Part shown: positions 1-40,969 of the stretch, one piece after another
How the letters are laid out: the number at the start of each line of letters is the position of its first letter
Position numbering within the stretch: the stretch's first letter is position 1
Assembly (NCBI GenBank): GCA_001820305.1
Contig: MHPC01000002.1
Coordinates: forward strand, 1-40,969
From: Candidatus Staskawiczbacteria bacterium RIFCSPLOWO2_01_FULL_43_17b
GTDB lineage: Bacteria > Patescibacteriota > Minisyncoccia > Minisyncoccales > Staskawiczbacteraceae
Direction of reading: 5' to 3'
DNA: 40,969 nt
Made by a program: the position numbers and the translations under genes
The notes under the pieces: generated by a model
Seen by the model: only the letters and a program-made list of their open reading frames with translations
Told to the model about the DNA's origin: nothing
Databases searched by the model: none

Positions 1-26
1 TATTAAGATAATATTATTGAATCTGG

Positions 27-156
27 AAGGGGGTCGGGGAAACACTCGGTTTCCCCGTGTAGGAAATTATTCAAAACCGAGGGTTTTGAAAGAGCGAGCC
101 GGTAGCCCCGCAAAGCGGAGGCGCCCGCCGTAAGGCGGGAAGAGGCGAGCGACTAA
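27..156 (+). other. GC-rich structured element, copy 1 of a family (starts AAGGGGGTCGGGGAAA; GGGGAAA/TTTCCCC stem, GNRA-type hairpins CCCGCC-GTAA-GGCGGG)
   Basis: GC-rich island in AT-rich spacer upstream of ftsB-like gene; shares 16-mer and several blocks (CCCCGTG.AGGAAA; AAACCG.GGGTTT..AA.GAGCGA) with 26512-26720. Confidence 0.4.
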
Positions 157-174
157 CTCTCTATTACCTGTATT

Positions 175-579
175 ATGCCAGATTTTGATAAAAAAAGAAA
201 TAAAAATCTGTATCGGCATTTTTTGATTAAGTTGGGCGCGGTGATCATTGCCGTATTGGTTTTACTGGTTGTTGTGGCAGACGTGAAGGTGTACCAGCGC
301 AGGCGGGAATTGAGTATGCAGGTGGAAAGCTTGCAAAAAAAAATAGAAGAATTAAAAAATAAAAATGGCGGCTTGAAAGAAGGGCTGGCAAAAGCTGATG
401 ACGACGCTTACATAGAAAAAATAGCGCGGGAAGAACTGGATTTGCAAAAGCCCGGGGAAAAAGTGATTTCGTTTGTGGTGGGGGATCAGCTGGTGCAAGA
501 TGACGCCATGCAAAAAAACGGTTTTACAACATGGATGGCCAGCACGTGGAATTCGTTTGTGGATTTGTTTAAAAAATAA
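175..579 (+). CDS. septum formation initiator (FtsB/DivIC-like), N-terminal TM helix + coiled coil
   Basis: 134 aa; TM segment LIKLGAVIIAVLVLLVVV followed by coiled coil ELSMQVESLQKKIEELKNKN; position next to cell-division/cell-wall genes. Confidence 0.6.
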   Translation: MPDFDKKRNKNLYRHFLIKLGAVIIAVLVLLVVVADVKVYQRRRELSMQVESLQKKIEELKNKNGGLKEGLAKADDDAYIEKIAREELDLQKPGEKVISFVVGDQLVQDDAMQKNGFTTWMASTWNSFVDLFKK

Positions 580-602
580 AGTTCATTTACAAGGGGTAAG
601 CC

Positions 603-1109
603 ATGCAAGAAGAAAAAACACTTACGGAAGCTACATTGTGTTATTTGGTGACTGATTCCCATATTTCCCTTGGCATCAAAAAGAAAAAAATCGGTAAGGG
701 TAAATACAATGGTTACGGCGGTGGCTTTGAGAGAAACGAAGATGCCCAGCAGTGCGTGGTCCGTGAGTGTGACGAAGAAGTTGGGGTTCAAGTGTTTCCC
801 AGCTCGCTCCAAAAAGTGGCTTTGGTATATTTCAACAATACCAAAAGCGATGGCAATACGTTTACCTGCAAGGTGCATGTGTACTTCGCTACCCGATGGC
901 AGGGAACACCCAGGGAAACGGAAGAAATTGCTAACCCGCATTGGTTTCCTAGGGCAGGGTTGCCGTTTGCGCGCATGATGCCGGCGGACCGGTTCTGGCT
1001 GCCACCCGTCCTGGAAGGCAAGAAAGTGATAGCCCGGGCATGCTATGGGCCATTCCAAAGAGAGTTACTGAAACTGGTGGAAGTAGAAATGGTTGATGAA
1101 CTTGCGTGA
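603..1109 (+). CDS. NUDIX hydrolase (MutT-like)
   Basis: Nudix box GGGFERNEDAQQCVVRECDEEVGV; RBS AGGGG upstream of ATG. Confidence 0.8.
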   Translation: MQEEKTLTEATLCYLVTDSHISLGIKKKKIGKGKYNGYGGGFERNEDAQQCVVRECDEEVGVQVFPSSLQKVALVYFNNTKSDGNTFTCKVHVYFATRWQGTPRETEEIANPHWFPRAGLPFARMMPADRFWLPPVLEGKKVIARACYGPFQRELLKLVEVEMVDELA

Positions 1110-1138
1110 GGCTTCTCGTTACCGGGAAGCCTTTTTTA
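1108..1138 (+). terminator. rho-independent terminator (GGCTTC...GAAGCC + T6)
   Basis: hairpin followed by TTTTTTAT immediately after NUDIX stop. Confidence 0.6.
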
Positions 1139-1183
1139 TGTGTTGATTTTTGTATTTTTGAGTGATAAACTTGGCATAATAAC

Positions 1184-1257
1184 GCCGCTTTAGTTAAGTG
1201 GTAGAACAACGCTTTCGTAAAGCGTAGACACAAGTTCGATTCTTGTAAGCGGCTCCA
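1184..1257 (+). tRNA. tRNA-Thr (anticodon CGT), CCA encoded
   Basis: cloverleaf: acceptor GCCGCTT/AAGCGGC, D-arm AGTT..AACA, anticodon stem ACGCT/AGCGT loop TTCGTAA, T-arm ACAAG-TTCGATT-CTTGT, discriminator T, CCA. Confidence 0.85.
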
Positions 1258-1262
1258 AAGAT

Positions 1263-2447
1263 ATGTTCAGCGCAAAAGAAAAAATCCAAAGATTATTGGA
1301 TAAAGCGGGTGTCACCATTAACGGCCCCCATGATTTTGACATCCAGGTGCATAACGAAAAACTCTATGGGCGGGTGTTGCTAGGCGGATCGCTGGCGCTG
1401 GGCGAATCTTACATAGACGGCTGGTGGGATGCCAAAAACCTTGACCAGTTCTTCCATAATATTTTATCGGCCGGGCTTTCCGAGGAATTCAAATTAACCT
1501 GGCCTACGTTACTTACGTTTTTAAAAACCTATCTTTTTAATCTGGAAACCCCTTCGCGCTCTTTTGAAGTGGGTCAAAAACACTATGACATTGGCAATGA
1601 TGTGTATGAAGCCATGCTGGACAAGCGCTTGGTGTACACCTGCGGTTACTGGGCCCCTTCGACAGATTCGACAGGCTCACTGCAAGCAAGCTCAGGGCAG
1701 GCAGAGAGAAATTTAGATGAAGCCCAAGAAGCAAAACTGGATTTGGTGTGCCGGAAAATCGGCCTGAAAAAAAGTGACAGGGTTTTGGACATTGGCTGTG
1801 GTTGGGGGAGTTTTTTGAAATTCGCCTCAGAAACATATGGCGCCAAGGGCACCGGAGTGACCGTTTCAAAAAACCAAGTGGCACTGGCCAAAGAAGTTTG
1901 CCAGGGCCTGCCCATAGAAATTTTGCTGCAAGACTACCGTGATGTAAAAGGCAGCTTTGACCACATTGTTTCCCTTGGTATGTTTGAGCACGTTGGGGTG
2001 AAAAATTACCGCACCTACATGCAAAAAGCCCATGACTTGTTAAAAGATGGCGGGTTGTTTTTGTTGCACACCATTGGCGTAAGCCAACCCCTGGAATTTG
2101 TGGACCCGTGGGTTGAAAAATATATTTTTCCCAACAGTATTTTGCCCGCCCCGGTAGAGGTGTCAAAAGCTATGGAAGGGCTTTTTACCATTGAAGACTG
2201 GCACAATTTCGGCGCAGATTACGATAAAACTTTGATGGCTTGGTTTGAGAATTTTGATGCTGCCTGGCCGCAACTTAGCGCTAAATATTCTGACCCTTCA
2301 ATTCCACTCAGGGCAAGCAAATTTTATCGCATGTGGAAATATTATCTGCTCAGTTTTGCCGGCTCTTTCCGCGCCCGCAATCTTCAGCTTTGGCAGATTG
2401 TGTTGAGTAAAAGGGGAGTGCCCGGCGGGTATAAATCGGTACGCTGA
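1263..2447 (+). CDS. cfa: cyclopropane-fatty-acyl-phospholipid synthase family SAM-dependent methyltransferase (carries in-frame insertion)
   Basis: 394 aa; HYDIGNDVYEAMLDKRLVYTCGYW and VLDIGCGWGSF motifs typical of the CFA synthase family; starts 6 nt after tRNA-Thr. Confidence 0.85.
   Translation: MFSAKEKIQRLLDKAGVTINGPHDFDIQVHNEKLYGRVLLGGSLALGESYIDGWWDAKNLDQFFHNILSAGLSEEFKLTWPTLLTFLKTYLFNLETPSRSFEVGQKHYDIGNDVYEAMLDKRLVYTCGYWAPSTDSTGSLQASSGQAERNLDEAQEAKLDLVCRKIGLKKSDRVLDIGCGWGSFLKFASETYGAKGTGVTVSKNQVALAKEVCQGLPIEILLQDYRDVKGSFDHIVSLGMFEHVGVKNYRTYMQKAHDLLKDGGLFLLHTIGVSQPLEFVDPWVEKYIFPNSILPAPVEVSKAMEGLFTIEDWHNFGADYDKTLMAWFENFDAAWPQLSAKYSDPSIPLRASKFYRMWKYYLLSFAGSFRARNLQLWQIVLSKRGVPGGYKSVR
1655..1705 (+). 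repeat. in-frame insertion element (expanded copy): CCTTCGACAGATTCGACAGGCTCACTGCAAGCAAGCTCAGGGCAGGC, translated PSTDSTGSLQASSGQA
   Basis: same core CCTTCGACAGGCTCAGGGCA(G/A)G found in frame in two other genes (24725, 29291); interrupts conserved Cfa segment ...CGYW|...|ERNLDEAQEAKL. Confidence 0.6.
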
Positions 2448-2528
2448 ATTACTTTACAAAAGTTCAAAGTATGATAATATGCGTTTAGCACACTAAACCA
2501 TCAAGTAACTCTTTTCTTGGGTGTAGCC

Positions 2529-2927
2529 ATGACAAAAGGACAAGTATTCGAAAGAGTAAAAGCGAACTTGCTAGAAGCTCTTCAGTGTACATGTGAAGAG
2601 GACGAGATTGTTCCTAAGGCGACCCTGCAAGGAGACTTGGGCGCCGAGTCTATCGACTTTCTGGACATTATTTTTCGTCTGGAGCGTGAGTTTGGCTTCA
2701 AAATCCCTCGCAACGAATTGTTTCCCGAATCCATTTTACAGGGAGACCCGGATTTCGTAAGCCGGGGGAAAGTCACTGCAAAGGGATTAGGGGATCTTCG
2801 CCAGAGAATGCCTTTTGCCGACTTGTCCGAGTTTGAGAAAAACCCGGAACTGGCCAAGATTAGCAGTCTCTTTACGGTACAGATGATGGTGGACTACATT
2901 TGCCACAAGCTCGGCATTAAACAGTAG
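2529..2927 (+). CDS. acyl carrier protein-like protein with about 60-aa C-terminal extension
   Basis: ACP phosphopantetheine-site motif DLGAESIDFLDIIFRLEREFG; upstream -35 TTTACA / -10 TAATAT. Confidence 0.6.
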   Translation: MTKGQVFERVKANLLEALQCTCEEDEIVPKATLQGDLGAESIDFLDIIFRLEREFGFKIPRNELFPESILQGDPDFVSRGKVTAKGLGDLRQRMPFADLSEFEKNPELAKISSLFTVQMMVDYICHKLGIKQ

Positions 2928-2966
2928 GATACTTGAATCACACACCCACCCAGAAAGGACACAATC

Positions 2967-3332
2967 ATGAGATTTCTTATGTTGCTGGTGCCTCGTGATG
3001 CCATGGGGAATCCCAATGGCGAGCCGATAGGTGTCGCCACCATTGGTGGCTCATCATTCAGCCGTGTTTTGGAAAAGTGCGGCGCTACGCAAAACGGCGA
3101 AAAATTATTTTTCCGTGGGAGAATGGTTGATTTTCGGAAGGAGGATCCTGAAATTCGCCAACTGATTGATGGCTGGCAAGTGCCAAAGGCCAAGAGTGTT
3201 GACCACATTCTTCGGCTGATTGAAGCAATTGAAACAGATGACCCTGGTCCCGAAGGAATATGCATGCACCGGGACTTGCCGAGAAATCGGCTGACCCAGT
3301 ACTTCCAGGGATTGGAGCAAGAACGGGGATAG
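2967..3332 (+). CDS. hypothetical protein
   Basis: 121-aa ORF with RBS AGAAAGGA 7 nt upstream; no recognisable motif; GC and codon usage slightly above local background. Confidence 0.45.
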   Translation: MRFLMLLVPRDAMGNPNGEPIGVATIGGSSFSRVLEKCGATQNGEKLFFRGRMVDFRKEDPEIRQLIDGWQVPKAKSVDHILRLIEAIETDDPGPEGICMHRDLPRNRLTQYFQGLEQERG

Positions 3333-3435
3333 TATTCCCCGATCAATCCTTGTCTTCCGCCAGTCTTACGATTGGCGGTTTTTATTTTATGAAAAATATG
3401 GTAAAATTCATTTATAAAATTAAATCCACCAACTT

Positions 3436-4552
3436 ATGGCAGGACAGCAAGAACATATAGACAAGCTGGGTGAACAGGTCCAATATTTGGTGGACCGGCT
3501 TTGATGTTGATGTAAAAGAGAAAGAATTAAAGGCATTAGAACTGCAAACGCAGGCGGTAGATTTTTGGAATGATCACCAGGTAGCTGCCACGATAAGCCA
3601 GAAAATTGCAGAGTTAAAGGAGGAATTGGAGGTGGCCGAATCTTTGAAGAAAGAATTTGCGGATTTAAAAGAATTGAATGAACTGGGGCAGGTTGATGAA
3701 GCTGCGGTTGAAAAGTTACAGGTAAAAGTGGCCAGGGAAGAAAGCAAGGCATTTTTATCGGGGAAGTATGATAAAAATAACGCCATTTTAGAAATTTTCA
3801 GCGGAGCCGGCGGGGTGGACGCGCAAGATTGGGCCACCATGTTGCTTAGGATGTACCAGCGTTATTGTGTGATTAAAGGCTGGAAGGCGGAAATTCTGCA
3901 CCAAAGTTTTGGTGAAGGTGGCGGGCCGGACGGGCGCATTGGCACCAAAAATGTGACGCTGGCAATTCAAGGCAAGTTTGCCTATGGCATGCTAAAAAAA
4001 GAAGCGGGAGTACACCGCCTGGTGCGCCAATCACCGTTTTCTTCCCAGAAACTGCGCCATACTTCGTTTGCCTTGGTGGAAGTGATGCCGGAAATTGCTC
4101 AAAGTGCGGAACTTGAAATAAAACCGGAAGACTTGCGGGTGGACACGTTTCGGGCTTCAGGGCCTGGCGGGCAGTATGTCAATAAAACCGAATCGGCCAT
4201 TCGCTTGACCCATATTCCCACGGGCATTGCCGTGGCTTCCCAGAGCGAACGTTCCCAGGGCCGTAACCGCGAAAACGCCATGAAAATTTTATATGCCAAA
4301 CTGCACGCGGCCCAGCAGCAAGAGCATAAAAAAGAACTAAAAGAAATTAAGGCCGCCCAGAATACTGGGCGAGCCTCGCCAGCGGGCGGGGAGAATAGTG
4401 CTTCATGGGGAAACCAGATCCGCAGCTACGTGTTACATCCGTACAAAATGGTAAAAGATTTGCGCACCCAGTATGAAACCAGCCAAGCCGAAGATGTGCT
4501 GGAAGGAAACTTAGAAGAATTCATCCAAGCAGAAGTAAAATACCATGATTAG
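3436..4552 (+). CDS. prfB: peptide chain release factor 2 with programmed +1 frameshift (join 3436..3501,3503..4552)
   Basis: short frame-0 ORF MAGQQEHIDKLGEQVQYLVDRL ends at canonical CTT TGA T shift site (3499-3504) preceded by SD-like TGGTGGA; +1 frame continues DVDVKEKELKALE...; GGQ (SGPGGQYVNKTES) and SPF (QSPFSSQ) motifs. Confidence 0.9.
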
Positions 4553-5225
4553 ATTTGAAAAGGTTACCAAAATTTACTTGCCCGAATCCGCCGTTTTGCA
4601 AGATGTTTCTTTTGAAGTAAAAAAGGGCGAGTTTGTTTCCATTGTGGGAAAATCGGGGGCGGGCAAATCCACCTTGATTAAAATGATTTTGGGGTTGGAA
4701 GAGCCCACCTACGGCGATGTCTTTTTTAACGGGGAAAACATTCATAAAGTCAGCCACAATGAATTGCAGAATATCCGGCGTAAAATCGGCGCGGTTTATC
4801 AGGATTACAAGTTGCTGCCCGCCAAAACCGTGTATGAGAACGTAGCCTATATCATGGAAATTGAAGGCAGGGTAAACGAAGATATTGCTTTGCAGGTTCC
4901 CAGGGTACTGGCGGCCATCGGGCTGAAAGAGAAAATGGATAACTTTCCCGAAGAACTTTCCGGCGGCGAACAGCAGCGCCTGGCCATTGCCCGGGCGTTA
5001 GCGGGGCAGCCGGAGGTGATTATTGCGGATGAGCCGACCGGGAATTTGGATCCGTATAATTCCCATGAAGTGCTGGCGCTGTTGGAAAAAATAAACCGGT
5101 CGGGGAAAACCGTTATCTTGGCCACGCACGATAGGGAAATTGTCAACAAATTAGCGCGAAGGGTGATTACCATAGAAGACGGGAGGGTGGTGAGGGACGA
5201 AGAAAAAGGAAGATTCATTATTTAG
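4545..5225 (+). CDS. ftsE: cell division ATP-binding protein FtsE (ABC ATPase)
   Basis: Walker A GKSGAGKST, signature LSGGEQQR, Walker B IIADEPTGNLD; overlaps prfB stop by 8 nt; followed by ftsX. Confidence 0.9.
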   Translation: MIRFEKVTKIYLPESAVLQDVSFEVKKGEFVSIVGKSGAGKSTLIKMILGLEEPTYGDVFFNGENIHKVSHNELQNIRRKIGAVYQDYKLLPAKTVYENVAYIMEIEGRVNEDIALQVPRVLAAIGLKEKMDNFPEELSGGEQQRLAIARALAGQPEVIIADEPTGNLDPYNSHEVLALLEKINRSGKTVILATHDREIVNKLARRVITIEDGRVVRDEEKGRFII

Positions 5226-5313
5226 GGTCTAGGGGATAGGGTCTAGGGTCTAGTAAAAACGTAACACGGCGTTACGGCTAAACCCTAACCCCTAGACCCT
5301 AAGCCCTCAAAAA
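5226..5313. repeat. intra-operon palindromic repeat (GGGTCTAGGG.../...CCCTAGACCCTAA arms, CCCTAA-type)
   Basis: imperfect inverted repeat arms of about 25 bp around central CGTAAC-ACGGC-GTTACG hairpin; fills ftsE-ftsX spacer exactly. Confidence 0.7.
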
Positions 5314-5314
5314 A

Positions 5315-6226
5315 ATGGCACATTTTTCAAGGGTATTGGGTTTCGCTTTTGCGCATTTTTACCGTAACAAAGGCACTTCCGTGGCCGCGATTTTTATTTT
5401 AACCATCACCACCCTGCTTATCACCGGGCTGTTTTTTGTGCGCGGCGCCAGTAATTACGTTATCGCTCAGGTGCAAAACAAAATTGACATTACCGCCTAT
5501 TTTAAAGCGGACGCGGCCGAAGATGATATTTTGCAGGTGCGCCAGGAATTGCTGCAAGATGGCGAAGTTGTCAGGGCGGTTGAATATGTTTCCCAAGACC
5601 AGGCTTTGGCCGATTTTAACGCAAAGCACCAAGATGATCCCACCTTTGAACGCGCACTTCAGGAAGTGGGGCAGAATCCCTTTTTGCCTTCACTGAATAT
5701 TATTACCAATGGGGCGGCGGCTGAATATGAGAATGTTGCCAATGTGCTGACCCAGGATAAATATGCCGTGCTAATAGAAGAGGTTGATTTTTCTGAAAAA
5801 AGGGATACTATTGAAAAGGTCTTTGCCATCACGGGTAGCATCACGCGGTTTGGGCTGGTGGCCGGGGTATTGCTTTTGCTGATTGCCATTTTAGTGGTTT
5901 TTAACACCATCAAACTGATTGTGGAAACTTCCGGGCAGGAAATCAGCACCATGCGTATTGTGGGGGCTTCAAACTGGTTTATTCGCGCGCCATTTGTTAT
6001 TCAAGGGGTTATTTTTGGGGCCATTTCGTTTGCCATTTGTTTTGTGGCAACCGCTTTGATAGCTTATCTTTTAGCTTCGGGGATTTCTGTTATCATGCCT
6101 GGATTTAATTTGTTCACATTTTTCCTTTCTAATATTTTGATTATCATGGTCATTCAACTGGCCGCCGGCGCGGGCCTGGCAAGTTTGTTAAGTTTTATGG
6201 TGGTGAGGAAGTATTTAAAAGTATAA
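5315..6226 (+). CDS. ftsX: cell division permease FtsX
   Basis: 303 aa, N-terminal TM, large periplasmic loop, three C-terminal TM helices; downstream of ftsE. Confidence 0.85.
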   Translation: MAHFSRVLGFAFAHFYRNKGTSVAAIFILTITTLLITGLFFVRGASNYVIAQVQNKIDITAYFKADAAEDDILQVRQELLQDGEVVRAVEYVSQDQALADFNAKHQDDPTFERALQEVGQNPFLPSLNIITNGAAAEYENVANVLTQDKYAVLIEEVDFSEKRDTIEKVFAITGSITRFGLVAGVLLLLIAILVVFNTIKLIVETSGQEISTMRIVGASNWFIRAPFVIQGVIFGAISFAICFVATALIAYLLASGISVIMPGFNLFTFFLSNILIIMVIQLAAGAGLASLLSFMVVRKYLKV

Positions 6227-6328
6227 ACCCTAAATACTAAATCCTAAACTCTAAATAAATTCAAAATCACAAAATTTAAAATCTAAAACACGTTTAGGAT
6301 TTAGAGTTTAGTGTTTATGGTTTAACAT
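6227..6328. repeat. intra-operon palindromic repeat (CTAAA-type; shares exact 25-mer TTTAGGATTTAGAGTTTAGTGTTTA with 37656-37760)
   Basis: arms AAACCCTAAATACTAAATCCTAAACTCTAAATAAA / TTTAGGATTTAGAGTTTAGTGTTTATGGTTT; fills gap between ftsX stop and tRNA-Gln. Confidence 0.7.
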
Positions 6329-6399
6329 TGCGGGATCGTCTAATGGTAGGACAACAGATTCTGGATCTGTTTATCTAGGTTCGAATCCTAGTCCCGCAG
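6329..6399 (+). tRNA. tRNA-Gln (anticodon CTG), no encoded CCA
   Basis: U1:A72 pair and G73 discriminator typical of bacterial tRNA-Gln; anticodon stem ACAGA/TCTGT loop TTCTGGA; T-arm CTAGG-TTCGAAT-CCTAG. Confidence 0.8.
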
Positions 6400-6532
6400 C
6401 AGTCTTATGCTAAGTCAGGTGACTAGGACGCATAGAGAACTTTTCCTTTGATGGCATACCGGTTGAGTTACCGCATTCAGAACAAAAATTCGCCCCAAAG
6501 GCGCTTTTTTGTTGCGTGATAAAAATTAAACA

Positions 6533-6561
6533 TTGACATTCTCTAAAAATCAGTTAGTATT
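6533..6561 (+). promoter_or_regulatory. sigma70-type promoter (TTGACA - 16/17 nt - TAGTAT) for the MVP-like gene
   Basis: consensus -35 hexamer, good spacing, followed by RBS AGGAG 8 nt before ATG 6635; preceded by a weak hairpin+T6 at 6488-6511. Confidence 0.55.
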
Positions 6562-6634
6562 TCTGGTATGCCATACATAATGTGTGTAGGCAGTCCTTTG
6601 ACCTATCCCAACTCTTTTACAGGAGAATTAGTTT

Positions 6635-14205: not shown

Positions 14206-14541
14206 ATGAATAAAATAATAATAATAATAATACTATCATTGATTGGTTTGGCGCTTATTGTTGGGGCCGGTTTTTATTTTTACGCCAGCGTGTTTCCAAA
14301 ATCCCAGGTGGAAAATGTAAATGGGGGGCTTAACACCCAAATGCCCCAAGAAAACGATTCTGACGCCCCGACCGTCGAGGTAGAGGCAGAGGTTAGGACT
14401 GAGCCTGCCAGCGGCGGCGGGTTAACGATTTGCGCGGATCAATGCGGGGATGGCATTTGCCAGGACAGGGACGCGTATTGTAATAGTTTGAATTGTATTT
14501 GCATAGAAAACTCCAAAGAATGCCCACAAGATTGTAAATAA
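14206..14541 (+). CDS. small secreted/membrane-anchored Cys-rich protein (hypothetical)
   Basis: N-terminal hydrophobic IIIIIILSLIGLALIVGAGFYFY; C-terminal CADQCGDGICQ...CNSLNCICIENSKECPQDC; no obvious SD; starts 8 nt after tRNA 3' repeat. Confidence 0.5.
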   Translation: MNKIIIIIILSLIGLALIVGAGFYFYASVFPKSQVENVNGGLNTQMPQENDSDAPTVEVEAEVRTEPASGGGLTICADQCGDGICQDRDAYCNSLNCICIENSKECPQDCK

Positions 14542-14554
14542 TGGTTTAAAGTTT

Positions 14555-14593
14555 GCCGCCTTTTGCAACCATTGCAAAAGGCGGCGTTTTGTT
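14555..14593 (+). terminator. rho-independent terminator (GCCGCCTTTTGCAA-ccat-TTGCAAAAGGCGGC + GTTTTGTT)
   Basis: perfect 14-bp palindrome followed by T-rich run. Confidence 0.7.
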
Positions 14594-14603
14594 ATACAAT
14601 GAG

Positions 14604-14881
14604 CCTAGGGCGCCAGTTCATATTATAACTTATGGTAGCGAGTAAATTCGGGCAAGATTCAAGGCGCAACGAGGAAACGTATCCTCTGCGATACGTTGAC
14701 GAAGTTGCAACGATGAAGCTTGCCCGAATTCACTCGCCCAAAGGGAAACCAAAAAATGGCTGATTTCTTCGTTTTTCCTCGTCGGCGATACACTGCGGTA
14801 TCGCCTCCTCGGAAGAAACCTTGAAATCATCTCATTTTTTGGCTTCTACCATAAGTCCTAATATGAACTGGCACCCTAGAG
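14604..14881 (+). ncRNA. about 280-nt structured element B (second family member): closing inverted repeat CCTAGGGCGCCAGTTCATATTA...TAATATGAACTGGCACCCTAGAG, inner helix GAATTCGGGCAAG/CTTGCCCGAATTC, conserved ATTCAAGGCGC / GCAACGATGAAG / TGAAAT.AT.TCATTTTTTG
   Basis: alignment with element A shows conserved loops and covarying helices; intergenic between Cys-rich ORF and MBL-fold gene. Confidence 0.55.
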
Positions 14882-14922
14882 CGCGAAAGTTAAATTTTGG
14901 CGCTTATCCTAATCTCAATCCC

Positions 14923-15669
14923 ATGGCCAAAGTGAAAGTCTTGGTGCAAGGGTACACGAATGCGGATTCAAAAGAAGTAATAGGACATGAAAAAACTTGT
15001 CCTACTATTACATTAGTGGTGGACAAGGGTATTGTCATGGTGGTGGATCCGGGGGCCTTGGATAATCAAAAAATCCTGGTTGACGCCCTGGCGCGCGAAG
15101 GCTATTTGGTTGACGATGTGAATATAGTTTGCATTACCCATTCCCACGCGCACCATTACATGAATGTGGGGATGTTTCAAAAAGCCAAAGTGTTGGAGTA
15201 TTTTGGCCTTTGGACCGGAGGAATGGTTCAAGACTGGCAGGAAAATTTCAGTGATGATATCCAGATTTTAAAAACCCCGGGGCATGATTATAGCGGGATT
15301 TCGCTTTTTGTAAAAACCCATGAAGGGGTGGTGGCCATTTGTGGAGATGTGTTTTGGAATGAAGACGGCCCCGAGTTTGATATGTATGCCTCTGACCAGA
15401 AGGTATTAAAGCACAGCCGCCAGCTGGTCACACAGATGTCTCATTGGATTATTCCCGGACACGGGGGCATGTATAAAACGAAGCAGTTGTCTTCAATCCC
15501 ACCAAGCGGGGCGGCCAAATCGGAAGCGTCAGTAGCGGGAAGCTGCAAAAAGTGCCACCGGCTGTTTAAAAAAATAACCGATAAATGCATTTGCCAGGAT
15601 TGGTTATGTTATCACTGCTGCGAATGCGAAGCCGACTGCAAGGTGTGCAATTGCAAGGTAAGAAGGTAG
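14923..15669 (+). CDS. metallo-beta-lactamase fold hydrolase with Cys-rich C-terminal tail
   Basis: HxHxDH motif ITHSHAHHY; C-terminal CKKCHRLFKKITDKCICQDWLCYHCCECEADCKVCNCKV; start moved to ATG 14923 because upstream part of the 14821 ORF lies inside element B. Confidence 0.65.
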   Translation: MAKVKVLVQGYTNADSKEVIGHEKTCPTITLVVDKGIVMVVDPGALDNQKILVDALAREGYLVDDVNIVCITHSHAHHYMNVGMFQKAKVLEYFGLWTGGMVQDWQENFSDDIQILKTPGHDYSGISLFVKTHEGVVAICGDVFWNEDGPEFDMYASDQKVLKHSRQLVTQMSHWIIPGHGGMYKTKQLSSIPPSGAAKSEASVAGSCKKCHRLFKKITDKCICQDWLCYHCCECEADCKVCNCKVRR

Positions 15670-15760
15670 TTTATTGGGGTCTAGCGTCTAGGGTATAGGG
15701 TATAGTAAAACGGCGTACGTCGTGACTAGCCCCTAGCCCCTATCCCCTAAACCCTCAAGA
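15670..15760. repeat. intra-operon palindromic repeat (GGGGTCTAGCGTCTAGGGTATAGGG.../...CCCCTAGCCCCTATCCCCTAAACCC)
   Basis: same architecture as 5226-5313 (TAGGG unit arms, central CGTACG hairpin); fills spacer between MBL gene stop and DUF167 ATG. Confidence 0.65.
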
Positions 15761-15982
15761 ATGAAGATCATTATCAAAGCCAAGCCGGGTTCAAGAGAAG
15801 ACAAGATAGAAAAAGTAGATGAAGCTAATTACATTGTTTATGTGACGGCTCCGCCCATTGACGGCAAGGCCAACGCGGCTATTATTAAGTTACTGGCGGC
15901 GCATTTTGACGTGAGCCAATCGTTGATAGAAATCATTTCCGGCCACATGGCGCGGGTGAAAGTAGTAGAAATAAATAACTAA
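15761..15982 (+). CDS. DUF167/YggU (UPF0235) family protein
   Basis: 73 aa; IIIKAKPGSREDKIE...YIVYVTAPPIDGKANAAIIKLLAAHF pattern typical of YggU. Confidence 0.65.
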   Translation: MKIIIKAKPGSREDKIEKVDEANYIVYVTAPPIDGKANAAIIKLLAAHFDVSQSLIEIISGHMARVKVVEINN

Positions 15983-16053
15983 GGGAGGAAGGGTGTAGTA
16001 AAATCAGGGTTAACAGCCTTGATTTTTTTTGCGCTCAGAGTACAATACTGGTA

Positions 16054-17472
16054 ATGAAATCTAAAAAAGTGAAGAAAAGTAAGAAGGTTAGGAAAACGCC
16101 AAAGTTGCGAAAGAAAGTTTTGATTAAGAAAAAAATAACCAAGGTTAAGGAATTTTCTTCACAAGAGTTTTTTAAGGCGAAAATCCGGGTGATTGGTATT
16201 GGCGGTGGGGGCGGATCTATTGTTTCTGAAATCGGCCGGTCTTTGGGCAAAGCATCGTTTGTTATTGCTGATACGGATGTGCGGGCTTTTAAAAAGAGGG
16301 GCGGCATTAAACAATTTTTGTTCGGGCAGGAAATGACCCACGGCCTAGGAACTGGCTTGAATATTGACTTGGCAAAAGCGGCTGCCGAAAGTGAAAAAGA
16401 AAAAATCACCAAATTATTTGAAGGCCAAGACATTGTTATTTTTATCGCCTGCTTGGGCGGGGGGCTGGGATCGGGCGCCAGCCAGGTGTTTGCTAAAATT
16501 GCCAAAGATTTTGGCGGAATTTCTTTTGGTATTTTCACCCTGCCGTTTAAGTTTGAAGGAAAAAACAAATTAGCCATCGCCCAAAAGGCGCTGCGCGAAT
16601 TGCGGGCATCTTTGAATGTGTCCATCACCATTCCCAATGAGCGGATTTTTAAGGTTATTGAAGCCAATACCGCCATCACCGATGCCTTTTCCATGGTCAA
16701 TAAAAGTTTGATAGAAAGCCTGGAAAGCCTCATAGATTTGATTTACAGCCCAGGTGTTATTAATATTGATTTTGCGGATTTGAAGGCCATTTTGCAAGGC
16801 ACGGGAAACCTGGCATTTTTAAATACGGTTGAGGCTTCGGGTAAAGACCGGGCCGAAAAAATCGTGGAGGCGGTGCTCAGCAATCCCCTGTACCAAAACA
16901 ATAATTTCACTGTCCAAAAAGTGTTGTTTAACATTGCCAGTTCCGGGAATGTAAGCATGTTTGAGGTGGATAAAATAAGCCGGGCCATCGGGGCGCATCA
17001 CGAAGGTGCCAAAACCATTTTCGGCATTTCCAAAGAAGCAAGCTTGAAGCAGAAGATAAAGACAACGTTGCTGATGACGGGGCCAAGCGCCGGAGCGCCG
17101 GCGCCGCAGAAACCCGCGGAAATTAACGCAAAACCACGCAGGAAACAAACTAAGAAAAAAACAAAAAAAGTAGCGGCTAAGGTTGTCAAGAAAGCGCTCA
17201 AAAAGTTAAAGAAGAAAAAAATCATACCCAAAAAACAAGAAAAGACGCGGGCAGTTGAAGGACAGATGGTGCCGGTATTTGCCCCCTCACTGGTGCCGGA
17301 AAGCGCCGCCAAGCTGGTGGCCATTGAAGAATTAGAAAAAAAGGCCATTCGCCGCAACGCCTTGGAAATTAAGGAAGCCGAGGCTCTGGAAGAACAAAAA
17401 AAATCCCAGCAGGAAAAAGAGTGGGAAATACCGGCCTTTTTACGCAAAATCAAAATTAATAAAGTTAAGTAA
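16054..17472 (+). CDS. ftsZ: cell division protein FtsZ with Lys-rich N- and C-terminal extensions
   Basis: tubulin signature IGIGGGGGSIV, LGGGLGSGAS (GGGTGTG-like) and T7 loop region; 472 aa. Confidence 0.9.
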   Translation: MKSKKVKKSKKVRKTPKLRKKVLIKKKITKVKEFSSQEFFKAKIRVIGIGGGGGSIVSEIGRSLGKASFVIADTDVRAFKKRGGIKQFLFGQEMTHGLGTGLNIDLAKAAAESEKEKITKLFEGQDIVIFIACLGGGLGSGASQVFAKIAKDFGGISFGIFTLPFKFEGKNKLAIAQKALRELRASLNVSITIPNERIFKVIEANTAITDAFSMVNKSLIESLESLIDLIYSPGVINIDFADLKAILQGTGNLAFLNTVEASGKDRAEKIVEAVLSNPLYQNNNFTVQKVLFNIASSGNVSMFEVDKISRAIGAHHEGAKTIFGISKEASLKQKIKTTLLMTGPSAGAPAPQKPAEINAKPRRKQTKKKTKKVAAKVVKKALKKLKKKKIIPKKQEKTRAVEGQMVPVFAPSLVPESAAKLVAIEELEKKAIRRNALEIKEAEALEEQKKSQQEKEWEIPAFLRKIKINKVK

Positions 17473-18356
17473 TGGATACTCAAGAAATCAAAAAAGTCAT
17501 CATTCCTATCGCGGGCCTGGGGACCCGGTTTTTACCCCTGTCTTTGGCTATTTCCAAAGAGTTTTTCCCGTTGGTGGACAGGCCTATTATCCAGTACGTT
17601 ATTGAAGAGGCTAAAAAATCCGGCATCACGGAAATCATTTTTGTGGTCAGCCCCAAGCAAAAAATGATTCTAAATTACTTGAAAAAAGACCCGGAATTGG
17701 AAAAATTATTGGTAAAACGGAAAAAAGACCAGCAATTAAAAGAATTGAAAGAATTTGAAGCGGTCCTTGATGGTATTTCCTTTTCTTTTGTTAGCCAGAA
17801 AACTCCGCTGGGCGATGGGCACTCCATTTTGCAGGCCGTAAAATTGGCCGCCGGCCAGCCGGTTGCCGTTTCCTTTGGCGATGACGTGGTTGATGCCGCT
17901 GAACCGGCACTGCTTCAATTAATGAACATTTTTAAAACCACCAATGCGCCGGTGATTGCATTAAAATCACTGCCTAAAGACAGCATTCCGGCCTATGGCA
18001 ATGTGGCGGTGGAAAAAATTGCCAGCAATTTGTATAAAATTAAAAAGATTACTGAAAAGCCGCGGCCAGACCAGATCCAGTCAAACTTGGTGGTGGTGGG
18101 CAAATATATTTTAACTCCGGAAGTATTTGAATATCTAAAAAAGACCCGGCCCTCCCAAAAAGGAGAAATCATTTTGGGCGAAGCATTTTCAAAAATGCTG
18201 GACGACGGCTTGCCCATTTATGGTTGTGAAATAAAAGGGGAGTGGTTGGAATGTGGCGACAAGCTAAAATGGTTAAAGTCATTTATTTACATGGCGTTGA
18301 AGGACGAGCGGTTTGGCAAAGAGTTGAAAGAATACTTGAAAAACATGAAATTTTAG
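17472..18356 (+). CDS. galU: UTP--glucose-1-phosphate uridylyltransferase
   Basis: N-terminal IPIAGLGTRFLPLSLAISKEFFPLVDRPIIQYVIEE nucleotidyltransferase motif. Confidence 0.8.
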   Translation: MDTQEIKKVIIPIAGLGTRFLPLSLAISKEFFPLVDRPIIQYVIEEAKKSGITEIIFVVSPKQKMILNYLKKDPELEKLLVKRKKDQQLKELKEFEAVLDGISFSFVSQKTPLGDGHSILQAVKLAAGQPVAVSFGDDVVDAAEPALLQLMNIFKTTNAPVIALKSLPKDSIPAYGNVAVEKIASNLYKIKKITEKPRPDQIQSNLVVVGKYILTPEVFEYLKKTRPSQKGEIILGEAFSKMLDDGLPIYGCEIKGEWLECGDKLKWLKSFIYMALKDERFGKELKEYLKNMKF

Positions 18357-18366
18357 GGTGGGGGGC

Positions 18367-18395
18367 TTGACAGGGTTTCATGGGGGTGCTATGAT
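18367..18395 (+). promoter_or_regulatory. consensus sigma70 promoter (TTGACA - 17 nt - TATGAT)
   Basis: perfect -35, 17-nt spacer, near-consensus -10; 490 bp upstream of next CDS. Confidence 0.6.
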
Positions 18396-18402
18396 ATGAA
18401 CA

Positions 18403-18715
18403 TAAGCACATTTTAGGGTTATTGCCTCGGAACACGTACTTGTATCTTATCAAAAGGCGTGATAGGGTCTGAGTACGTGTTTCGAGGACTGATTTGATTT
18501 GTTGGTATTTGTTGATTTGGTTTGTTGATATTTGGTAAGGATTGGTGGGCTCCAGACATCATCGCCGCGACCGCTTCTACGAGAACCGCCGCCGCACCGT
18601 CTCGCACCCGCCGATTCCATATGGGACATAGTGTTTTGCATCACATGAAGTATGCAACGCGCTCTTGCGCAAACTTGTCCCAAGGGGTAGATTGCTTAAC
18701 CGCATCTGCCCCATT
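18403..18715 (+). ncRNA. candidate ncRNA / long structured leader (15-bp hairpin CCTCGGAACACGTAC...GTACGTGTTTCGAGG, GATTTG/GTTGAT repeats, GC-rich block CCGCCGCCGCACCGTCTCGCACCCGCCG)
   Basis: strong promoter, no credible ORF in any frame, atypical composition; weak GGGG...CCCC+T-run at about 18680-18715. Confidence 0.35.
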
Positions 18716-18885
18716 TTTATTGCACAAAAACTTTTCATTTTTTTGGTATTAGTGTAAAATGGATAAGATAGATAATATATGCAAAGCATATAATCAATCG
18801 TGCGGTCGGCATCCAAAACTGTTTGCATAAAAATTAAAATCCGTTTTAATTTTTATGCTTCCAGTCTCGCCTGCCTCCCTTACTC

Positions 18886-19896
18886 ATGATTATGAAAACT
18901 GCGTTTTTTGAAGTGAAAGAGTGGGAAAAGGAATATTTACAAAATCATTTCAGCCCGGCTGAGGCGGTTTTTTTTGCCGAAAAACTTTCGGTTGAAAATG
19001 CGGCTTTGGCCAAAGATTGCCGGATTGTTTCCGTGTTTGTGGATTCCGCCGTTGATGCCCATGTGTTGGCGGCGCTGGCGGATCTGAAAATGGTGGCGGT
19101 GCGGGCCACCGGTTATGACAATGTTGACGTGGCTTATTGTAAAGAAAAGGGGATTACGGTTTGTAATGTGCCGTTTTACGGCGAAAACACGGTAGCGGAA
19201 CACACCTTTGGTTTGATTTTGGCCCTTTCGCGCAAAATGTACCAATCGGTTGATAAGGTGAAAGAAGAGGGTTTTGCGGTTGCCATTGACGAATTCCGCG
19301 GGTTTGACCTGAAAGGAAAAGTCTTGGGCGTGGTGGGCATGGGCCACATTGGCCAGCACGTGGCGCGCATGGCGCAGGGTTTTGAAATGAAGGTGGTGGC
19401 CTTTGATGCCCATGAAGATAAAAAATTGGCCAAAAAATTGGGGTTTGTTTATGTGAGCCTGGAAGAATTATTAAAGTCTGCGGACATTATCACTTTGCAT
19501 GTACCCTATAATGAACACACACGCCACTTAATCAATTCGCAAAATATCCACATTATTAAAAAGGGGGCGTATATCATCAACACCGCCCGCGGGGGCATTA
19601 TTGAAACCGCGGCGTTGGTTGAGGCGTTGGCGGAAGGAATTATTGTCGGCGCGGGGCTGGATGTGTTGGAAGAAGAAGCGTTTATCAAAGAAGAAGCCCA
19701 CTTACTTTCAAAAAATTATTCCCAAAAGAGCGATATGAAAACCATGCTCCAAAACCACATTTTAATGGACCGCAAAAATGTAATTATTACCCCGCACAAT
19801 GCTTTTAATTCAACGGAAGCCCTGGAAAGGATACTTGAGACTACCGTGGAGAATGTTAAATCATTCATAGAAGGAAAATCTGTTAATGTGGTATGA
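18886..19896 (+). CDS. D-isomer-specific 2-hydroxyacid dehydrogenase (NAD-binding)
   Basis: GVVGMGHIGQHVARMAQGFEMKVVAFD Rossmann motif; catalytic R/E/H context (ITLHVPYNEHTRHL, NTARGGII). Confidence 0.8.
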   Translation: MIMKTAFFEVKEWEKEYLQNHFSPAEAVFFAEKLSVENAALAKDCRIVSVFVDSAVDAHVLAALADLKMVAVRATGYDNVDVAYCKEKGITVCNVPFYGENTVAEHTFGLILALSRKMYQSVDKVKEEGFAVAIDEFRGFDLKGKVLGVVGMGHIGQHVARMAQGFEMKVVAFDAHEDKKLAKKLGFVYVSLEELLKSADIITLHVPYNEHTRHLINSQNIHIIKKGAYIINTARGGIIETAALVEALAEGIIVGAGLDVLEEEAFIKEEAHLLSKNYSQKSDMKTMLQNHILMDRKNVIITPHNAFNSTEALERILETTVENVKSFIEGKSVNVV

Positions 19897-19912
19897 GAAT
19901 GTAAAATGCAAA

Positions 19913-19998
19913 TATCAAAATGGAAAATGACAGTTCAAAATTCAAAATGATTCGGTTGTAAAGTTTTACATTTTACATTGTCACTTTCCATTTTGATT
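19913..19998 (+). terminator. long imperfect palindrome (ATCAAAATGGAAAATGACAG...TTGTCACTTTCCATTTTGAT) followed by T-run; probable terminator
   Basis: about 20-bp arms, then TTTTTAAAC; between dehydrogenase stop and trxB start. Confidence 0.4.
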
Positions 19999-20017
19999 TT
20001 TAAACTTTAAATTATTT

Positions 20018-20956
20018 ATGTACGATCTCATCATCATTGGCGCGGGGCCGGCCGGAGTGGCAGCCGGGATTTATGCAGTGCGTCAGCAGCTAAGCATTTT
20101 GGTTATTTCAAAAGATATTGGCGGACAAGTGGCAAAAAAAGCCGTGGATATTGAAAATTATCCGGGATTTGAAAAAATTTCCGGGCCGGATTTGGTTGAA
20201 CTATATAAAAAGCAGATTAAAGCCAACGAGTTGGAGGTTATTACAAATGAAGAGGTAGTCAGTGTTGAAGTAAAAGGTGAAAGAGAAAAGGTGAAAGGAA
20301 ACTTTTTGGTAAAAACAAAATCAGGGAAAATGTATGAATCAATAGCGGTTATCAATACTTCCGGGGCGGAATCAAAATTAATTAATGTGCCGGGCGAGGA
20401 GGAATTTTCCGGAAAGGGCGTAAGTTATTGTTCATTGTGCGACGGGCCGGTATTTAAAAATAAAATTGTGGCCGTGGTGGGCGGGGGTAATAACGGTTTT
20501 GAGTCGGCGTTATTTTTATCAAACTATGTGCCTAAAATTTATATTTTAGAGTATAACGATAAAGTAAACGCCGATGCTGAAAACCAAGAATTAGTTGCTA
20601 AAAATCCGAATATTGAAATTATTACTAATGCACAAGTGGCCAGAATTGAAGGGAAAGTGTTTGTAAATGCCATTGTTTATAAAGATAGAGTTTCGGGTGA
20701 GGAAAAAAAACTGAATGTGGCAGGCGTGTTTGTAGAAATTGGTTACAGCCCGGCTACTTCATTTTTGAACGGTTTGGTTGAGCTGAACGAAAAACAGGAA
20801 GTGATATTTAATCCGGAAACGTTAGAAACAAAAACCCCCGGCCTTTTTTCAGCAGGGGATTGCAACGTCAGCCGGTACAAACAAATTGTCATGGCCTCCG
20901 GCGAAGGCGCCAAAGCGGCACTTTCGGCTTACAACTATATCAAGAAAAATAAATAA
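20018..20956 (+). CDS. trxB: thioredoxin-disulfide reductase
   Basis: FAD motif IIIGAGPAGVAAGIYA, redox CSLCDG, NADPH motif VVGGGNNGFESA, C-terminal GDCNVSRYKQIV. Confidence 0.85.
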   Translation: MYDLIIIGAGPAGVAAGIYAVRQQLSILVISKDIGGQVAKKAVDIENYPGFEKISGPDLVELYKKQIKANELEVITNEEVVSVEVKGEREKVKGNFLVKTKSGKMYESIAVINTSGAESKLINVPGEEEFSGKGVSYCSLCDGPVFKNKIVAVVGGGNNGFESALFLSNYVPKIYILEYNDKVNADAENQELVAKNPNIEIITNAQVARIEGKVFVNAIVYKDRVSGEEKKLNVAGVFVEIGYSPATSFLNGLVELNEKQEVIFNPETLETKTPGLFSAGDCNVSRYKQIVMASGEGAKAALSAYNYIKKNK

Positions 20957-21389
20957 GGGAGCCGTAGCGAACACTTATACCCGACCTTGAATGCCGAAGA
21001 CAATAAATAAAAGGGTATAAAAAATCCCCGAGTCGTGATATACGCTCGGGGGCTTGAGAGTGGTTATTGCCACTCACTTCTTGGGATAAAGCCATTGTTC
21101 CTACCTTCTTTTTCTCATACATTCTGTGCATAGGTAATGATTCTCTGAAGCATCTCTGGAGCAGGCTACGCATTTTCTGGGCGAAAGGAAGTAGGATAGA
21201 ACTACCCAAACAGCCAATATAATCCACACCATCAAGCATGTCCATTCCATGATATTTCCTCTTGGTAAGGGTTCAAAACATCTTCGGTACTTGTAGTAGA
21301 TATTACTATTAATTAGTAAAATGTCAATAGTTGAGTGAATCTGTCAAGTTTGGTACACTTCATATATTAAAAATGAATATTGAGGAAAA

Positions 21390-22616
21390 ATGTCAAAGAT
21401 AACAGAAATTATTGCGAAAGAAATTAAAGATTCGCGCGGGAAACCGACCGTAGAGGTGCATTTAACTACCAAAGATGGGACATTTGTGGCTAGTTGCCCT
21501 TCAGGGGCTTCAACGGGAATTCATGAGGCTTTGGAATTGCGCGATGATGATGGGCGGGGAGTTAGCAAGGCTATTGCCAATGTCAATGAAATTATTGCGC
21601 CAAAGTTAATTGGCAAAGACCCCAGCAACCAGAAAGAATTAGATGAATTGATGTTGGCGCTTGACGGCACGCCTAATAAATCAAAGTTAGGAGCCAATGC
21701 AATACTTCCTGTATCGATGGCTGTTTGTAGATCCGGCGCCGCAGCGAAGAAAATATCGCTCTATCAGCATTTGGCTGATATTGCGGGATTTAAGATTCAA
21801 GATTTAGGATTTAAGATGCCTTTGCCAAGCTTTAACATTTTAAACGGCGGGGCGCATGCTAAAAATGAATTGGAATTGCAAGAGTTTATGGTGGTGCCCA
21901 TGAAAAAAACCTTTCAGGAAAATTTGGTGCTGGGAAGCGAAGTGTTTAATAAATTAACAGAACTGTTAAAACAAACTCCTGCTGGCGTGCCGGAAATGGG
22001 TGACGAAGGGGGATATGCTCCGCAAATTGCCACGGCTGAACAGGCGTTGATGCTGATTAAAAGCGCTATTGGTGACCACAAAGATGTAAAAATTGCACTG
22101 GACTGCGCCGCTTCGGAATTTTACCGTGATGGAAAATATGAAGTGGAAGAAGGAAAAGCCTTGAGCCGCAATGAAATGATTGATTTTTACAAAGATATTG
22201 TAGTGCGCTATCCGATTGTTTCTATTGAAGATGCCTTTGCCGAAGAAGATTGGAATGGATTCCAGGAAATCCGCAAAGCGTTGCCCGAAACCATTATTAT
22301 TGGTGACGATTTGACGACAACCAATGTGATAAAAATTAAGGAAGCGGAAAGCAAAAAAGCCTGCAATGGCATTATTATCAAGGTCAACCAAATTGGCACG
22401 GTTTCTGAAACCATTGACGCGGTAAAACTGGCGCAAAGCTATGGTTGGAAAATTATGGTCAGCCACAGAAGCGGAGAAACCATGGACAGCTTTATTGCAG
22501 ACTTGGCGGTTGGCGTTGGCGCAGACTTTATCAAATCAGGGGCATACACCAAAGACGTGCGCATTGTAAAATATGATAGGCTTTTGGCGATTGAACAGGA
22601 GTTAAATAAGAAATAA
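21390..22616 (+). CDS. eno: enolase
   Basis: N-terminal ITEIIAKEIKDSRGKPTVEV, SGASTGIHEALELRD, IKVNQIGT(V)SET signature. Confidence 0.9.
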   Translation: MSKITEIIAKEIKDSRGKPTVEVHLTTKDGTFVASCPSGASTGIHEALELRDDDGRGVSKAIANVNEIIAPKLIGKDPSNQKELDELMLALDGTPNKSKLGANAILPVSMAVCRSGAAAKKISLYQHLADIAGFKIQDLGFKMPLPSFNILNGGAHAKNELELQEFMVVPMKKTFQENLVLGSEVFNKLTELLKQTPAGVPEMGDEGGYAPQIATAEQALMLIKSAIGDHKDVKIALDCAASEFYRDGKYEVEEGKALSRNEMIDFYKDIVVRYPIVSIEDAFAEEDWNGFQEIRKALPETIIIGDDLTTTNVIKIKEAESKKACNGIIIKVNQIGTVSETIDAVKLAQSYGWKIMVSHRSGETMDSFIADLAVGVGADFIKSGAYTKDVRIVKYDRLLAIEQELNKK

Positions 22617-22662
22617 AAAACGACCCCGGGTTTTGGAGTCGCCATGCAGTAGTCGGGGGGTA

Positions 22663-22899
22663 TTATGGTTTAAGACTGACTTTTACGAACTTTTTTGCGG
22701 GATCGTAATCAAGAAGAGTAATTTTCGCAAGGAAAACCAACTCTTCAATCTCTTTTCCGCCAAGTGCCCAGTACACTTCATATATGCCCGCAAGCAGATT
22801 ATCGGATGTGCCGACCGGAAGTGTTCCGATGCCAACGATTTCGATGGTGGTATCATGTGGGCAAGGGATTTCCATTAGATTGATTTTATTCAAATCCAT
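22663..22899 (-). CDS. hypothetical protein (78 aa)
   Basis: ATG at 22899 with RBS GAAAGGA upstream (longer GTG-initiated version in ORF track unlikely); no motif recognised. Confidence 0.4.
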   Translation of the reverse strand: MDLNKINLMEIPCPHDTTIEIVGIGTLPVGTSDNLLAGIYEVYWALGGKEIEELVFLAKITLLDYDPAKKFVKVSLKP

Positions 22900-22985
22900 A
22901 GTAGTTTTTCCTTTCAATGAGCGAATGATGGGTAATTTCACTAACCATTATATTATATTAAAATTTAATTTTGTCAAATAACCCC

Positions 22986-23011
22986 AGTCCTGTAGTCCGA
23001 ACCACAGGACT
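22986..23011 (+). promoter_or_regulatory. hairpin AGTCCTGT-AGTCCGAACC-ACAGGACT 8 nt upstream of TrpR-like gene; inverted partner at 23389-23414
   Basis: 26-nt sequences at both ends of the gene are reverse complements of each other (1 mismatch). Confidence 0.5.
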
Positions 23012-23018
23012 AAAATAA

Positions 23019-23372
23019 ATGACAGTCTTTCACCTAAATAAACTGCCAAAAGAAAAACGCATCCAGATGATTGGCGAGTTTTACGATATGGTGGATTCGC
23101 TAAAAGACAGAAATGAAGTGCGGTTATTTTTTAAGAGTCTTTTGAGTGCCGATGAAATAGCTAGTCTTATGAGACGGATAGAAATTGCCATGTTGTTGTC
23201 TTCTGGCCAGAAATACGAGGATATTATCAAAACCATGAAAGTGGGGCGTGATAAAATTTCCAGTGTGCATAAGGCGCTTCTGCAAGATGACAGCGGTTAT
23301 GCTATAATCGTGGAAAGATTAATTGAAAATCGGAAGAAGTGGGTGGAAAAAGTGAAAAAGGATAAAAAATAA
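23019..23372 (+). CDS. TrpR/YerC-YecD-like helix-turn-helix protein (paralog 1)
   Basis: 117 aa; LPKEKRIQMIGEFYDMVDSL...ADEIASLMRRIEIAMLL...KISSVHKALL; paralog at 29769-30200. Confidence 0.6.
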   Translation: MTVFHLNKLPKEKRIQMIGEFYDMVDSLKDRNEVRLFFKSLLSADEIASLMRRIEIAMLLSSGQKYEDIIKTMKVGRDKISSVHKALLQDDSGYAIIVERLIENRKKWVEKVKKDKK

Positions 23373-23388
23373 ATGCCAAAGTAACCGT

Positions 23389-23414
23389 AGTCCCGTGGTT
23401 CGGACTACAGGACT
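23389..23414 (+). promoter_or_regulatory. inverted copy of the 22986 hairpin, 16 nt downstream of gene stop
   Basis: AGTCCCGTGGTTCGGACTACAGGACT = reverse complement of upstream hairpin. Confidence 0.5.
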
Positions 23415-23438
23415 AGAATATCATAGTAGAAACTAAGT

Positions 23439-24062
23439 ATGAATTTAAAAGAAACGTATAATAAAATTTCGGAGGCTTGGCACAAAGATCACTCAAGTGA
23501 TAATTGGTGGCAAGGTGGCACCGATACATTTGTCTCACTTTTAAAACAAGGTGATAGTGTTTTAGATGTTGGCTGTGGCGGTGGTACAAAAAGTAAATAT
23601 CTTATTGGAAAAGGGTTGAAGGTATTGGGTGTAGATTTTTCAGAAAATCTTGTTGAAATTGCAAAAAGGGAAGTTCCGCAGGGAAAATTTTTAGTAATGG
23701 ATGTAGGTAATATTGATACGTTGCCAGAAAGTTTTGACGGGATTTTTATGCAGGCGGTATTACTGCATATCCCCAAGAAAGAAGCCGAAGGCATTATAAA
23801 AAAAGTCGTTCATAAATTACATGTTGGCGGATATTTATACATTGCCGTTAAAGAGAAGATTGAGGGCGGGGTTGATGAAGAAACAAAAACTGATAATGAT
23901 TATGGCTATGAGTATGAACGATTTTTCAGCTATTTTACTCTGGACGAATTTAAAGAGTATTTTAAAAATACGGGCTTAGAGATGGTGTATGAAAATGTTG
24001 AACTGCCAAGCCGGACCGCTCGGAAAAGCAATTGGATGCAGGTGATTGGTAAAAAGAAATAA
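23439..24062 (+). CDS. class I SAM-dependent methyltransferase
   Basis: motif I VLDVGCGGGTKSKYL; 207 aa. Confidence 0.75.
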   Translation: MNLKETYNKISEAWHKDHSSDNWWQGGTDTFVSLLKQGDSVLDVGCGGGTKSKYLIGKGLKVLGVDFSENLVEIAKREVPQGKFLVMDVGNIDTLPESFDGIFMQAVLLHIPKKEAEGIIKKVVHKLHVGGYLYIAVKEKIEGGVDEETKTDNDYGYEYERFFSYFTLDEFKEYFKNTGLEMVYENVELPSRTARKSNWMQVIGKKK

Positions 24063-24082
24063 AAATTAAATAGAATACTTAT

Positions 24083-24772
24083 ATGGCAAAACTATTTTTA
24101 TTGAGGCATTTGAAATCACAGTGGAACAAGGATGATCGCTTTGCGGGGTGGGTGGATAACCCTCTTTCGGATGAAGGTCGGGCGCAAGCGGCGGGAATTG
24201 CCGACCAGTTGCGAGGCCAGCAAATTGACGTGGCGTATTGCAATGCTTTAATTCGTTGCACGGAAACCGTTTTGCGTGTGTATGAAAAAATAGATGGAAA
24301 ATATCCGTTGTTTTTGCATATTGATGGCGGGAACATGCAAGAATGGGGAAACTATACTGGCAATGGAATGGGCGAGGTGCCGTTTTACGTGAGCGAAAAA
24401 TTAAATGAGCGCTATTATGGTAGTGTGCAAGGGTTGAACAAAGCCCAGTGTAAAAAAGAATACGGTGAGGATGTAGTGCAGCAGTGGCGCAGGGCTTACA
24501 AAGTGGCGCCGCCGGAAGGGGAGTCAGGTGAAGACACGTTTAATCGTGTGTTGCCATTTTACCAACAATACATTGAAAAAGATTTAAAGGCCGGGAAAAA
24601 TGTGTTGGTGGTGGCCAGCCATAACAGTTTGCGGGCCATTGCCAAACATATTGAAAACATTTCTGATGATGACGTGGCGAATTTAGAACTCCCATTTGGG
24701 GCGCTGGTGGAATACGAATTTGACCCTTCGACAGGCTCAGGGCAGGCGGGAAAATTTACTAAGTTGCAATAA
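24083..24772 (+). CDS. gpmA: histidine phosphatase / 2,3-bisphosphoglycerate-dependent phosphoglycerate mutase-like (carries in-frame insertion near C-terminus)
   Basis: LLRHLKSQWNKDDRFAGWVDNPLSDEG (RHG-type catalytic motif variant); ...EYEFDPSTGSGQAGKF C-terminus. Confidence 0.65.
   Translation: MAKLFLLRHLKSQWNKDDRFAGWVDNPLSDEGRAQAAGIADQLRGQQIDVAYCNALIRCTETVLRVYEKIDGKYPLFLHIDGGNMQEWGNYTGNGMGEVPFYVSEKLNERYYGSVQGLNKAQCKKEYGEDVVQQWRRAYKVAPPEGESGEDTFNRVLPFYQQYIEKDLKAGKNVLVVASHNSLRAIAKHIENISDDDVANLELPFGALVEYEFDPSTGSGQAGKFTKLQ
24725..24748 (+). repeat. in-frame insertion element CCTTCGACAGGCTCAGGGCAGGCG (PSTGSGQA)
   Basis: identical core to 29291-29312 and 1655-1705. Confidence 0.6.
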
Positions 24773-24819
24773 AAACTTCCACGGATTATAATAAGTAAAA
24801 TTAATTTAATATTTTAAAA

Positions 24820-25257
24820 ATGGAAAATGAAAATCCTATCATAAACCCCGTCATTAATCCGGCCAATGAAATTGCGCCCGTTTCCTCGCCCGACAAGCCG
24901 CCTGCCGAGCCATCTGCCAAACAAAAATTCAGGTTTAATAAAAACCATCTATTTTTAGGGGTAGCGGTGTTGGCAATTATCATTACCGGAGCGGTCCTTG
25001 CCGGAAAAACCGGTTTTTTAAACTTCGTGCCGGCAGTAAACCCCTTTGGAATGTCCCAAGAAGCGGTGGCCAAAAAAGCCATTGATTATATTAATAAAAA
25101 TCTTATCGCCCAGGGCAGCAGCGCCGCTTCGCTGGGAGCGGTTTCAGAGGACCATGGGGTGATAAAAATGGAAGTGAAGCTGGGAAAGGAAAGTTTTGTA
25201 AGCTATGTGACCAAAGACGGAAAATTATTTTTCGTGGAAGGTATTTCATTAGAATAA
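24820..25257 (+). CDS. hypothetical membrane-anchored protein
   Basis: Pro-rich N-terminus, one TM (LFLGVAVLAIIITGAVLAG), C-terminal soluble domain; immediately upstream of glutaredoxin-like gene. Confidence 0.5.
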   Translation: MENENPIINPVINPANEIAPVSSPDKPPAEPSAKQKFRFNKNHLFLGVAVLAIIITGAVLAGKTGFLNFVPAVNPFGMSQEAVAKKAIDYINKNLIAQGSSAASLGAVSEDHGVIKMEVKLGKESFVSYVTKDGKLFFVEGISLE

Positions 25258-25261
25258 TAAT

Positions 25262-25492
25262 ATGATAACCATTTATTCCACGCCGACGTGCGTGTACTGC
25301 AAAAGTTTAAAAGAGTATTTTACGGAAAAAAACATTCAGTTCCGGGAAGTTGACGTCGCCGCCGATGAAAAAGAATTGGAAAAAATGGTAGCCATTTCCG
25401 GGCAGATGGGCGTGCCGGTGGTTGACTTGGACGGGGAAGTGGTGATTGGTTTTGACCGGGCTCGCATTGATGAAATTTTAAAACTTACTTAA
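25262..25492 (+). CDS. glutaredoxin-like protein (NrdH/Grx type), CxxC = CVYC
   Basis: 76 aa, IYSTPTCVYCKSLKEYF thioredoxin-fold N-terminus. Confidence 0.75.
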   Translation: MITIYSTPTCVYCKSLKEYFTEKNIQFREVDVAADEKELEKMVAISGQMGVPVVDLDGEVVIGFDRARIDEILKLT

Positions 25493-25493
25493 C

Positions 25494-26510
25494 ATGGCAA
25501 AAGTGGCAATCAATGGTTTTGGTCGCATTGGGCGGCAGGTGTTTAAGCGGATATTGCAAATGTATCCTGATTTGGACGTGGTGGCTATTAACGATTTAAC
25601 AGACACCAAAACCCTGGCGCATTTATTACAATATGATTCCAATTACGGCATGTTTGGCAAAGAAGTCATCCATAAAGAGCGCGCCATTTCCATTAACGGT
25701 AAAGAATATGCCGTGCTGGCCGAAAAGGATCCGGCCAAATTGCCCTGGAAAAAATTGGGCGTTGATATTGTGCTAGAATGCACTGGCTTTTTTACAGACA
25801 AAGAATCTGCCGGTCTGCACCTGGCTGCCGGCGCCAAAAAAGTGATTATTTCCGCTCCCTGCAAATCAAAAGACGTACCCAGTTTTGTGTTGGGCGTAAA
25901 CGCTGAAAAATATGACGGCAGTGTAGATGTGATGGACATGGGCAGCTGCACCACCAATTGCTTGGCTACGGTTGCCAAGGTTTTGCAAGATAATTTTGGA
26001 ATTGAAAAGGGGTTTATGACCACCGTTCACAGCTACACCAATGATCAGAGCATTTTGGATCTTCCTCACAAAGATTTACGGCGTGCCCGGGCAGCAGCGG
26101 TTAATATTATTCCCACCAGTACCGGGGCCGCCAAGGCGATTGGAAAGGTAATCCCTCAACTTGAAGGAAAATTAGACGGCATTGCCATCCGGGTGCCAAC
26201 ACCGGTGGTTTCAGTTTTAGACTTGATTGTCAATGTGGACAGAGCCACCACCAAAGAAGAGGTGAATGAAGCATTCCAGTTGGCCGCCGCCAAAGACACG
26301 TTTAAAGGAATTTTGGGGGTTGAGGAACAGCCGTTGGTTTCCAGTGATTTTAAGGGTGATTCGCGTTCGTCTATTGTTGACCTTCAAGAAACCATGGTAA
26401 GCGGTAATTTGGTCAAAGTCCTGGCTTGGTATGATAACGAGTGGGGATTTAGCTGTAGACTCGCCGAATTCACAGAATTCGTAGCGAGCCAGCTAAATAT
26501 GCATTCGTAA
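25494..26510 (+). CDS. gap: glyceraldehyde-3-phosphate dehydrogenase
   Basis: INGFGRIGR NAD motif, active-site SCTTNCLA. Confidence 0.9.
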   Translation: MAKVAINGFGRIGRQVFKRILQMYPDLDVVAINDLTDTKTLAHLLQYDSNYGMFGKEVIHKERAISINGKEYAVLAEKDPAKLPWKKLGVDIVLECTGFFTDKESAGLHLAAGAKKVIISAPCKSKDVPSFVLGVNAEKYDGSVDVMDMGSCTTNCLATVAKVLQDNFGIEKGFMTTVHSYTNDQSILDLPHKDLRRARAAAVNIIPTSTGAAKAIGKVIPQLEGKLDGIAIRVPTPVVSVLDLIVNVDRATTKEEVNEAFQLAAAKDTFKGILGVEEQPLVSSDFKGDSRSSIVDLQETMVSGNLVKVLAWYDNEWGFSCRLAEFTEFVASQLNMHS

Positions 26511-26511
26511 A

Positions 26512-26720
26512 AAGGGGGTCGGGGAAATTGGTAAGGGAGCTTTTTACGCGACACTTAGTTCTGCTCAGACAGAACCCCGTGAAGGAAAACAGTGCCGTCA
26601 ATACGCACACGCGTGTGCGTATTGACGGACACGTTAGAAACCGTGGGTTTCTAAGGAGCGAACCCGAAGGGGGAGCGACAGAGTGGGCTTCTCTTGTCGA
26701 TTGGCGGAGTTTACGGATTT
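26512..26720 (+). other. GC-rich structured element copy 2 (starts AAGGGGGTCGGGGAAA; contains perfect 34-nt palindrome CCGTCAATACGCACACGCGTGTGCGTATTGACGG at 26595-26628)
   Basis: shares 16-mer and blocks CCCCGTGAAGGAAA, GAAACCGTGGGTTTCTAAGGAGCGAACC, GGGGAGCGACAGAG with copy at 27-156. Confidence 0.4.
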
Positions 26721-26733
26721 GATAGCAAAAAAG

Positions 26734-26811
26734 TTATCCCGATCAATTTAGCAAAGCTAAATTGATACGGGATCCCGTATCAAAATTTATACTAAATTTT
26801 TATCGGGATAG
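26734..26811. mobile_element. MITE-like hairpin element copy 2 (TTATCCCGAT-caATTTAGCAAAGCTAAAT-TGATACGGGATCCCGTATCA-...-ATCGGGATAG), no cargo
   Basis: same palindromes and terminal inverted repeats as 13728-13877. Confidence 0.55.
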
Positions 26812-26867
26812 TTTTATACAAAAAAATGAACCCGGCCTTGATGGTCGGGTTCTTGGTTGAGGCGGGA

Positions 26868-27149
26868 TTATGGATGGCCGACAGAAAAAGACAACCATGC
26901 GCCAACCGCCAGGGAGTACTCCGCGGTACTATCTTGTCCGCTTTTGACGATGATACCTAGTTTTTCGAGTTTGTTAATGTACTCGCAAACCTTGGCTTCG
27001 TCCCACACCGCCAATGTAACGAGATCACGCATTGATAGGCTTATCTTGTTTTGTTTGGCGCGGAAGAGTTCCGCTTGGATGTAAAGCTTTTTTAAGCTAT
27101 CGGGATCGTTGATGCCGATCTTGTTGGCGCTAACACAATCTTGCAGCAT
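26868..27149 (-). CDS. hypothetical protein (93 aa), possible winged-helix
   Basis: ATG at 27149 with GGAG 10 nt upstream; no strong motif. Confidence 0.4.
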   Translation of the reverse strand: MLQDCVSANKIGINDPDSLKKLYIQAELFRAKQNKISLSMRDLVTLAVWDEAKVCEYINKLEKLGIIVKSGQDSTAEYSLAVGAWLSFSVGHP

Positions 27150-27277
27150 AGCTTTTTTCTCCGGTGGTTGAATAGAATCAAAGGGCGACTAAGTTAGATT
27201 CTATACTGTTCATTGAATTTGTCAAACCTTGTTCTCTAAATTTCTAAAAGGTATAATGACTGAATAAGATAATAAAG

Positions 27278-29710
27278 ATGAAAAATGTTTTGTGGTTTAA
27301 AGAGCTAGGCATTAAAGATGTGCCGCAGGTGGGCGGGAAAAATGCCTCGCTTGGTGAAATGTATAATAATTTGCTAAGTAAGGGAGTTAATTTGGCAAAC
27401 GGTTTTGCCACCACCTCCCAGGCTTATTTTATTTTTCTGGAAAAAAGCGGCTTGTCTTTGCAAATCCAGAACATTTTAAAAGATATTAATGTGCATGACC
27501 TGGCCGCACTGCAAGAAAAAGGCAAGAAAGTGCGCCAGCTTATTTTGAGTGTTAATTTGCAGCCCGCCCTTCAAGAAGAAATCATCGCGGCTTACCGCCA
27601 GCTGTCGGATATGTACGGGTCAAAAAATACCGATGTGGCAGTAAGGTCTTCGGCCACTGCCGAAGACCTGCCCGGAGCCAGTTTTGCCGGCCAACAGGAA
27701 ACGTTTTTAAATGTTACCGGGGAACAAAATGTATTGGAGGCGGTGAAAAAATGCTTTGCATCTTTGTTCACTGACCGGGCCATTGCTTACCGCCAGGAAA
27801 TGGGGTTTGGGCATACCAAAGTGGGCTTATCGGCTGGCATCCAAAAAATGGTGCGCTCCGACGTGGGCGCCAGCGGCGTGATGTTTTCCTGTGACACGGA
27901 AAGCGGTTTTGGCGACGTGGTGCTCATTAACGCCAGCTATGGTTTGGGTGAAAATGTGGTGTTGGGAAGAGTGGAGCCGGACCAATATTACGTGTTTGAG
28001 CCTACCCTAAAAACGGGGCACAAACCCATTATCCAAAAAAAAATCGGGTCAAAGCTTTTGACCATGGTTTACACCAAAGACCCAAAAAACCCGATTAAAA
28101 ACACCAAAACCTTGCCAAAAAACCAGCAATCATTTGTGTTGGCAGATGAAGAAATTTTGCAGCTGGCTAAGTGGTCAATGCTGGTGGAAGCCCACTACCA
28201 AAAACCCATGGACATGGAATGGGCCAAAGACGGTATTGACGGCAAATTGTATATTGTCCAAGCTAGGCCCGAAACCGTACAAAGCAAACGGAACGTGAAT
28301 GTGCTAGAAGATTACGTTTTGCAAACACCCAAAACCCAACACCTAACACCCATTGCTAGGGGCATGAGTGTCGGGGGAAAAATCGGATCCGGCAAGGCCC
28401 ATAAAATTTTAAGCCCGAAGGATATTAATAATTTCAAAAAAGGGGAAGTGCTGGTAACCGGCATGACAGACCCGGACTGGGTGCCGGCCATGAAACTGGC
28501 CAGCGCGATTATTACCGACCAGGGCGGTCGCACGGCTCACGCGGCCATTGTTTCCCGTGAATTGGGAATTCCCTGCATTGTGGGCGCGGGCAATGCCACT
28601 AAAACCGTAAAAACCGGCCAGGAAATTACCGTGGATTGTTCCGGCGGAGAAGAGGGCTTTGCTTACGAAGGCATTATTCCGTTTGAAATAAAAAAAGTAG
28701 ATATTTCAAAATTAAAAAAGCCCAAAACTAAAATCGCCATGAACTTGGCAGACCCTTCCCAAGCCTTTAATTTAAGCTTTATTCCCAATGACGGCGTGGG
28801 CCTAGCGCGGGAAGAATTTATTATTGCCAACACCATCAAAATTCACCCCAACGCCCTGATAGATTACAAAAAATTAAAGCCGGCGCTGCGTAAAAAAATT
28901 GACGCGCTGACGCTGGGGTATGAAAATAAGATTGATTTTTACGTTGATAAATTGGCCGAAGGGGTGGGGAAAATTGGCGCGGCATTTTACCCAAAACAGG
29001 TGATAGTGCGATTTTCTGATTTTAAAACCAACGAATACCGTCAGTTGGTAGGCGGCGAGCTTTACGAAATGCATGAAGAAAATCCCATGATGGGTTTTCG
29101 CGGAGCTTCCCGGTATTATCACGAAAGTTTCAAGCAGGCCTTTATGTTGGAATGCCAGGCCATTAAAAAAGTGCGGGAGGAATTTGGCATTGATAACGTG
29201 CAAGTGATGATTCCCATGTGCCGGACTATTGAAGAGGGCCAGAAGGTGCTGGAAGTCATGAAGGAAGCCGGTTTGGTGAAAGGTGAGAACCCTTCGACAG
29301 GCTCAGGGCAAGTGGCCTTGAAAGTATATGTCATGTGCGAACTTCCGGCTAACGTGGTTTTAGCAGAACAGTTTTTGGAAATGTTTGACGGCTTTTCCAT
29401 TGGGTCTAATGATTTAACCCAGTTTACCCTGGGCCTGGACCGCGATAATTCGGAAATGTCCGGCGTTGCCAACGAAAAAAATGATGCGGTGAAAGAATTA
29501 ATTAAAGAGGCGGTGCGGGTTTGTAAAAAAATGGGGAAATATTCGGGCATTTGCGGAGACGCGCCTTCCACATTCCTTGAATTTACCAAATTTTTGGTAG
29601 ACCAGGGCATTGAATCAATTTCTTTGTCATCAGACGCCATTATTAAAACTACGATGGCGGTACTTGAGTATGAAAAGGAAAAATCCGCAAATACAATTAA
29701 TAGGACGTAG
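27278..29710 (+). CDS. ppsA: phosphoenolpyruvate synthase (pyruvate, water dikinase) carrying in-frame insertion
   Basis: N-terminal FKELGIKDVPQVGGKNASLGEM, phosphohistidine domain GGRTAHAAIVSRELGIPCIVG, C-terminal PEP-utilising domain; 810 aa. Confidence 0.9.
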   Translation: MKNVLWFKELGIKDVPQVGGKNASLGEMYNNLLSKGVNLANGFATTSQAYFIFLEKSGLSLQIQNILKDINVHDLAALQEKGKKVRQLILSVNLQPALQEEIIAAYRQLSDMYGSKNTDVAVRSSATAEDLPGASFAGQQETFLNVTGEQNVLEAVKKCFASLFTDRAIAYRQEMGFGHTKVGLSAGIQKMVRSDVGASGVMFSCDTESGFGDVVLINASYGLGENVVLGRVEPDQYYVFEPTLKTGHKPIIQKKIGSKLLTMVYTKDPKNPIKNTKTLPKNQQSFVLADEEILQLAKWSMLVEAHYQKPMDMEWAKDGIDGKLYIVQARPETVQSKRNVNVLEDYVLQTPKTQHLTPIARGMSVGGKIGSGKAHKILSPKDINNFKKGEVLVTGMTDPDWVPAMKLASAIITDQGGRTAHAAIVSRELGIPCIVGAGNATKTVKTGQEITVDCSGGEEGFAYEGIIPFEIKKVDISKLKKPKTKIAMNLADPSQAFNLSFIPNDGVGLAREEFIIANTIKIHPNALIDYKKLKPALRKKIDALTLGYENKIDFYVDKLAEGVGKIGAAFYPKQVIVRFSDFKTNEYRQLVGGELYEMHEENPMMGFRGASRYYHESFKQAFMLECQAIKKVREEFGIDNVQVMIPMCRTIEEGQKVLEVMKEAGLVKGENPSTGSGQVALKVYVMCELPANVVLAEQFLEMFDGFSIGSNDLTQFTLGLDRDNSEMSGVANEKNDAVKELIKEAVRVCKKMGKYSGICGDAPSTFLEFTKFLVDQGIESISLSSDAIIKTTMAVLEYEKEKSANTINRT
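29291..29312 (+). repeat. in-frame insertion element CCTTCGACAGGCTCAGGGCAAG (PSTGSGQV)
   Basis: splits conserved ...GLVKGEN|...|ALKVYVMCELPANV block of PpsA. Confidence 0.6.
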
Positions 29711-29735
29711 GATTGGTTAGTCACACATCATCTCC

Positions 29736-29761
29736 ACACCCATGCACCAACGCATGGGTGT
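29736..29761 (+). promoter_or_regulatory. hairpin ACACCCATGC-ACCAAC-GCATGGGTGT 7 nt upstream of TrpR-like paralog 2; inverted, wobble-paired partner at 30211-30239
   Basis: 10-bp perfect stem; downstream copy ACACTTATGCATTGGTGCGTGGGTACACT is its approximate reverse complement. Confidence 0.45.
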
Positions 29762-29768
29762 AAGAAAT

Positions 29769-30200
29769 ATGCCAACATTCCACCTAAATAGTTTACCAAA
29801 AGAAAAGAGAATTCAAATGATTGGCGAGTTTTATGATACGGTTGATTCACTGAAAGACAGGCAAGAGGTTCGCTCATTTTTCAAATCATTGCTAGCCGCC
29901 GATGAAATTGCTGCGCTCATGAGGAGGATTGAAGTGGCAATGCTTCTATCTGCTGAATATAGCTACGATAAAATCAAGAAAATGTTGGGGGTGGGGAATA
30001 ATAAAATTTCTAGTGTGCATAAAGCGTTGCTTCAAGACGATAGTGGATATGCTATGATTGTTAAAAGATTGATTGAGGACAGGAAAAATAGGTTAATAAA
30101 AATAAAAAAAGAAGGGAAGGGTACAATAGACGAAAAAGAATTAGAAAGGGAGGCGCTACTATTTACTCCGTCGTCTGCGGCGGTCAGGAGAAAGAAATAG
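29769..30200 (+). CDS. TrpR/YerC-YecD-like helix-turn-helix protein (paralog 2, longer C-terminal tail)
   Basis: about 70% identical to 23019-23372 over first 110 aa (MPTFHLNSLPKEKRIQMIGEFYDTVDSLKDRQEV...); start set to ATG 29769 by homology. Confidence 0.6.
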   Translation: MPTFHLNSLPKEKRIQMIGEFYDTVDSLKDRQEVRSFFKSLLAADEIAALMRRIEVAMLLSAEYSYDKIKKMLGVGNNKISSVHKALLQDDSGYAMIVKRLIEDRKNRLIKIKKEGKGTIDEKELEREALLFTPSSAAVRRKK

Positions 30201-30210
30201 TAATTATGGC

Positions 30211-30239
30211 ACACTTATGCATTGGTGCGTGGGTACACT
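30211..30239 (+). promoter_or_regulatory. downstream inverted copy of 29736 hairpin
   Basis: see 29736-29761. Confidence 0.4.
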
Positions 30240-30254
30240 CAATTAAATAAAAGC

Positions 30255-31238
30255 ATGGAAAATCAAGTAAATCCTACACCTAATCCTATAAATAATAATT
30301 TTCCAGAAAAAAGATATATCTCCACTGGAATGGGGATTTTAGTTATTTTAGTTATGGCATTTTTACTTTTTGGTGGGGTATTTGCATATCAGTATTTCGT
30401 AGTAAGGCAAGTTTCATTAATTAATATTGAGCCATCAACTAATGCAAAAAATTCGAATACCTTTGTAATAGATTGGACAGAAGGCAGGGAATATAGCGAG
30501 CATGTAGTAAGTAAAGAAGCTAAGTTTACTATTCACAGACAGCCTACTGAATATAGTTACGACAAAGAATTAGGTTGGCCAGTAATAAAAAATATTGCAG
30601 ATCAACAAGTTTTAATTAAAATAAATAATATTCTTGATTTTGATACGAATTTAAAGAAATATTATAGTAATACATTCAGTGAGTTCGATGCAACTGAAAA
30701 TAATGGTATTACATCAATAGGTTTTGATGTAAATTATGATAAAAATAACATTTTGAGTTTGATAATCCATATTGCTCATTATGGAGCTTACCCTGATGAA
30801 AATACTATAAATTATTTAATAAATCTTAAAAGCGGAGAAGTACTTAAATTCACTGATATTTTTCATCAGGAAAATGCTGAAGGCCTACTAAGCTTGTTAA
30901 ATAAAAAGTTGCAGAATAATATTGACGAGAGAATAGATTTCGAAAAAAACGAAAACTCCAAGAGGATAGATCCTTTGGCTCAATTAAACGCATGTTCTGA
31001 TGTGGAGATGATTCAGATTCTTCAAAGAGTAAAAGAGTATGCCATAATAACCAATGGGGATTTAACTGATTTTACAAATTTCAAGATTACTGCAGATGGT
31101 GTGTATTTTGTGTTTGAATTTGGATTTAATCATGCAACTCATGCCTGTGAGCCTGAGGGTAATTTAATTCTGACTTATTCAGAATTAAAGCCCTATATCA
31201 GTTTAGATGGTTTATTAGCCAGTGAAATTAAAAATTAA
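30255..31238 (+). CDS. DUF3298/DUF4163 (RsiV/PdaC-N-like) domain membrane-anchored protein
   Basis: N-terminal TM; ...IIHIAHYGAYPDENT... resembles the DUF3298 GGAHP-type block; very AT-rich, Asn/Ile/Lys-rich. Confidence 0.5.
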   Translation: MENQVNPTPNPINNNFPEKRYISTGMGILVILVMAFLLFGGVFAYQYFVVRQVSLINIEPSTNAKNSNTFVIDWTEGREYSEHVVSKEAKFTIHRQPTEYSYDKELGWPVIKNIADQQVLIKINNILDFDTNLKKYYSNTFSEFDATENNGITSIGFDVNYDKNNILSLIIHIAHYGAYPDENTINYLINLKSGEVLKFTDIFHQENAEGLLSLLNKKLQNNIDERIDFEKNENSKRIDPLAQLNACSDVEMIQILQRVKEYAIITNGDLTDFTNFKITADGVYFVFEFGFNHATHACEPEGNLILTYSELKPYISLDGLLASEIKN

Positions 31239-31241
31239 ACT

Positions 31242-32207
31242 ATGTTTGACATAATCACTTTCGGGTCGGCTACTCAGGATTTAATTTTGAAGCCGAAAAA
31301 TGTGACCACGTTGCATTATGAAAAGTCTCCTAGCCAGAAAGAGGTGTGTTTTCCGATCGGGTCGAAAGTTGATATAGAAAAGATGGATTTTTATTCTGGA
31401 GGGGGTGGAACCAACACTGCCGCCACGTTTGCCTTGCAAGGTTTTAAAACCGCTTTTTGCGGCATGGTGGGGCAAGATGTTTCCGGCCAGGAAATTATCA
31501 ATGAGTTGAAGGCGTTAAAAATAAATACGGTTTTGGTTCAAAAAACCGCTGAAAAACGGACCAACCATTCCGTGATTATTTTAAACACGGGAACCGACAG
31601 GACGATTTTGGCCTACCGTGGCGCTGCCGAGTTGATGAAAGACGTGCCTTTTAGAAAAATATCGGCCAAGTGGCTATATTTGGCACCGCTTTCAGGACTG
31701 TTGTGTGATAGTTTTGAACAGCTGGTAAATTTCGCCCATCAAAATAACATAAAGGTTGCCGTCAATCCGGGCATGGCGCAATTATCACTGCCGAATTTTG
31801 CCCAGATCGCCAAAAAAATTGATGTGTTGATCATGAACCAGGAAGAAGCCAGTTTTTTGACCAAAGTGCCGGTTGAAAACGAAAAAGAGATATTTAAAAA
31901 ACTGGATGAAATTTGTTCGGGTATTGTGGTGATGACTCGCGGCGGTGAAGGTGTGGTGGTTTCTGATGGCAAGCAACTGTTTGGCGCGGTTCCGCCAAAA
32001 GAAAGAAATATTGTTGACACCACGGGGGCGGGTGATGCGTTTGGGTCTGGTTTTGTAGGCGAGTTTATGCGCAGCGGTGATATTGAAAAGTCTATCCAAT
32101 GTGGCATGGCTAATTCTGTCGGTTGCTTATCAGAAGTGGGAGCCAAACATGGATTATTGAAGAAGGGCCAGGAGTTTGAAAAAGTGGAGGTTATAAAAAA
32201 TATATGA
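31242..32207 (+). CDS. PfkB-family carbohydrate kinase (ribokinase/adenosine kinase-like)
   Basis: N-terminal GG motif (DFYSGGGGTNTA), C-terminal DTTGAGDAFGSGFV signature. Confidence 0.8.
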   Translation: MFDIITFGSATQDLILKPKNVTTLHYEKSPSQKEVCFPIGSKVDIEKMDFYSGGGGTNTAATFALQGFKTAFCGMVGQDVSGQEIINELKALKINTVLVQKTAEKRTNHSVIILNTGTDRTILAYRGAAELMKDVPFRKISAKWLYLAPLSGLLCDSFEQLVNFAHQNNIKVAVNPGMAQLSLPNFAQIAKKIDVLIMNQEEASFLTKVPVENEKEIFKKLDEICSGIVVMTRGGEGVVVSDGKQLFGAVPPKERNIVDTTGAGDAFGSGFVGEFMRSGDIEKSIQCGMANSVGCLSEVGAKHGLLKKGQEFEKVEVIKNI

Positions 32208-33067
32208 AAACATTAAAATATTATTTTGCAAAAGCAAAAAAAGAAAAGTTTGCTATCGGGCAGTTTAATTTTTCGGATTGGTCGCAGGTGAAGGGGATTA
32301 TAGCGGCGGCGGCGAATTTAAAATCGCCGATTATTTTGGGTACCTCCGAAGGTGAAAGCAAGTTTGTGGGCTCACAAGAGGCGGTGGCCATGGTGAAAAT
32401 TTTGCGTAGAAAAACGGGGTTGCCTATTTTTTTGAATTTAGACCACGCTAAATCTTTTGAATATATTAAAGAAGCTATTTTGGCGGGTTACGACATGGTA
32501 CATTTTGACGGGTCAAAGTTGCCGTTGGAAGAAAATATAAAAATTAGTAAAAAAGTGGCGGCACTGGCCAAAAAGCATGGCGTGGTGGTGGAAGGGGAAG
32601 TGGGCCGGTTTGGCACCGATGCATCAAGGCTGTATAAAGAAAAATTTGAAATAAAAGAAGAAGATTTGACCAGCTCGGCTGATGCCCAGCTTTATGTTAA
32701 AAAAACCGGGGTGGATGTGCTGGCAGTTTCGGTGGGAACGTTTCATGGCATAGACAATTCCGGGGCTTCGCCCAATATCCGGCTGGAGCGGTTAAAAGAA
32801 ATTGCCGAAAAGGTGGCCTTACCACTGGTGTTGCATGGAGGATCTGGCACGCCCGAAAAAGATGTTGCGCAAGCCATTGGCCTTGGCATTTGCAAGATTA
32901 ATATTAATACCGATATTCGGCTAGCGTTTTCCGCCAGGCTGCGCAAAATGCTGGAAATAAATAAAGACGAAATTACTCCGTATAAATATTTGGCTGAACC
33001 GATTGAGGCGGTGCGGGCGGTGGTGGAAGAGAAAATCAAGCTGTTTGGTTCTGTTTCAAAAGCATAG
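32204..33067 (+). CDS. fba: class II fructose/tagatose-bisphosphate aldolase
   Basis: FAIGQFNFSD, LNLDHA (Zn ligand), VLHGGSGTPE blocks. Confidence 0.8.
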   Translation: MKTLKYYFAKAKKEKFAIGQFNFSDWSQVKGIIAAAANLKSPIILGTSEGESKFVGSQEAVAMVKILRRKTGLPIFLNLDHAKSFEYIKEAILAGYDMVHFDGSKLPLEENIKISKKVAALAKKHGVVVEGEVGRFGTDASRLYKEKFEIKEEDLTSSADAQLYVKKTGVDVLAVSVGTFHGIDNSGASPNIRLERLKEIAEKVALPLVLHGGSGTPEKDVAQAIGLGICKININTDIRLAFSARLRKMLEINKDEITPYKYLAEPIEAVRAVVEEKIKLFGSVSKA

Positions 33068-33188
33068 AAACTCTTTACAGGAGGGAATAAGTATAGTAAT
33101 ATCCTGAGTAATGGGGGCTGGTGCATCCAAAAGGTACGTGCTTTGTGGCACGGGTGAGGCACCAGCTTCCATCCTTTTTAAATATAAT

Positions 33189-33887
33189 ATGATTTCATTA
33201 CAAGCAAAAACCAGGAAAGAATTTGGAAAGAAAACCGGATCCATGAAAGCCAATGGGTCTATTCCTGCCGTGGTGTATGGTCCCGGGGAAAAGAATTTTT
33301 CCATTGAAGTTTCAGAGAAAGATTTTAAAAAAGTGTTTGCCAAAGCCGGCGAAAGTTCTTTGGTTGAATTGCATATTGAAGGCGAGTCTGCCAAAAAACC
33401 CGTGTTAATCCACGAAATCCAAAAAGATCCGGTTTCAGATTTGATCATCCATATTGATTTTTACCAGGCCGATTTGAAAGAGGAGGTGCAGGTGGCCGTG
33501 CCCCTTGTGTTTGAAGGGGTGGCTCCGGCTGAAAAAGAATTGGGCGGAACGTTGAATAAAAATATGTTGGAGCTGGAAGTAAAAGCTTTGCCTACTAATT
33601 TGCCCCAGGAAATTAAAGTTGACATTTCAGGGCTTAAAACCTTTGAAGACCATATTTTGGTGAAAGATCTGGCCATTCCTGCCAACGTTACGGTGATAAA
33701 AGCCGGTGACGAAATTGTGGCTGCGGTGCTGGCTCCGGTAAAAGTGGAGGAAGAGTTGGCCGCGGAAATTACTGAAAACGTGGAAGATGTGGAAAAGGTA
33801 GAGAAAGAAAAGAAGGAGGAAGTGGTAATTGAAGATCCCGATAAAGCAAAGGCTCCAAAAGAAGAAAAACCAAAAGCCGCCCAATAA
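33189..33887 (+). CDS. rplY: 50S ribosomal protein L25 / general stress protein Ctc, with acidic/Lys-rich C-terminal extension
   Basis: LQAKTRKEFGKKTGSMKANGSIPAVVYG N-terminus; start at ATG 33189. Confidence 0.8.
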   Translation: MISLQAKTRKEFGKKTGSMKANGSIPAVVYGPGEKNFSIEVSEKDFKKVFAKAGESSLVELHIEGESAKKPVLIHEIQKDPVSDLIIHIDFYQADLKEEVQVAVPLVFEGVAPAEKELGGTLNKNMLELEVKALPTNLPQEIKVDISGLKTFEDHILVKDLAIPANVTVIKAGDEIVAAVLAPVKVEEELAAEITENVEDVEKVEKEKKEEVVIEDPDKAKAPKEEKPKAAQ

Positions 33888-33972
33888 TATTGGGCGAGTC
33901 GCCGAAGGCGAACCTCGCTGATGGCGGGCCTCGCCCTATGGGGCGGGAAGAAAAAAAGTAATATTTTAAGCA

Positions 33973-34000
33973 AAAAGGCGCCCCGCGGGGCGCCTTTTTG
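33973..34000 (+). terminator. rho-independent terminator (AAAAAGGCGCCCCGCGGGGCGCCTTTTTG)
   Basis: perfect GC hairpin flanked by A- and T-runs. Confidence 0.8.
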
Positions 34001-34042
34001 CTGCCATTTGACAAGGTTTTTTAGAATAGTTACAATAAACCC

Positions 34043-35425
34043 ATGAAGTATAAAATACTGTTATTTTCGTTATTGGTTTTTTTAGTCCCAGCGTTTGTGG
34101 CCGCTGAAGATTTGGAAGCGCTTTGCGCTCAAATTTCAAGTTCAACTGCCAGCTGTCAGAATTTAAGCAGCGCCGATTGTCGCGCTACCCTTGAAAAATG
34201 CGCGGCGTATTATGATGCCCAATCTGCCGAAATTGCCAAAGACCTTACCAAAACCGCCGCCCAAAAAAATACCCTGCAAAACGCGGTTTCCGGTTTGAAG
34301 AAAAAAATCACCAGCCTGGAAGGCCAGATCAATAAAGGAACCTTGATGGTCAAAGGTTTGAACTTGCAAATAAATGATACCGCAGTTTCCATTAATAAAA
34401 CCGAAGTGAAAATAGAAGATTCCCAGCAGCAGATTATAGGCATTTTGCGCGCCATTTACCGGGAAGATAAAAAACCTTCATTGGTAATTTTGTTGGAAGG
34501 GGATTTGTCTGATTTTTTCAGCAACGTGGCGCACCTGGAAAATTTAAACGCCAAAGTTTCAGACTTGCTGGAAAGCACCACTAATTTGAAAGAATACCTT
34601 CAAGGCCAAAAAACTAAAATGGACAGCGAAAAAACCCAGCTGCAAAAAACCATCCAGATACAAAATTTGCAAAAAAAGGAAAATGAACAAAATAAAAAAC
34701 AGCAGGAAACCAACTTAAAGCTTACGGAGGCCCAATATCAAGCCCAGCAAAAAGAAAAAGCTACGGCTGACAAAAATGCTTCCGCCATCAAGGCCAGGAT
34801 CTTTGAATTGGTGGGAGTTTCCAATGCGCCCACCTTCGGCCAGGCCGTTGAAATTGCCAAGTATGTTTCCGGTTTGACCGGTGTGAGGCCGGCACTGCTT
34901 TTGGCAGTGTTAACCCAGGAGTCCAGCCTGGGTAAAAATGTGGGGCAGTGTTATGTGACAGACCTTGCTACCGGAAGCGGCACCAATTTATCCGGGACGG
35001 CGGCGCGCCAACGGGTCATGAACCCAAAAAGCATCCCGACGTTTATCACGTTAACGGAAAGTTTGGGCATGGATTACAAAAAAACACCGGTGTCTTGCTG
35101 GATTCCCATGTATTCGGGTGGCGTGCCGTATGGTTGGGGTGGAGCCATGGGGCCGGCTCAATTCATTGCTTCCACTTGGAGTTTATATAAAGAAAAAGTG
35201 GCTCAAATTATCGGAATGGTAGCCAACCCGTGGAATATTCGCAATGCGTTTTTGGCTTCGGGGCTTTTGCTCAAAGATAACGGAGCGTTGACCAGCGAAT
35301 CGGTTGCGGCGGCAAAATATTATTGCGGGGGAAATTATAGAAGGTCTGAATGCAAAACCTACGCCAATTCCGTATTAAGATACGCGGCGCAGTATGAGGC
35401 GGATATCAAAGCGATCGGGGGGTAG
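34043..35425 (+). CDS. secreted coiled-coil protein with C-terminal lysozyme-like / lytic transglycosylase-type domain
   Basis: signal peptide; long coiled coil; C-terminal LLLAVLTQESSLGKNVGQCYV...GWGGAMGPAQFIASTW resembling SLT/lysozyme-like catalytic region. Confidence 0.55.
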   Translation: MKYKILLFSLLVFLVPAFVAAEDLEALCAQISSSTASCQNLSSADCRATLEKCAAYYDAQSAEIAKDLTKTAAQKNTLQNAVSGLKKKITSLEGQINKGTLMVKGLNLQINDTAVSINKTEVKIEDSQQQIIGILRAIYREDKKPSLVILLEGDLSDFFSNVAHLENLNAKVSDLLESTTNLKEYLQGQKTKMDSEKTQLQKTIQIQNLQKKENEQNKKQQETNLKLTEAQYQAQQKEKATADKNASAIKARIFELVGVSNAPTFGQAVEIAKYVSGLTGVRPALLLAVLTQESSLGKNVGQCYVTDLATGSGTNLSGTAARQRVMNPKSIPTFITLTESLGMDYKKTPVSCWIPMYSGGVPYGWGGAMGPAQFIASTWSLYKEKVAQIIGMVANPWNIRNAFLASGLLLKDNGALTSESVAAAKYYCGGNYRRSECKTYANSVLRYAAQYEADIKAIGG

Positions 35426-35466
35426 TTTGAGGGATAGTTGTCCTTTGTCATTTTAGGAGGATTTGC

Positions 35467-35634
35467 ATGAATGCAATGTATTGGATTGTCTCTTTTCCCT
35501 TACTTTTGGTCTCGGCTTTTTTGGGATTATTTTGGGATGTGAAAGCGCCCAAAAAGAAACTTCGGGTAGCCGGTGGCGGCCGAAATCGCACCAAGGTAAA
35601 AAAACCTTCACCTTGGTCCAAGGATGAGTTATAA
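35467..35634 (+). CDS. small membrane protein (55 aa) missed by the >=60-aa ORF track
   Basis: AGGAGG 7 nt upstream of ATG; MNAMYWIVSFPLLLVSAFLGLFW TM then basic tail KAPKKKLRVAGGGRNRTKVKKPSPWSKDEL; followed by hairpin+T-run (35706-35745). Confidence 0.5.
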   Translation: MNAMYWIVSFPLLLVSAFLGLFWDVKAPKKKLRVAGGGRNRTKVKKPSPWSKDEL

Positions 35635-35767
35635 AACAGTTCATTGAATCACCGGCCTGTCGGTGAAACGGTAGCTTCTGCAAGGAGTGAAAAGAAGCGC
35701 CGAGCCGCTCCCGGATTGCTGTGCAAGGCATCCGGGAGTTTTTAATTACTGCGAATTAGAATATGTT

Positions 35768-35811
35768 AAAAAAATGAGCCGTTTCGCTTTTGCGAAACGG
35801 CTCATTTTTTT
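35768..35811. terminator. bidirectional terminator (A7-TGAGCCGTTTCGC-tttt-GCGAAACGGCTCA-T7) between convergent genes
   Basis: perfect 13-bp stem flanked by A-run and T-run. Confidence 0.8.
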
Positions 35812-35812
35812 A

Positions 35813-36607
35813 CTAGACCCTAGACCCTTCTTTTTTCTGCTCTTCCTCGAATTTCTTAAAGGCTTTGAAAATGGGCTCCATTTTGCCCTCTACAATATCT
35901 TCCAAATTATGCCAGGATTTTTCTATCCTATGATCGGTAATTCTATTTTGCGGGTAATTATAGGTTCGGGTTTTTTCAGAACGCTTGGCCCAGCCAATTT
36001 GCTCCCGGCGCGCTTGGGTTAATTTTGATGAATCGGCTTCTTGCTGGGCTTTCAAAAGGCGCGCGCCCAAAAGCCCCATGGCATTTTCTTTATTTTGCAG
36101 CTGGCTTCGTTCTGTTTGACTGGTCACCACAAGACCGCTGGGGATATGGGTGATTCTAATGGCAGATTCAGTTTTATTTACGTGTTGGCCGCCAGCGCCT
36201 GAAGAGCGGTAAGTGTCTATTTTAAGATCAGAAGGATTTATGGTAATGTCCATTTTGGTGGGTTTTTCTAAAACGGCAATGGTTACCGTTGAAGTGTGTA
36301 CACGCCCTTGTTTTTCGGTGGCTGGAATACGCTGAACCCGGTGCACCCCGCTTTCATATTGCATGGCTTCAAATGCGCCCGAGCCGGAAAGTTCAAACAC
36401 GATTTCTTTATAACCCCCCACATCTGAAGTGTTGGAATCGATGACTTTATTGCCCCACCCTTGGCTAGTGGCATATTTTGAATACATCCGGTATAAATCA
36501 CGCACAAAAAGCCCAGCTTCGTCTCCACCGGTCCCCGCGCGAATTTCAATAATCACGGATTGCTTTCCGCCCCCACCCGTTTGTTGTTGATATTCTTGAT
36601 AATCCAT
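35813..36607 (-). CDS. prfA: peptide chain release factor 1 lacking the N-terminal domain 1 (264 aa)
   Basis: PAT tripeptide (RIPATEKQGRVHTS), GGQ (SGAGGQHVNKTES), begins at EIRAGTGGDEAGLF (domain 2); in-frame TGA 5 codons upstream of ATG and only about 75 nt to next gene. Confidence 0.8.
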   Translation of the reverse strand: MDYQEYQQQTGGGGKQSVIIEIRAGTGGDEAGLFVRDLYRMYSKYATSQGWGNKVIDSNTSDVGGYKEIVFELSGSGAFEAMQYESGVHRVQRIPATEKQGRVHTSTVTIAVLEKPTKMDITINPSDLKIDTYRSSGAGGQHVNKTESAIRITHIPSGLVVTSQTERSQLQNKENAMGLLGARLLKAQQEADSSKLTQARREQIGWAKRSEKTRTYNYPQNRITDHRIEKSWHNLEDIVEGKMEPIFKAFKKFEEEQKKEGSRV

Positions 36608-36684
36608 GGATAAAATATATCATAAAGACTTGATTTTGGAAAGAAAGCTTGCTATTATTGTAAATATTTCATATAATACTAACC

Positions 36685-36954
36685 ATGAAAGCAGACATCC
36701 ACCCAATTTATTTTCCAAAAGCAGGTGTTAAGTGCGCCTGCGGTAATTCGTTTACGGTTGGATCAACCAAAGAATTTATTGAAACTGAAATTTGCGCCCA
36801 GTGCCACCCTTTTTATACTAAGAAGGAAAAGGTGATGGATACCTTGGGCAGGGTACAGAAATTCAAAGACCGGGCCGCCAAGAAAATTGATAAGCCAAAG
36901 AAAGTAAAAAAGGTTAGGGAAGAAAAAGATAATAAGGCGACACTAATCAACTAA
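36685..36954 (+). CDS. rpmE: 50S ribosomal protein L31
   Basis: [10 protein letters not shown]...CACGNSF...CAQCHPFYT zinc-ribbon type L31. Confidence 0.9.
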
Positions 36955-37655
36955 TGACATCCGAATCTACTAATAACGTAAAACTTAACGCGGATGATAT
37001 GGCCAAAGCCGGCCTGAATTTTGGTCATACCGTTTCCAAGCTTCATCCTAAAATGAAGGCTTTTGTACAGGGCGTTAAAAGCAATGTCCACATGATTGAT
37101 ATGGAAAAGTCCGCCAAAGAATTTGATTTGGCTTTGAAATTTATTTCCCAATTAGTTGCCGAAGGAAAAACATTGCTGTTTGTGGGAACAAAAATACAGG
37201 CAAAAAATTTAACCAAAGTAGCGGCGGTGGAAAGCGGTATGCCATATGTTACCGAACGGTGGCTGGGTGGAGCCTTTACTAATTTTGAAACCATTTCAAA
37301 ACGGGTGGCTCACTTGAAAGACTTGGAAAGCAAAAAAGCCAAAGGTGAATTTGAGAAATATACCAAATATGAACAGATGATGCTTAATGAAGAAATCGCT
37401 TCGCTGACCACGAAATTTGAAGGCATCAAAAATATGGCAAAGTTGCCGGAAGCCGTTTTAATTTTAGATTTAAAAAAAGACATTGCCGTAGCGCGTGAAG
37501 CAAAACGCAAGGGTATTAAAATTGTGGGCATTGTAGACACCAATATTGACCCGGCTCTGGCCGATTACGCCATTTATGCCAATGATGACGCCGTTTCTTC
37601 TATTGGATACGTGCTGGAAAAAATCAAAGAAACTATATTAAGTGCGAAACCCTAA
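36954..37655 (+). CDS. rpsB: 30S ribosomal protein S2
   Basis: AGLNFGHTVSKLHPKMKAFV..., LLFVGTK, conserved S2 blocks. Confidence 0.9.
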   Translation: MTSESTNNVKLNADDMAKAGLNFGHTVSKLHPKMKAFVQGVKSNVHMIDMEKSAKEFDLALKFISQLVAEGKTLLFVGTKIQAKNLTKVAAVESGMPYVTERWLGGAFTNFETISKRVAHLKDLESKKAKGEFEKYTKYEQMMLNEEIASLTTKFEGIKNMAKLPEAVLILDLKKDIAVAREAKRKGIKIVGIVDTNIDPALADYAIYANDDAVSSIGYVLEKIKETILSAKP

Positions 37656-37760
37656 ATCCGAAACCCTAAACTCTAAATAAATAAAAAATTCAAAATAAAA
37701 AACGTTTTGAGTTTAAATATTTGAGTTTATTTAGGATTTAGAGTTTAGTGTTTAGAATTT
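37656..37760. repeat. intra-operon palindromic repeat (CTAAA-type; exact 25-mer shared with 6227-6328)
   Basis: CCCTAAATCCGAAACCCTAAACTCTAAATAAAT...TTTAGGATTTAGAGTTTAGTGTTTA fills rpsB-tsf spacer. Confidence 0.7.
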
Positions 37761-38210
37761 ATGATTAATATCGAAGATATTAAGAGATTGAGAGATGAAA
37801 CCGGTGCCTCGCCGGTGAAAATTAAAAAGGCCATGGAAGAGTCTGGGGAAGATGTTCAAAAAGCCAAGGAATTGTTGAAAAGCTGGGGAGCGGTAAAAGC
37901 CGGTGAAAAAGGAGGGCGCGAAACCCATGACGGTGTGATTGATTTTTATATCCATCCTAATGCCAAGTCCGGCGTACTACTGGATATCCGTTGTGAAACT
38001 GATTTTGTGGCAAAAAACCCCGATTTTAAAAGCCTGGCTCACGAAATTTGCCTGCACATTGCCGCCATGCAGCCTGAAAATGTTGAAGCCTTGCTGGCGC
38101 AATCCTGGGTAAAAGACGATGCCAAAACCATTAAAAGTTTGATTGAAGAAACAGTAGCTAAAATAGGGGAGAATATTACTGTGAAACAGTTTGCACGCTT
38201 TGCGATATAA
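37761..38210 (+). CDS. tsf: elongation factor Ts (short form)
   Basis: UBA-like N-terminus IKRLRDETGASPVKIKKAMEESGEDVQKAKELLK followed by dimerisation core. Confidence 0.85.
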   Translation: MINIEDIKRLRDETGASPVKIKKAMEESGEDVQKAKELLKSWGAVKAGEKGGRETHDGVIDFYIHPNAKSGVLLDIRCETDFVAKNPDFKSLAHEICLHIAAMQPENVEALLAQSWVKDDAKTIKSLIEETVAKIGENITVKQFARFAI

Positions 38211-38213
38211 TCT

Positions 38214-38525
38214 ATGCTTACACTCATCATATCCGGTATTTTTTTTATTTCAGTTTTGGGAGTTGCATTCATTTTGTTTAGAAAAATTCCGGTATTGGTG
38301 CAGCTACCCCAAAACGGTCATCATGGAATTAAAAAGCCGCAGCTGATTGCCAACATTGAAAAAACACTGAAAGCCCACCATTTCCACTTTTTTGAAAAAC
38401 AGATGCTGCTGCAAAAATTATTGAGTAAATCTCGGATTTTGATATTGAAAGCGGAGCGGTGGATTGACGTGGCTTTACGCGGAATACGCAAAAAGGCACA
38501 AGAGTTGGATGAGAAGAAAAAGTAG
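38214..38525 (+). CDS. hypothetical membrane protein
   Basis: 103 aa, N-terminal TM LIISGIFFISVLGVAFILF; no motif. Confidence 0.4.
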   Translation: MLTLIISGIFFISVLGVAFILFRKIPVLVQLPQNGHHGIKKPQLIANIEKTLKAHHFHFFEKQMLLQKLLSKSRILILKAERWIDVALRGIRKKAQELDEKKK

Positions 38526-38539
38526 ATTACGCGGCCCAC

Positions 38540-38611
38540 GCCGATGTAGCTCAACAGCAGAGCAACACTTTTGTAAAGTGAAGGTTGTGGGTGCAACTCC
38601 CTCCATCGGCT
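38540..38611 (+). tRNA. atypical tRNA-Thr (anticodon TGT)-like gene: D-loop lacks GG, T-loop TGCAACT lacks U55, no CCA
   Basis: acceptor GCCGATG/CATCGGC, D-stem GCTC/GAGC, anticodon loop TTTGTAA, T-stem GTGGG/CCCTC (one mismatch). Confidence 0.45.
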
Positions 38612-38619
38612 CAAAGGTA

Positions 38620-38647
38620 TTGACAACGGATTTATTTAGACTAGAAT
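38620..38647 (+). promoter_or_regulatory. sigma70-type promoter (TTGACA - 16 nt - TAGAAT), upstream rRNA promoter P1 candidate
   Basis: consensus hexamers; followed at 38719-38765 by hairpin CCGCAAAG...CTTTGCGG + T7. Confidence 0.45.
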
Positions 38648-38789
38648 ACAGTTATATATTATTAACAATTAAACTTGCAAAATAATATTTTATAAAACTT
38701 AGAAGTTTTTAAAAATATCCGCAAAGGTTTACAAAATTTTGTATATCTTTGCGGGTGTTTTTTTCAGAAAACGCAGCACGGAAAGAATT

Positions 38790-38818
38790 TTGACAATTAT
38801 AGGCCCTCATTTTAGATA
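38790..38818 (+). promoter_or_regulatory. sigma70-type promoter (TTGACA - 17 nt - TAGATA), rRNA promoter P2 candidate
   Basis: consensus -35; about 385 nt upstream of 16S 5' end; leader is GC-rich. Confidence 0.45.
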
Positions 38819-39276
38819 GCCATCTTGAAATGAGGGAGGTAAGTAGCAAGTGAAAACCAAGCACTCATTTTTGTACATTAAGCCAGGGGGTGGATTGCGT
38901 GTCGTTGGCACGAGCGGCGGCACCTTTTTCGGTTGCGCCTAGGGTCAGGGTAACGGGAAAAGAACCAGTAATAATCGTGACTGGACAGTTCACCTCTTGT
39001 AATTTTCAGGGAAAAAGGAATGGGCTGGCCAGCCTATTGGCGCTCCGGGTTCAGTTTCGTTAACTGACGACGAGGTCTTCCACGCGGCCCATTTCCTCTT
39101 TTTTCAATGTGTCCAAAAATGAGTGCTCGGTAAAGTAACTTGTTTAAAATTAGTTTTTGAAAGTTGTTTCGAATAAGCTTAATACGTGCTTAACGTATAT
39201 ATTATTTGAGAGTTTGATCCTAGCTCAGGGTGAACGCTGGAAATGTGGATACCGGCATGCAAGTCAAGGGGCCCAG

Positions 39277-39543
39277 GGATGTAGACTCTGAACGCGAATC
39301 TAAATTGAGAAGCGAAAAAATGTGATAATTTCAATGTTTCTTGCGACGAAATGTAGTGACTACTACATTGAGGAGTAAAAACGAAGAAATTAGCCATTTT
39401 TTCGCTTCCCTTCGGGCTTTCATATTTTGATTATCTTCTGCGTCTTCGGAGCTTAACGATGCCTACAGCATCGCTTCGCTCCTCAGTTCTTGAATATAAT
39501 CAAAATATGGAAGCTCAATTGATTCTGTTCAGAGTCTACATCC
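39277..39543 (+). other. about 267-nt intervening sequence in 16S helix 6 closed by perfect 17-bp stem GGATGTAGACTCTGAAC/GTTCAGAGTCTACATCC
   Basis: E. coli has about 35 nt here; AT-rich interior with several CGCTTC-containing hairpins; no ORF. Confidence 0.6.
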
Positions 39544-39933
39544 TTAAGGCACCGGCGAACGGCTTAGTAACACGTGGATACATACCGCAAAGTGGAGCAC
39601 AGCTCGTCGAAAGACGGGGTAATTCTCCATAATCCCGCAAGGGTAAACACGCAAGTGGCTTTGTGAATGGTCCGCGGTCTATCAGCTAGTTGGTGAGGTA
39701 ATGGCTCACCAAGGCTATGACGGATAGGGGGCGTGAGAGCGCGACCCCCAAGAATGGCACTGCGACACGGGCCATACTCCTACGGGAGGCTGCAGTCGAG
39801 AATCTTCCACAATGGACGAAAGTCTGATGGAGCGACATTTCGTGATGGATGAAGCCCTTCGGGGTGTAAACATCTTTTATGCGGGAAAAAATTATTGATT
39901 GTACCGCATGAATAAGGGGGTACTAATTCTGTG

Positions 39934-40815
39934 ACCCGCAAGGGTGGTGCAGAATATTCGCAGTAATGCGGATAAAGCAAACTTGGCTCATATGCTGGAA
40001 CACCTTGTGTGTCCGCTAACTCCTTTCATTTTTGAAAGGCGCGCACAAGACAATCAGCAGGGAAGCTGATATATGTTATAATAAACATATATTTAGCCCC
40101 TCAGAGACTGAATCCGAAAGGATGAAATGGTGGCATATAACCCACCATTATACGCCGAGCTCCTGGTTTTTAATCAGGATGATGGGATAGTCCAGTGGCA
40201 CATTATCGTATATGGAAACAAAGGCGCGAGCAATATTAATTGGATTAATTCTTGGAGATGGATATTTAACAAAGCCGTTTGGTAGCAGTACCAAATCTAT
40301 GCTGGATATTAAATATCATGAGAAATCTTTAGAGTATCTTCAATGGATGCATAAAGAGTTACAAGAATTACAACTTTCTGAAATCAAAAAGAAAAAAGGG
40401 GCTTCCCAATATCGGTTTTATACTAAAACCAGAGATGATATTGGCCGGCTTCATGAGATATTTTATCCTGGCGGAGTCAAACATATTCCAAAAGGTATTA
40501 CTAAATATCTTAAAGATCCGTTAACTTTGGCCGTGTGGTATCAAGATGACGGAAAGCTAGATTTCAGGAGCAAATATCATTCCAATTCATTATTTGCGAC
40601 ATATTGTTTTCCCTACGATGAATGTGAATTATTAGCTAATGCATTGCGTGTAAATTTTGACTTAGATGTGCGAGTCTGCAAATGTCAAATGCGTGGAAAA
40701 ATGTATTATTCTTTATATGTGACCTCAAAAAGCATGGATTTATTCATGCAGATTATTGAGCCACATATACAGAAATGCTTTTACTATAAATTAGTAAAGT
40801 ATCGCAAATAACTAG
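39934..40815 (+). mobile_element. intron/intervening sequence in 16S (within GTG|CCAGCAG, E. coli about 515) encoding a LAGLIDADG homing endonuclease
   Basis: conserved 16S sequence resumes at GCCAGCAGTAGCGGTAATAC (40815); exact boundaries ambiguous by 1 nt because of G at both junctions. Confidence 0.7.
40212..40811 (+). CDS. LAGLIDADG homing endonuclease (double-motif)
   Basis: LIGLILGDGYL and LAVWYQDDGKL motifs; 199 aa; stop 4 nt before 3' exon. Confidence 0.85.
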   Translation: METKARAILIGLILGDGYLTKPFGSSTKSMLDIKYHEKSLEYLQWMHKELQELQLSEIKKKKGASQYRFYTKTRDDIGRLHEIFYPGGVKHIPKGITKYLKDPLTLAVWYQDDGKLDFRSKYHSNSLFATYCFPYDECELLANALRVNFDLDVRVCKCQMRGKMYYSLYVTSKSMDLFMQIIEPHIQKCFYYKLVKYRK

Positions 40816-40969
40816 CCAGCAGTAGCGGTAATACAGAACCCCCGAGCGTTACCCGGATTTATTGGGCGTAAAGGGTTGGTAGGTGGCGTAGTAAGTTCAA
40901 GATTAAACCTCATCGGCTTAACCTTTGAGCTGTTTTGAATACTGCTACACTAAGAGGGCGTTAGAGGCA

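Follow-up and report, generated by a model that had tools for sequence, protein, structure and literature searches.

Two GC-rich blocks in a 40,969-nt stretch of DNA from Candidatus Staskawiczbacteria bacterium RIFCSPLOWO2_01_FULL_43_17b (contig MHPC01000002.1; the whole stretch is referred to here as the window), one ahead of a DivIC/FtsB-like gene and the other directly behind gap, raise the question of what kind of sequence they represent. The original prediction, made from the letters of the window, left a choice between a riboswitch or leader, a small non-coding RNA family, and another structured repeat. The last of these came closest, whereas a riboswitch or leader specific to ftsB or gap did not hold up. 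Both blocks are probably members of a new family of insertion elements found in Patescibacteria, small and non-autonomous, that carry a structured RNA as their conserved cargo.

Two related blocks in one window

Both GC-rich blocks lie where they had been placed, and both cores start exactly with the proposed common 16-mer, AAGGGGGTCGGGGAAA, which has exactly two occurrences in the window, at 27 and 26512. The same holds for a 27-nt degenerate block, AAACCGNGGGTTTNNAANGAGCGANCC, which starts at 74 and 26638 and nowhere else in the window and was absent from 100 shuffles, ruling out chance similarity of the two copies. Downstream of it, CCCCGTGNAGGAAA and then GNGAGCGAC follow in identical order in both copies, in agreement with the series of further conserved blocks first described. 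In folding energy, both copies beat every shuffle (z = -2.8 and -3.9). No third copy was found in the window with the family's own covariance model run with filters off.

The extents first given, 27-156 and 26512-26720, are right at their starts and too long at their ends, as the conserved cores stop at 153 and 26679. Positions 154-174 form a linker up to the ATG at 175. Positions 26681-26720 lie outside the RNA core and repeat, in a displaced place, the coding sequence for the gap C-terminus, so that the supposed 3′ part of copy 2 is a second GAPDH C-terminus that had been overlooked. The 34-nt palindrome reported in copy 2 (26601-26634) is real, and it occupies one of the three variable sites as an optional hairpin. 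The "hairpin element" 3′ of copy 2 is likewise present, as a separate 74-nt palindromic insertion outside the family. The copies do differ between their shared blocks, as described, because optional extra hairpins occur at three sites. Copy 2 was also correctly positioned, with its core starting one base after the end of the gap ORF (26510, then 26512). The covariance model misplaces P2 of copy 2 onto the palindrome, and the parts of copy 2 in Table 1 were therefore taken from the sequence blocks.

Table 1. Positions of the two element copies, their parts and adjoining features in the window.
Feature	Position	Strand	Basis or remark
Copy 1 guide, 5′ strand of closing helix P1, GAATCTGG	19-26	+	read from sequence
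Copy 1 core	27-153	+	model R1 86.2 bits, E = 7e-19; fold; family covariation
Copy 1 J1/2, AAGGGGGTC	27-35	+	
Copy 1 P2	36-42/50-56	+	
Copy 1 J2/3	57-69	+	
Copy 1 P3, GAG loop	70-78/82-90	+	
Copy 1 P4 5′ strand, GAGCGAGCC	92-100	+	
Copy 1 two optional hairpins	101-143	+	
Copy 1 P4 3′ strand, GGCGAGCGAC	144-153	+	
Copy 1 3′ linker, TAACTCTCTATTACCTGTATT, up to start codon	154-174	+	variant of family module UAACUUnGUAUUACCACU
DivIC/FtsB-like gene (PF04977)	175-579	+	start codon abuts copy 1
Repeat A, in-frame gap C-terminal coding end (EWGFSCRLAEFTEFVASQLNMHS*)	26439-26510	+	
Copy 2 core	26512-26679	+	sequence blocks read directly
Copy 2 J1/2	26512-26520	+	
Copy 2 P2, GGGG/CCCC	26521-24/26575-78	+	47-nt insert inside
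Copy 2 J2/3	from 26579	+	
Copy 2 optional 17-bp hairpin (the palindrome), in J2/3	26592-26632	+	
Copy 2 P3, GTG loop	26634-42/26646-54	+	
Copy 2 P4	26656-64/26670-79	+	
Repeat A′, displaced untranslated copy of gap C-terminus	26681-26735	+	frame after 1-nt deletion: FSCRLAEFTDLIAKK...
Separate 74-nt palindromic insertion, not a family member	26736-26809	.	ends ATCCCGAT/ATCGGGAT, flanking AGTT repeats

A conserved and covarying RNA fold

In the family core of ∼85 nt, purine-rich junctions connect three hairpins, and additional hairpins are accommodated at three sites: within P2, in J2/3, and in the loop of P4. Its consensus reads RRRRgGGGUC / P2 (8 bp) / GuRnagGAaanYR / P3 / R / P4. The 9-bp P3 follows UUnRaAACC-GNG-GGUUuYnAA, and P4 follows GAGCGAgC-loop-GcGAGCGAc, with G-C pairs alternating with two tandem G.A/A.G pairs and, in the shortest copies, a CUUG tetraloop as its cap.

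A covariance model built on 20 minimal copies gave 103 matches in 0.78 Mb. Aligned, the 103 sequences show pairing in 95.3% of cells and changes on both sides in 19 of 21 pairs; the alignment was fitted to the model, which favors pairing, and P2 and P3 nonetheless contain many independent pair types. None of 500 shuffles reached any of these measures, and slid partners gave 39-64% pairing. The covariation check suggested at the outset thus came out strongly: the RNA fold is conserved, and P2 and P3 covary. Across the family, G.U/U.G pairs in P2 and P3 outnumber A.C/C.A pairs by 33:11, and the folded molecule is therefore RNA of the gene strand. Outside the subtype that precedes start codons, the flanks of the core pair with each other as a closing helix, P1, whose sequences are unrelated between copies (cognate duplexes at -13.7 versus non-cognate at -9.5 kcal/mol, p = 3e-6).

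These properties bear on the idea of a plain DNA repeat, REP- or MITE-like and without RNA function, in which the hairpins would be by-products of palindromic DNA. Such a repeat would also be multi-copy and intergenic, as the element is, some contigs do end within the element, and a true palindromic insertion adjoins copy 2. However, compensatory changes keep three specific helices across a phylum-level clade, the G.U bias falls on one strand, orientation to genes and tRNAs is fixed (21 of the 22 tRNA-adjacent copies are co-oriented with the tRNA), and the element has no terminal inverted repeats of its own, which together leave a mere DNA repeat scarcely credible.

Extent and novelty of the family

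Further copies, recommended as a check, were found in abundance in both genomes and metagenomes. An exact-pattern scan of one genome per species returned 90 matching stretches, nearly all in Patescibacteria/Parcubacteria, with Staskawicz-, Nealson-, and Magasanikbacteria, Paceibacteria, and further Patescibacteria among the element-bearing groups, and at least 119 metagenome contigs matched the element pattern. The family belongs mostly to Parcubacteria/Paceibacteria. Up to five contigs per MAG carry the element, and a complete 640-kb genome has three copies within the parts examined. At one locus of a gap relative with an empty gap site, a minimal 85-nt copy lies between a tRNA and the 16S promoter. 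Near-identical cores occur at different genes in different species, L048 resembling copy 1 and L030 resembling copy 2. Viral contigs gave no match to the specific element pattern, and 16 viral matches to the 16-mer were treated as chance, none of them having the other blocks. One phage group has the first hairpin in common with the element and nothing more.

Within the window, Rfam 15 at the gathering threshold returned tRNAs and 16S only. Weak chance matches alone were obtained for the two copies at E<=10, and at 18 other element-bearing loci Rfam models matched tRNA, rRNA, and group I introns elsewhere and nothing on the element. The inability to assign either copy to a known class was thus well founded. 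No description of the family was found in a literature search; it is a previously undescribed, widespread, multi-copy element family of candidate-phyla-radiation bacteria. As to the window itself, proteins identical to its own occur on groundwater and soil metagenome contigs and in MAG GCA_035291005.1, and the 16S gene at its end has a long insertion.

Copies at start codons

Copies are co-oriented with host genes and occupy three contexts: at start codons, after ORFs, and beside tRNA genes. Nearly half of all copies belong to the start-codon subtype (23 genome copies and 31 of 65 metagenome copies), in which 17-22 nt, with the conserved linker UAACUUnGUAUUACCACU, separate the core from an ATG. 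The 5′ flank is conserved as (A)CAUCCCAUAUCGGAGAG, and the conserved flanks of the subtype can be written CAUCCCAUAUCGG... and ...UAACUUnGUAUUACCACU-AUG. Among 30 occurrences of the linker UACCACUAUG, 24 are with the element. Downstream genes are rpsG, K, L, M, and N and rplF, J, N, and W, and others that include nusA, nusG, ftsA, ftsQ, ftsX, divIC, holA, ybeY, and rpiB. No clear flanking repeat is seen in this subtype, and a strong P1 was considered for it and dropped, the duplexes being weak and inconsistent.

Copy 1 is a Staskawiczbacteria variant of the start-codon subtype. Its guide, AATCTGG (20-26), is complementary to CCAGATT (178-184) in codons 2-4 of the DivIC-like gene, and CTCTC in its linker could pair with GGGGG of J1/2. 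In the relatives L124 and L125, whose DivIC is 47-56% identical, the site has no element and AT-rich sequence runs directly into the ATG; at the P0125 DivIC locus the spacer is just 103 nt, a comparison of spacer length alone and not of sequence. A conserved position upstream of ftsB, raised as a possibility, was accordingly not found in relatives. Deleting 19-174 from the window gives ...GATAATATTATT|ATGCCAGATTTT, with a -10-like box six bases before the ATG, and the DivIC-like gene was for this reason probably leaderless before insertion. A consensus scan found no full promoter before copy 1.

Initiation in these genomes appears to be unusual. The 16S 3′ end of the relative L028, GGAUCAUUUUUUU, is without the anti-Shine-Dalgarno CCUCC, a loss reported for a Parcubacteria subgroup (PMC9297842). 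Neither in the window nor across all element-bearing loci do Shine-Dalgarno-like motifs ahead of ORFs rise above background. The sequence suggests leaderless mRNAs for many window genes, whose ATG is preceded by a -10-like box only a few bases away. Several candidate signals at the start-codon copies were dropped. J1/2 (AAGGGGGU) as a Shine-Dalgarno mimic or split ribosome-binding site has no partner in a 16S without anti-Shine-Dalgarno, and the genes are without Shine-Dalgarno motifs. Pairing of the linker with the 16S 3′ tail amounts to only 4 bp, inside helix 45. A boxA-like antitermination signal in the linker (CUUUG, which is taken here to resemble boxA) leaves the fixed distance to the AUG unexplained. 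Finally, a promoter fixed at the 5′ end of the element was dropped, as no more than about half of the start-codon copies have a -10-like box.

Placement before such genes could mean a riboswitch-like or protein-binding leader, which would sense a global signal, for example a nucleotide or alarmone, and control growth genes, with P1 or the start-codon region as its expression platform. The anatomy is aptamer-like, with a multi-helix junction, conserved junction bases, a variable closing helix, and optional peripheral hairpins, and the downstream genes just listed are, from rpsG to ybeY, growth-related. Yet many copies have no downstream ORF and lie after genes, facing convergent genes (as copy 2 does), or past tRNA terminators, their positions are not kept in relatives, P1 with the start codon is weak and inconsistent, and the gene set has no common metabolite logic. 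Coherent downstream genes at conserved positions were not found, and a leader of this kind is distinctly improbable.

The same placement could also reflect host cis-acting punctuation for processing or stability, in which the fold would be cleaved at its 3′ edge, either through its own activity or by an RNase of the host. Such cleavage would release cistrons, tRNAs, and rRNA from one another and leave leaderless mRNAs with 5′-terminal AUGs where Shine-Dalgarno initiation has been lost. The fixed distance to the start codon, the near-confinement of the linker UACCACUAUG to the element, the missing anti-Shine-Dalgarno and background-level Shine-Dalgarno motifs, and the leaderless look of many window genes are all in line with this reading. 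So are copies between r-protein cistrons and within tRNA arrays, and the start-codon-type linker at L094, which abuts the first base (mature 5′ end) of tRNA-Tyr. However, the duplicated gene ends, the antisense guide, and the empty orthologous sites of relatives are left unaccounted for, and other internal genes in these genomes are translated without such an element. As the main account of the family it is rather unlikely, and it can be compatible with a mobile origin, as a domesticated element. The recurrence of the same gene kinds (nusG, ftsX, and r-protein genes) across lineages looks more like a host leader, and the start-codon subtype may be a domesticated or specialized branch serving as a 5′ leader or processing signal in genomes without Shine-Dalgarno sequences and prone to leaderless mRNAs.

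Host-derived repeats and an antisense guide

The 3′ flank of many copies repeats host sequence found 40-120 nt upstream. In copies after ORFs, the flank corresponds to the last 6-30 codons and stop of the upstream gene, with C-terminal repeats of a PolX-like protein in four lineages, L11 in four, and S9 in two, and further cases in UvrA, a glycoside-hydrolase-like protein, and, in the window, GAPDH. In tRNA-adjacent copies, it corresponds to the neighboring tRNA from T-loop to end, at 18/18 positions in L097, 20/22 in L032, 18/19 in L060, 22/24 in L056, and 12/12 in L028. These host-derived repeats span 12-73 nt and are different at every site. Some are perfect or nearly so (26/26 at L085, 47/48 at L082, and 73/73 at L130), the identical ones marking recent cases, and in less perfect, older pairs of upstream (A) and downstream (A′) repeats the differences are mostly synonymous. 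Compared as DNA, the flank repeat scores above the 99th percentile for non-cognate pairs in 22 of 80 copies, with more cases seen at the protein level, and a flank repeat is present in 9 of 60 copies of an independent metagenome set.

Just 5′ of the core lies a guide that is antisense to the opening 7-18 nt of the repeat. Its pairing is stronger with the functional copy upstream than with the copy downstream in 12 of 14 cases (means of -19.7 and -14.2 kcal/mol), and it favors the upstream copy in six of seven cases in the second, metagenome set. The general layout is gene...h-A-(stop, spacer/terminator)-guide-core-h′-A′. Direct repeats taken from the host, together with an antisense guide where they meet the element, are a general feature of the family, one which the original prediction missed; the host gene is left intact.

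Copies beside tRNA genes are often 60-70 nt 3′ of the tRNA, past a terminator-like hairpin. Flanks with GGGAnUCGAACCC were examined for an opposite-strand or intron-containing tRNA and no tRNA was called; they are sense and antisense copies of the neighboring tRNA 3′ end. A conserved "GCACAA" 3′ of some copies, considered as a signal, is merely the end of the repeated tRNA. Two terminator-like hairpins enclose a number of the tRNA-adjacent copies (e.g., L035, L075, and L083), an arrangement that would suit a family of stand-alone genes for trans-acting small RNAs, with the cis copies incidental. Against such a family, most copies come without their own promoter or terminator, many run directly into start codons or adjoin ORF ends, and genomes hold several diverged copies, each with its own P1, unlike a housekeeping small RNA; a trans-acting role is highly improbable.

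The history of one insertion can be read at copy 2. The last bases of repeat A, ATTCGTAAA (26503-26511), are the 5′ strand of the outer helix of copy 2. One base 3′ of the core, the sequence GAGTGGG-CTTC TCT TGT CGA TTG GCG GAG TTT ACG GAT TTG ATA GCA AAA AAG encodes FSCRLAEFTDLIAKK bar a 1-nt deletion. Within this repeat A′, TTTACGGAT (26709-17) pairs with 26503-11, and CTTCTCTT (26688-95) could pair with AAGGGGG. The first codons of A and A′ differ only synonymously, and their translations score 69 by BLOSUM against a 99th percentile of 36 for non-cognate pairs. GAPDH homologues end in ...EFIAKKL*, and the gap ends of relatives match A′ more closely than A (in L121, for instance, 37/43 versus 27/38). 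The gap site has no element in L025, L027, L028, L121, and L123, so that the position downstream of gap, like that upstream of ftsB, is not conserved; in CAYIJR01 (L123), gap has the same neighbors, a small reverse ORF and PPDK, and the spacer is 43 nt versus 357 nt in the window. Because A′ is closer to the gap ends of relatives and the L123 spacer is short, ∼240 nt (A plus core) is read here as an insertion into gap at about codon 316, which displaced the original end and left it behind. A′ in turn received the 74-nt palindromic element, which has inverted ends of its own and an AGTT duplication.

A small mobile element as the probable explanation

The family is multi-copy, fixed in orientation, and absent from orthologous sites in relatives. 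Its fold and its anatomy of insertion with a duplicated gene end are well supported, and the way it would be mobilized and any role in the host are hypotheses. As a small insertion element, it would acquire the repeat-guide-core-repeat layout by a single crossover between the host gene and a small unit of host segment, guide, and core. In such a unit, the guide and host segment would form P1 around the core, and the crossover point would coincide precisely with the P1 base, at the core|h boundary. The RNA fold would define, and probably mediate, mobilization, whether as a cleaving or ligating RNA, as a guide for a trans-acting recombinase, or as a mere marker of a processing site. Perfect guide complementarity beside decayed A′ copies implies purifying selection on the guide, and this selection, the coincidence of the crossover with the base of P1, and the phylum-wide conservation of the core suggest a part for the fold in unit formation or insertion. 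The two gene-end copies could act as homology arms, by which the element would spread between lineages through ordinary recombination, and A and A′ would then resemble orthologous coding sequences from different lineages. Copies of the start-codon subtype, such as copy 1, would have been inserted at the 5′ end of a probably leaderless gene and be tolerated or removed at the RNA level.

Several observations count against mobility. The start-codon subtype fits a mobile element less well than the other copies do, with its conserved flanks, its lack of a clear repeat, and its weak P1. Conservation of the core as strong as this across a phylum-level clade is unusual for a selfish repeat, the A′ copies keep their reading frames and could thus be used, and copy 2 is without a guide antisense to the very start of its repeat. 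The inserts (∼150-300 bp) contain no ORF, and no transposase-sized ORF lies next to the copies examined.

A more radical version of the mobile reading is a protein-free RNA element, in which the ∼85-nt core would be a ribozyme or guide RNA, a new ribozyme class capable of programmable insertion. This version is doubtful. Its guide would recognize the transcribed target, cutting and joining would occur exactly at the core|target boundary, and a small circular intermediate of host segment, guide, and core would resemble a viroid or retrozyme. Insertion into essential genes would be harmless, through the spare gene end carried along or through self-excision at the 5′ end that restores a leaderless mRNA.

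If the mobile-element reading is true, a large branch of bacteria about which little is understood harbors an unrecognized structured RNA in hundreds of copies, an RNA that inserts harmlessly in essential genes, tRNA genes, and start codons by pairing with its target and duplicating the gene end. It would join the few widespread structured RNA classes of bacteria as a candidate small ribozyme or guide RNA, and a short-guide RNA that chooses target sequences would be of practical interest. It would also account for odd "pseudo-C-termini", tRNA-end fragments, and some assembly breaks in these genomes, and would bear on gene expression in lineages without Shine-Dalgarno initiation.

Comparison with known systems

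A template/variable repeat pair of a diversity-generating retroelement was rejected for A and A′, which differ at all base types and mostly at synonymous third positions, and the targets of the flank repeats are housekeeping genes and tRNAs. Neither ARAGORN nor the tRNA model called a tRNA or tRNA-like fold on either strand of any element; where some flanks look tRNA-like, they duplicate the neighboring tRNA 3′ end. The bridge or seek RNA of IS110-type elements is a non-coding RNA at the end of an insertion sequence with a DEDD recombinase; no ORF of transposase size adjoins the element copies examined.

Correia elements, Rickettsia palindromic elements, and ERIC/BOX are bacterial MITE-like repeats that are transcribed with host genes. 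The element resembles them in being small, non-autonomous, and multi-copy, in lying in or next to genes without destroying them, and in contributing RNA hairpins to transcripts. These repeats have terminal inverted repeats, short target duplications, and a distribution restricted to a genus or species, whereas the element has host-derived flanks, a covarying multi-helix fold, and a phylum-level spread. Own inverted ends with a duplication of fixed length are found on the 26736-26809 insert and not on the element. With riboswitch aptamers and r-protein leaders it has in common a helix junction, conserved joining bases, a variable closing helix, and a frequent place before the starts of translation genes. 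It departs from them in its incoherent gene set, in the many copies upstream of no gene, and in positions that are not conserved.

Mobile ribozymes pair with their insertion site: group I and II introns through an internal guide or EBS, and R2 through a 5′ HDV-like ribozyme with host 28S sequence in P1. The element likewise has a segment of its own that pairs with the host at the insertion boundary, a likeness of logic and not of sequence, as well as a conserved core with optional peripheral hairpins and co-transcription with the host gene. Its core is far smaller, and it carries a copy of the downstream "exon". Patescibacteria are rich in group I introns (PMC13011429). The element gave no Intron_gpI match, though the model finds true introns nearby, and the P3-P9 catalytic core of a group I intron takes ∼200 nt or more versus ∼85 nt for the element core. 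Models of known self-cleaving ribozymes (hammerhead, hairpin, twister, twister-sister, pistol, hatchet, and HDV-like) gave no match at E<=10; GUAUUACC presumably resembles loop B of the hairpin ribozyme, in a different place in the fold.

Integrative elements target the 3′ ends of tRNA and housekeeping genes and duplicate the att site, with crossovers in the tRNA T-loop and with ICEs in rpsI and fda. At ∼150-300 bp, the element is 100 times smaller than such islands, it has no integrase inside or adjacent, and it differs further in its dozens of targets, an antisense guide proper to each copy, and a conserved structured-RNA cargo. In common with integrative elements, it has a direct repeat of the target 3′ end, which in tRNAs extends from the T-loop to the 3′ end, a target gene kept intact by a replacement end, and two copies of that end that have diverged as if from different lineages.

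Insertion sites of the structured-RNA element

One insertion of the element, at L130 in a metagenome contig, is apparently very recent. The element is flanked on each side by a perfect 73-nt direct repeat, and its guide, the segment just 5′ of the core, is CCAGTACCACCATT, the exact antisense of the first 14 nt of that repeat. The first repeat takes a TAA stop supplied by the insert. In the second, the original ATGA is kept, in which the stop codon overlaps the start codon of the following gene. At L098, another locus, the element lies directly 3′ of a tRNA gene split in the anticodon loop by a group I intron, and its 3′ flank is a copy of the 3′ end of that tRNA.

Contigs also end inside the element or within a few bases of it, both at L007 (NCBI contig DATDTC010000036.1) and at metagenome loci L141, L170, L180, L187 and L204. 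Such ends would be expected of a repeat that disrupts assembly, and the enrichment is mild: among 58 full-length contigs, about 13 stop at most 250 nt from the element.

Coordinates of the features discussed
Feature	Location	Detail
Vault-like ORF	window 6635-9142	835 aa
-10-like hexamers near ATG (examples)	window 36685, 38214, 34043, 27278	
Palindromic insertion	window 26736-26809	74 nt; terminal inverted repeat ATCCCGAT/ATCGGGAT
Flanking direct repeat	window 26732-35, 26810-13	AGTT, 4 bp
16S rRNA match	window 39202-40969	model 1-659
ORF in 16S insertion	window 40212-40811	199 aa
Group I intron in 16S	L028 18537-19093	
16S 3′ end	L028 19883-19935	GGAUCAUUUUUUU
ARAGORN tRNA calls	L028 20307-20378, 20697-20770	3′ of 16S
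Intron-split tRNA	L098 4129-4374	minus strand
Element with 73-nt repeats	L130 1170-1450	Ga0265297_10001125

Ribosomal RNA, translation signals and neighboring genes

The 16S rRNA match in the window covers only part of the model yet spreads over 1768 nt, and the gene therefore contains an insertion of ∼1.1 kb, which holds an ORF. In L028, a relative's locus, the 16S gene has a group I intron, and its 3′ end is without the CCUCC anti-Shine-Dalgarno. Of the L028 tRNA calls, one has an undetermined two-base anticodon and another the anticodon UUA ('Stop').

Across all loci carrying the element, Shine-Dalgarno-like motifs occur 5′ of ORFs at no more than the background frequency (10-12%). Many window genes have a -10-like hexamer (TATAAT, TACAAT, GATAAT) 5-8 nt 5′ of the ATG, which suggests that leaderless mRNAs are widespread.

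The vault-like ORF matches the major-vault-protein shoulder (PF11978), with faint Vault_3 matches, and adjoins ftsX, an arrangement conserved in the window's lineage.

A palindromic insertion beside copy 2

The palindromic insertion interrupts the interior of the displaced gap C-terminus, the second copy of the gap 3′ end after element copy 2. Sequence at this site is unbroken in L123, a relative with the same gap neighbors. Flanked by its short direct repeat, the insertion looks like a classical MITE, with no apparent relation to the main element family.

Follow-up and report, generated by a model that had tools for sequence, protein, structure and literature searches.

A dispersed hairpin repeat inserted in frame into cfa, a gpmA-like gene and ppsA of a Candidatus Staskawiczbacteria genome: probable copies of a very small non-autonomous REP-type element

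The window analysed here is the whole 40,969-nt stretch formed by positions 1 to 40,969 of contig MHPC01000002.1 (assembly GCA_001820305.1) from Candidatus Staskawiczbacteria bacterium RIFCSPLOWO2_01_FULL_43_17b, a groundwater bacterium, and the census for this genome covers this one 41-kb window. Three of its genes, each otherwise intact, contain a copy of a short GC-rich repeat (Table 1).

Table 1. Repeat units and host genes in the window (CM, covariance model)
Feature	Coordinates	Strand	Composition and evidence
cfa (cyclopropane-fatty-acyl-phospholipid synthase), else intact	1263..2447	+	full-length match to 6bqc, E=1e-113; Pfam CMAS
Outer unit, left half (CCCTTCGAC), of 48-nt cfa composite	1655..1663	+	read from sequence
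Inner complete 24-nt unit, cfa	1664..1687	+	AGA-TTCGACAGGCTCA-CTG-CAAGC; CM match 1661-1690, 17.6 bits, E=0.016, stem paired
Outer unit, right half (AAGCTCAGGGCAGGC), cfa	1688..1702	+	sequence; composite 1655-1702 translates to PSTDSTGSLQASSGQ(A)
gpmA-like dPGM-like histidine phosphatase, else intact	24083..24772	+	E=3e-40 to E. coli dPGM 1e58
Solo 24-nt unit, gpmA-like	24724..24747	+	CCC-TTCGACAGGCTCA-GGG-CAGGC, (D)PSTGSGQA; exact match; CM 39.1 bits, E=2e-8
ppsA (phosphoenolpyruvate synthase), else intact	27278..29710	+	matches 2ols; 120 orthologues with PPDK_N, PEP-utilizers and PEP-utilizers_C domains
Solo 24-nt unit, ppsA	29290..29313	+	CCC-TTCGACAGGCTCA-GGG-CAAGT, PSTGSGQV; exact match; CM 37.3 bits

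Exact occurrences of CCCTTCGACAGGCTCAGGGCA lie on the + strand at 24724 and 29290, and the 23-mer CCCTTCGACAGGCTCAGGGCARG, exact at 24724-24746 and 29290-29312 on the same strand, has no match in 100 dinucleotide shuffles, in agreement with the contention of an earlier, sequence-only reading that such a recurrence is not due to chance. Within cfa, the 13-nt core TTCGACAGGCTCA is exact at 1667-1679. When the window is searched with a covariance model derived from unrelated members of the family, these three sites are the only ones recovered (runner-up 9 bits), which bears out the in-frame core repeat that had been placed in the three genes, with coordinates right to within 1-2 nt. All three copies lie inside + strand ORFs and use the identical reading frame, that of PSTGSGQ; the claim that every copy spells this peptide nevertheless stands for the gpmA-like gene and ppsA but not for cfa, whose insert reads PSTDSTGSLQASSGQ and does not contain the motif contiguously. 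Nor does the cfa copy consist of internal duplications, as had been proposed, being instead a 48-nt composite formed by a 24-nt unit nested in the loop of a second unit. The lineage-specific inserts amount to 8 aa (gpmA-like), 8 aa (ppsA) and approximately 15 aa (cfa), and the element has a GC content of about 71% versus 44-46% for the window. The + strand and a positive GC skew are common to all three copies, with n=3 and every gene there on the + strand. The window copies are singlets or nested, with no inverted doublet among them.

Comparison with orthologues and solved structures shows that the inserted residues are extra. In ppsA orthologues at 77-88% identity, GEN-[D/G]-LKV stands in place of the GEN-PSTGSGQV-A-LKV encoded by the window gene, and at the DNA level the comparison with the orthologue L126 (88% amino-acid identity) gives a clean 24-nt gap, GGT GAA AAC being followed directly by GAT TTG in L126 and GGT GAG AAC by 24 nt and GCC TTG in the window, with no target duplication at the junction. 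Similarly, gpmA orthologues at 84-86% identity are 222 aa long and read EYEFD-GK-F without an insert, which in the window occupies the C-terminal D-G turn between the conserved D and GK; P0255 and P0270 carry variants at this same site. Most CPR Cfa proteins read W-K-D-A-K-NL at the insert site, the insert adds 15 aa relative to the E. coli Cfa structure 6bqc, and among close Cfa relatives its occurrence is patchy, with short and long forms in proteins that are 86% identical. The residues are therefore additional to those of the orthologues, as the sequence-only reading had it, and the alternative that orthologues universally contain them is contradicted by the nearest orthologues, which do not. 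Because orthologues at 74-88% identity and solved structures lack the residues, the inserts are lineage-specific insertions; very probably, they are in-frame insertions of a dispersed repeat family spanning many phyla, and those in ppsA and gpmA appear to postdate the split from relatives that are approximately 85-88% identical.

The insert sites are, as far as models and structures indicate, surface loops tolerant of extra residues. In the AlphaFold model of Cfa (mean pLDDT 89), residues 133-145 form the sole segment with pLDDT<50, while the PpsA insert falls on an 8-aa gap in the solved structures 2ols and 9dae, in a loop of the C-terminal TIM-barrel domain; together with the D-G turn of the gpmA-like protein, these positions support the earlier suggestion of surface loops. 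The ppsA loop has been hit recurrently across orthologues, by a singlet, by the nested form and by an in-frame doublet (HPELVEGRKPFDAAQGD), and ppsA contains a second insertion hotspot. More generally, the same tolerant loops of orthologous proteins hold differing forms and frames of the repeat.

The repeat unit comprises 24-27 nt, namely a GC-rich stem of 3-4 bp that encloses a loop of 13 invariant nucleotides, TTCGACARGCTCA, followed by a short 3' tail, which is CARGC in the subfamily of the window and CGAACGG in the commonest subfamily. Across the family, the conserved block spans 27 nt with sharp edges, beyond which the flanks carry no information. The stem sequence is free but complementary and the loop is fixed: a Watson-Crick stem of at least 3 bp is present in 107 of 145 unbiased units versus 22.7 in shuffles, 86.9% of cells are paired versus 56.3% after shuffling, and double-sided changes number 106 versus 37, a level reached by none of 500 shuffles, while the signal collapses in slid controls. 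Folding of single units is weak (-1.7 to -3.8 kcal/mol, z ~0), so the case for structure is made by covariation, not by their non-significant folding energy; the doublet folds at -25 kcal/mol (z=-5.9). As a single-stranded hairpin oligo, the unit can be represented by GCCCTTCGACAAGCTCAGGGCGAACGG.

Other genomes share the repeat, which is part of a family that spans many phyla. A 20-mer of the repeat occurs in more than 120 GTDB species genomes, both isolates and MAGs, including the isolate genera Microbacterium, Microlunatus, Sphingomonas, Moraxella and Pseudacidovorax and MAGs of about ten further phyla. The identical 20-mer is thereby found in more than 10 phyla or groups, among them Actinomycetota, Pseudomonadota, Chloroflexota, Acidobacteriota, CPR, PVC and Cyanobacteria, and the element is also carried by plasmids of Moraxella, Sphingobium, Comamonas and Methylobacter. 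A counterpart sought in E. coli was not found, and a full-text literature search with the DNA core and the derived peptides returned no relevant description of the repeat. Matches on more than 120 IMG/VR contigs raised the possibility of a phage origin, which was rejected on the basis of zero matches in 50,697 cultured-phage records and of the nature of about 30 of the 'viral' loci, which are GTA-like head-tail clusters of Alphaproteobacteria in which the repeat is intergenic.

A technical origin in an adapter, primer, vector or chimeric assembly is scarcely credible. A short, GC-rich exact repeat in a MAG would suit such an origin, and one cluster member, P0004, is an evident chimera; considered initially as an insert-less strain variant, it was discarded as a chimeric read assembly. 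Nonetheless, an identical Cfa occurs on 11 contigs from ENA, JGI and NCBI, identical insert-bearing genes recur on 11-15 contigs of independent ENA, JGI, NCBI and Logan assemblies, finished genomes of isolates and plasmids also carry the element, reading frames are kept, and the variants are diverged and covarying, so that the artefact against which the sequence-only reading had cautioned is excluded. The repeat is not known to match any Illumina, Nextera, 454, PacBio or ONT adapter sequence.

In-frame copies are also found in genes for a Ser/Thr kinase, PolA, DnaK, RecF, PheT, GatB and other proteins, at loci with a GC content of 0.32-0.72, and in an isolate genome within a PolA-like gene. 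The PST frame is used by 35 of 96 coding copies of the short form and by 46 of 69 coding copies of the nested form, which in coding regions lies 62 times in sense and 7 times in antisense orientation; these frame counts lean on ORF-length heuristics in GC-rich DNA, where copies in a stop-containing frame are undetectable. That a single frame serves all three window genes and most coding copies, and that the same loops are hit in many orthologues, could be taken to mean that the peptide itself is selected, PSTGSGQ-type linkers having been acquired convergently as a beneficial flexible Ser/Thr/Gly loop or modification site. Such convergence is most improbable given that what is conserved is the nucleotide sequence, down to the same codons in different genes and phyla, that identical DNA is abundant in non-coding regions and in four other frames, that the PSTGSGQ and PSTSSGQ variants mirror the DNA variants R=G and R=A, and that most orthologues function without the insert.

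In terms of organisation, 58% of the family are singlets and 30% are tail-out inverted doublets, an inverted partner lying 17-50 nt upstream in 73 of 245 copies; tandem arrays occur in Microbacterium, and no target duplication was seen around the inspected doublets. A further architecture is nested and of the type X^nY^n, in which the copy numbers of the two halves match (2/2, 3/3, 4/4, from X X Y Y to X4 Y4) and the nesting point always lies between TTCGAC and ARGCTCA in the loop of another unit, up to four deep. The layout seen in cfa, an outer-left half, a complete inner unit and an outer-right half, recurs in L127, L249, L251 and more than 119 metagenome contigs. In the window cfa, L127, L249 and L251, the inner unit differs from the outer one, that of the window having its own stem, CAG(a)/CTG, and the inner stem covaries among nested copies, being CGG/CCG in 69 and CAG/CTG in at least 14. 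These arrangements fit units that insert into the loops of earlier units, and the cfa site probably represents an older or repeatedly hit nested pair.

A different route to the same pattern would be templated insertion, in which an abundant RNA or DNA molecule serves as the template for a 24-nt segment placed in breaks or replication gaps, for example by a reverse transcriptase, polymerase template switching or repair synthesis, the element being not self-propagating but the recurrent product of a widespread mechanism. This is unlikely, although several observations would suit it: a transposase was found neither in the window nor in the flanks, ppsA shows no target duplication, partial 'stutter' copies of left and right halves exist, the repeat is nearly identical across phyla, and nested coding copies have the sense bias given above, which can be explained by peptide tolerance. 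The right half, AGCTCAGGGCGAACG, moreover resembles the 5' end of 16S rRNA (window 39221-39236); derivation from this 14/16-nt match was considered and set aside as probable coincidence, since given the stem variation the likeness shrinks to GCTCA-N4-GAACG and the repeat does not track the 16S of its host. Against templated insertion, doublets and arrays are typical REP/BIME organisation, and covarying stems around a fixed loop fit selection on the hairpin of each copy, not copying from a single template.

Taken as a whole, the three window sequences are probably translated copies of a very small, non-autonomous REP-type mobile element, and the family is likely to move, or to have moved, by insertion. 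A competing view, rather improbable, is that the copies are now immobile, representing old insertions or ectopic gene conversion kept alike by a DNA- or RNA-level function of the hairpin, for example as a protein binding site, with the coding copies as by-products. This view is favoured by a loop that is invariant over very distant taxa, which suggests constraint, by copies that lie, in Alphaproteobacteria, at conserved intergenic positions among GTA head-tail genes, and by Rfam family RF02901, an expressed Aggregatibacter sRNA whose consensus includes a doublet. It accords poorly with the lack of the ppsA and gpmA inserts in relatives 84-88% identical, with sister lineages that carry differing forms or frames in one loop, with nested X^nY^n forms, which need repeated insertion, and with the window units themselves, in which the GAACGG tail is missing and the stem is only 3 bp.

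If the repeat is a mobile element, a nuclease or transposase specific for structure and loop, by analogy an HUH/Y1 enzyme such as RAYT or IS200/IS605 TnpA, would copy the units and insert them in the form of single-stranded hairpin DNA, with the element's own loop as the preferred insertion target. Mobilisation by a hairpin-specific HUH-type enzyme is, on this analogy, a doubtful candidate mechanism. Copies surviving in genes would be those with a length that is a multiple of three, a stop-free frame and a position in a surface loop, and the Gly/Ser/Thr-rich, flexible PSTGSGQ frame would be the most benign and hence dominate among coding copies. The window encodes no transposase gene, approximately 2 Mb of flanks around 250 copies contain no recurrent Y1/HUH gene, and the RAYT/Y1 search of these flanks returned one weak match; an association with Y1/RAYT was pursued by tblastn with IS200 TnpA and a CPR Y1 protein as queries, which proved uninformative. 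Two further candidates were discarded, a Y1_Tnp gene near the CPR cfa of L251 as the mobiliser, being flanked by its own, different hairpin, and an autonomous parent IS, since unit pairs 0.3-3 kb apart enclose ordinary genes. On the element-rich contig 3300033145_001097, where an enzyme was sought, only structural or unknown proteins are encoded, and no clear target-site motif is present outside the element's own edge. With more tentativeness, the repeat may be the smallest self-contained mobile DNA unit yet seen, a 24-nt hairpin that inserts as a singlet with a preference for its own loop, in frame into conserved proteins, and that is near-unchanged in more than 10 phyla at a GC content of 32-72%.

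Among known systems, the likeness to Rickettsia palindromic elements (RPEs), reportedly described by Ogata et al. in 2000 (see PMC3733652), had been pointed out before and holds for the in-frame colonising of coding sequence: both are dispersed palindromic repeats without an associated transposase, in frame in conserved housekeeping genes and translated in surface regions with function kept. However, RPEs are approximately 100-150 bp long with long palindromic arms and are confined to Rickettsia in lineage-specific families, whereas the present unit, of 24-27 nt (48 nested) with a 3-4-bp stem, appears to differ in sequence, is found in more than 10 phyla and is hosted here by Candidatus Staskawiczbacteria. 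The repeat is thus RPE-like in behaviour without being a member of an RPE family, from which length, palindromic arms and host range set it apart.

A closer parallel is offered by REP elements, which are reported to be mobilised by RAYT (TnpA_REP) tyrosine transposases (Nunvar, 2010; Bertels & Rainey, 2011, PMC3116915). Shared with REP/BIME/REPIN systems are a hairpin unit of 20-40 nt flanked by a conserved tag that is unpaired, the absence of target duplication, and an organisation in singlets, tandem clusters and inverted doublets whose spacer is 20-50 nt, mostly intergenic and at times intragenic. For REPINs the doublet is regarded as the mobile unit, whereas the present singlets appear, from the nested forms, to insert alone; the sequence here crosses phyla, and a cognate RAYT was not found in the window or the approximately 2 Mb of flanks. 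RAYT/REPIN systems are reported to be vertically inherited and lineage-specific, a model that does not predict near-identity across phyla. In known REP families it is the stem that is conserved and the loop that is short and variable, with a GTAG or CGTC tag (PMC3733652), in contrast to the invariant loop and free stem of the present repeat, the conserved tag of which is GAACGG (3') or, in the window subfamily, CARGC, with the GTAG and CGTC tetranucleotides absent. REPs contained entirely in ORFs have been described (Di Nocera et al., 2013; PMC3733652), frequently in genes related to replication/repair or tRNA and sometimes at a site shared by related species, with loops or linkers argued as their location, and PolA, RecF, aaRS and GatB are likewise among the present hosts; the stems of those families measure 8-9 bp, with loops of 4-5 nt (CGTC) or GTAG tags, and neither TTCGAC nor GTCGAA is present in the text of that paper.

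IS200/IS605 elements and their miniature derivatives are similarly hairpin-dependent and free of target duplication, and they insert beside a short sequence that also forms the element end, as may be the case here with ...CGAC at the nesting point in the loop and ...ACGAC in some tails; they differ in their length of hundreds of nt, in having left and right ends that are distinct, and in their TnpA, which was not found here. The terminal inverted repeats and target-site duplication characteristic of MITEs are not seen, as judged from the ppsA junction, the inspected doublets and the uninformative flanks. A known RNA family was also considered and rejected: at gathering thresholds, an Rfam scan of the window yields tRNAs and 16S only, and a permissive scan of doublet-bearing loci gives only sub-threshold matches to RF02901 (22-31 bits versus a gathering threshold of 97). 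The consensus of RF02901, AaHKsRNA41 (Aggregatibacter sRNA 41), holds CUGAgCUUGcCGAAG ... gUUCGgCAAGcUCAg, a doublet of the present family, but describes a 187-nt species-specific transcript, not a repeat.

Were the 24-nt hairpin such a self-contained mobile unit, its breadth would imply either frequent transfer between phyla or an undescribed hairpin-specific enzyme of very wide distribution, possibly a housekeeping one. If the mobile-element reading is true, the mechanistic question becomes what kind of enzyme acts on a 13-nt loop that Actinomycetota and CPR share without change, when REP/RAYT systems are regarded as lineage-bound. Bacterial proteomes would also owe loop insertions rich in Ser/Thr/Gly (PSTGSGQA, PSTDSTSSPQAGSGQA) to the repeat, as a general source that has gone unrecognised; it would account for many unexplained low-complexity loop insertions in metagenomic proteins and for many spurious 'hypothetical proteins' reading PFDKLRANG, LSLSKG or PELVEG, and should be masked in annotation pipelines and alignments. 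Nested X^nY^n copies would provide a built-in record of successive insertions that is usable for studying dynamics, and the family as a whole a natural map of insertion-tolerant loops in the essential enzymes Cfa, PpsA, dPGM, PolA, DnaK, RecF, aaRS and kinases. The insert-spanning peptides of the window proteins are GENPSTGSGQVALK, EFDPSTGSGQAGK and YWAPSTDSTGSLQASSGQAER.

An exact 23-mer, CCCTTCGACAGGCTCAGGGCARG, occurs on the + strand of the window at 24724, within the + strand ORF of a dPGM-type phosphoglycerate mutase (gpmA-like), and at 29290, within that of ppsA, and it is matched in 0 of 100 dinucleotide-preserving shuffles of the window. Its 13-nt core, TTCGACAGGCTCA, is also found exactly at 1667-1679, in a + strand ORF that matches E. 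coli CFA synthase (6bqc) at E=1e-113. One common frame yields the peptides PSTGSGQA, PSTGSGQV and PSTDSTGSLQASSGQ at the three sites, and a covariance model trained solely on element copies from other organisms recovers these sites only (39.1, 37.3 and 17.6 bits; next match 9 bits). The G+C content of the element is about 71%, against 44-46% for the window. The sequence-only reading of an in-frame PSTGSGQ-type element shared by cfa, the gpmA-like gene and ppsA is thus borne out by exact matches, a common frame and covariance-model sites.

The same reading held the copies to be insertions, probably in surface loops, and comparison with orthologues and structures agrees. In ppsA, the window reads GEN-PSTGSGQV-A-LKV where its nearest orthologues, 77-88% identical, have GEN-[D/G]-LKV; at the DNA level, the window differs from a related contig (L126) by a clean extra block of 24 nt without target duplication, and the solved PpsA structures 2ols and 9dae have an 8-residue gap at this position. 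The GpmA-like protein (229 aa) reads EYEFD-PSTGSGQA-GK-F, versus EYEFD-GK-F in orthologues of 222 aa (84-86% identity). At the Cfa site, most of 120 CPR orthologues read W-K-D-A-K-NL, and E. coli Cfa has 15 residues fewer than window Cfa at the insert; in the AlphaFold2 model of the latter (mean pLDDT 89, pTM 0.88), pLDDT falls below 50 only at 133-145, which is the insert. The window copies are insertions in loops. The window derives from Candidatus Staskawiczbacteria (Patescibacteria/CPR) of the Rifle aquifer. An artefact is rejected as source of the insertions: assemblies made independently at ENA, JGI and NCBI contain 11 contigs with the identical Cfa protein, and the GpmA-like protein is present on 15 contigs.

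Alignment of 252 distinct copies delimits a conserved block from -1 to +25, G-CCCTTCGACARGCTCAGGGC-GAACGG, with zero information content in the flanks on both sides. Of 145 units counted free of the search-pattern constraint, 107 enclose the invariant 13-nt core in a Watson-Crick stem of 3 bp or more, versus 22.7 with shuffled partners, and at least six kinds of stem occur (GGGC/GCCC, GTGC/GCAC, RTGG/CCAC, GTCC/GGAC, ATCC/GGAT, ACTG/CAGC). In an alignment of 86 sequences, 86.9% of cells are paired, versus 56.3% in shuffles, and double-sided stem changes number 106 versus 37, a value reached in 0 of 500 shuffles; sliding the stem partners by one column collapses this covariation signal. Hence the unit is a hairpin whose loop and 3' tail are fixed and whose stem is free in sequence but complementary. 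On folding, single units are thermodynamically unremarkable, and doublets are strong (-25 kcal/mol, z=-5.9). Singlets make up 58% of copies, and about 30% have an inverted partner 17-50 nt upstream in a tail-out arrangement. A 24-nt subfamily, to which the window copies belong, carries the tail CARGC in place of CGAACGG. In addition, the actinobacterial isolate Microbacterium mangrovi (NZ_JTDK01000011.1, L128) holds tandem arrays of family units flanking a single ORF (see table).

Signs of movement are found at both cfa and ppsA. For Cfa proteins that carry an insert, the nearest neighbours, at 79-89% identity, lack it, and two proteins may be 86% identical and yet differ in having the short or the long form. 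Different lineages have different members in the ppsA loop: it is occupied by a singlet in the window, by the 48-nt nested form (one unit inside the loop of another) at the same codon in contig L127, by a complete palindromic doublet, read HPELVEGRKPFDAAQGD, in contig L252, and elsewhere by peptides of the other sense frame, such as KPFDTAQGD. Around residue 245, ppsA has another hotspot. Writing X for CCTTCGAC and Y for ARGCTCAGGG plus the tail, the nesting cases, drawn from 18 distinct sequences with doubled X, include X X Y Y (loci L028, L256), X3...Y3 (L255) and X4...Y4 (L265). The order is not the XYXY expected of tandem duplication, and the matched numbers of X and Y are as expected if units insert repeatedly at the X|Y junction of an existing unit. 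Self-insertion of units uses one fixed position in the loop. The cfa copy of the window has exactly this nested layout, and its inner unit is not a local duplication, because its stem differs from that of the outer unit. The 48-nt form is widespread, being present on at least 119 metagenome contigs at a locus G+C of 0.32-0.72. Covariation is seen in the inner stem too: 69 copies have CGG/CCG and at least 14 have CAG/CTG, with no CGG paired with CTG among the inner stems listed.

The family to which the element belongs spans many phyla. At least 120 matches to the 20-mer CCCTTCGACARGCTCAGGGC occur in IMG/VR and at least 120 in a one-genome-per-species collection. Among the matches listed from the latter are isolates of Microbacterium, Microlunatus, Desertihabitans, Sphingomonas, Sphingobium, Sphingopyxis, Porphyrobacter, Moraxella and Pseudacidovorax, and MAGs of Cyanobacteria, NC10, Acidobacteriota, Chloroflexota, Armatimonadota, Syntrophaceae, Planctomycetota, Lentisphaerae, Verrucomicrobiota, Ignavibacteria, Saccharibacteria and Peribacteria. 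The doublet also occurs on plasmids of Moraxella, Sphingobium, Comamonas, Polaromonas and methanotrophs, and searches of 5,426 E. coli genomes and of 50,697 cultured-phage records returned no copy. A phage repeat is rejected, as about 30 'viral' matches fall in head-tail clusters that are gene-transfer-agent-like, where the repeat lies between genes, and hence reflect host repeats.

About 40% of short-form copies fall within an ORF that is both long and unambiguous. Among these, PSTGSGQ is the most frequent frame (35, versus 14-18 in each of four other open frames, the sixth holding TGA), and among unambiguous nested cases the PST[DG]S..SGQ frame accounts for 46 of 69 and antisense for only 7. 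Because the counts use ORF-length heuristics and are blind to copies that break a gene, this bias is best taken to mean that benign peptides have survived. Among the hosts recognised by Pfam are Ser/Thr kinase, DNA polymerase A, DnaK (two sites), RecF, KBL-type aminotransferase, PheT, class I aminoacyl-tRNA synthetase, GatB and beta-CASP RNase. A PolA-like protein of a Microlunatus endophyticus isolate bears the in-frame doublet PELVEG-LRQAQ just before motif C, and a metagenomic PolA has the nested form at the same place. Bacterial Ser/Thr protein kinases provide a further hotspot of recurrent insertion, comparable to the loops of cfa and ppsA: five metagenomic contigs (L270, L280, L281, L308, L353; GC 0.66-0.69) carry the nested 48-nt form at one position, …HICT[IV]YD[VI]GE-[insert]-…IAMEL….

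The likening of the element to Rickettsia palindromic elements (RPEs), which are known for in-frame colonisation of genes by palindromic repeats, was right as to behaviour. Such colonisation is likewise already known for intragenic REPs (PMC3733652). As in REP/BIME/REPIN systems, the element is a discrete hairpin unit whose unpaired tag is conserved, occurs as singlets, inverted doublets and arrays without target duplication, and has both intergenic and in-frame intragenic copies; by analogy, its features appear closest to these systems and to single-strand, hairpin-guided HUH/Y1 transposition, by which it would be mobilised. Less probable alternatives are templated insertion, with one template shared by the copies, and an element that has ceased to move and is kept constant by a DNA- or RNA-level function. 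No transposase gene is encoded in the window, and the surroundings of about 250 element copies show no recurrent Y1/HUH gene. A CPR contig (L251) does carry, adjoining its cfa gene, a 227-aa Y1_Tnp/REP-associated-tyrosine-transposase-like gene (Pfam E=6e-7; NCBIfam REP_Tyr_transpos 35 bits, below the cutoff of 80), with the hairpin ATATCAAGGTTTAACCTTGATAT, unrelated to the element, on both sides; the gene and its hairpins appear to form a distinct REP/RAYT-like system of CPR bacteria. Unlike described REPs, the element has an invariant loop rather than stem and lacks a GTAG or CGTC tag (PMC3733652), and neither TTCGAC nor GTCGAA is present in the text of the intragenic-REP paper (PMC3733652). 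Furthermore, its sequence is common to many phyla, in contrast to the vertical inheritance described for REPIN/RAYT systems. A full-text literature search with the DNA core and nine derived peptides found no published description of the family, and curated libraries show no trace of it other than a match below threshold to Rfam RF02901, an entry with the doublet in its consensus. The family is filed as REP/RPE-like, with unusual breadth and architecture and with evidence for singlet self-insertion.

Coordinates of element copies and other features in the window and in compared contigs
Feature	Sequence	Position	Strand	Sequence or remark
Outer unit, left half, cfa composite	window	1655-1663	+	CCCTTCGAC
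Inner complete 24-nt unit, cfa composite	window	1664-1687	+	AGATTCGACAGGCTCACTGCAAGC
Outer unit, right half, cfa composite	window	1688-1702	+	AAGCTCAGGGCAGGC
Five tandem 54-nt and three tandem 71-nt repeats	L128	4336-4680 and 6440-6660		each repeat with family units
ORF flanked by the arrays	L128	4794-6419		541 aa
Y1_Tnp-like gene	L251	919-1602	-	227 aa
16S rRNA gene	window	39202-40969		model positions 1-659 only, over 1768 nt
16S 5' end resembling element	window	39221-39236		AGCTCAGGGTGAACG
ORF in 16S insertion	window	40212-40811		LAGLIDADG_2, 199 aa, E=1e-32
Vault-protein-like ORF	window	6635-9142	+	835 aa
Heptamer inverted repeats	window	5214-5314, 6206-6330, 15716-15765, 37646-37766		intergenic
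Identical 33-nt copies	window	13749-13781, 26756-26788		palindrome TTGATACGGGATCCCGTATCAA
Repeat-rich stretch	window	13786-14900		after tRNA-Ile
tRNA-Ile last 36 nt and repeat	window	13835-13870, 14172-14207		92%
81-nt segment and repeat	window	14001-14081, 14707-14787
48-nt arm and complement in 16S gene	window	14736-14783, 39370-39417		88% complementary
Trp_repressor-family genes	window	23019-23372, 29742-30200		paralogous
Aligned part of paralogues	window	23011-23134, 29761-29884		76% DNA identity over 124 nt

From its extent, the 16S rRNA gene carries an insertion of about 1.1 kb encoding a homing endonuclease, as is typical of CPR rRNA genes. The right half of the element, AGCTCAGGGCGAACG, matches the 16S 5' end at 14 of 15 positions, a resemblance that is probably coincidental and comes down to GCTCA-N4-GAACG once stem variation is allowed.

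Several other features of the window were recorded. The 835-aa ORF, with Pfam MVP_shoulder (E=1e-18) and Vault_3 repeat matches, encodes a major-vault-protein-like protein in a CPR bacterium and is kept in all related contigs. Telomere-like heptamers, (CCCTAAA/TTTAGGG)n, form inverted repeats (for example TAAACCCTAACCCCTAGACCCTAA pairing with TTAGGGTCTAGGGGATAGGGTCTAG) that constitute a second repeat family, unrelated to the element, and are possibly terminators. The perfect palindrome of the 33-nt sequence, one copy of which lies just upstream of tRNA-Ile and the other about 500 nt upstream of ppsA, may mark an operator or promoter element, and the repeat-rich stretch may represent either the scar of an integration or spacer sequence related to rRNA. 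Of the Trp_repressor paralogues, one immediately precedes the two His_Phos genes and the other directly follows ppsA.

Follow-up and report, generated by a model that had tools for sequence, protein, structure and literature searches.

What are the palindromes that fill spacers inside operons of Candidatus Staskawiczbacteria, including such tight junctions as ftsE/ftsX and rpsB/tsf, and how did they get there? We addressed this question in a 40,969-nt stretch of contig MHPC01000002.1 (hereafter the window), together with loci from relatives and from unrelated genomes, metagenomes and viral contigs. The reading that we favor, with a probability of about 0.7, is that the spacer palindromes are gene-less miniatures of a widespread class of selfish hairpins, the full-length members of which carry a PF05635/TIGR02436 gene.

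Heptamer hairpins in the spacers of the window

Five spacers in the window are filled by hairpins of 85-120 nt, and a sixth element lies immediately upstream, giving six elements within 45.6 kb (Table 1). The first-pass annotation had described palindromes in four spacers; all four are real (E1, E2, E3 and E5), and a fifth full element, E4, had been missed. In each of E1-E5, complementary ends fold into a long stem around the whole insertion. All five lie in strings of co-oriented genes, including ftsEX and rpsB-tsf, and the sixth is placed likewise in gatCA, so the intra-operon placement proposed earlier stands. The flanking genes were confirmed by Pfam and the tRNA-Gln by ARAGORN. E1-E5 are all situated between protein-coding or tRNA genes, none of them in an rRNA helix, and a search of the window with Rfam at gathering threshold returned tRNAs and 16S only. 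The 16S gene of the window has a LAGLIDADG insertion and no heptamer hairpin.

Table 1. Hairpin elements and partial copy, with their boundaries, arms and predicted folds. Positions are those of the window unless a locus is named; MFE in kcal/mol; z, against shuffled sequence; units by TRF.
Feature	Position	Strand	Type and place	Boundaries	Arms and center	Fold
E1	5223-5314		Type-A hairpin, ftsE/ftsX spacer	First TAG of the arm doubles as the ftsE stop (5223-5225); ftsX ATG at 5315	Left (TAGGGTC/TAGGGGA)x4.4; right (CTAAACC)x4.3; center TAAAAA plus small hairpin CGTAAC-ACGG-GTTACG	Paired 5224-5307; MFE -45.5; z -5.8
E2	6224-6328	+	B family, ftsX/tRNA-Gln spacer	ftsX stop TAA (6224-6226) is the opening bases of the arm; tRNA-Gln 5' end at 6329	Left AACCCTAAATACTAAATCCTAAACTCTAAATAAA; right, 25-mer TTTAGGATTTAGAGTTTAGTGTTTA (6293-6317); units CTAAATA x4 and GTTTAGA x3.7	Stem 6224-6324; MFE -24.6; z -5.6
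E3	15670-15760		Type A, MBL/DUF167 spacer	Metallo-beta-lactamase-fold gene stop TAG 15667-15669; DUF167 ATG 15761	GGGGTCTAGCGTCTAGGGTATAGGGTATAG and CTAGCCCCTAGCCCCTATCCCCTAAACCCT; units GGGTATA x4.1 and CTAGCCC x3.4	Stem ~15669-15762; MFE -35.0; z -2.7
E4	19897-20017		Spacer between 2-hydroxyacid dehydrogenase and pyridine-nucleotide disulphide oxidoreductase genes		AT-rich heptamers, (AATGCAA)x7.6 and (TTTTACA)x4.6	Stem 19910-20001; z -3.1
E5	37647-37760	+	B family, rpsB/tsf spacer	rpsB stop TAA 37653-37655 inside the first arm unit; tsf ATG at 37761	Left arm includes CCTAAACTCTAAATAAAT; inner arm remnants CAAAA and TTTTGAGTTT; right-arm 25-mer 37730-37754	Stem 37653-37761; MFE -28.0; z -6.1
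Sixth element	L001 2490-2585, just upstream of window		gatC/gatA spacer
Partial copy	35807-35828	-	Partial type-A copy, 22 nt		100% complementary to 5238-5259

The arms repeat with a period of 7 nt. Period-7 arrays were found in both arms of all five elements by TRF, and period-7 autocorrelation is 0.55-0.62 in the five element spacers (0.55 in E4) versus 0.19-0.34 in the remaining spacers of 30 nt or more, 24 in all. The genome holds several families of unit, TAGGGTC/TAGGGTA, CTAAATC, AATGCAA and AATTTTG, three of the four without G-tracts. Thus, the earlier description as telomere-like does not hold, since the unit is a heptamer rather than a hexamer and three families lack G-tracts. The exact 25-mer that had been noted as common to the ftsX and rpsB copies is indeed present in E2 and E5, with 0 occurrences expected by chance. 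Allowing at most one mismatch, TAGGGNNTAGGG occurs 14 times against 1.5 expected, 13 of them inside these elements. E4 and the gatC/gatA element would belong to the class by architecture only.

The partial copy reported near 35812-35830 is also real. Its minus-strand sequence, AGGGTCTAGGGTCTAGTAAAAA, supplies the end of a release-factor-like gene (35813-36607), from the final codons to the stop TAG (35815-35813), and is followed by a terminator hairpin with an A-run and a T-run (35767-35812; -33.6 kcal/mol, z -10.5). The right arm is absent, and the same gene end in a relative (L129) lacks the motif. Copies inside genes had been named as the finding that would speak against the intergenic picture; no hairpin element in the window is intragenic. 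Two intragenic period-7 arrays (21787-21817 and 28322-28352) are single, in frame and without an inverted partner.

Insertion polymorphism and spread of the arms

Close relatives have the same gene pairs without the hairpins. The ftsE/ftsX site is empty in L007 (11 nt) and in L008 (TAA-TTAAAAAATT-ATGGCA), and L007 is also empty at ftsX/tRNA-Gln, where TAA and 3 nt are followed by the tRNA, and at MBL/DUF167 (TAA + 6 nt + ATG). At rpsB/tsf, L130 and L131 are empty, with 5 and 2 nt, respectively, and the L129 spacer is occupied by an unrelated hairpin with 9-nt units. As relatives have only 2-11 nt at these four sites, the hairpins are lineage-specific insertions.

The same arms have been copied to unrelated loci. 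E3 is matched in another Staskawiczbacteria species (L073) by an element that separates atpB from atpE and is identical over the left arm (30 nt) and the right end (21 nt). At least 120 metagenome contigs contain the E2/E5 25-mer, amid a wide variety of genes. E2 can be aligned with 38 distinct gene-less B-family copies from metagenomes, in varied contexts (27 tandem, three convergent and one divergent), while TAGGG-type copies lie between divergent genes in 10 of 106 cases; these gene contexts in foreign loci come from crude longest-ORF calls, and several of the locus sets were chosen by the very motifs under analysis. The number of inner-arm units differs between B-family copies. No compensatory pairs were found in the B-family stem, the arms of which are invariant over 40 copies, a result that bears neither way on selection for the fold. 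Altogether, the empty sites in relatives and the same arms at unrelated loci agree with the earlier suggestion of selfish repeats, and the hairpins appear to be recently inserted, copy-pasted repeats of a selfish type.

The heptamer architecture extends well beyond this genome. Inverted pairs of arrays number 199 at period 7, two each at periods 5, 6 and 8, and six at period 9. The TAGGGNN hairpin pattern occurs in at least 120 genome stretches from many phyla, against an estimated ~17 expected under uniform composition, and hairpins with TAGGGNN arms extend over many bacterial phyla and also to some archaea and to viral contigs. Among viral contigs, 34 stretches have the TAGGGNN hairpin, compared with six for an arm-swapped control. 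One viral contig (L133) contains three elements along with an HK97-type head module and no mobility gene. Stop codons in all three frames were considered as a general principle of the arms and rejected: they are a property of the TAGGGNN, CCCTAAA and TAACTGA families, and many bystander families (CGGGGTT, GTGGGTG, GCAGACA and CGCTATG) are stop-free.

The elements are not assembly artefacts, being identical in six independent assemblies of the strain and found also in cultured Calothrix/Nostoc plasmids and a Ramlibacter isolate. Across the six assemblies, there is no difference of any kind inside E1-E3; therefore, phase-variable copy number is not seen at this scale. Over four pairs of filled and empty sites, we found no consistent target-site duplication, and the termini (TAAA...TTTA and TAG...CTA) are too simple to decide the matter. 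An all-against-all blastp comparison of the 2451 ORFs in 120 loci with elements revealed no recurrent transposase or RAYT; the clusters obtained are housekeeping only, e.g., ABC ATPases and, in CPR genomes, the spc operon. With neither a consistent target duplication nor a recognizable transposase, the case for mobility is one of distribution, not mechanism.

PF05635 genes between the arms

[quoted passage not shown] In a fifth locus (L269), the ORF is a pseudogene, and intermediate B-family copies retain only a decayed 3' remnant. TAGGG-type arms are likewise found around PF05635 genes in Bacteroidota, Planctomycetota, Gemmatimonadota and cultured Calothrix (L010, L078, L084 and, for Calothrix, L303), with scores of 115-123 bits in Chitinophagaceae, Planctomycetota and Gemmatimonadales. 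The Calothrix copy shares with E1 the arm/center junction ...TAGTAAAAA.

The association also holds from the side of the gene. In 2.04 Mb of loci examined, 10 of 10 PF05635 genes have period-7 arrays at their flanks, and an independent homologue look-up placed heptamer arrays at the flank or nearby in four of four; at one Phycisphaerae gene, another ORF stands between the gene and its left array. On cultured Calothrix/Nostoc plasmids, two of three PF05635 genes have arrays to the left and to the right, and the third, on a Nostoc PCC 7120 plasmid, has one on a single side. The window itself contains no PF05635 gene and its copies are gene-less, so descent is inferred from shared arms for the B family and from architecture for the A family.

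These observations lead us to the following model. A member of the class would consist of two inverted arrays, each of ~4-5 degenerate heptamers, that pair into a long stem with regular interruptions and enclose a variable center, and in full-length members the center would hold a gene of ~120 codons for a four-helix bundle ("23S rRNA intervening sequence protein," S23p, Avd-like). The members that landed in rRNA would then be the classical intervening sequences (IVS) of 23S rRNA. In the Staskawiczbacteria genome, several families with unrelated units would have inserted recently, each filling exactly the interval between the stop codon of one gene and the beginning of the gene or tRNA that follows. 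The elements are presumably co-transcribed with their operons. Folding of the RNA would keep the stop and the next start near each other at the base of the stem, which would explain why such insertions are tolerated in tight operons. RNase III sites are the most likely RNA-level consequence, given homology with the RNase III-excised rRNA intervening sequences; as in rRNA IVS, cuts in the stem would produce intercistronic processing, not termination. The lack of Shine-Dalgarno sequences after the elements was dismissed as a sign of special coupling, as the whole genome is essentially without them.

A more ambitious form of this model, which we consider doubtful, is that heptamer hairpins and a pentameric PF05635 protein make up one ancient, cross-phylum mobile class without a classical transposase, in which the protein recognizes the arms and promotes their spread. 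A Xanthomonas PF05635 homologue has a five-chain structure (2GSC). About one protein subunit would bind per heptamer, with 4-5 units per arm, and spread might proceed via RNA or a single-stranded intermediate. If true, this would account for the origin of rRNA IVS, the heptanucleotide excess (STRR, GGGNATC etc.) and the function of PF05635.

Alternative explanations

A quite unlikely alternative is that the repeats are born locally, with slippage generating arrays and template switching the inverted copy; the G-rich ones would serve as G-quadruplex/hairpin switches, and PF05635 genes would be occasional passengers. Among long simple repeats, heptamers are reported to be the commonest in many prokaryotes, and slippage has been put forward to explain this. 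Several features here fit: the two arms differ in unit order rather than by point changes, unit number varies among B-family copies and Coxiella strains, and the rpsB/tsf site has unrelated hairpins in two close relatives. Against this reading, unrelated loci and different species share identical irregular arms of 25-30 nt, which cannot arise independently. Nor does slippage sit well with the lack of copy-number variation in the strain assemblies or with the arrays at or near the flanks of every PF05635 gene examined. As for G-quadruplexes, at least four G3 tracts at 7-nt spacing are found in the arms of E1 and E3 only, which fit G3N4G3N4G3N4G3; E2, E4 and E5 lack G3 tracts altogether, which disqualifies the feature as a definition of the class in this genome, and it was rejected as a general principle. 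Slippage probably remodels the arms after insertion and, to that extent, is partly complementary to the selfish-hairpin reading.

We regard it as very unlikely that the hairpins function as terminators or attenuators, setting how strongly the downstream gene is expressed relative to the upstream one, and are held by selection, without mobility being involved. Such a role would suit their location at gene 3' ends, the low share of copies between divergent genes (see above; one of 31 for the B family), the high stability of the hairpins and the true terminator adjoining the partial copy, and the small central hairpin of E1, being followed by TTTTTA, is terminator-like on the minus strand. Yet no stem with T-run was called at the elements on the sense (+) strand, where this genome's terminators have one (canonical terminators were called elsewhere in the window), and the tails after the elements (CAAAAAAATG, AACATTGCGG, CAAGAATG and AATTTATG) have no T-run. 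This agrees with the rejection of terminators in the first-pass annotation. The elements also split pairs that need co-expression (ftsE/ftsX, rpsB/tsf, gatC/gatA, atpB/atpE and secY/adk), close relatives cope with spacers of 2-11 nt, and the same sequence recurs in dozens of unrelated contexts.

The elements had further been called REP/BIME-like. Repeats of that type (REP/BIME or REPIN) are short extragenic palindromes that stabilize mRNA 3' ends and depend for mobility in trans on a tyrosine transposase, RAYT (TnpA-REP). The window elements, too, are extragenic, palindromic and multi-copy, they occur at gene 3' ends within operons, and they show species-specific sequence variants on a common architecture, as REPs do. 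We nevertheless find this label extremely improbable. At 85-120 nt with 7-nt periodic arms, the elements differ from the 20-40-nt units of REPs; a GTAG/CGTC head is absent from both ends of the window copies, the arms of which open with TAGGG, TAAACC or AATG; and no RAYT gene is present in the window, nor any recurrent RAYT or other transposase-like gene among the ORFs beside the 120 elements. The gene that travels with the arms, in the gene-bearing relatives of the elements, is that for the PF05635 four-helix bundle, not RAYT, and one would not expect a RAYT, being sequence-specific, to serve several unrelated units in one genome.

Other candidates find no support: a MITE derived from an autonomous transposase-encoding insertion sequence (inverted arms are present, but ORF-bearing relatives encode the PF05635 protein only), an integron attC site (no R''/R' cores, RYYYAAC ... 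GTTRRRY, at the ends, and neighbors that are core housekeeping genes rather than cassettes) and a hairpin-telomere junction (no core sites, housekeeping neighbors).

Significance and comparison with known systems

Three puzzles have been kept apart in the literature: intervening sequences with an orphan S23p/PF05635 gene, the heptanucleotide excess, and a very large "four helix bundle protein" family of unknown function. Our analysis suggests that they are facets of one element class that also enters, in the form of gene-less miniatures, the tightest junctions within operons of reduced CPR genomes. The model predicts RNase III processing between cistrons, binding of heptamer arrays by a pentameric protein, and master copies in complete genomes. 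The elements could serve as a marker of recent insertions and as a handle on how rRNA intervening sequences arise, and they call for caution when operons and terminators are predicted in CPR and other phyla.

REP/BIME/REPIN repeats and MITEs resemble the window elements in being small, non-coding, palindromic, multi-copy and extragenic, in their presence/absence polymorphism between relatives, and in possibly forming intercistronic RNA hairpins. In contrast, the elements described here have tandem-heptamer arms, no GTAG/CGTC head, no RAYT gene in the window or recurring beside 120 elements, no consistent target duplication at four sites and no transposase parent; their parent would carry the gene for a four-helix-bundle protein.

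The STRR repeats of heterocystous cyanobacteria and the TAACTGA repeats of Beggiatoaceae and cyanobacteria are, like the arms here, intergenic tandem heptamers, often next to start or stop codons, with stops in all three frames and a patchy distribution over phyla (PMC4679880). Such arrays flank the Calothrix and Nostoc plasmid PF05635 genes. They were, however, described as direct arrays rather than as inverted pairs forming a hairpin around a gene, and no protein partner was proposed for STRR (PMC4679880).

Rehm et al. (2015) described G-rich heptamers, GGGAATC in Xanthomonas and GGGGA(C/T)T in Nostoc, including inverted pairs near stop codons; Xanthomonas has 70-75 convergent inverted pairs per genome that are capable of forming stem-loops, and the repeats are transcribed (PMC4692102). 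The likeness to our elements includes the heptamer unit, a preference for ~4 units, an intergenic position near the stop of a neighboring gene and rarity between divergent genes (PMC4692102). The type-A arms here are canonical G4 motifs, as are those repeats. They were, however, read as G-quadruplex simple repeats with no link made to PF05635 or mobility (PMC4692102), whereas three of the four families in the Staskawiczbacteria genome are without G-tracts.

The 23S rRNA IVS of Coxiella, Leptospira, Salmonella and Alphaproteobacteria, and the insertions in CPR rRNA, differ from the window copies in location, as they lie in 23S rRNA helices 9, 25 or 45 (in CPR, in 16S) and not between protein-coding or tRNA genes. 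The arms in the window are longer, with 4-8 heptamers, and RNase III excision has been shown for rRNA IVS, whereas we infer it here. The Coxiella 23S IVS is a selfish stem-loop with a decaying S23p ORF, with 2-3 tandem heptameric repeats before the ATG and RNase III excision at the first repeat (PMC4990558). In the rRNA genes of CPR, known IVS sites hold many short insertions that lack a gene, and 23S_rRNA_IVP ORFs occur as well. The two systems thus share a stem-loop insertion with complementary ends, full-length forms with an S23p/PF05635 ORF in the loop alongside short gene-less forms and decay of the ORF, and tandem heptamers in the stem by the ORF start (GACAGAT x2-3 in Coxiella). Both are sporadic and horizontally spread, and in both the host would tolerate an insertion that folds back on itself.

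Heptamer-armed hairpins in the window

The window derives from a Candidatus Staskawiczbacteria (CPR/Patescibacteria) groundwater genome. Its FtsX protein recurs exactly on 22 contigs (among them GCA_035291005.1 and a Rifle metagenome), and Staskawiczbacteria supply the nearest homologues that bear a name. The first-pass annotation had described four intra-operon spacers filled by palindromes, and these lie exactly as stated, with neighbours identified by Pfam and ARAGORN as the ABC ATPase FtsE, FtsX, tRNA-Gln, a metallo-beta-lactamase-fold protein (MBL), DUF167, S2 and EF-Ts. Each of the four spacers folds into one long interrupted hairpin, far more stable than shuffled sequence (see table). 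The hairpin arms are tandem repeats with a period of 7, not 6 (TRF). Period-7 autocorrelation is 0.55-0.62 in element spacers vs 0.19-0.34 in every one of the 24 remaining spacers that are 30 nt or longer, with no overlap in score, and this screen also found E4, which was absent from the earlier annotation. E4 and a sixth element between gatC and gatA are putative members, placed in the class by architecture alone.

Hairpin elements and related repeats, with spacer lengths in relatives (L007, FtsX 76% identical; L130, S2 89%; L131, S2 85%)
Feature	Position	Context	MFE (kcal/mol)	z	Spacer in window (nt)	Spacer in relative (nt)	Units or remarks
E1	5223-5314	ftsE/ftsX	-45.5	-5.8	89	11 (L007)	
E2	6224-6328	ftsX/tRNA-Gln	-24.6	-5.6	102	3 (L007)	
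E3	15670-15760	MBL/DUF167	-35.0	-2.7	91	6 (L007)	
E4	19897-20017	2-hydroxyacid dehydrogenase gene/pyridine-nucleotide disulphide oxidoreductase gene					AATGCAA, TTTTACA
E5	37647-37760	rpsB/tsf	-28.0	-6.1	105	5 (L130), 2 (L131)	
Sixth element	L001 (same strain) 2490-2585	gatC/gatA, 2 kb upstream of window					AATTTTG; fills spacer
Common 25-mer	6293-6317, 37730-37754	E2, E5					
Partial copy	35807-35828	end of release-factor-like gene					22 nt in common with E1
Intragenic array	21787-21817	enolase gene					GATTTAA x4.4, in frame
Intragenic array	28322-28352	pyruvate phosphate dikinase gene					CAAAACC x4.3, in frame

Comparison with relatives shows that the window elements arose by recent insertion of copy-pasted hairpins as whole units and that the insertion points are exactly the stop/start junctions of co-oriented genes. 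E1-E3 are unchanged across six independent strain assemblies (99.9% identical); the informative comparisons are those with more distant relatives. The ftsE and MBL stop codons, TAA in the relative, are in the window the first TAG of the arm. Three lines of evidence show copying. The irregular 25-mer reported earlier for the ftsX and rpsB copies is indeed exact in E2 and E5, with a chance expectation of none; an atpB/atpE element in another Staskawiczbacteria species (L073) has a 30-nt left arm and a 21-nt right end identical to E3, with a different centre; and a Levyibacteria secY/adk element has 21 nt in common with E1. The two arms of one element differ in unit order and the number of inner-arm units differs among copies; the arms were probably remodelled after insertion by unit-level slippage.

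In the closest relative, L129 (S2 92%), the rpsB/tsf spacer is filled too, by a 91-nt hairpin of unrelated 9-nt units. Such 9-nt-unit hairpins occur at L008 1165-1287, L073 3560-3680 and L129 3700-3790; arms of the form CTAATTAAC.../...TTAGAATAA are common to two Staskawiczbacteria relatives, and CGTTATAAT.../...ACGACTAAA arms occupy rpsB/tsf in L129.

Copies inside genes had been named beforehand as contrary evidence, and no hairpin element lies within any window gene. Both intragenic period-7 arrays stand alone, in frame and without an inverted partner; their units resemble the arm units of the B family (the E2/E5 type). The partial copy noted earlier is real and supplies the last codons and stop of a release-factor-like gene, with a classical terminator beyond. 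This gene (35813-36607, minus strand; 264 aa, partial PCRF plus RF-1 domain) is a second, shorter one opposite the main RF gene (3470-4552), and its C-terminal codons and stop come from a (TAGGGTC)2 partial element in this lineage, not in L129.

Spread of the architecture and its link to PF05635 genes

Hairpins with TAGGG-type arms (as in E1 and E3) are widespread. The pattern TAGGGNNTAGGG-N(20-50)-CCCTANNCCCTA, scanned in one genome per prokaryotic species, gave at least 120 matches vs about 17 by chance (our own estimate for the whole collection, assuming uniform composition). Hosts among the matches listed include Chloroflexota, Acidobacteriota, Planctomycetota, Gemmatimonadota, Proteobacteria, Nitrospira, Bacteroidota, Elusimicrobia, spirochaetes, Selenomonadaceae, cyanobacteria, several CPR phyla and two archaeal MAGs, and the two variable bases of the unit vary by genome. 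By crude ORF calls, contexts among the matches listed are tandem in 72 cases, convergent in 24 and divergent in 10. An ORF that enters an arm usually stops at one of the arm's first four TAGs, with the next start no more than a few tens of bases beyond. For foreign loci, gene contexts rest on longest-ORF heuristics, and several locus sets were chosen by the motifs under study. On viral contigs, 34 stretches carry the pattern vs 6 for an arm-swapped control of equal composition, so the G-arm-first polarity is a real feature. One G+C-rich viral contig (L133, IMGVR_UViG_3300025932_000023) has three such hairpins (521-583, 3703-3774, 4797-4868) filling spacers of an HK97-like head/tail module, as judged by reading ORF translations: one between terminase and portal, one following the major capsid gene and one preceding the major tail gene.

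Across all compared loci, we paired TRF arrays with reverse-complementary units at most 70 nt apart. Period 7 accounts for 199 inverted pairs, vs 2 each for periods 5, 6 and 8 and 6 for period 9; apart from 7, only period 9 occurs more than twice. Dozens of bystander hairpins are built from unrelated units (CGGGGTT, TAATGAG, AGCAATC, GCAGACA, AGTTCAT and ATTTACG among them). Given these unrelated units and the dominance of period 7, the common property is the architecture plus the 7-nt period. G-tracts, stop codons and telomere-like sequence are not common to the whole class, and the earlier label "telomere-like" is dropped on this ground and on that of the period.

A metagenome scan for the B-family 25-mer gave at least 120 matches (peat, lakes, sediments, groundwater) in varied contexts with many different flanks. 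Several copies have a "loop" of about 400 nt with a 119-aa ORF inside that matches PF05635 (43.9-44.6 bits; cutoff 33.8) and TIGR02436 "four helix bundle protein" (61.5 bits; cutoff 24), the 23S rRNA intervening sequence (IVS) protein. These copies run from the upstream stop through the left arm (..AAACCCTAAACTCTAAATAAACTCAA), the ATG and ORF, whose first codons are still CAAAACN heptamers, to the right arm (TTTTGAGTTT..GGATTTG plus the 25-mer) and the next gene. In many other matches the ORF is reduced to its decayed 3' end. A set of 38 gene-less copies, each from a different context, aligns with E2 and E5; these copies consist of just the arms and inner CAAAA/TTTTG units and lie mostly within 30 nt of neighbouring ORFs; where both flanking ORFs are callable, 18 are ++, 9 --, 3 convergent and 1 divergent. 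Covariation is not measurable in the B-family stem because the arms are invariant. Some B-family loops contain nested palindromes: CCTGCCTACCGGCAGGCAGG, short and G+C-rich (L180, L274, L182, L196, L198, L202, L213), and CGACCAATCCTATTCGGATTGGTG (L247, L257). Small dispersed repeats have been described within heptamer arrays of cyanobacteria.

Relatives of the window elements thus carry the IVS protein gene, and the link extends beyond the B family. TAGGG-type arms surround PF05635 genes (115-123 bits) in one Chitinophagaceae, one Planctomycetota and one Gemmatimonadales genome. All 10 PF05635 genes in the 2.04 Mb of loci examined have period-7 arrays at their flanks, including 4/4 unselected bystanders with arrays on both sides. 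As an independent test, PF05635 homologues were looked up from a protein database; these and the unselected genes are the cleaner evidence. A gene between priA and alaS has an AGCGTAN array on one side and CTAAACG on the other, and the same arm family recurs at a different locus, with a homologue lying between prmC and a PBP gene, in an Aerophobetes genome. A Phycisphaerae genome has one gene with a CCCTA-type right arm and another with a B-family left arm. The pattern is present in cultured organisms too: a Calothrix brevissima plasmid "S23 ribosomal protein" gene has AGGGTGT x4.3 on one side and CTACACC x4.3 on the other, with the same arm/centre junction (...GTAGTAAAAA) as E1; a gene on a Nostoc punctiforme plasmid is bracketed by TCAGGAG and CTGACTC arrays; and one on a PCC 7120 plasmid has an array at a single flank.

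Other features of the window

The start of the 16S rRNA gene occupies 39202-40969, where model positions 1-659 are spread over 1768 nt and thus include an insertion of about 1.1 kb; within it, ORF 40212-40811 encodes a homing endonuclease (LAGLIDADG_2, 113.6 bits). Such an arrangement is typical of CPR rRNA introns. A complex region (13749-14820) surrounds tRNA-Ile (13786-13860), whose 3' end is duplicated (13835-13870 = 14172-14207 at 92%). It includes 29-nt inverted repeats (13899-13927, 14142-14170), 81-nt direct repeats (14001-14081, 14707-14787) and a 111-aa ORF with no Pfam match (14206-14541) between extremely structured spacers (13861-14205, z -13.9; 14542-14820, z -8.4). Its positions 14736-14783 (48 nt) are 88% complementary to 39370-39417 in the 16S insertion region, and at 14070 and 14080 the window differs from strain assemblies L001, L003, L004 and L005. 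The region looks like an integrated small element or intron-related sequence. A perfect 33-nt repeat with a 22-nt palindromic core, GCTAAATTGATACGGGATCCCGTATCAAAATTT, lies just upstream of tRNA-Ile (13749-13781) and in the 767-nt spacer that precedes the gene for pyruvate phosphate dikinase (26756-26788).

An 835-aa protein (6635-9142), conserved in all strain copies, combines vault repeat domains with a major-vault-protein shoulder (67.9 bits); vault-type proteins are unusual in bacteria. Two Trp-repressor-family paralogues (23019-23372, 29742-30200) have a 124-nt DNA repeat in common (23011-23134 vs 29761-29884, 76%), and the first, between 27-nt inverted repeats (22986-23012/23388-23414, 96%), may be a small mobile cassette.

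Proposed working and comparison with known systems

We propose that the elements are transcribed within their operons and that the RNA would fold back, keeping the stop and next start near each other at the stem base. Fold-back would be compatible with initiation in this genome, as Shine-Dalgarno sequences are missing from most of its genes in any case. The interrupted stems of 25-30 bp are predicted RNase III substrates, as in rRNA, and cutting would lead to intercistronic cleavage, or tRNA release for E2, instead of termination. The sole gene travelling with the arms encodes a pentameric, Avd-like four-helix-bundle protein (a solved PF05635 homologue from X. campestris, 2GSC, has five chains); as speculation, this protein might read the 7-nt register of the arms.

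The window elements fail the test for attC sites. A classical MITE was rejected for want of a transposase parent; the filled and empty sites compared show no clear target duplication. In line with the first-pass annotation, the elements are not terminator-like, having no T-run; its REP/BIME label does not stand, since the size does not fit, the GTAG/CGTC head is absent, and no RAYT gene lies in the window or recurs beside the elements of 120 loci. Its "selfish or RNase-site" reading was broadly right, the selfish part corresponding to the copy-pasted insertions and the RNase part to the putative processing. We class them as gene-less hairpin elements of the IVS type, with heptamer arms and a location in mRNA spacers, which ties together several so-far unexplained observations and makes them testable.

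Heptamer direct repeats (TAACTGA, STRR) and a general excess of heptanucleotide repeats are on record. G-rich heptamers in Xanthomonas and Nostoc are mostly intergenic, near stop codons, transcribed and rare between divergent genes, with 70-75 convergent inverted pairs per Xanthomonas genome; no protein or mobility link was drawn (Rehm et al. 2015, PMC4692102). In CPR rRNA genes, known IVS sites hold many short insertions that lack a gene, and 23S_rRNA_IVP ORFs occur as well. In the literature searched, no paper ties PF05635 genes to heptamer inverted arrays and gene-less intergenic copies, and the sole partial link is the description of the Coxiella 23S rRNA IVS (Warrier et al. 2016, PMC4990558). 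That IVS, located in helix 45, is a selfish stem-loop of 428 nt whose loop contains a decaying S23p ORF. Directly before the ATG the heptamer GACAGAT is repeated in tandem two or three times, depending on the strain, and when RNase III excises the IVS the 5' cut falls at the first of these repeats.

Follow-up and report, generated by a model that had tools for sequence, protein, structure and literature searches.

In the ParB-parS, Noc-NBS and MatP-matS systems a HTH protein is paired with a small number of palindromic sites, which in many cases lie inside coding genes; parS was first discovered inside the gene spo0J. Rickettsia palindromic elements (RPEs) are repeats of about 100–150 bp found in-frame in housekeeping genes, where they add a peptide that is tolerated; we know of no cognate protein for them. 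To our knowledge very few regulators are recognisable in CPR bacteria and none has been characterised. REP/REPIN-RAYT systems comprise several palindrome classes per genome, each tied to a protein gene that is single-copy, vertically inherited and has the repeats on its flanks (PMC3116915, PMC3337134). In the TrpR/HisR family of repressors the operators are palindromes of about 20 bp and autoregulation is known (PMC9413887). HisR, which is YerC of B. subtilis, is a histidine repressor whose binding sites are 20-bp palindromes and which controls its own gene in about half of the genomes, and the half-site motif of TrpR is GNACT, with direct repeats 8 bp apart in the trp operators, the spacing of tandem TrpR binding (PMC9413887). 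In the literature searched we found no paper on palindromes or YerC in CPR bacteria, nor any description of private site classes for each paralog, of the bracketing of the gene or of the spread of such sites in-frame and into introns.

We have analyzed a stretch of 40,969 nucleotides from Candidatus Staskawiczbacteria bacterium RIFCSPLOWO2_01_FULL_43_17b (the window) that carries two paralogous genes of this family, each accompanied by palindromes of its own. The source names of the homologues, together with a 16S gene that holds a large insertion, point to a genome of the Parcubacteria/Staskawiczbacteria type. The features involved are the following.

22937 to 22964, plus strand: candidate sigma-70-like promoter, weak (TTCACT-16-TAAAAT, consensus match only), upstream of palindrome A
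22986 to 23011, no strand: class-A 26-bp palindrome AGTCCTGTAGTCCGAACCACAGGACT, 7 nt 5' of the ATG of gene 1, proposed autoregulatory operator of this yerC-like gene
23019 to 23372, plus strand: YerC/TrpR-like gene 1, 117 aa, short form, start of the recognition helix G-R-D-K
23389 to 23414, no strand: second class-A palindrome, reverse complement of the first with 1 mismatch (inverted-repeat match)
28346 to 28371, no strand: decayed class-B-like copy ACACCCATTGCTAGGGGCATGAGTGT, in-frame (TPIARGMSV) in the PEP-utilising enzyme (PPDK) gene at 27278–29710
29736 to 29761, no strand: class-B 26-bp palindrome ACACCCATGCACCAACGCATGGGTGT, proposed as operator of gene 2, whose ATG follows after 7 nt
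29769 to 30200, plus strand: YerC/TrpR-like gene 2, 143 aa, start of the recognition helix G-N-N-K
30211 to 30236, no strand: class-B copy ACACTTATGCATTGGTGCGTGGGTAC, degenerate, 10 nt past the gene 2 stop codon, with an 18-nt inverted match to the upstream copy

The first-pass annotation had described gene 1 as bracketed by two inverted copies, 8 nt before the ATG and 16 nt after the stop. Both copies are there and the downstream distance is as given, while the upstream one is 7 nt; the downstream palindrome also lies 24 nt 5' of the ATG of the next gene. The two matches to the gene 1 palindrome were reproduced in 0 shuffles of the window, and a chance origin of the palindrome pairs was rejected, since shuffles never reproduce the matches. 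The promoter candidate would place palindrome A at about +15 to +40 of the transcript; promoter scans in the orthologues were weak and inconsistent.

The palindromes of the two paralogs differ in sequence, as had been noticed at first sight, gene 1 having class A and gene 2 class B. The downstream copy of gene 2 shows 6 differences from the inverted upstream copy, all of them transitions, it is devoid of one outer pentamer of the class-B palindrome and looks decayed. It had been described as inverted and partly paired by G·U; the inversion holds, and three of the six changes do produce G·U on the plus strand, which as a single case is not significant. The upstream hairpins have predicted folding energies of −12.3 (gene 1) and −19.0 kcal/mol (gene 2), with z values of −4.9 and −5.9, and the downstream copy of gene 2 folds weakly (z = −1.1). 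Within the window the search for further copies gave only the decayed one in the PPDK gene, which has 3 mismatches to the class-B arms (chance expectation 0.01, from shuffles) and encodes a peptide that resembles those of other class-B copies, e.g., TPAHRCTGV in L054.

Both proteins scored above the curated cut-offs of Trp_repressor (PF01371; 47.7 and 56.8 bits for genes 1 and 2, cut-off 27) and YerC/YecD (TIGR02531; 50.4 and 52.2 bits, cut-off 42.2), so the initial assignment to TrpR/YerC-like HTH proteins is sound, and their identity, estimated then at about 70%, is 74% over 117 aa. These two families were the only ones above curated cut-offs and no HUH family appeared among the Pfam/NCBIfam matches, in agreement with the view that this is not an IS200-type unit; neither that scan nor the AF2 model revealed a transposase or catalytic domain in the YerC-like proteins. 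The AF2 model of the gene 1 protein (pLDDT 82.5) has six helices in an all-helical TrpR fold, with the HTH formed by helices D and E. Its top Foldseek matches were 3g1c, 3kor and 3frw (probability 1.00, TM 0.70–0.75), followed by TrpR 1tro and 2oz9, and a PDB profile search agreed (E about 1e-13). The first three are HisR-type structures, and both paralogs are members of the TrpR/YerC(HisR) family. The YerC-like proteins, all-helical and 117–180 aa long, share 46 invariant columns among 31 sequences, a conservation far above that of ordinary repressors, which hints at an additional partner of the protein. Most members have a conserved C-terminal extension of 60 aa, with a tail ending in LExEALLFTPS that is kept in gene 2 and missing from gene 1. 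Gene 1 and P0003 (89% identical) are of the short form (117 aa), without this conserved C-terminal domain; gene 2 retains the terminal motif and has an internal deletion. In a distance tree the two proteins of the window, W1 (gene 1) and W2 (gene 2), group together although their sites belong to different classes, and gene conversion between the two genes may account for this.

We fetched 39 orthologous loci from species-representative genomes; every locus used comes from a metagenome assembly. Ahead of the ATG, at 5–15 nt in most cases, a strong palindrome of about 26 nt is present in nearly all of the 41 genes compared, so that the expectation that orthologues would carry them was borne out. 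The bracketing was borne out in part: the upstream copy is near-universal, and a second copy beside the stop codon is found in about half of the genes only. The class-A 26-mer of 22986–23011 lies also 8–9 nt 5' of the ATG in L001, L003 and L014, and its flipped form precedes the gene in L002 and L004; these five loci keep it despite proteins that are just 75–77% identical. Class-B palindromes are found upstream of the orthologues L007, L009, L012, L013, L017 and L018. By their outer pentamer we have distinguished classes A (AGTCC), B (ACACC), C (GYTCC), D (ACTCC), E (AGTAC) and F (AGTTC), plus others. Genomes carry two, three or more paralogs, and in the window as in the orthologous loci these sit among genes of lower glycolysis (enolase, phosphoglycerate mutase, GAPDH, PEP-utilising enzyme and PfkB kinase). 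With glycolytic neighbours the effector, if there is any, may differ from Trp or His.

The palindrome sequences diverge greatly between clades and their two-fold symmetry is kept throughout. Over 35 distinct 26-mers, 94% of the cells were paired and 10 of 11 pairs had double changes. Double-change cells numbered 101 versus 35 in shuffles, and the signal collapsed once the partners were slid. The only essentially invariant pair is C5:G22. The outer half-sites of classes A, E and F are GGACT, GTACT and GAACT, matching the TrpR half-site GNACT, and class A has AGTCC twice, 8 bp apart. The similarity of AACC/CCAAC loops between the two hairpins of the window, to which attention had been drawn, is not general, as other classes have the centres CTAG, CCGG and TAGG. 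The class-A centre is asymmetric (AGTCCGAACC). Exactly this centre is present in 35 of 40 distinct copies even though ten states are allowed, and it is found in either orientation to the gene, even between sister orthologues (L001 versus L002; TsaD of L049 versus L056).

The distance from the downstream copy to the stop of the yerC gene is tight, from −23 to +16 nt (3–16 nt past the stop, or overlapping the last codons by 15–23 nt), and that to the next ATG is variable (9 to 164 nt). The downstream copy therefore belongs to the yerC gene and not to the next promoter, and the possibility that it is an operator of the next gene was rejected as a general rule. It is absent from almost the whole class-A clade, W1 and L019 being the exceptions, and this, together with the decay of the W2 copy, indicates that the upstream copy is the constrained one. 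The two flanking copies are direct in L008, L017, L019, L031 and L035 and inverted in W1, L025, L026 and L036. Such a mixture of orientations is not what one expects of terminal inverted repeats, nor of a long-range RNA stem as a general feature.

The two residues that start the recognition helix, Arg77-Asp78 in W1, align with Ile79-Ala80 of TrpR (first turn of helix E) and with Thr-Ala of HisR. Throughout the set they go together with the outer pentamer of the palindrome, as follows.

Residues 77–78 R-D (G-R-D-K): outer pentamer AGTCC
Residues 77–78 N-N, N-G, N-E: outer pentamer ACACC
Residues 77–78 R-G, K-S: outer pentamer AGTAC or AGTTC
Residues 77–78 S-D: outer pentamer GYTCC
Residues 77–78 N-D, D-D: outer pentamer ACTCC

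Among the genome loci 8 combine R-D with AGTCC, as do all 10 distinct metagenome loci (about 18 distinct loci); the co-occurrence of class and paralog was examined at the level of contigs and samples. When residue 77 was Arg or Lys, position 2 of the site was a purine (21/21 genome loci), and with any other residue it was a pyrimidine (20/20 loci), a covariation that rests on perhaps 12–15 independent clades and not on 41 independent points. In the protein tree the same associations reappear in several clades that are separate from each other. Moreover, the syntenic orthologues W2 and L027, both beside PfkB, differ in class (class B with G-N-N-K and class C with G-S-D-K, respectively), indicating that site and protein change together along the lineage.

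We propose that each paralog binds its own palindrome and autoregulates, the sites being operators in duplex DNA, and judging from the sequence patterns we consider this reading probable, with a good deal of room left for doubt. The idea of co-evolving protein and site pairs acting as autoregulatory operators had been put forward in the first-pass annotation, and it is supported by the fixed placement before the ATG, the covariation of residues and classes and the precedent of the family (PMC9413887). The "hairpins" would be double-stranded, two-fold-symmetric operators of 26–28 bp made of TrpR-type pentamers, with an inverted pentamer pair at positions 1–5 and 22–26 and additional pentamers 8 bp inward of it. 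Every YerC/TrpR-like paralog would recognise its own site class via the first turn of the recognition helix, probably binding the site as one or two dimers, and the gene product sitting on the copy 5–15 bp upstream of the start codon would exert negative autoregulation. The copy after the stop, present in about half of the family, would be a second site for the same protein that could permit cooperative binding or looping across the 0.4–0.55-kb gene or, alternatively, could insulate the yerC gene from the neighbouring glycolytic operons.

The regulator and operator part is of the known TrpR/HisR kind. The Pfam and TIGRFAM family and the fold are the same, and symmetric operators and frequent autoregulation are shared features (PMC9413887). 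Classes A, E and F use the GNACT half-site with the 8-bp spacing, and the class-E centre GTACTAGTAC resembles the trp operator. In contrast with the HisR and TrpR operators of about 20 bp, the sites described here have 26–28 bp and are almost perfectly symmetric, a genome has 2–3 or more paralogs and each of these has a site class to itself, and the gene often has a second site at its 3' end. The extension of 60 aa at the C-terminus is present in most members, the neighbours are glycolytic and not his or trp genes, and the sites also appear in-frame within unrelated essential genes and in introns. A model of promoter operators leaves these copies inside coding sequences and introns unexplained.

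The dispersion of the palindromes was unexpected. We scanned metagenome contigs for the class-A 26-mer and obtained 44 loci, a census that required the exact pattern and is thus biased to intact copies. In 16 of the 44 loci the 26-mer adjoins a yerC gene and in 2 more it is nearby (L042, cut at the start of yerC, and L083, close to yerC); in the remaining ones, about 26, it is elsewhere, away from yerC. The dispersed copies, including those of other classes, were located as follows.

Class A, atpG: five loci, same position, in-frame
Class A, trmD: two different positions and reading phases, in-frame
Class A, tsaD: three loci, two of them also with a class-B copy 400 nt away, in-frame
Class A, enolase: L045, in-frame
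Class A, Mur ligase: L051, in-frame
Class A, class-II aminoacyl-tRNA synthetase: L077, in-frame
Class A, peptidyl-tRNA hydrolase (pth): L076, in-frame
Class A, RluA-type synthase: L067 and L078, in-frame
Class A, 932-aa protein outside named families: L058, L061 and L082
Class A, upstream of dnaK, non-coding: L069
Class A, group I intron of 23S rRNA: L081, 2769–2794, at the tip of a hairpin CCYAAAAT...ATTTTTRGG
Class A, insertion of 16S rRNA: L074, 2444–2469, in sequence homologous to the L081 hairpin
Class A and class B, one tsaD gene, both in-frame about 400 nt apart: L049, 4511–4536 (class A, SPVVRTTGL) and 4937–4962 (class B, TPAHRCTGV)
Class C: L027, 6 nt before the ATG of another gene
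Class D, enolase: L003, in-frame
ACATC-type: L054, in a 742-aa ORF, RecG-like by sequence motif alone

In one reading phase both orientations of the class-A 26-mer encode SPVVRTTGL. As position −1 is always a pyrimidine and position +1 always a purine, the unit comprises at least 28 nt, and one subfamily has a GAGTR extension. The two-class tsaD gene of L049 recurs in L054. That unrelated genes as well as introns harbour an identical 26-mer, asymmetric centre included, excludes point mutation as the origin of the dispersed copies, and hence some process of copy-and-paste or conversion must exist. As dispersed copies are found at low number elsewhere in related genomes, the sites also behave like a REP-like repeat family. 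Scattered copies with no association to promoters, which had been named beforehand as a reason to doubt the pairing of protein and site, do occur in related genomes, and the pairing is not refuted by them; a simple regulon of promoters does not account for everything, and the dispersion of the palindromes themselves is a point that the earlier description missed.

An explanation along these lines is a REP-like partnership, in which the palindromes would primarily be self-propagating short repeats that the YerC-like protein, as their cognate partner, targets, mobilises or tames, with autoregulation being secondary; RAYT genes likewise have their own REPs on both flanks. We regard it as somewhat unlikely. 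In its favour, most class-A metagenome loci are away from yerC, and solo copies lie in-frame in housekeeping genes, in the 23S group I intron and in the 16S insertion. Among 120 atpG homologues most had no insert at the loop concerned and subsets carried there class A (in some cases decayed), class E (FSTTDQSVVL) or an L008-type insert, a pattern confirmed at the DNA level with AAAATTT-type repeats flanking the inserts, and such presence/absence polymorphism with decayed copies and three classes is in line with repeats that spread. So are the single "master" centre found in either orientation and the attachment of the downstream copy to the stop of yerC instead of to the next gene. Direct repeats of 9–12 nt flank 4 of 35 copies versus 0.6% in controls, although their length and register vary, most copies have none, and no active transposition was seen. 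The copy upstream of dnaK (L069, 694–747) is flanked by the 11-nt direct repeat ATTGTGCGACA, which may reflect duplication of either the target site or an operator. The REP-like explanation is weakened further by the nature of the protein, with its 117–180 aa in helices and no catalytic domain, and by the low copy number: exact class-A copies could be counted in one draft genome, Ga0075913, and numbered about 3 there (L058, L062 and L063). It is compatible with the reading of autoregulating paralogs and no alternative to the claim of binding. A phage origin of the palindromes was rejected, as IMG/VR gave 0 matches for class A and 1 for a class-B-like pattern.

The likeness to REP/REPIN-RAYT lies in short palindromes that fall in classes, have their own flanked gene and a dominant master sequence, and leave further dispersed copies (A, B, D and ACATC-type). 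Here, however, the partner is a HTH protein without a HUH/Y1 motif, the copies are few per genome and not tens to hundreds, they are often intragenic and not extragenic, and no GTAG/CGTC tag is common to all classes. With RPEs they share the in-frame insertion, but the elements are of 26–33 bp and have a dedicated candidate binding protein. Compared with ParB-parS, Noc-NBS and MatP-matS the protein family is a different one, and the multiple paralog and site classes have no counterpart there. A repeat system of Parcubacteria, with families of 26–33-bp palindromes that copy at low frequency into tolerant places, each family being tied to its own TrpR-like paralog and bracketing the gene of that paralog, is an idea that we take seriously while leaning against it. 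If true, insertions would fall in loops on the surface of essential proteins, at the hairpin tips of group I introns in rRNA and in DNA between genes, and the logic would be that of a REPtron with a sequence-specific DNA-binding protein replacing the transposase. The TrpR-like protein may then recruit host enzymes to move the repeat or, alternatively, be kept for neutralising its harmful effects, which would be a form of addiction.

The perfect symmetry over 26 bp and the strong hairpin potential would equally suit a structure in RNA or single-stranded DNA. The palindromes could thus be stem-loops of the 5'-UTR and 3'-UTR that mask the RBS or stabilise, terminate or process the mRNA, with the protein uninvolved, and the stability of the predicted stems, their tight spacing to ATG and stop and the strong compensatory covariation are all as they should be in that case; we nevertheless find it quite unlikely. 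Pairs of the G·U type on the plus strand are seen in the W2 downstream copy, L008, L017 and L026, but with no overall excess over A·C: in the upstream palindromes the plus-strand mismatches were 12 G·T versus 9 A·C, and in the analysis of compensatory changes G·U cells were about as many as unpaired ("other") ones. The centre appears in both orientations to transcription, which would turn an RNA loop into its complement, and the invariant C5:G22 and the correlation with HTH residues are unexpected for a purely structural stem. There is no U-tract after the stems and Rfam gave 0 family matches. The G·T and A·C balance, the flipping of the conserved centre, the lack of a U-tract and the mixed orientation of the flanks favour sites in duplex DNA. 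With the compensatory symmetry of the classes, their TrpR-type pentamers and their tracking of the recognition-helix residues included, the sequence data favour such sites over RNA hairpins, and also over transposon ends. SD-like motifs (AGGA, GGAG or GGTG) do fall in the 3' arm, AGGA/GGAG often 8–14 nt before the ATG, and an effect on translation at the RNA level could coexist with the DNA sites. Intrinsic terminators were discarded because no T-run follows the palindromes on the plus strand; classical terminators exist elsewhere in this genome, e.g., at 35767–35812. At the gathering threshold Rfam found only tRNAs and 16S rRNA in the window, which discards a known RNA family. Long-range pairing of the flanks as an RNase III stem is possible in W1 and not general, given the direct orientation in many orthologues.

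The mobile cassette with inverted ends contemplated in the first-pass annotation, i.e., a yerC-like gene that transposes as a unit with two terminal inverted repeats, is hardly credible, for although W1 and about half of the orthologues have the bracket, with both copies no more than 16 nt from the ORF ends, the relative orientation of the two copies is direct about as often as inverted, about half of the genes have no downstream copy and almost the whole class-A clade has the upstream one alone, the synteny with trxB, enolase, PfkB, PGM and PPDK is conserved, and there is one copy per paralog per genome with no transposase domain.

The reading of autoregulating paralogs makes available a set of testable repressor and operator pairs, with the protein, the candidate 26-bp site and the predicted specificity residues 77 and 78 in hand, in genes that sit amid the glycolytic genes powering these fermenters. 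The classes would amount to a natural series of specificity switches in one scaffold, useful for understanding and engineering TrpR-type recognition. The dispersed copies indicate that, in a minimal genome, a palindrome that is a candidate target of a protein can spread to essential genes and also to introns of rRNA; they explain some odd peptide insertions in CPR housekeeping proteins and link the study of repeats (REP, RPE) with the evolution of transcription factors.

Other repeats and RNA features were found in the window. A 16S rRNA gene at 39202–40969 runs off its end and holds insertion(s) of about 1.1 kb, its 1,768 nt covering only model positions 1–659; such insertions are frequent in the rRNA genes of CPR bacteria. 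At 13899–14170 and 14605–14879 there is a pair of paralogous units, each about 280 nt long, which are roughly 60% identical and have an internal hairpin each. Each is closed by its own inverted repeat of 29–34 nt, and the closing stems differ and both pair. They look like a structured RNA or a small element in two copies, and gave no Rfam match at E ≤ 0.1. Long intergenic inverted repeats of telomere-like heptamers (TTAGGGT / CCCTAAA / AAACTCT variants) lie at 5222–5307, 6213–6328 and 37648–37766, the second immediately 5' of the tRNA-Gln at 6329. Finally, the 24-nt palindrome ATTGATACGGGATCCCGTATCAAA occurs twice with shared flanks of about 10 nt, at 13754–13777, just upstream of a tRNA-Ile and beside a duplicated 5' tRNA fragment at about 13704–13735, and at 26761–26784, within the 770-nt gap between the GAPDH and PEP-utilising enzyme genes.

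Follow-up and report, generated by a model that had tools for sequence, protein, structure and literature searches.

The window analysed here is a 40,969-nucleotide stretch of DNA from a Candidatus Staskawiczbacteria bacterium, and three genes on its forward strand carry copies of one short repeat. The gene at 24083-24772 encodes a phosphoglycerate mutase of the dPGM family (GpmA, 229 residues), which matches the profile TIGR01258 (2,3-BPG-dependent phosphoglycerate mutase) with 168.9 bits against a cut-off of 81.7. The gene at 27278-29710 encodes phosphoenolpyruvate synthase (PpsA, 810 residues; NF005057, 1135 bits), and the gene at 1263-2447 encodes cyclopropane fatty acyl phospholipid synthase (Cfa, 394 residues). 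The host bacterium belongs to the Parcubacteria/CPR and comes from groundwater of the Rifle aquifer.

Copy 2 of the repeat lies in the GpmA gene at 24725-24748 of the forward strand (CCTTCGACAGGCTCAGGGCAGGCG) and encodes PSTGSGQA. Copy 3 lies in the PpsA gene at 29291-29314 of the same strand (CCTTCGACAGGCTCAGGGCAAGTG) and encodes PSTGSGQV. The 20-mer CCTTCGACAGGCTCAGGGCA is present exactly at 24725 and 29291, where no shared copy is expected by chance. It has no third match in the window even with up to three mismatches, and none of 100 dinucleotide-preserving shuffles contains a match. The similarity extends over 27 nt with 93% identity (24723-24749 versus 29289-29315), and the C at 24724, directly before copy 2, agrees with the conserved 5′ pyrimidine of the family. 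The translations read EYEFD-PSTGSGQA-GKFTKLQ followed by the stop codon around copy 2, and GLVKGEN-PSTGSGQVA-LKVYVMCE around copy 3. Thus sequence and translations bear out the two exact, in-frame copies reported in an earlier note on this DNA. The triplicated CAGG unit described there is present at 24725, but at 29291 the third unit is CAAG. The first copy, which the title of that note implied, is a 48-nt composite in the Cfa gene at 1656-1703 of the forward strand (CCTTCGACAGATTCGACAGGCTCACTGCAAGCAAGCTCAGGGCAGGCA). It is translated as A-PSTDSTGSLQASSGQA-E and can be read as a 24-nt unit that encloses a second one, immediately after TTCGAC. The PSTGSGQ frame is common to all three copies in the window.

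The GC content of the units is 62-71%, compared with 39-46% for their flanks and 44% for the whole window; copy 2 has 71% against 39% in its flanks. GC-rich units in AT-rich flanks were not made from local sequence. In addition, at least 23 contigs, independent in sample and assembler (ENA, Logan), encode an identical GpmA protein, indicating that the insert is not an assembly artefact.

Comparison with orthologues defines the inserts to the nucleotide. GpmA orthologues with 84-88% identity read EYEFDG(N/K)xF and have no insert, and the three closest among 120 PpsA orthologues (P0001-P0003, 86-89% identical) read GLVKGEN(D/G)LKVYVMCE. At the DNA level, an empty GpmA site (locus L254) is GAA TTT GAC/GGA AAT, and the window has GAA TTT GAC-(24 nt)-GGA AAA. 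An empty PpsA site (locus L127) is GAAAAC/GATTTG, and the window has GAGAAC-(24 nt)-GCCTTG. The insertion point, in both genes the apex of a surface turn, is GAC/GGA (Asp/Gly) in GpmA and AAC/GGN (Asn/Gly) in PpsA. Each site has exactly 24 extra bases (8 codons), and neither empty/filled pair has a duplicated target. These comparisons agree with the proposal of a discrete element that has entered conserved proteins in frame: the segment, exactly 24 nt long, is missing from orthologues with 86-89% identity. It is close to certain that both copies are insertions of a member of a repeat family. One PpsA protein without the insert (P0004), 96% identical to that of the window, is set aside; it is a partial protein that locally resembles a more distant lineage and may be chimeric or recombinant.

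The inserts are located in loops. In the AlphaFold model of GpmA (mean pLDDT 92), residues 208-214 form a strand, residues 215-223, with the insert, form a coil and residues 224-227 form a second strand. The pLDDT is about 82-84 at the insert, compared with at least 95 in the core. According to this model, the insert widens the turn of the C-terminal β-hairpin. In comparison with the solved structures 2OLS and 9DAE, the PpsA of the window has 8 additional residues in a helix-strand loop of the C-terminal PEP-utilizers domain, between GL(V/K)KGEN and the LKVYVMCE strand. The Cfa insert, 48 nt in comparison with orthologues, occupies the loop after CGYW, where the baseline sequence is CGYW-K-D-AKNL. 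Most likely, the inserts in GpmA and PpsA, which are glycolytic/gluconeogenic enzymes, only lengthen a surface loop and are neutral there.

The repeat family and its distribution

The consensus of the 24-nt unit is YCCTTCGACARGCTCAGGRCARGY. It contains a strongly conserved 19-nt core, CCCTTCGACARGCTCAGGR, and its final five bases differ from genome to genome. With 125 copies set in one orientation, the flanks hold no information, and the content rises steeply from 0.17 to 1.69 bits at position -1. Position -1 is C in 94% of copies and a pyrimidine in more than 94%. The 5′ end is thus sharp, and the 3′ end fades over the last 3-5 nt or so. The abrupt 5′ rise together with the 3′ decay defines the unit as 24 nt. 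The flanking sequence is unrelated from copy to copy. The copies of one genome have their own 3′-tail variants: the tails are 62.7% identical within a locus versus 49.9% between loci, a value that none of 500 shuffles reaches.

The unit occurs singly, in arrays with a 24-nt period, as the nested 48-nt composite and as inverted pairs that form strong hairpins. In particular, 24 nt is the most frequent spacing of copies on the same strand, reflecting tandem arrays. Among inverted pairs less than 100 nt apart, 21 have the '-+' order, with the sharp CCC/GGG ends facing inward, and 3 the '+-' order. The 48-nt composite was found in 58 stretches of metagenome DNA, mostly from low-GC genomes of groundwater and sediment, and its flanking contexts number about 45-50. 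Given so many unrelated flanks, the composite is itself a dispersed unit. The window copies have folding energies in the range of shuffled sequences (z = -0.18 to -0.55), and the 24-nt consensus has no self-complementary ends that could serve as terminal inverted repeats. The density of the repeat here is about 1 per 10-15 kb.

The repeat is found far beyond the host lineage. The exact 20-mer matches at least 120 loci in 596 Gb of GTDB species genomes (one genome per species), against a hand estimate of about 1-3 chance matches. The matches listed represent more than 12 phyla as read from their titles, including Chloroflexota, Acidobacteriota, Actinomycetota, Myxococcota, Cyanobacteria, Planctomycetota and Verrucomicrobiota. 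Bacteroidota, Gemmatimonadota, Nitrospirales, Margulisiibacteriota, several Patescibacteria, and Alpha-, Beta-, Gamma- and Deltaproteobacteria are also among the matches listed, in which taxon shares are not quantitative. Most matches are metagenome-assembled genomes, and long-read assemblies are among them. Finished replicons of cultured Sphingobium, Novosphingobium, Sphingomonas and Variovorax carry the repeat, as do replicons of cultured Comamonas, Nitratireductor and Moraxella osloensis. An 18-nt degenerate core matches at least 120 environmental viral contigs. In cultured phages, there are four 18-nt matches only, all in related Pseudomonas jumbo phages (E = 3), which we take as chance. 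No match is found in 5,426 E. coli genomes (28 Gb).

At gathering thresholds, Rfam 15 gives no match on the copies of the window and of nine single, tandem and hairpin loci. A search of open-access full text found no description of this repeat. The repeat is thus widespread and apparently undescribed. Several resemblances were considered and rejected. The 5′ region of 16S rRNA (GCTCAGGRYGAACGC) agrees with the 3′ half of some variants over about 12-14 nt, which is not significant given the number of variants and positions compared. Resemblances to the tmRNA 5′ motif UUCGACRGG, the P4 region of RNase P, the T-loop and D-arm boxes of tRNA and the 38-bp inverted repeat of Tn3 are unconvincing.

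Reading frame and reoccupied sites

According to the earlier note, one frame shared by all copies would point to selection for a tolerated peptide, and copies elsewhere support this. In samples outside the window, the PSTGSGQ frame accounts for 80 (47%) of the 169 24-nt copies with a confident coding assignment, with frames in GC-rich genomes called by heuristics of ORF length and composition. The expectation is 20% if the five open frames are used equally, so that the excess is about 9 standard deviations by hand calculation. Each of the other four open frames has 14-31 copies, and the sixth frame, which contains TGA, has none. For the 48-nt form, the PSTGSGQ frame is used in 30 of 49 copies. 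Between 81 and 94% of copies lie within ORFs of at least 120 codons and 6-19% lie outside.

An unbiased spread over out-of-frame and intergenic positions, which would have refuted the proposal of the note, is thus not observed. The use of the PSTGSGQ frame in about half of the coding copies, versus the expected 20%, supports selection for a loop peptide that is tolerated. Copies elsewhere do occur in other frames, in reverse orientation and in intergenic DNA, indicating that the frame bias is a filter of survivorship after insertion and not a property of the element. With only 6-19% of copies outside long ORFs, the family, unlike REPs and MITEs, is not kept out of genes.

The same sites are occupied again in orthologues. 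Two further GpmA genes (loci L252 and L253) have 24-nt variants, CCTTCGGCAAGCTCAGGACAAACT and CCTTCGGCGGGCTCAGGGCAGGCT, respectively, at exactly the position of the window copy. The three GpmA carriers are 64-72% identical to each other and scattered in the tree, and the nearest neighbours of each (82-88% identity) are without the insert. Four orthologues have FDKLR strings at another GpmA position, which are native sequence and leave the length unchanged. In the PpsA of another Staskawiczbacteria genome (locus L129, 78% identical), the 48-nt composite, nearly the same as the Cfa copy of the window, occupies exactly the site of copy 3. The same loop holds related inserts in further PpsA orthologues, one of which (locus L255) has an inverted pair, CCTGAGCTTGTCGAAGG and CCCTTCGACGCGGCTCAGGG, with strong folding (z = -7.4). 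In the Cfa loop, PST..SGQ inserts of 8, 16 or 24 residues are present in roughly one quarter of 120 Patescibacteria orthologues. The repeated occupancy of one codon boundary could reflect recombination between relatives, or ancestral presence followed by repeated loss, instead of insertion more than once.

Origin of the copies

The flanks of the copies provide clues to the mechanism. Among the 24-nt units (127 copies) and the 48-nt forms (22 copies), repeats of at least 3 nt between the two flanks are as frequent as under random pairing, i.e. there is no target-site duplication. GAC is directly 5′ of 14-20% of copies, compared with a background of about 1.7%, or of about 5.6% among NNC trinucleotides, among which the enrichment is about 4-fold. 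The GAC frequency is alike in PSTGSGQ copies, other-frame copies and non-coding copies, indicating that the preference acts at the level of DNA and not of protein. TTTGAC/GG in GpmA, GAGAAC/GG in PpsA and TTCGAC/AAG at the nesting point of the composite all fit this 5′ preference. The combination of no duplications and a 5′-flank preference argues against a DDE transposase. No recurrent linked gene is found near the copies in an all-against-all BLASTP comparison of 1,733 ORFs from 240 loci (stretches of up to 14 kb); the largest cluster of ORFs across loci comprises 12 of the 240 loci, which are homologous phage regions.

Taken together, these data suggest, with somewhat better than even confidence on our part, an interspersed 24-nt repeat that is copied and pasted within genomes and then filtered by selection inside genes. 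Judged from the distribution patterns, the unit would multiply within genomes by copy-and-paste through an activity acting in trans, which would recognise the conserved 19-nt core. Copy-and-paste of this kind, free of target-site duplication, is the best-supported inference. The route may be single-strand transposition of the HUH/Y1 type or template copying. Selection would then filter the copies in genes: the unit length is divisible by three, five of six frames are without a stop, and the Pro-Ser-Thr-Gly-Ser-Gly-Gln frame would be strongly favoured as a small, polar and flexible loop. The favoured sites would be the apices of surface turns, such as Asp/Gly in GpmA and Asn/Gly in PpsA.

Several considerations weigh on this explanation. 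HUH/Y1 enzymes require hairpins, and the single units, which have none, count against an HUH/Y1 route. To our knowledge, a non-palindromic unit of 24 nt is below the size handled by any known transposase. Moreover, ordinary selfish DNA would hardly be expected to keep a 19-nt core nearly identical between phyla.

Alternatively, the repeat may spread mainly between related genomes, by a drive of uptake, recombination or gene conversion in which insertion alleles sweep orthologous sites via homologous flanks. Such a drive would agree with the filling of an identical codon boundary in GpmA and PpsA orthologues that are scattered phylogenetically, and with the many occupied Cfa orthologues. The biased coding frame fits as well, and so does the layout, which resembles that of uptake sequences in having single copies in genes and hairpin-forming inverted pairs in and outside genes. 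However, uptake sequences come from point substitution, not from clean 24-nt insertions, and recombination through flanks cannot make the dozens of unrelated contexts in which unit and composite are found. The density of the repeat is also roughly ten times below that of known uptake sequences. In addition, the copies at the PpsA site differ in form (24 versus 48 nt), and we know of no uptake receptor conserved across the carrier phyla, which also counts against the drive. We therefore consider spread mainly between genomes unlikely.

Template copying at a nick or break has a slim chance of being correct. Here a polymerase or reverse transcriptase with a fixed internal template would add 24-nt units at the 3′ end of a nick or break, like telomerase, and repair would seal the product. 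Such an enzyme would leave one sharp and one graded end, integer multiples of 24 nt, arrays with an exact 24-nt period and no target duplication, all of which are observed. The GAC/pyrimidine junction could pair with the template, the inverted pairs strongly favour one orientation, which extension of the two 3′ ends at a break would produce, and a conserved template would give conservation across phyla. However, the search around the copies found no template RNA or enzyme, no linked gene and no Rfam match, and many CPR genomes are without reverse transcriptases. The genome-specific 3′ tails would need a different template in each genome, and the dispersed, nested 48-nt composite is more easily explained as a copy of existing copies.

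The peptide itself could have been selected, independently in each of the proteins, with PSTGSGQ serving as a functional motif (a modification site or a linker). The shared frame of all three window copies, the excess of this frame elsewhere and the abundance of Ser, Thr and Gly would agree with such a role. However, the identity of the copies is at the nucleotide level and includes third codon positions, half of the coding copies are in other frames or on the opposite strand, and 6-19% of all copies are outside long ORFs. Furthermore, the closest orthologues work without the insert, and the upstream GAC preference is independent of frame. The functional-peptide reading is thus largely refuted, and we give it very little weight.

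Finally, chance, slippage of a low-complexity tract, or an assembly, adapter or chimera artefact, as might be suspected from the internal CAGG periodicity and the predominance of metagenome-assembled genomes among the database matches, is refuted by the shuffles, the independent contigs with identical protein, the finished replicons of cultured isolates and long-read assemblies that contain the repeat, the invariably in-frame window copies in genes otherwise intact and conserved, and, for slippage, the contrast in GC content between units and flanks.

Relation to known systems and significance

The mechanism clues for a within-genome repeat are, by analogy, closest to single-strand transposition that is flank-specific and leaves no target-site duplication, as in IS200/IS605 and REP/RAYT, or to template copying. 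REP/REPIN elements (RAYT, Y1 HUH) and the PATEs derived from IS200/IS605 resemble the 24-nt repeat in being very short, lacking target-site duplications and having a 5′-flank preference. Inverted doublets fold into long hairpins in REP/REPIN elements as in the present family, and the gene that mobilises REPs acts in trans, as an activity moving the 24-nt unit would. However, each REP is an imperfect palindrome with a conserved 5′ tetranucleotide, whereas the 24-nt unit is unstructured and has a 5′ pyrimidine only. REPs are almost entirely extragenic and species-specific, whereas the 24-nt repeat is mostly coding and its core is common across phyla. In addition, there is no Y1 gene near the repeat copies within stretches of up to 14 kb; one elsewhere in the genome may act in trans. 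IS608 has an invariant tetranucleotide, compared with the much weaker GAC/pyrimidine preference found here, and IS200/IS605 elements have subterminal hairpins recognised by TnpA, whereas single 24-nt units have no hairpin.

The Rickettsia palindromic elements (RPEs; Ogata et al. 2000) are a parallel in host genes. As summarised in PMC10969869, they are palindromes of about 100-150 bp that can fold into stable hairpins, and they are restricted to a single genus. RPEs share with the 24-nt repeat that they are short and non-autonomous, lie in frame in unrelated housekeeping genes, are tolerated at the protein surface and are without a linked transposase. The 24-nt unit differs in being non-palindromic, in that a single copy is unstructured and in occurring in more than 12 phyla. 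MITEs (Correia/NEMIS, Nezha, QMITE, ERIC/RU; PMC10969869, PMC2229807, PMC5896051) are likewise dispersed, non-autonomous and sometimes intragenic in frame, but they have terminal inverted repeats, target-site duplications and a length of at least about 50 bp, and the 24-nt unit has neither such repeats nor duplications. Moreover, the sharp ends of inverted 24-nt pairs face inward, not outward as in MITEs.

The DNA uptake sequences of Neisseria (DUS) and Pasteurellaceae (USS) are also short conserved motifs with copies in coding regions, a frame bias and inverted pairs that form hairpins after genes. However, they accumulate by substitution and within one bacterial family, whereas sites filled by the 24-nt repeat are exactly 24 or 48 nt longer. 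PARCELs resemble the present family as repeat-coding DNA whose occurrence among distant microbes is punctate and which is thought to be mobile between and within genomes. They are 25-residue amphipathic domains, in tandem, in proteins of unknown function, and not single 8-codon inserts in enzymes.

A further-reaching reading, which we put forward tentatively and hold to be rather less likely than not to prove right, is that the repeat may be the smallest known mobile DNA unit, written by a widespread trans-acting activity, through single-strand transposition or template copying, across more than 12 phyla and their viruses. Evolution would have shaped its length and codon content for near-harmless insertion into genes, and it would be a general source of 8-residue loop insertions in proteins of bacteria.

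If the repeat is mobile, the lower size limit of mobile DNA would be far under that of MITEs and REPs, and the question would be which enzyme recognises a 19-nt core kept from CPR to Acidobacteria, Actinobacteria and sphingomonads. Mobility would be open to direct test because there are cultured, tractable carriers, namely Sphingobium, Novosphingobium, Comamonas and Variovorax. A mobile unit would also account for the loops of 8, 16 and 24 residues, rich in Ser, Thr, Gly and Gln, in otherwise conserved enzymes, and for many spurious 'hypothetical proteins' with PFD(K/R)LRA, LRQAQG, ALSLSKG or PE(P/L)VEG peptides. The repeat would then give annotators and alignment builders a signature by which to mark non-homologous insertions, and sites with and without a copy could be used as phylogenetic markers.

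Extra sequence in the 16S rRNA gene and in a PpsA orthologue

The 16S rRNA gene occupies positions 39202-40969 of the window. After 1,768 nt, the alignment attains only position 659 of the 16S model, indicating that about 1.1 kb of extra sequence lies inside the gene. A match to the group I intron family (RF00028) is located at 39923-40213; its score of 34.9 bits (E = 9e-7) is below the gathering threshold of that family, which is 50. After this match, an open reading frame (40212-40811) encodes 199 amino acids, and its product may be a homing endonuclease.

Among the orthologues compared with the PpsA of the window, P0027, a PEP synthase of the Staskawiczbacteria type, is 1,220 amino acids long and carries about 400 extra residues. 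It contains the Pfam domains PF14528 and PF14890, which we take to be LAGLIDADG and intein-splicing domains. Therefore, this orthologue probably contains an intein.

Other repeats in the window

One roughly 300-nt segment is present twice, at 13899-14207 and at 14605-14880. Within it, the two copies are 81% identical over an 81-nt block, and inverted repeats lie inside the duplication. In addition, 48 nt of the segment match, in inverted orientation and at 88% identity, positions 39370-39417 inside the 16S insertion. An Rfam search of positions 13700-15000 returned tRNA only, with no match to any other family.

The sequence GCTAAATTGATACGGGATCCCGTATCAAAATTT is a perfect 33-nt repeat, located at 13749-13781 and 26756-26788, that includes a 22-nt palindrome. 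One copy is positioned directly upstream of a tRNA (13786-13857), and the repeat may serve as a promoter or operator.

The window also contains a second, AT-rich repeat family, with units that are TTTAGGG/CCCTAAA-like heptamers (5214-5307, 6206-6329, 15716-15765, 35807-35828, and 37628-37770). In the comparison of window repeats, the heptamers are laid out as inverted repeats in intergenic positions 3' of genes, an arrangement that makes them look like terminators.

Variants of the 24-nt repeat

On a plasmid of Nitratireductor rhodophyticola (L251, 1480-1800), three copies of the variant CCCTTCGACARGCTCAGGATGAGGG, two direct and one inverted, lie between two genes. Hairpins of the direct copies have a stem of variable flanking sequence and hold the conserved core in their loop, whereas the core itself forms the stem in repeat pairs of the sphingomonad type.

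The 5' region of the 16S rRNA gene (AGCTCAGGGTGAACGC, 39222-39238) is similar to the 3' half of some variants of the 24-nt repeat (AGCTCAGGGTGAGC). These variants come from the loci L066, L079, and L255. We judge the resemblance not significant, because many variants and positions were compared. As a lead, it could point to a template origin, in which the 24-nt unit would be written into DNA by copying of a fixed template.
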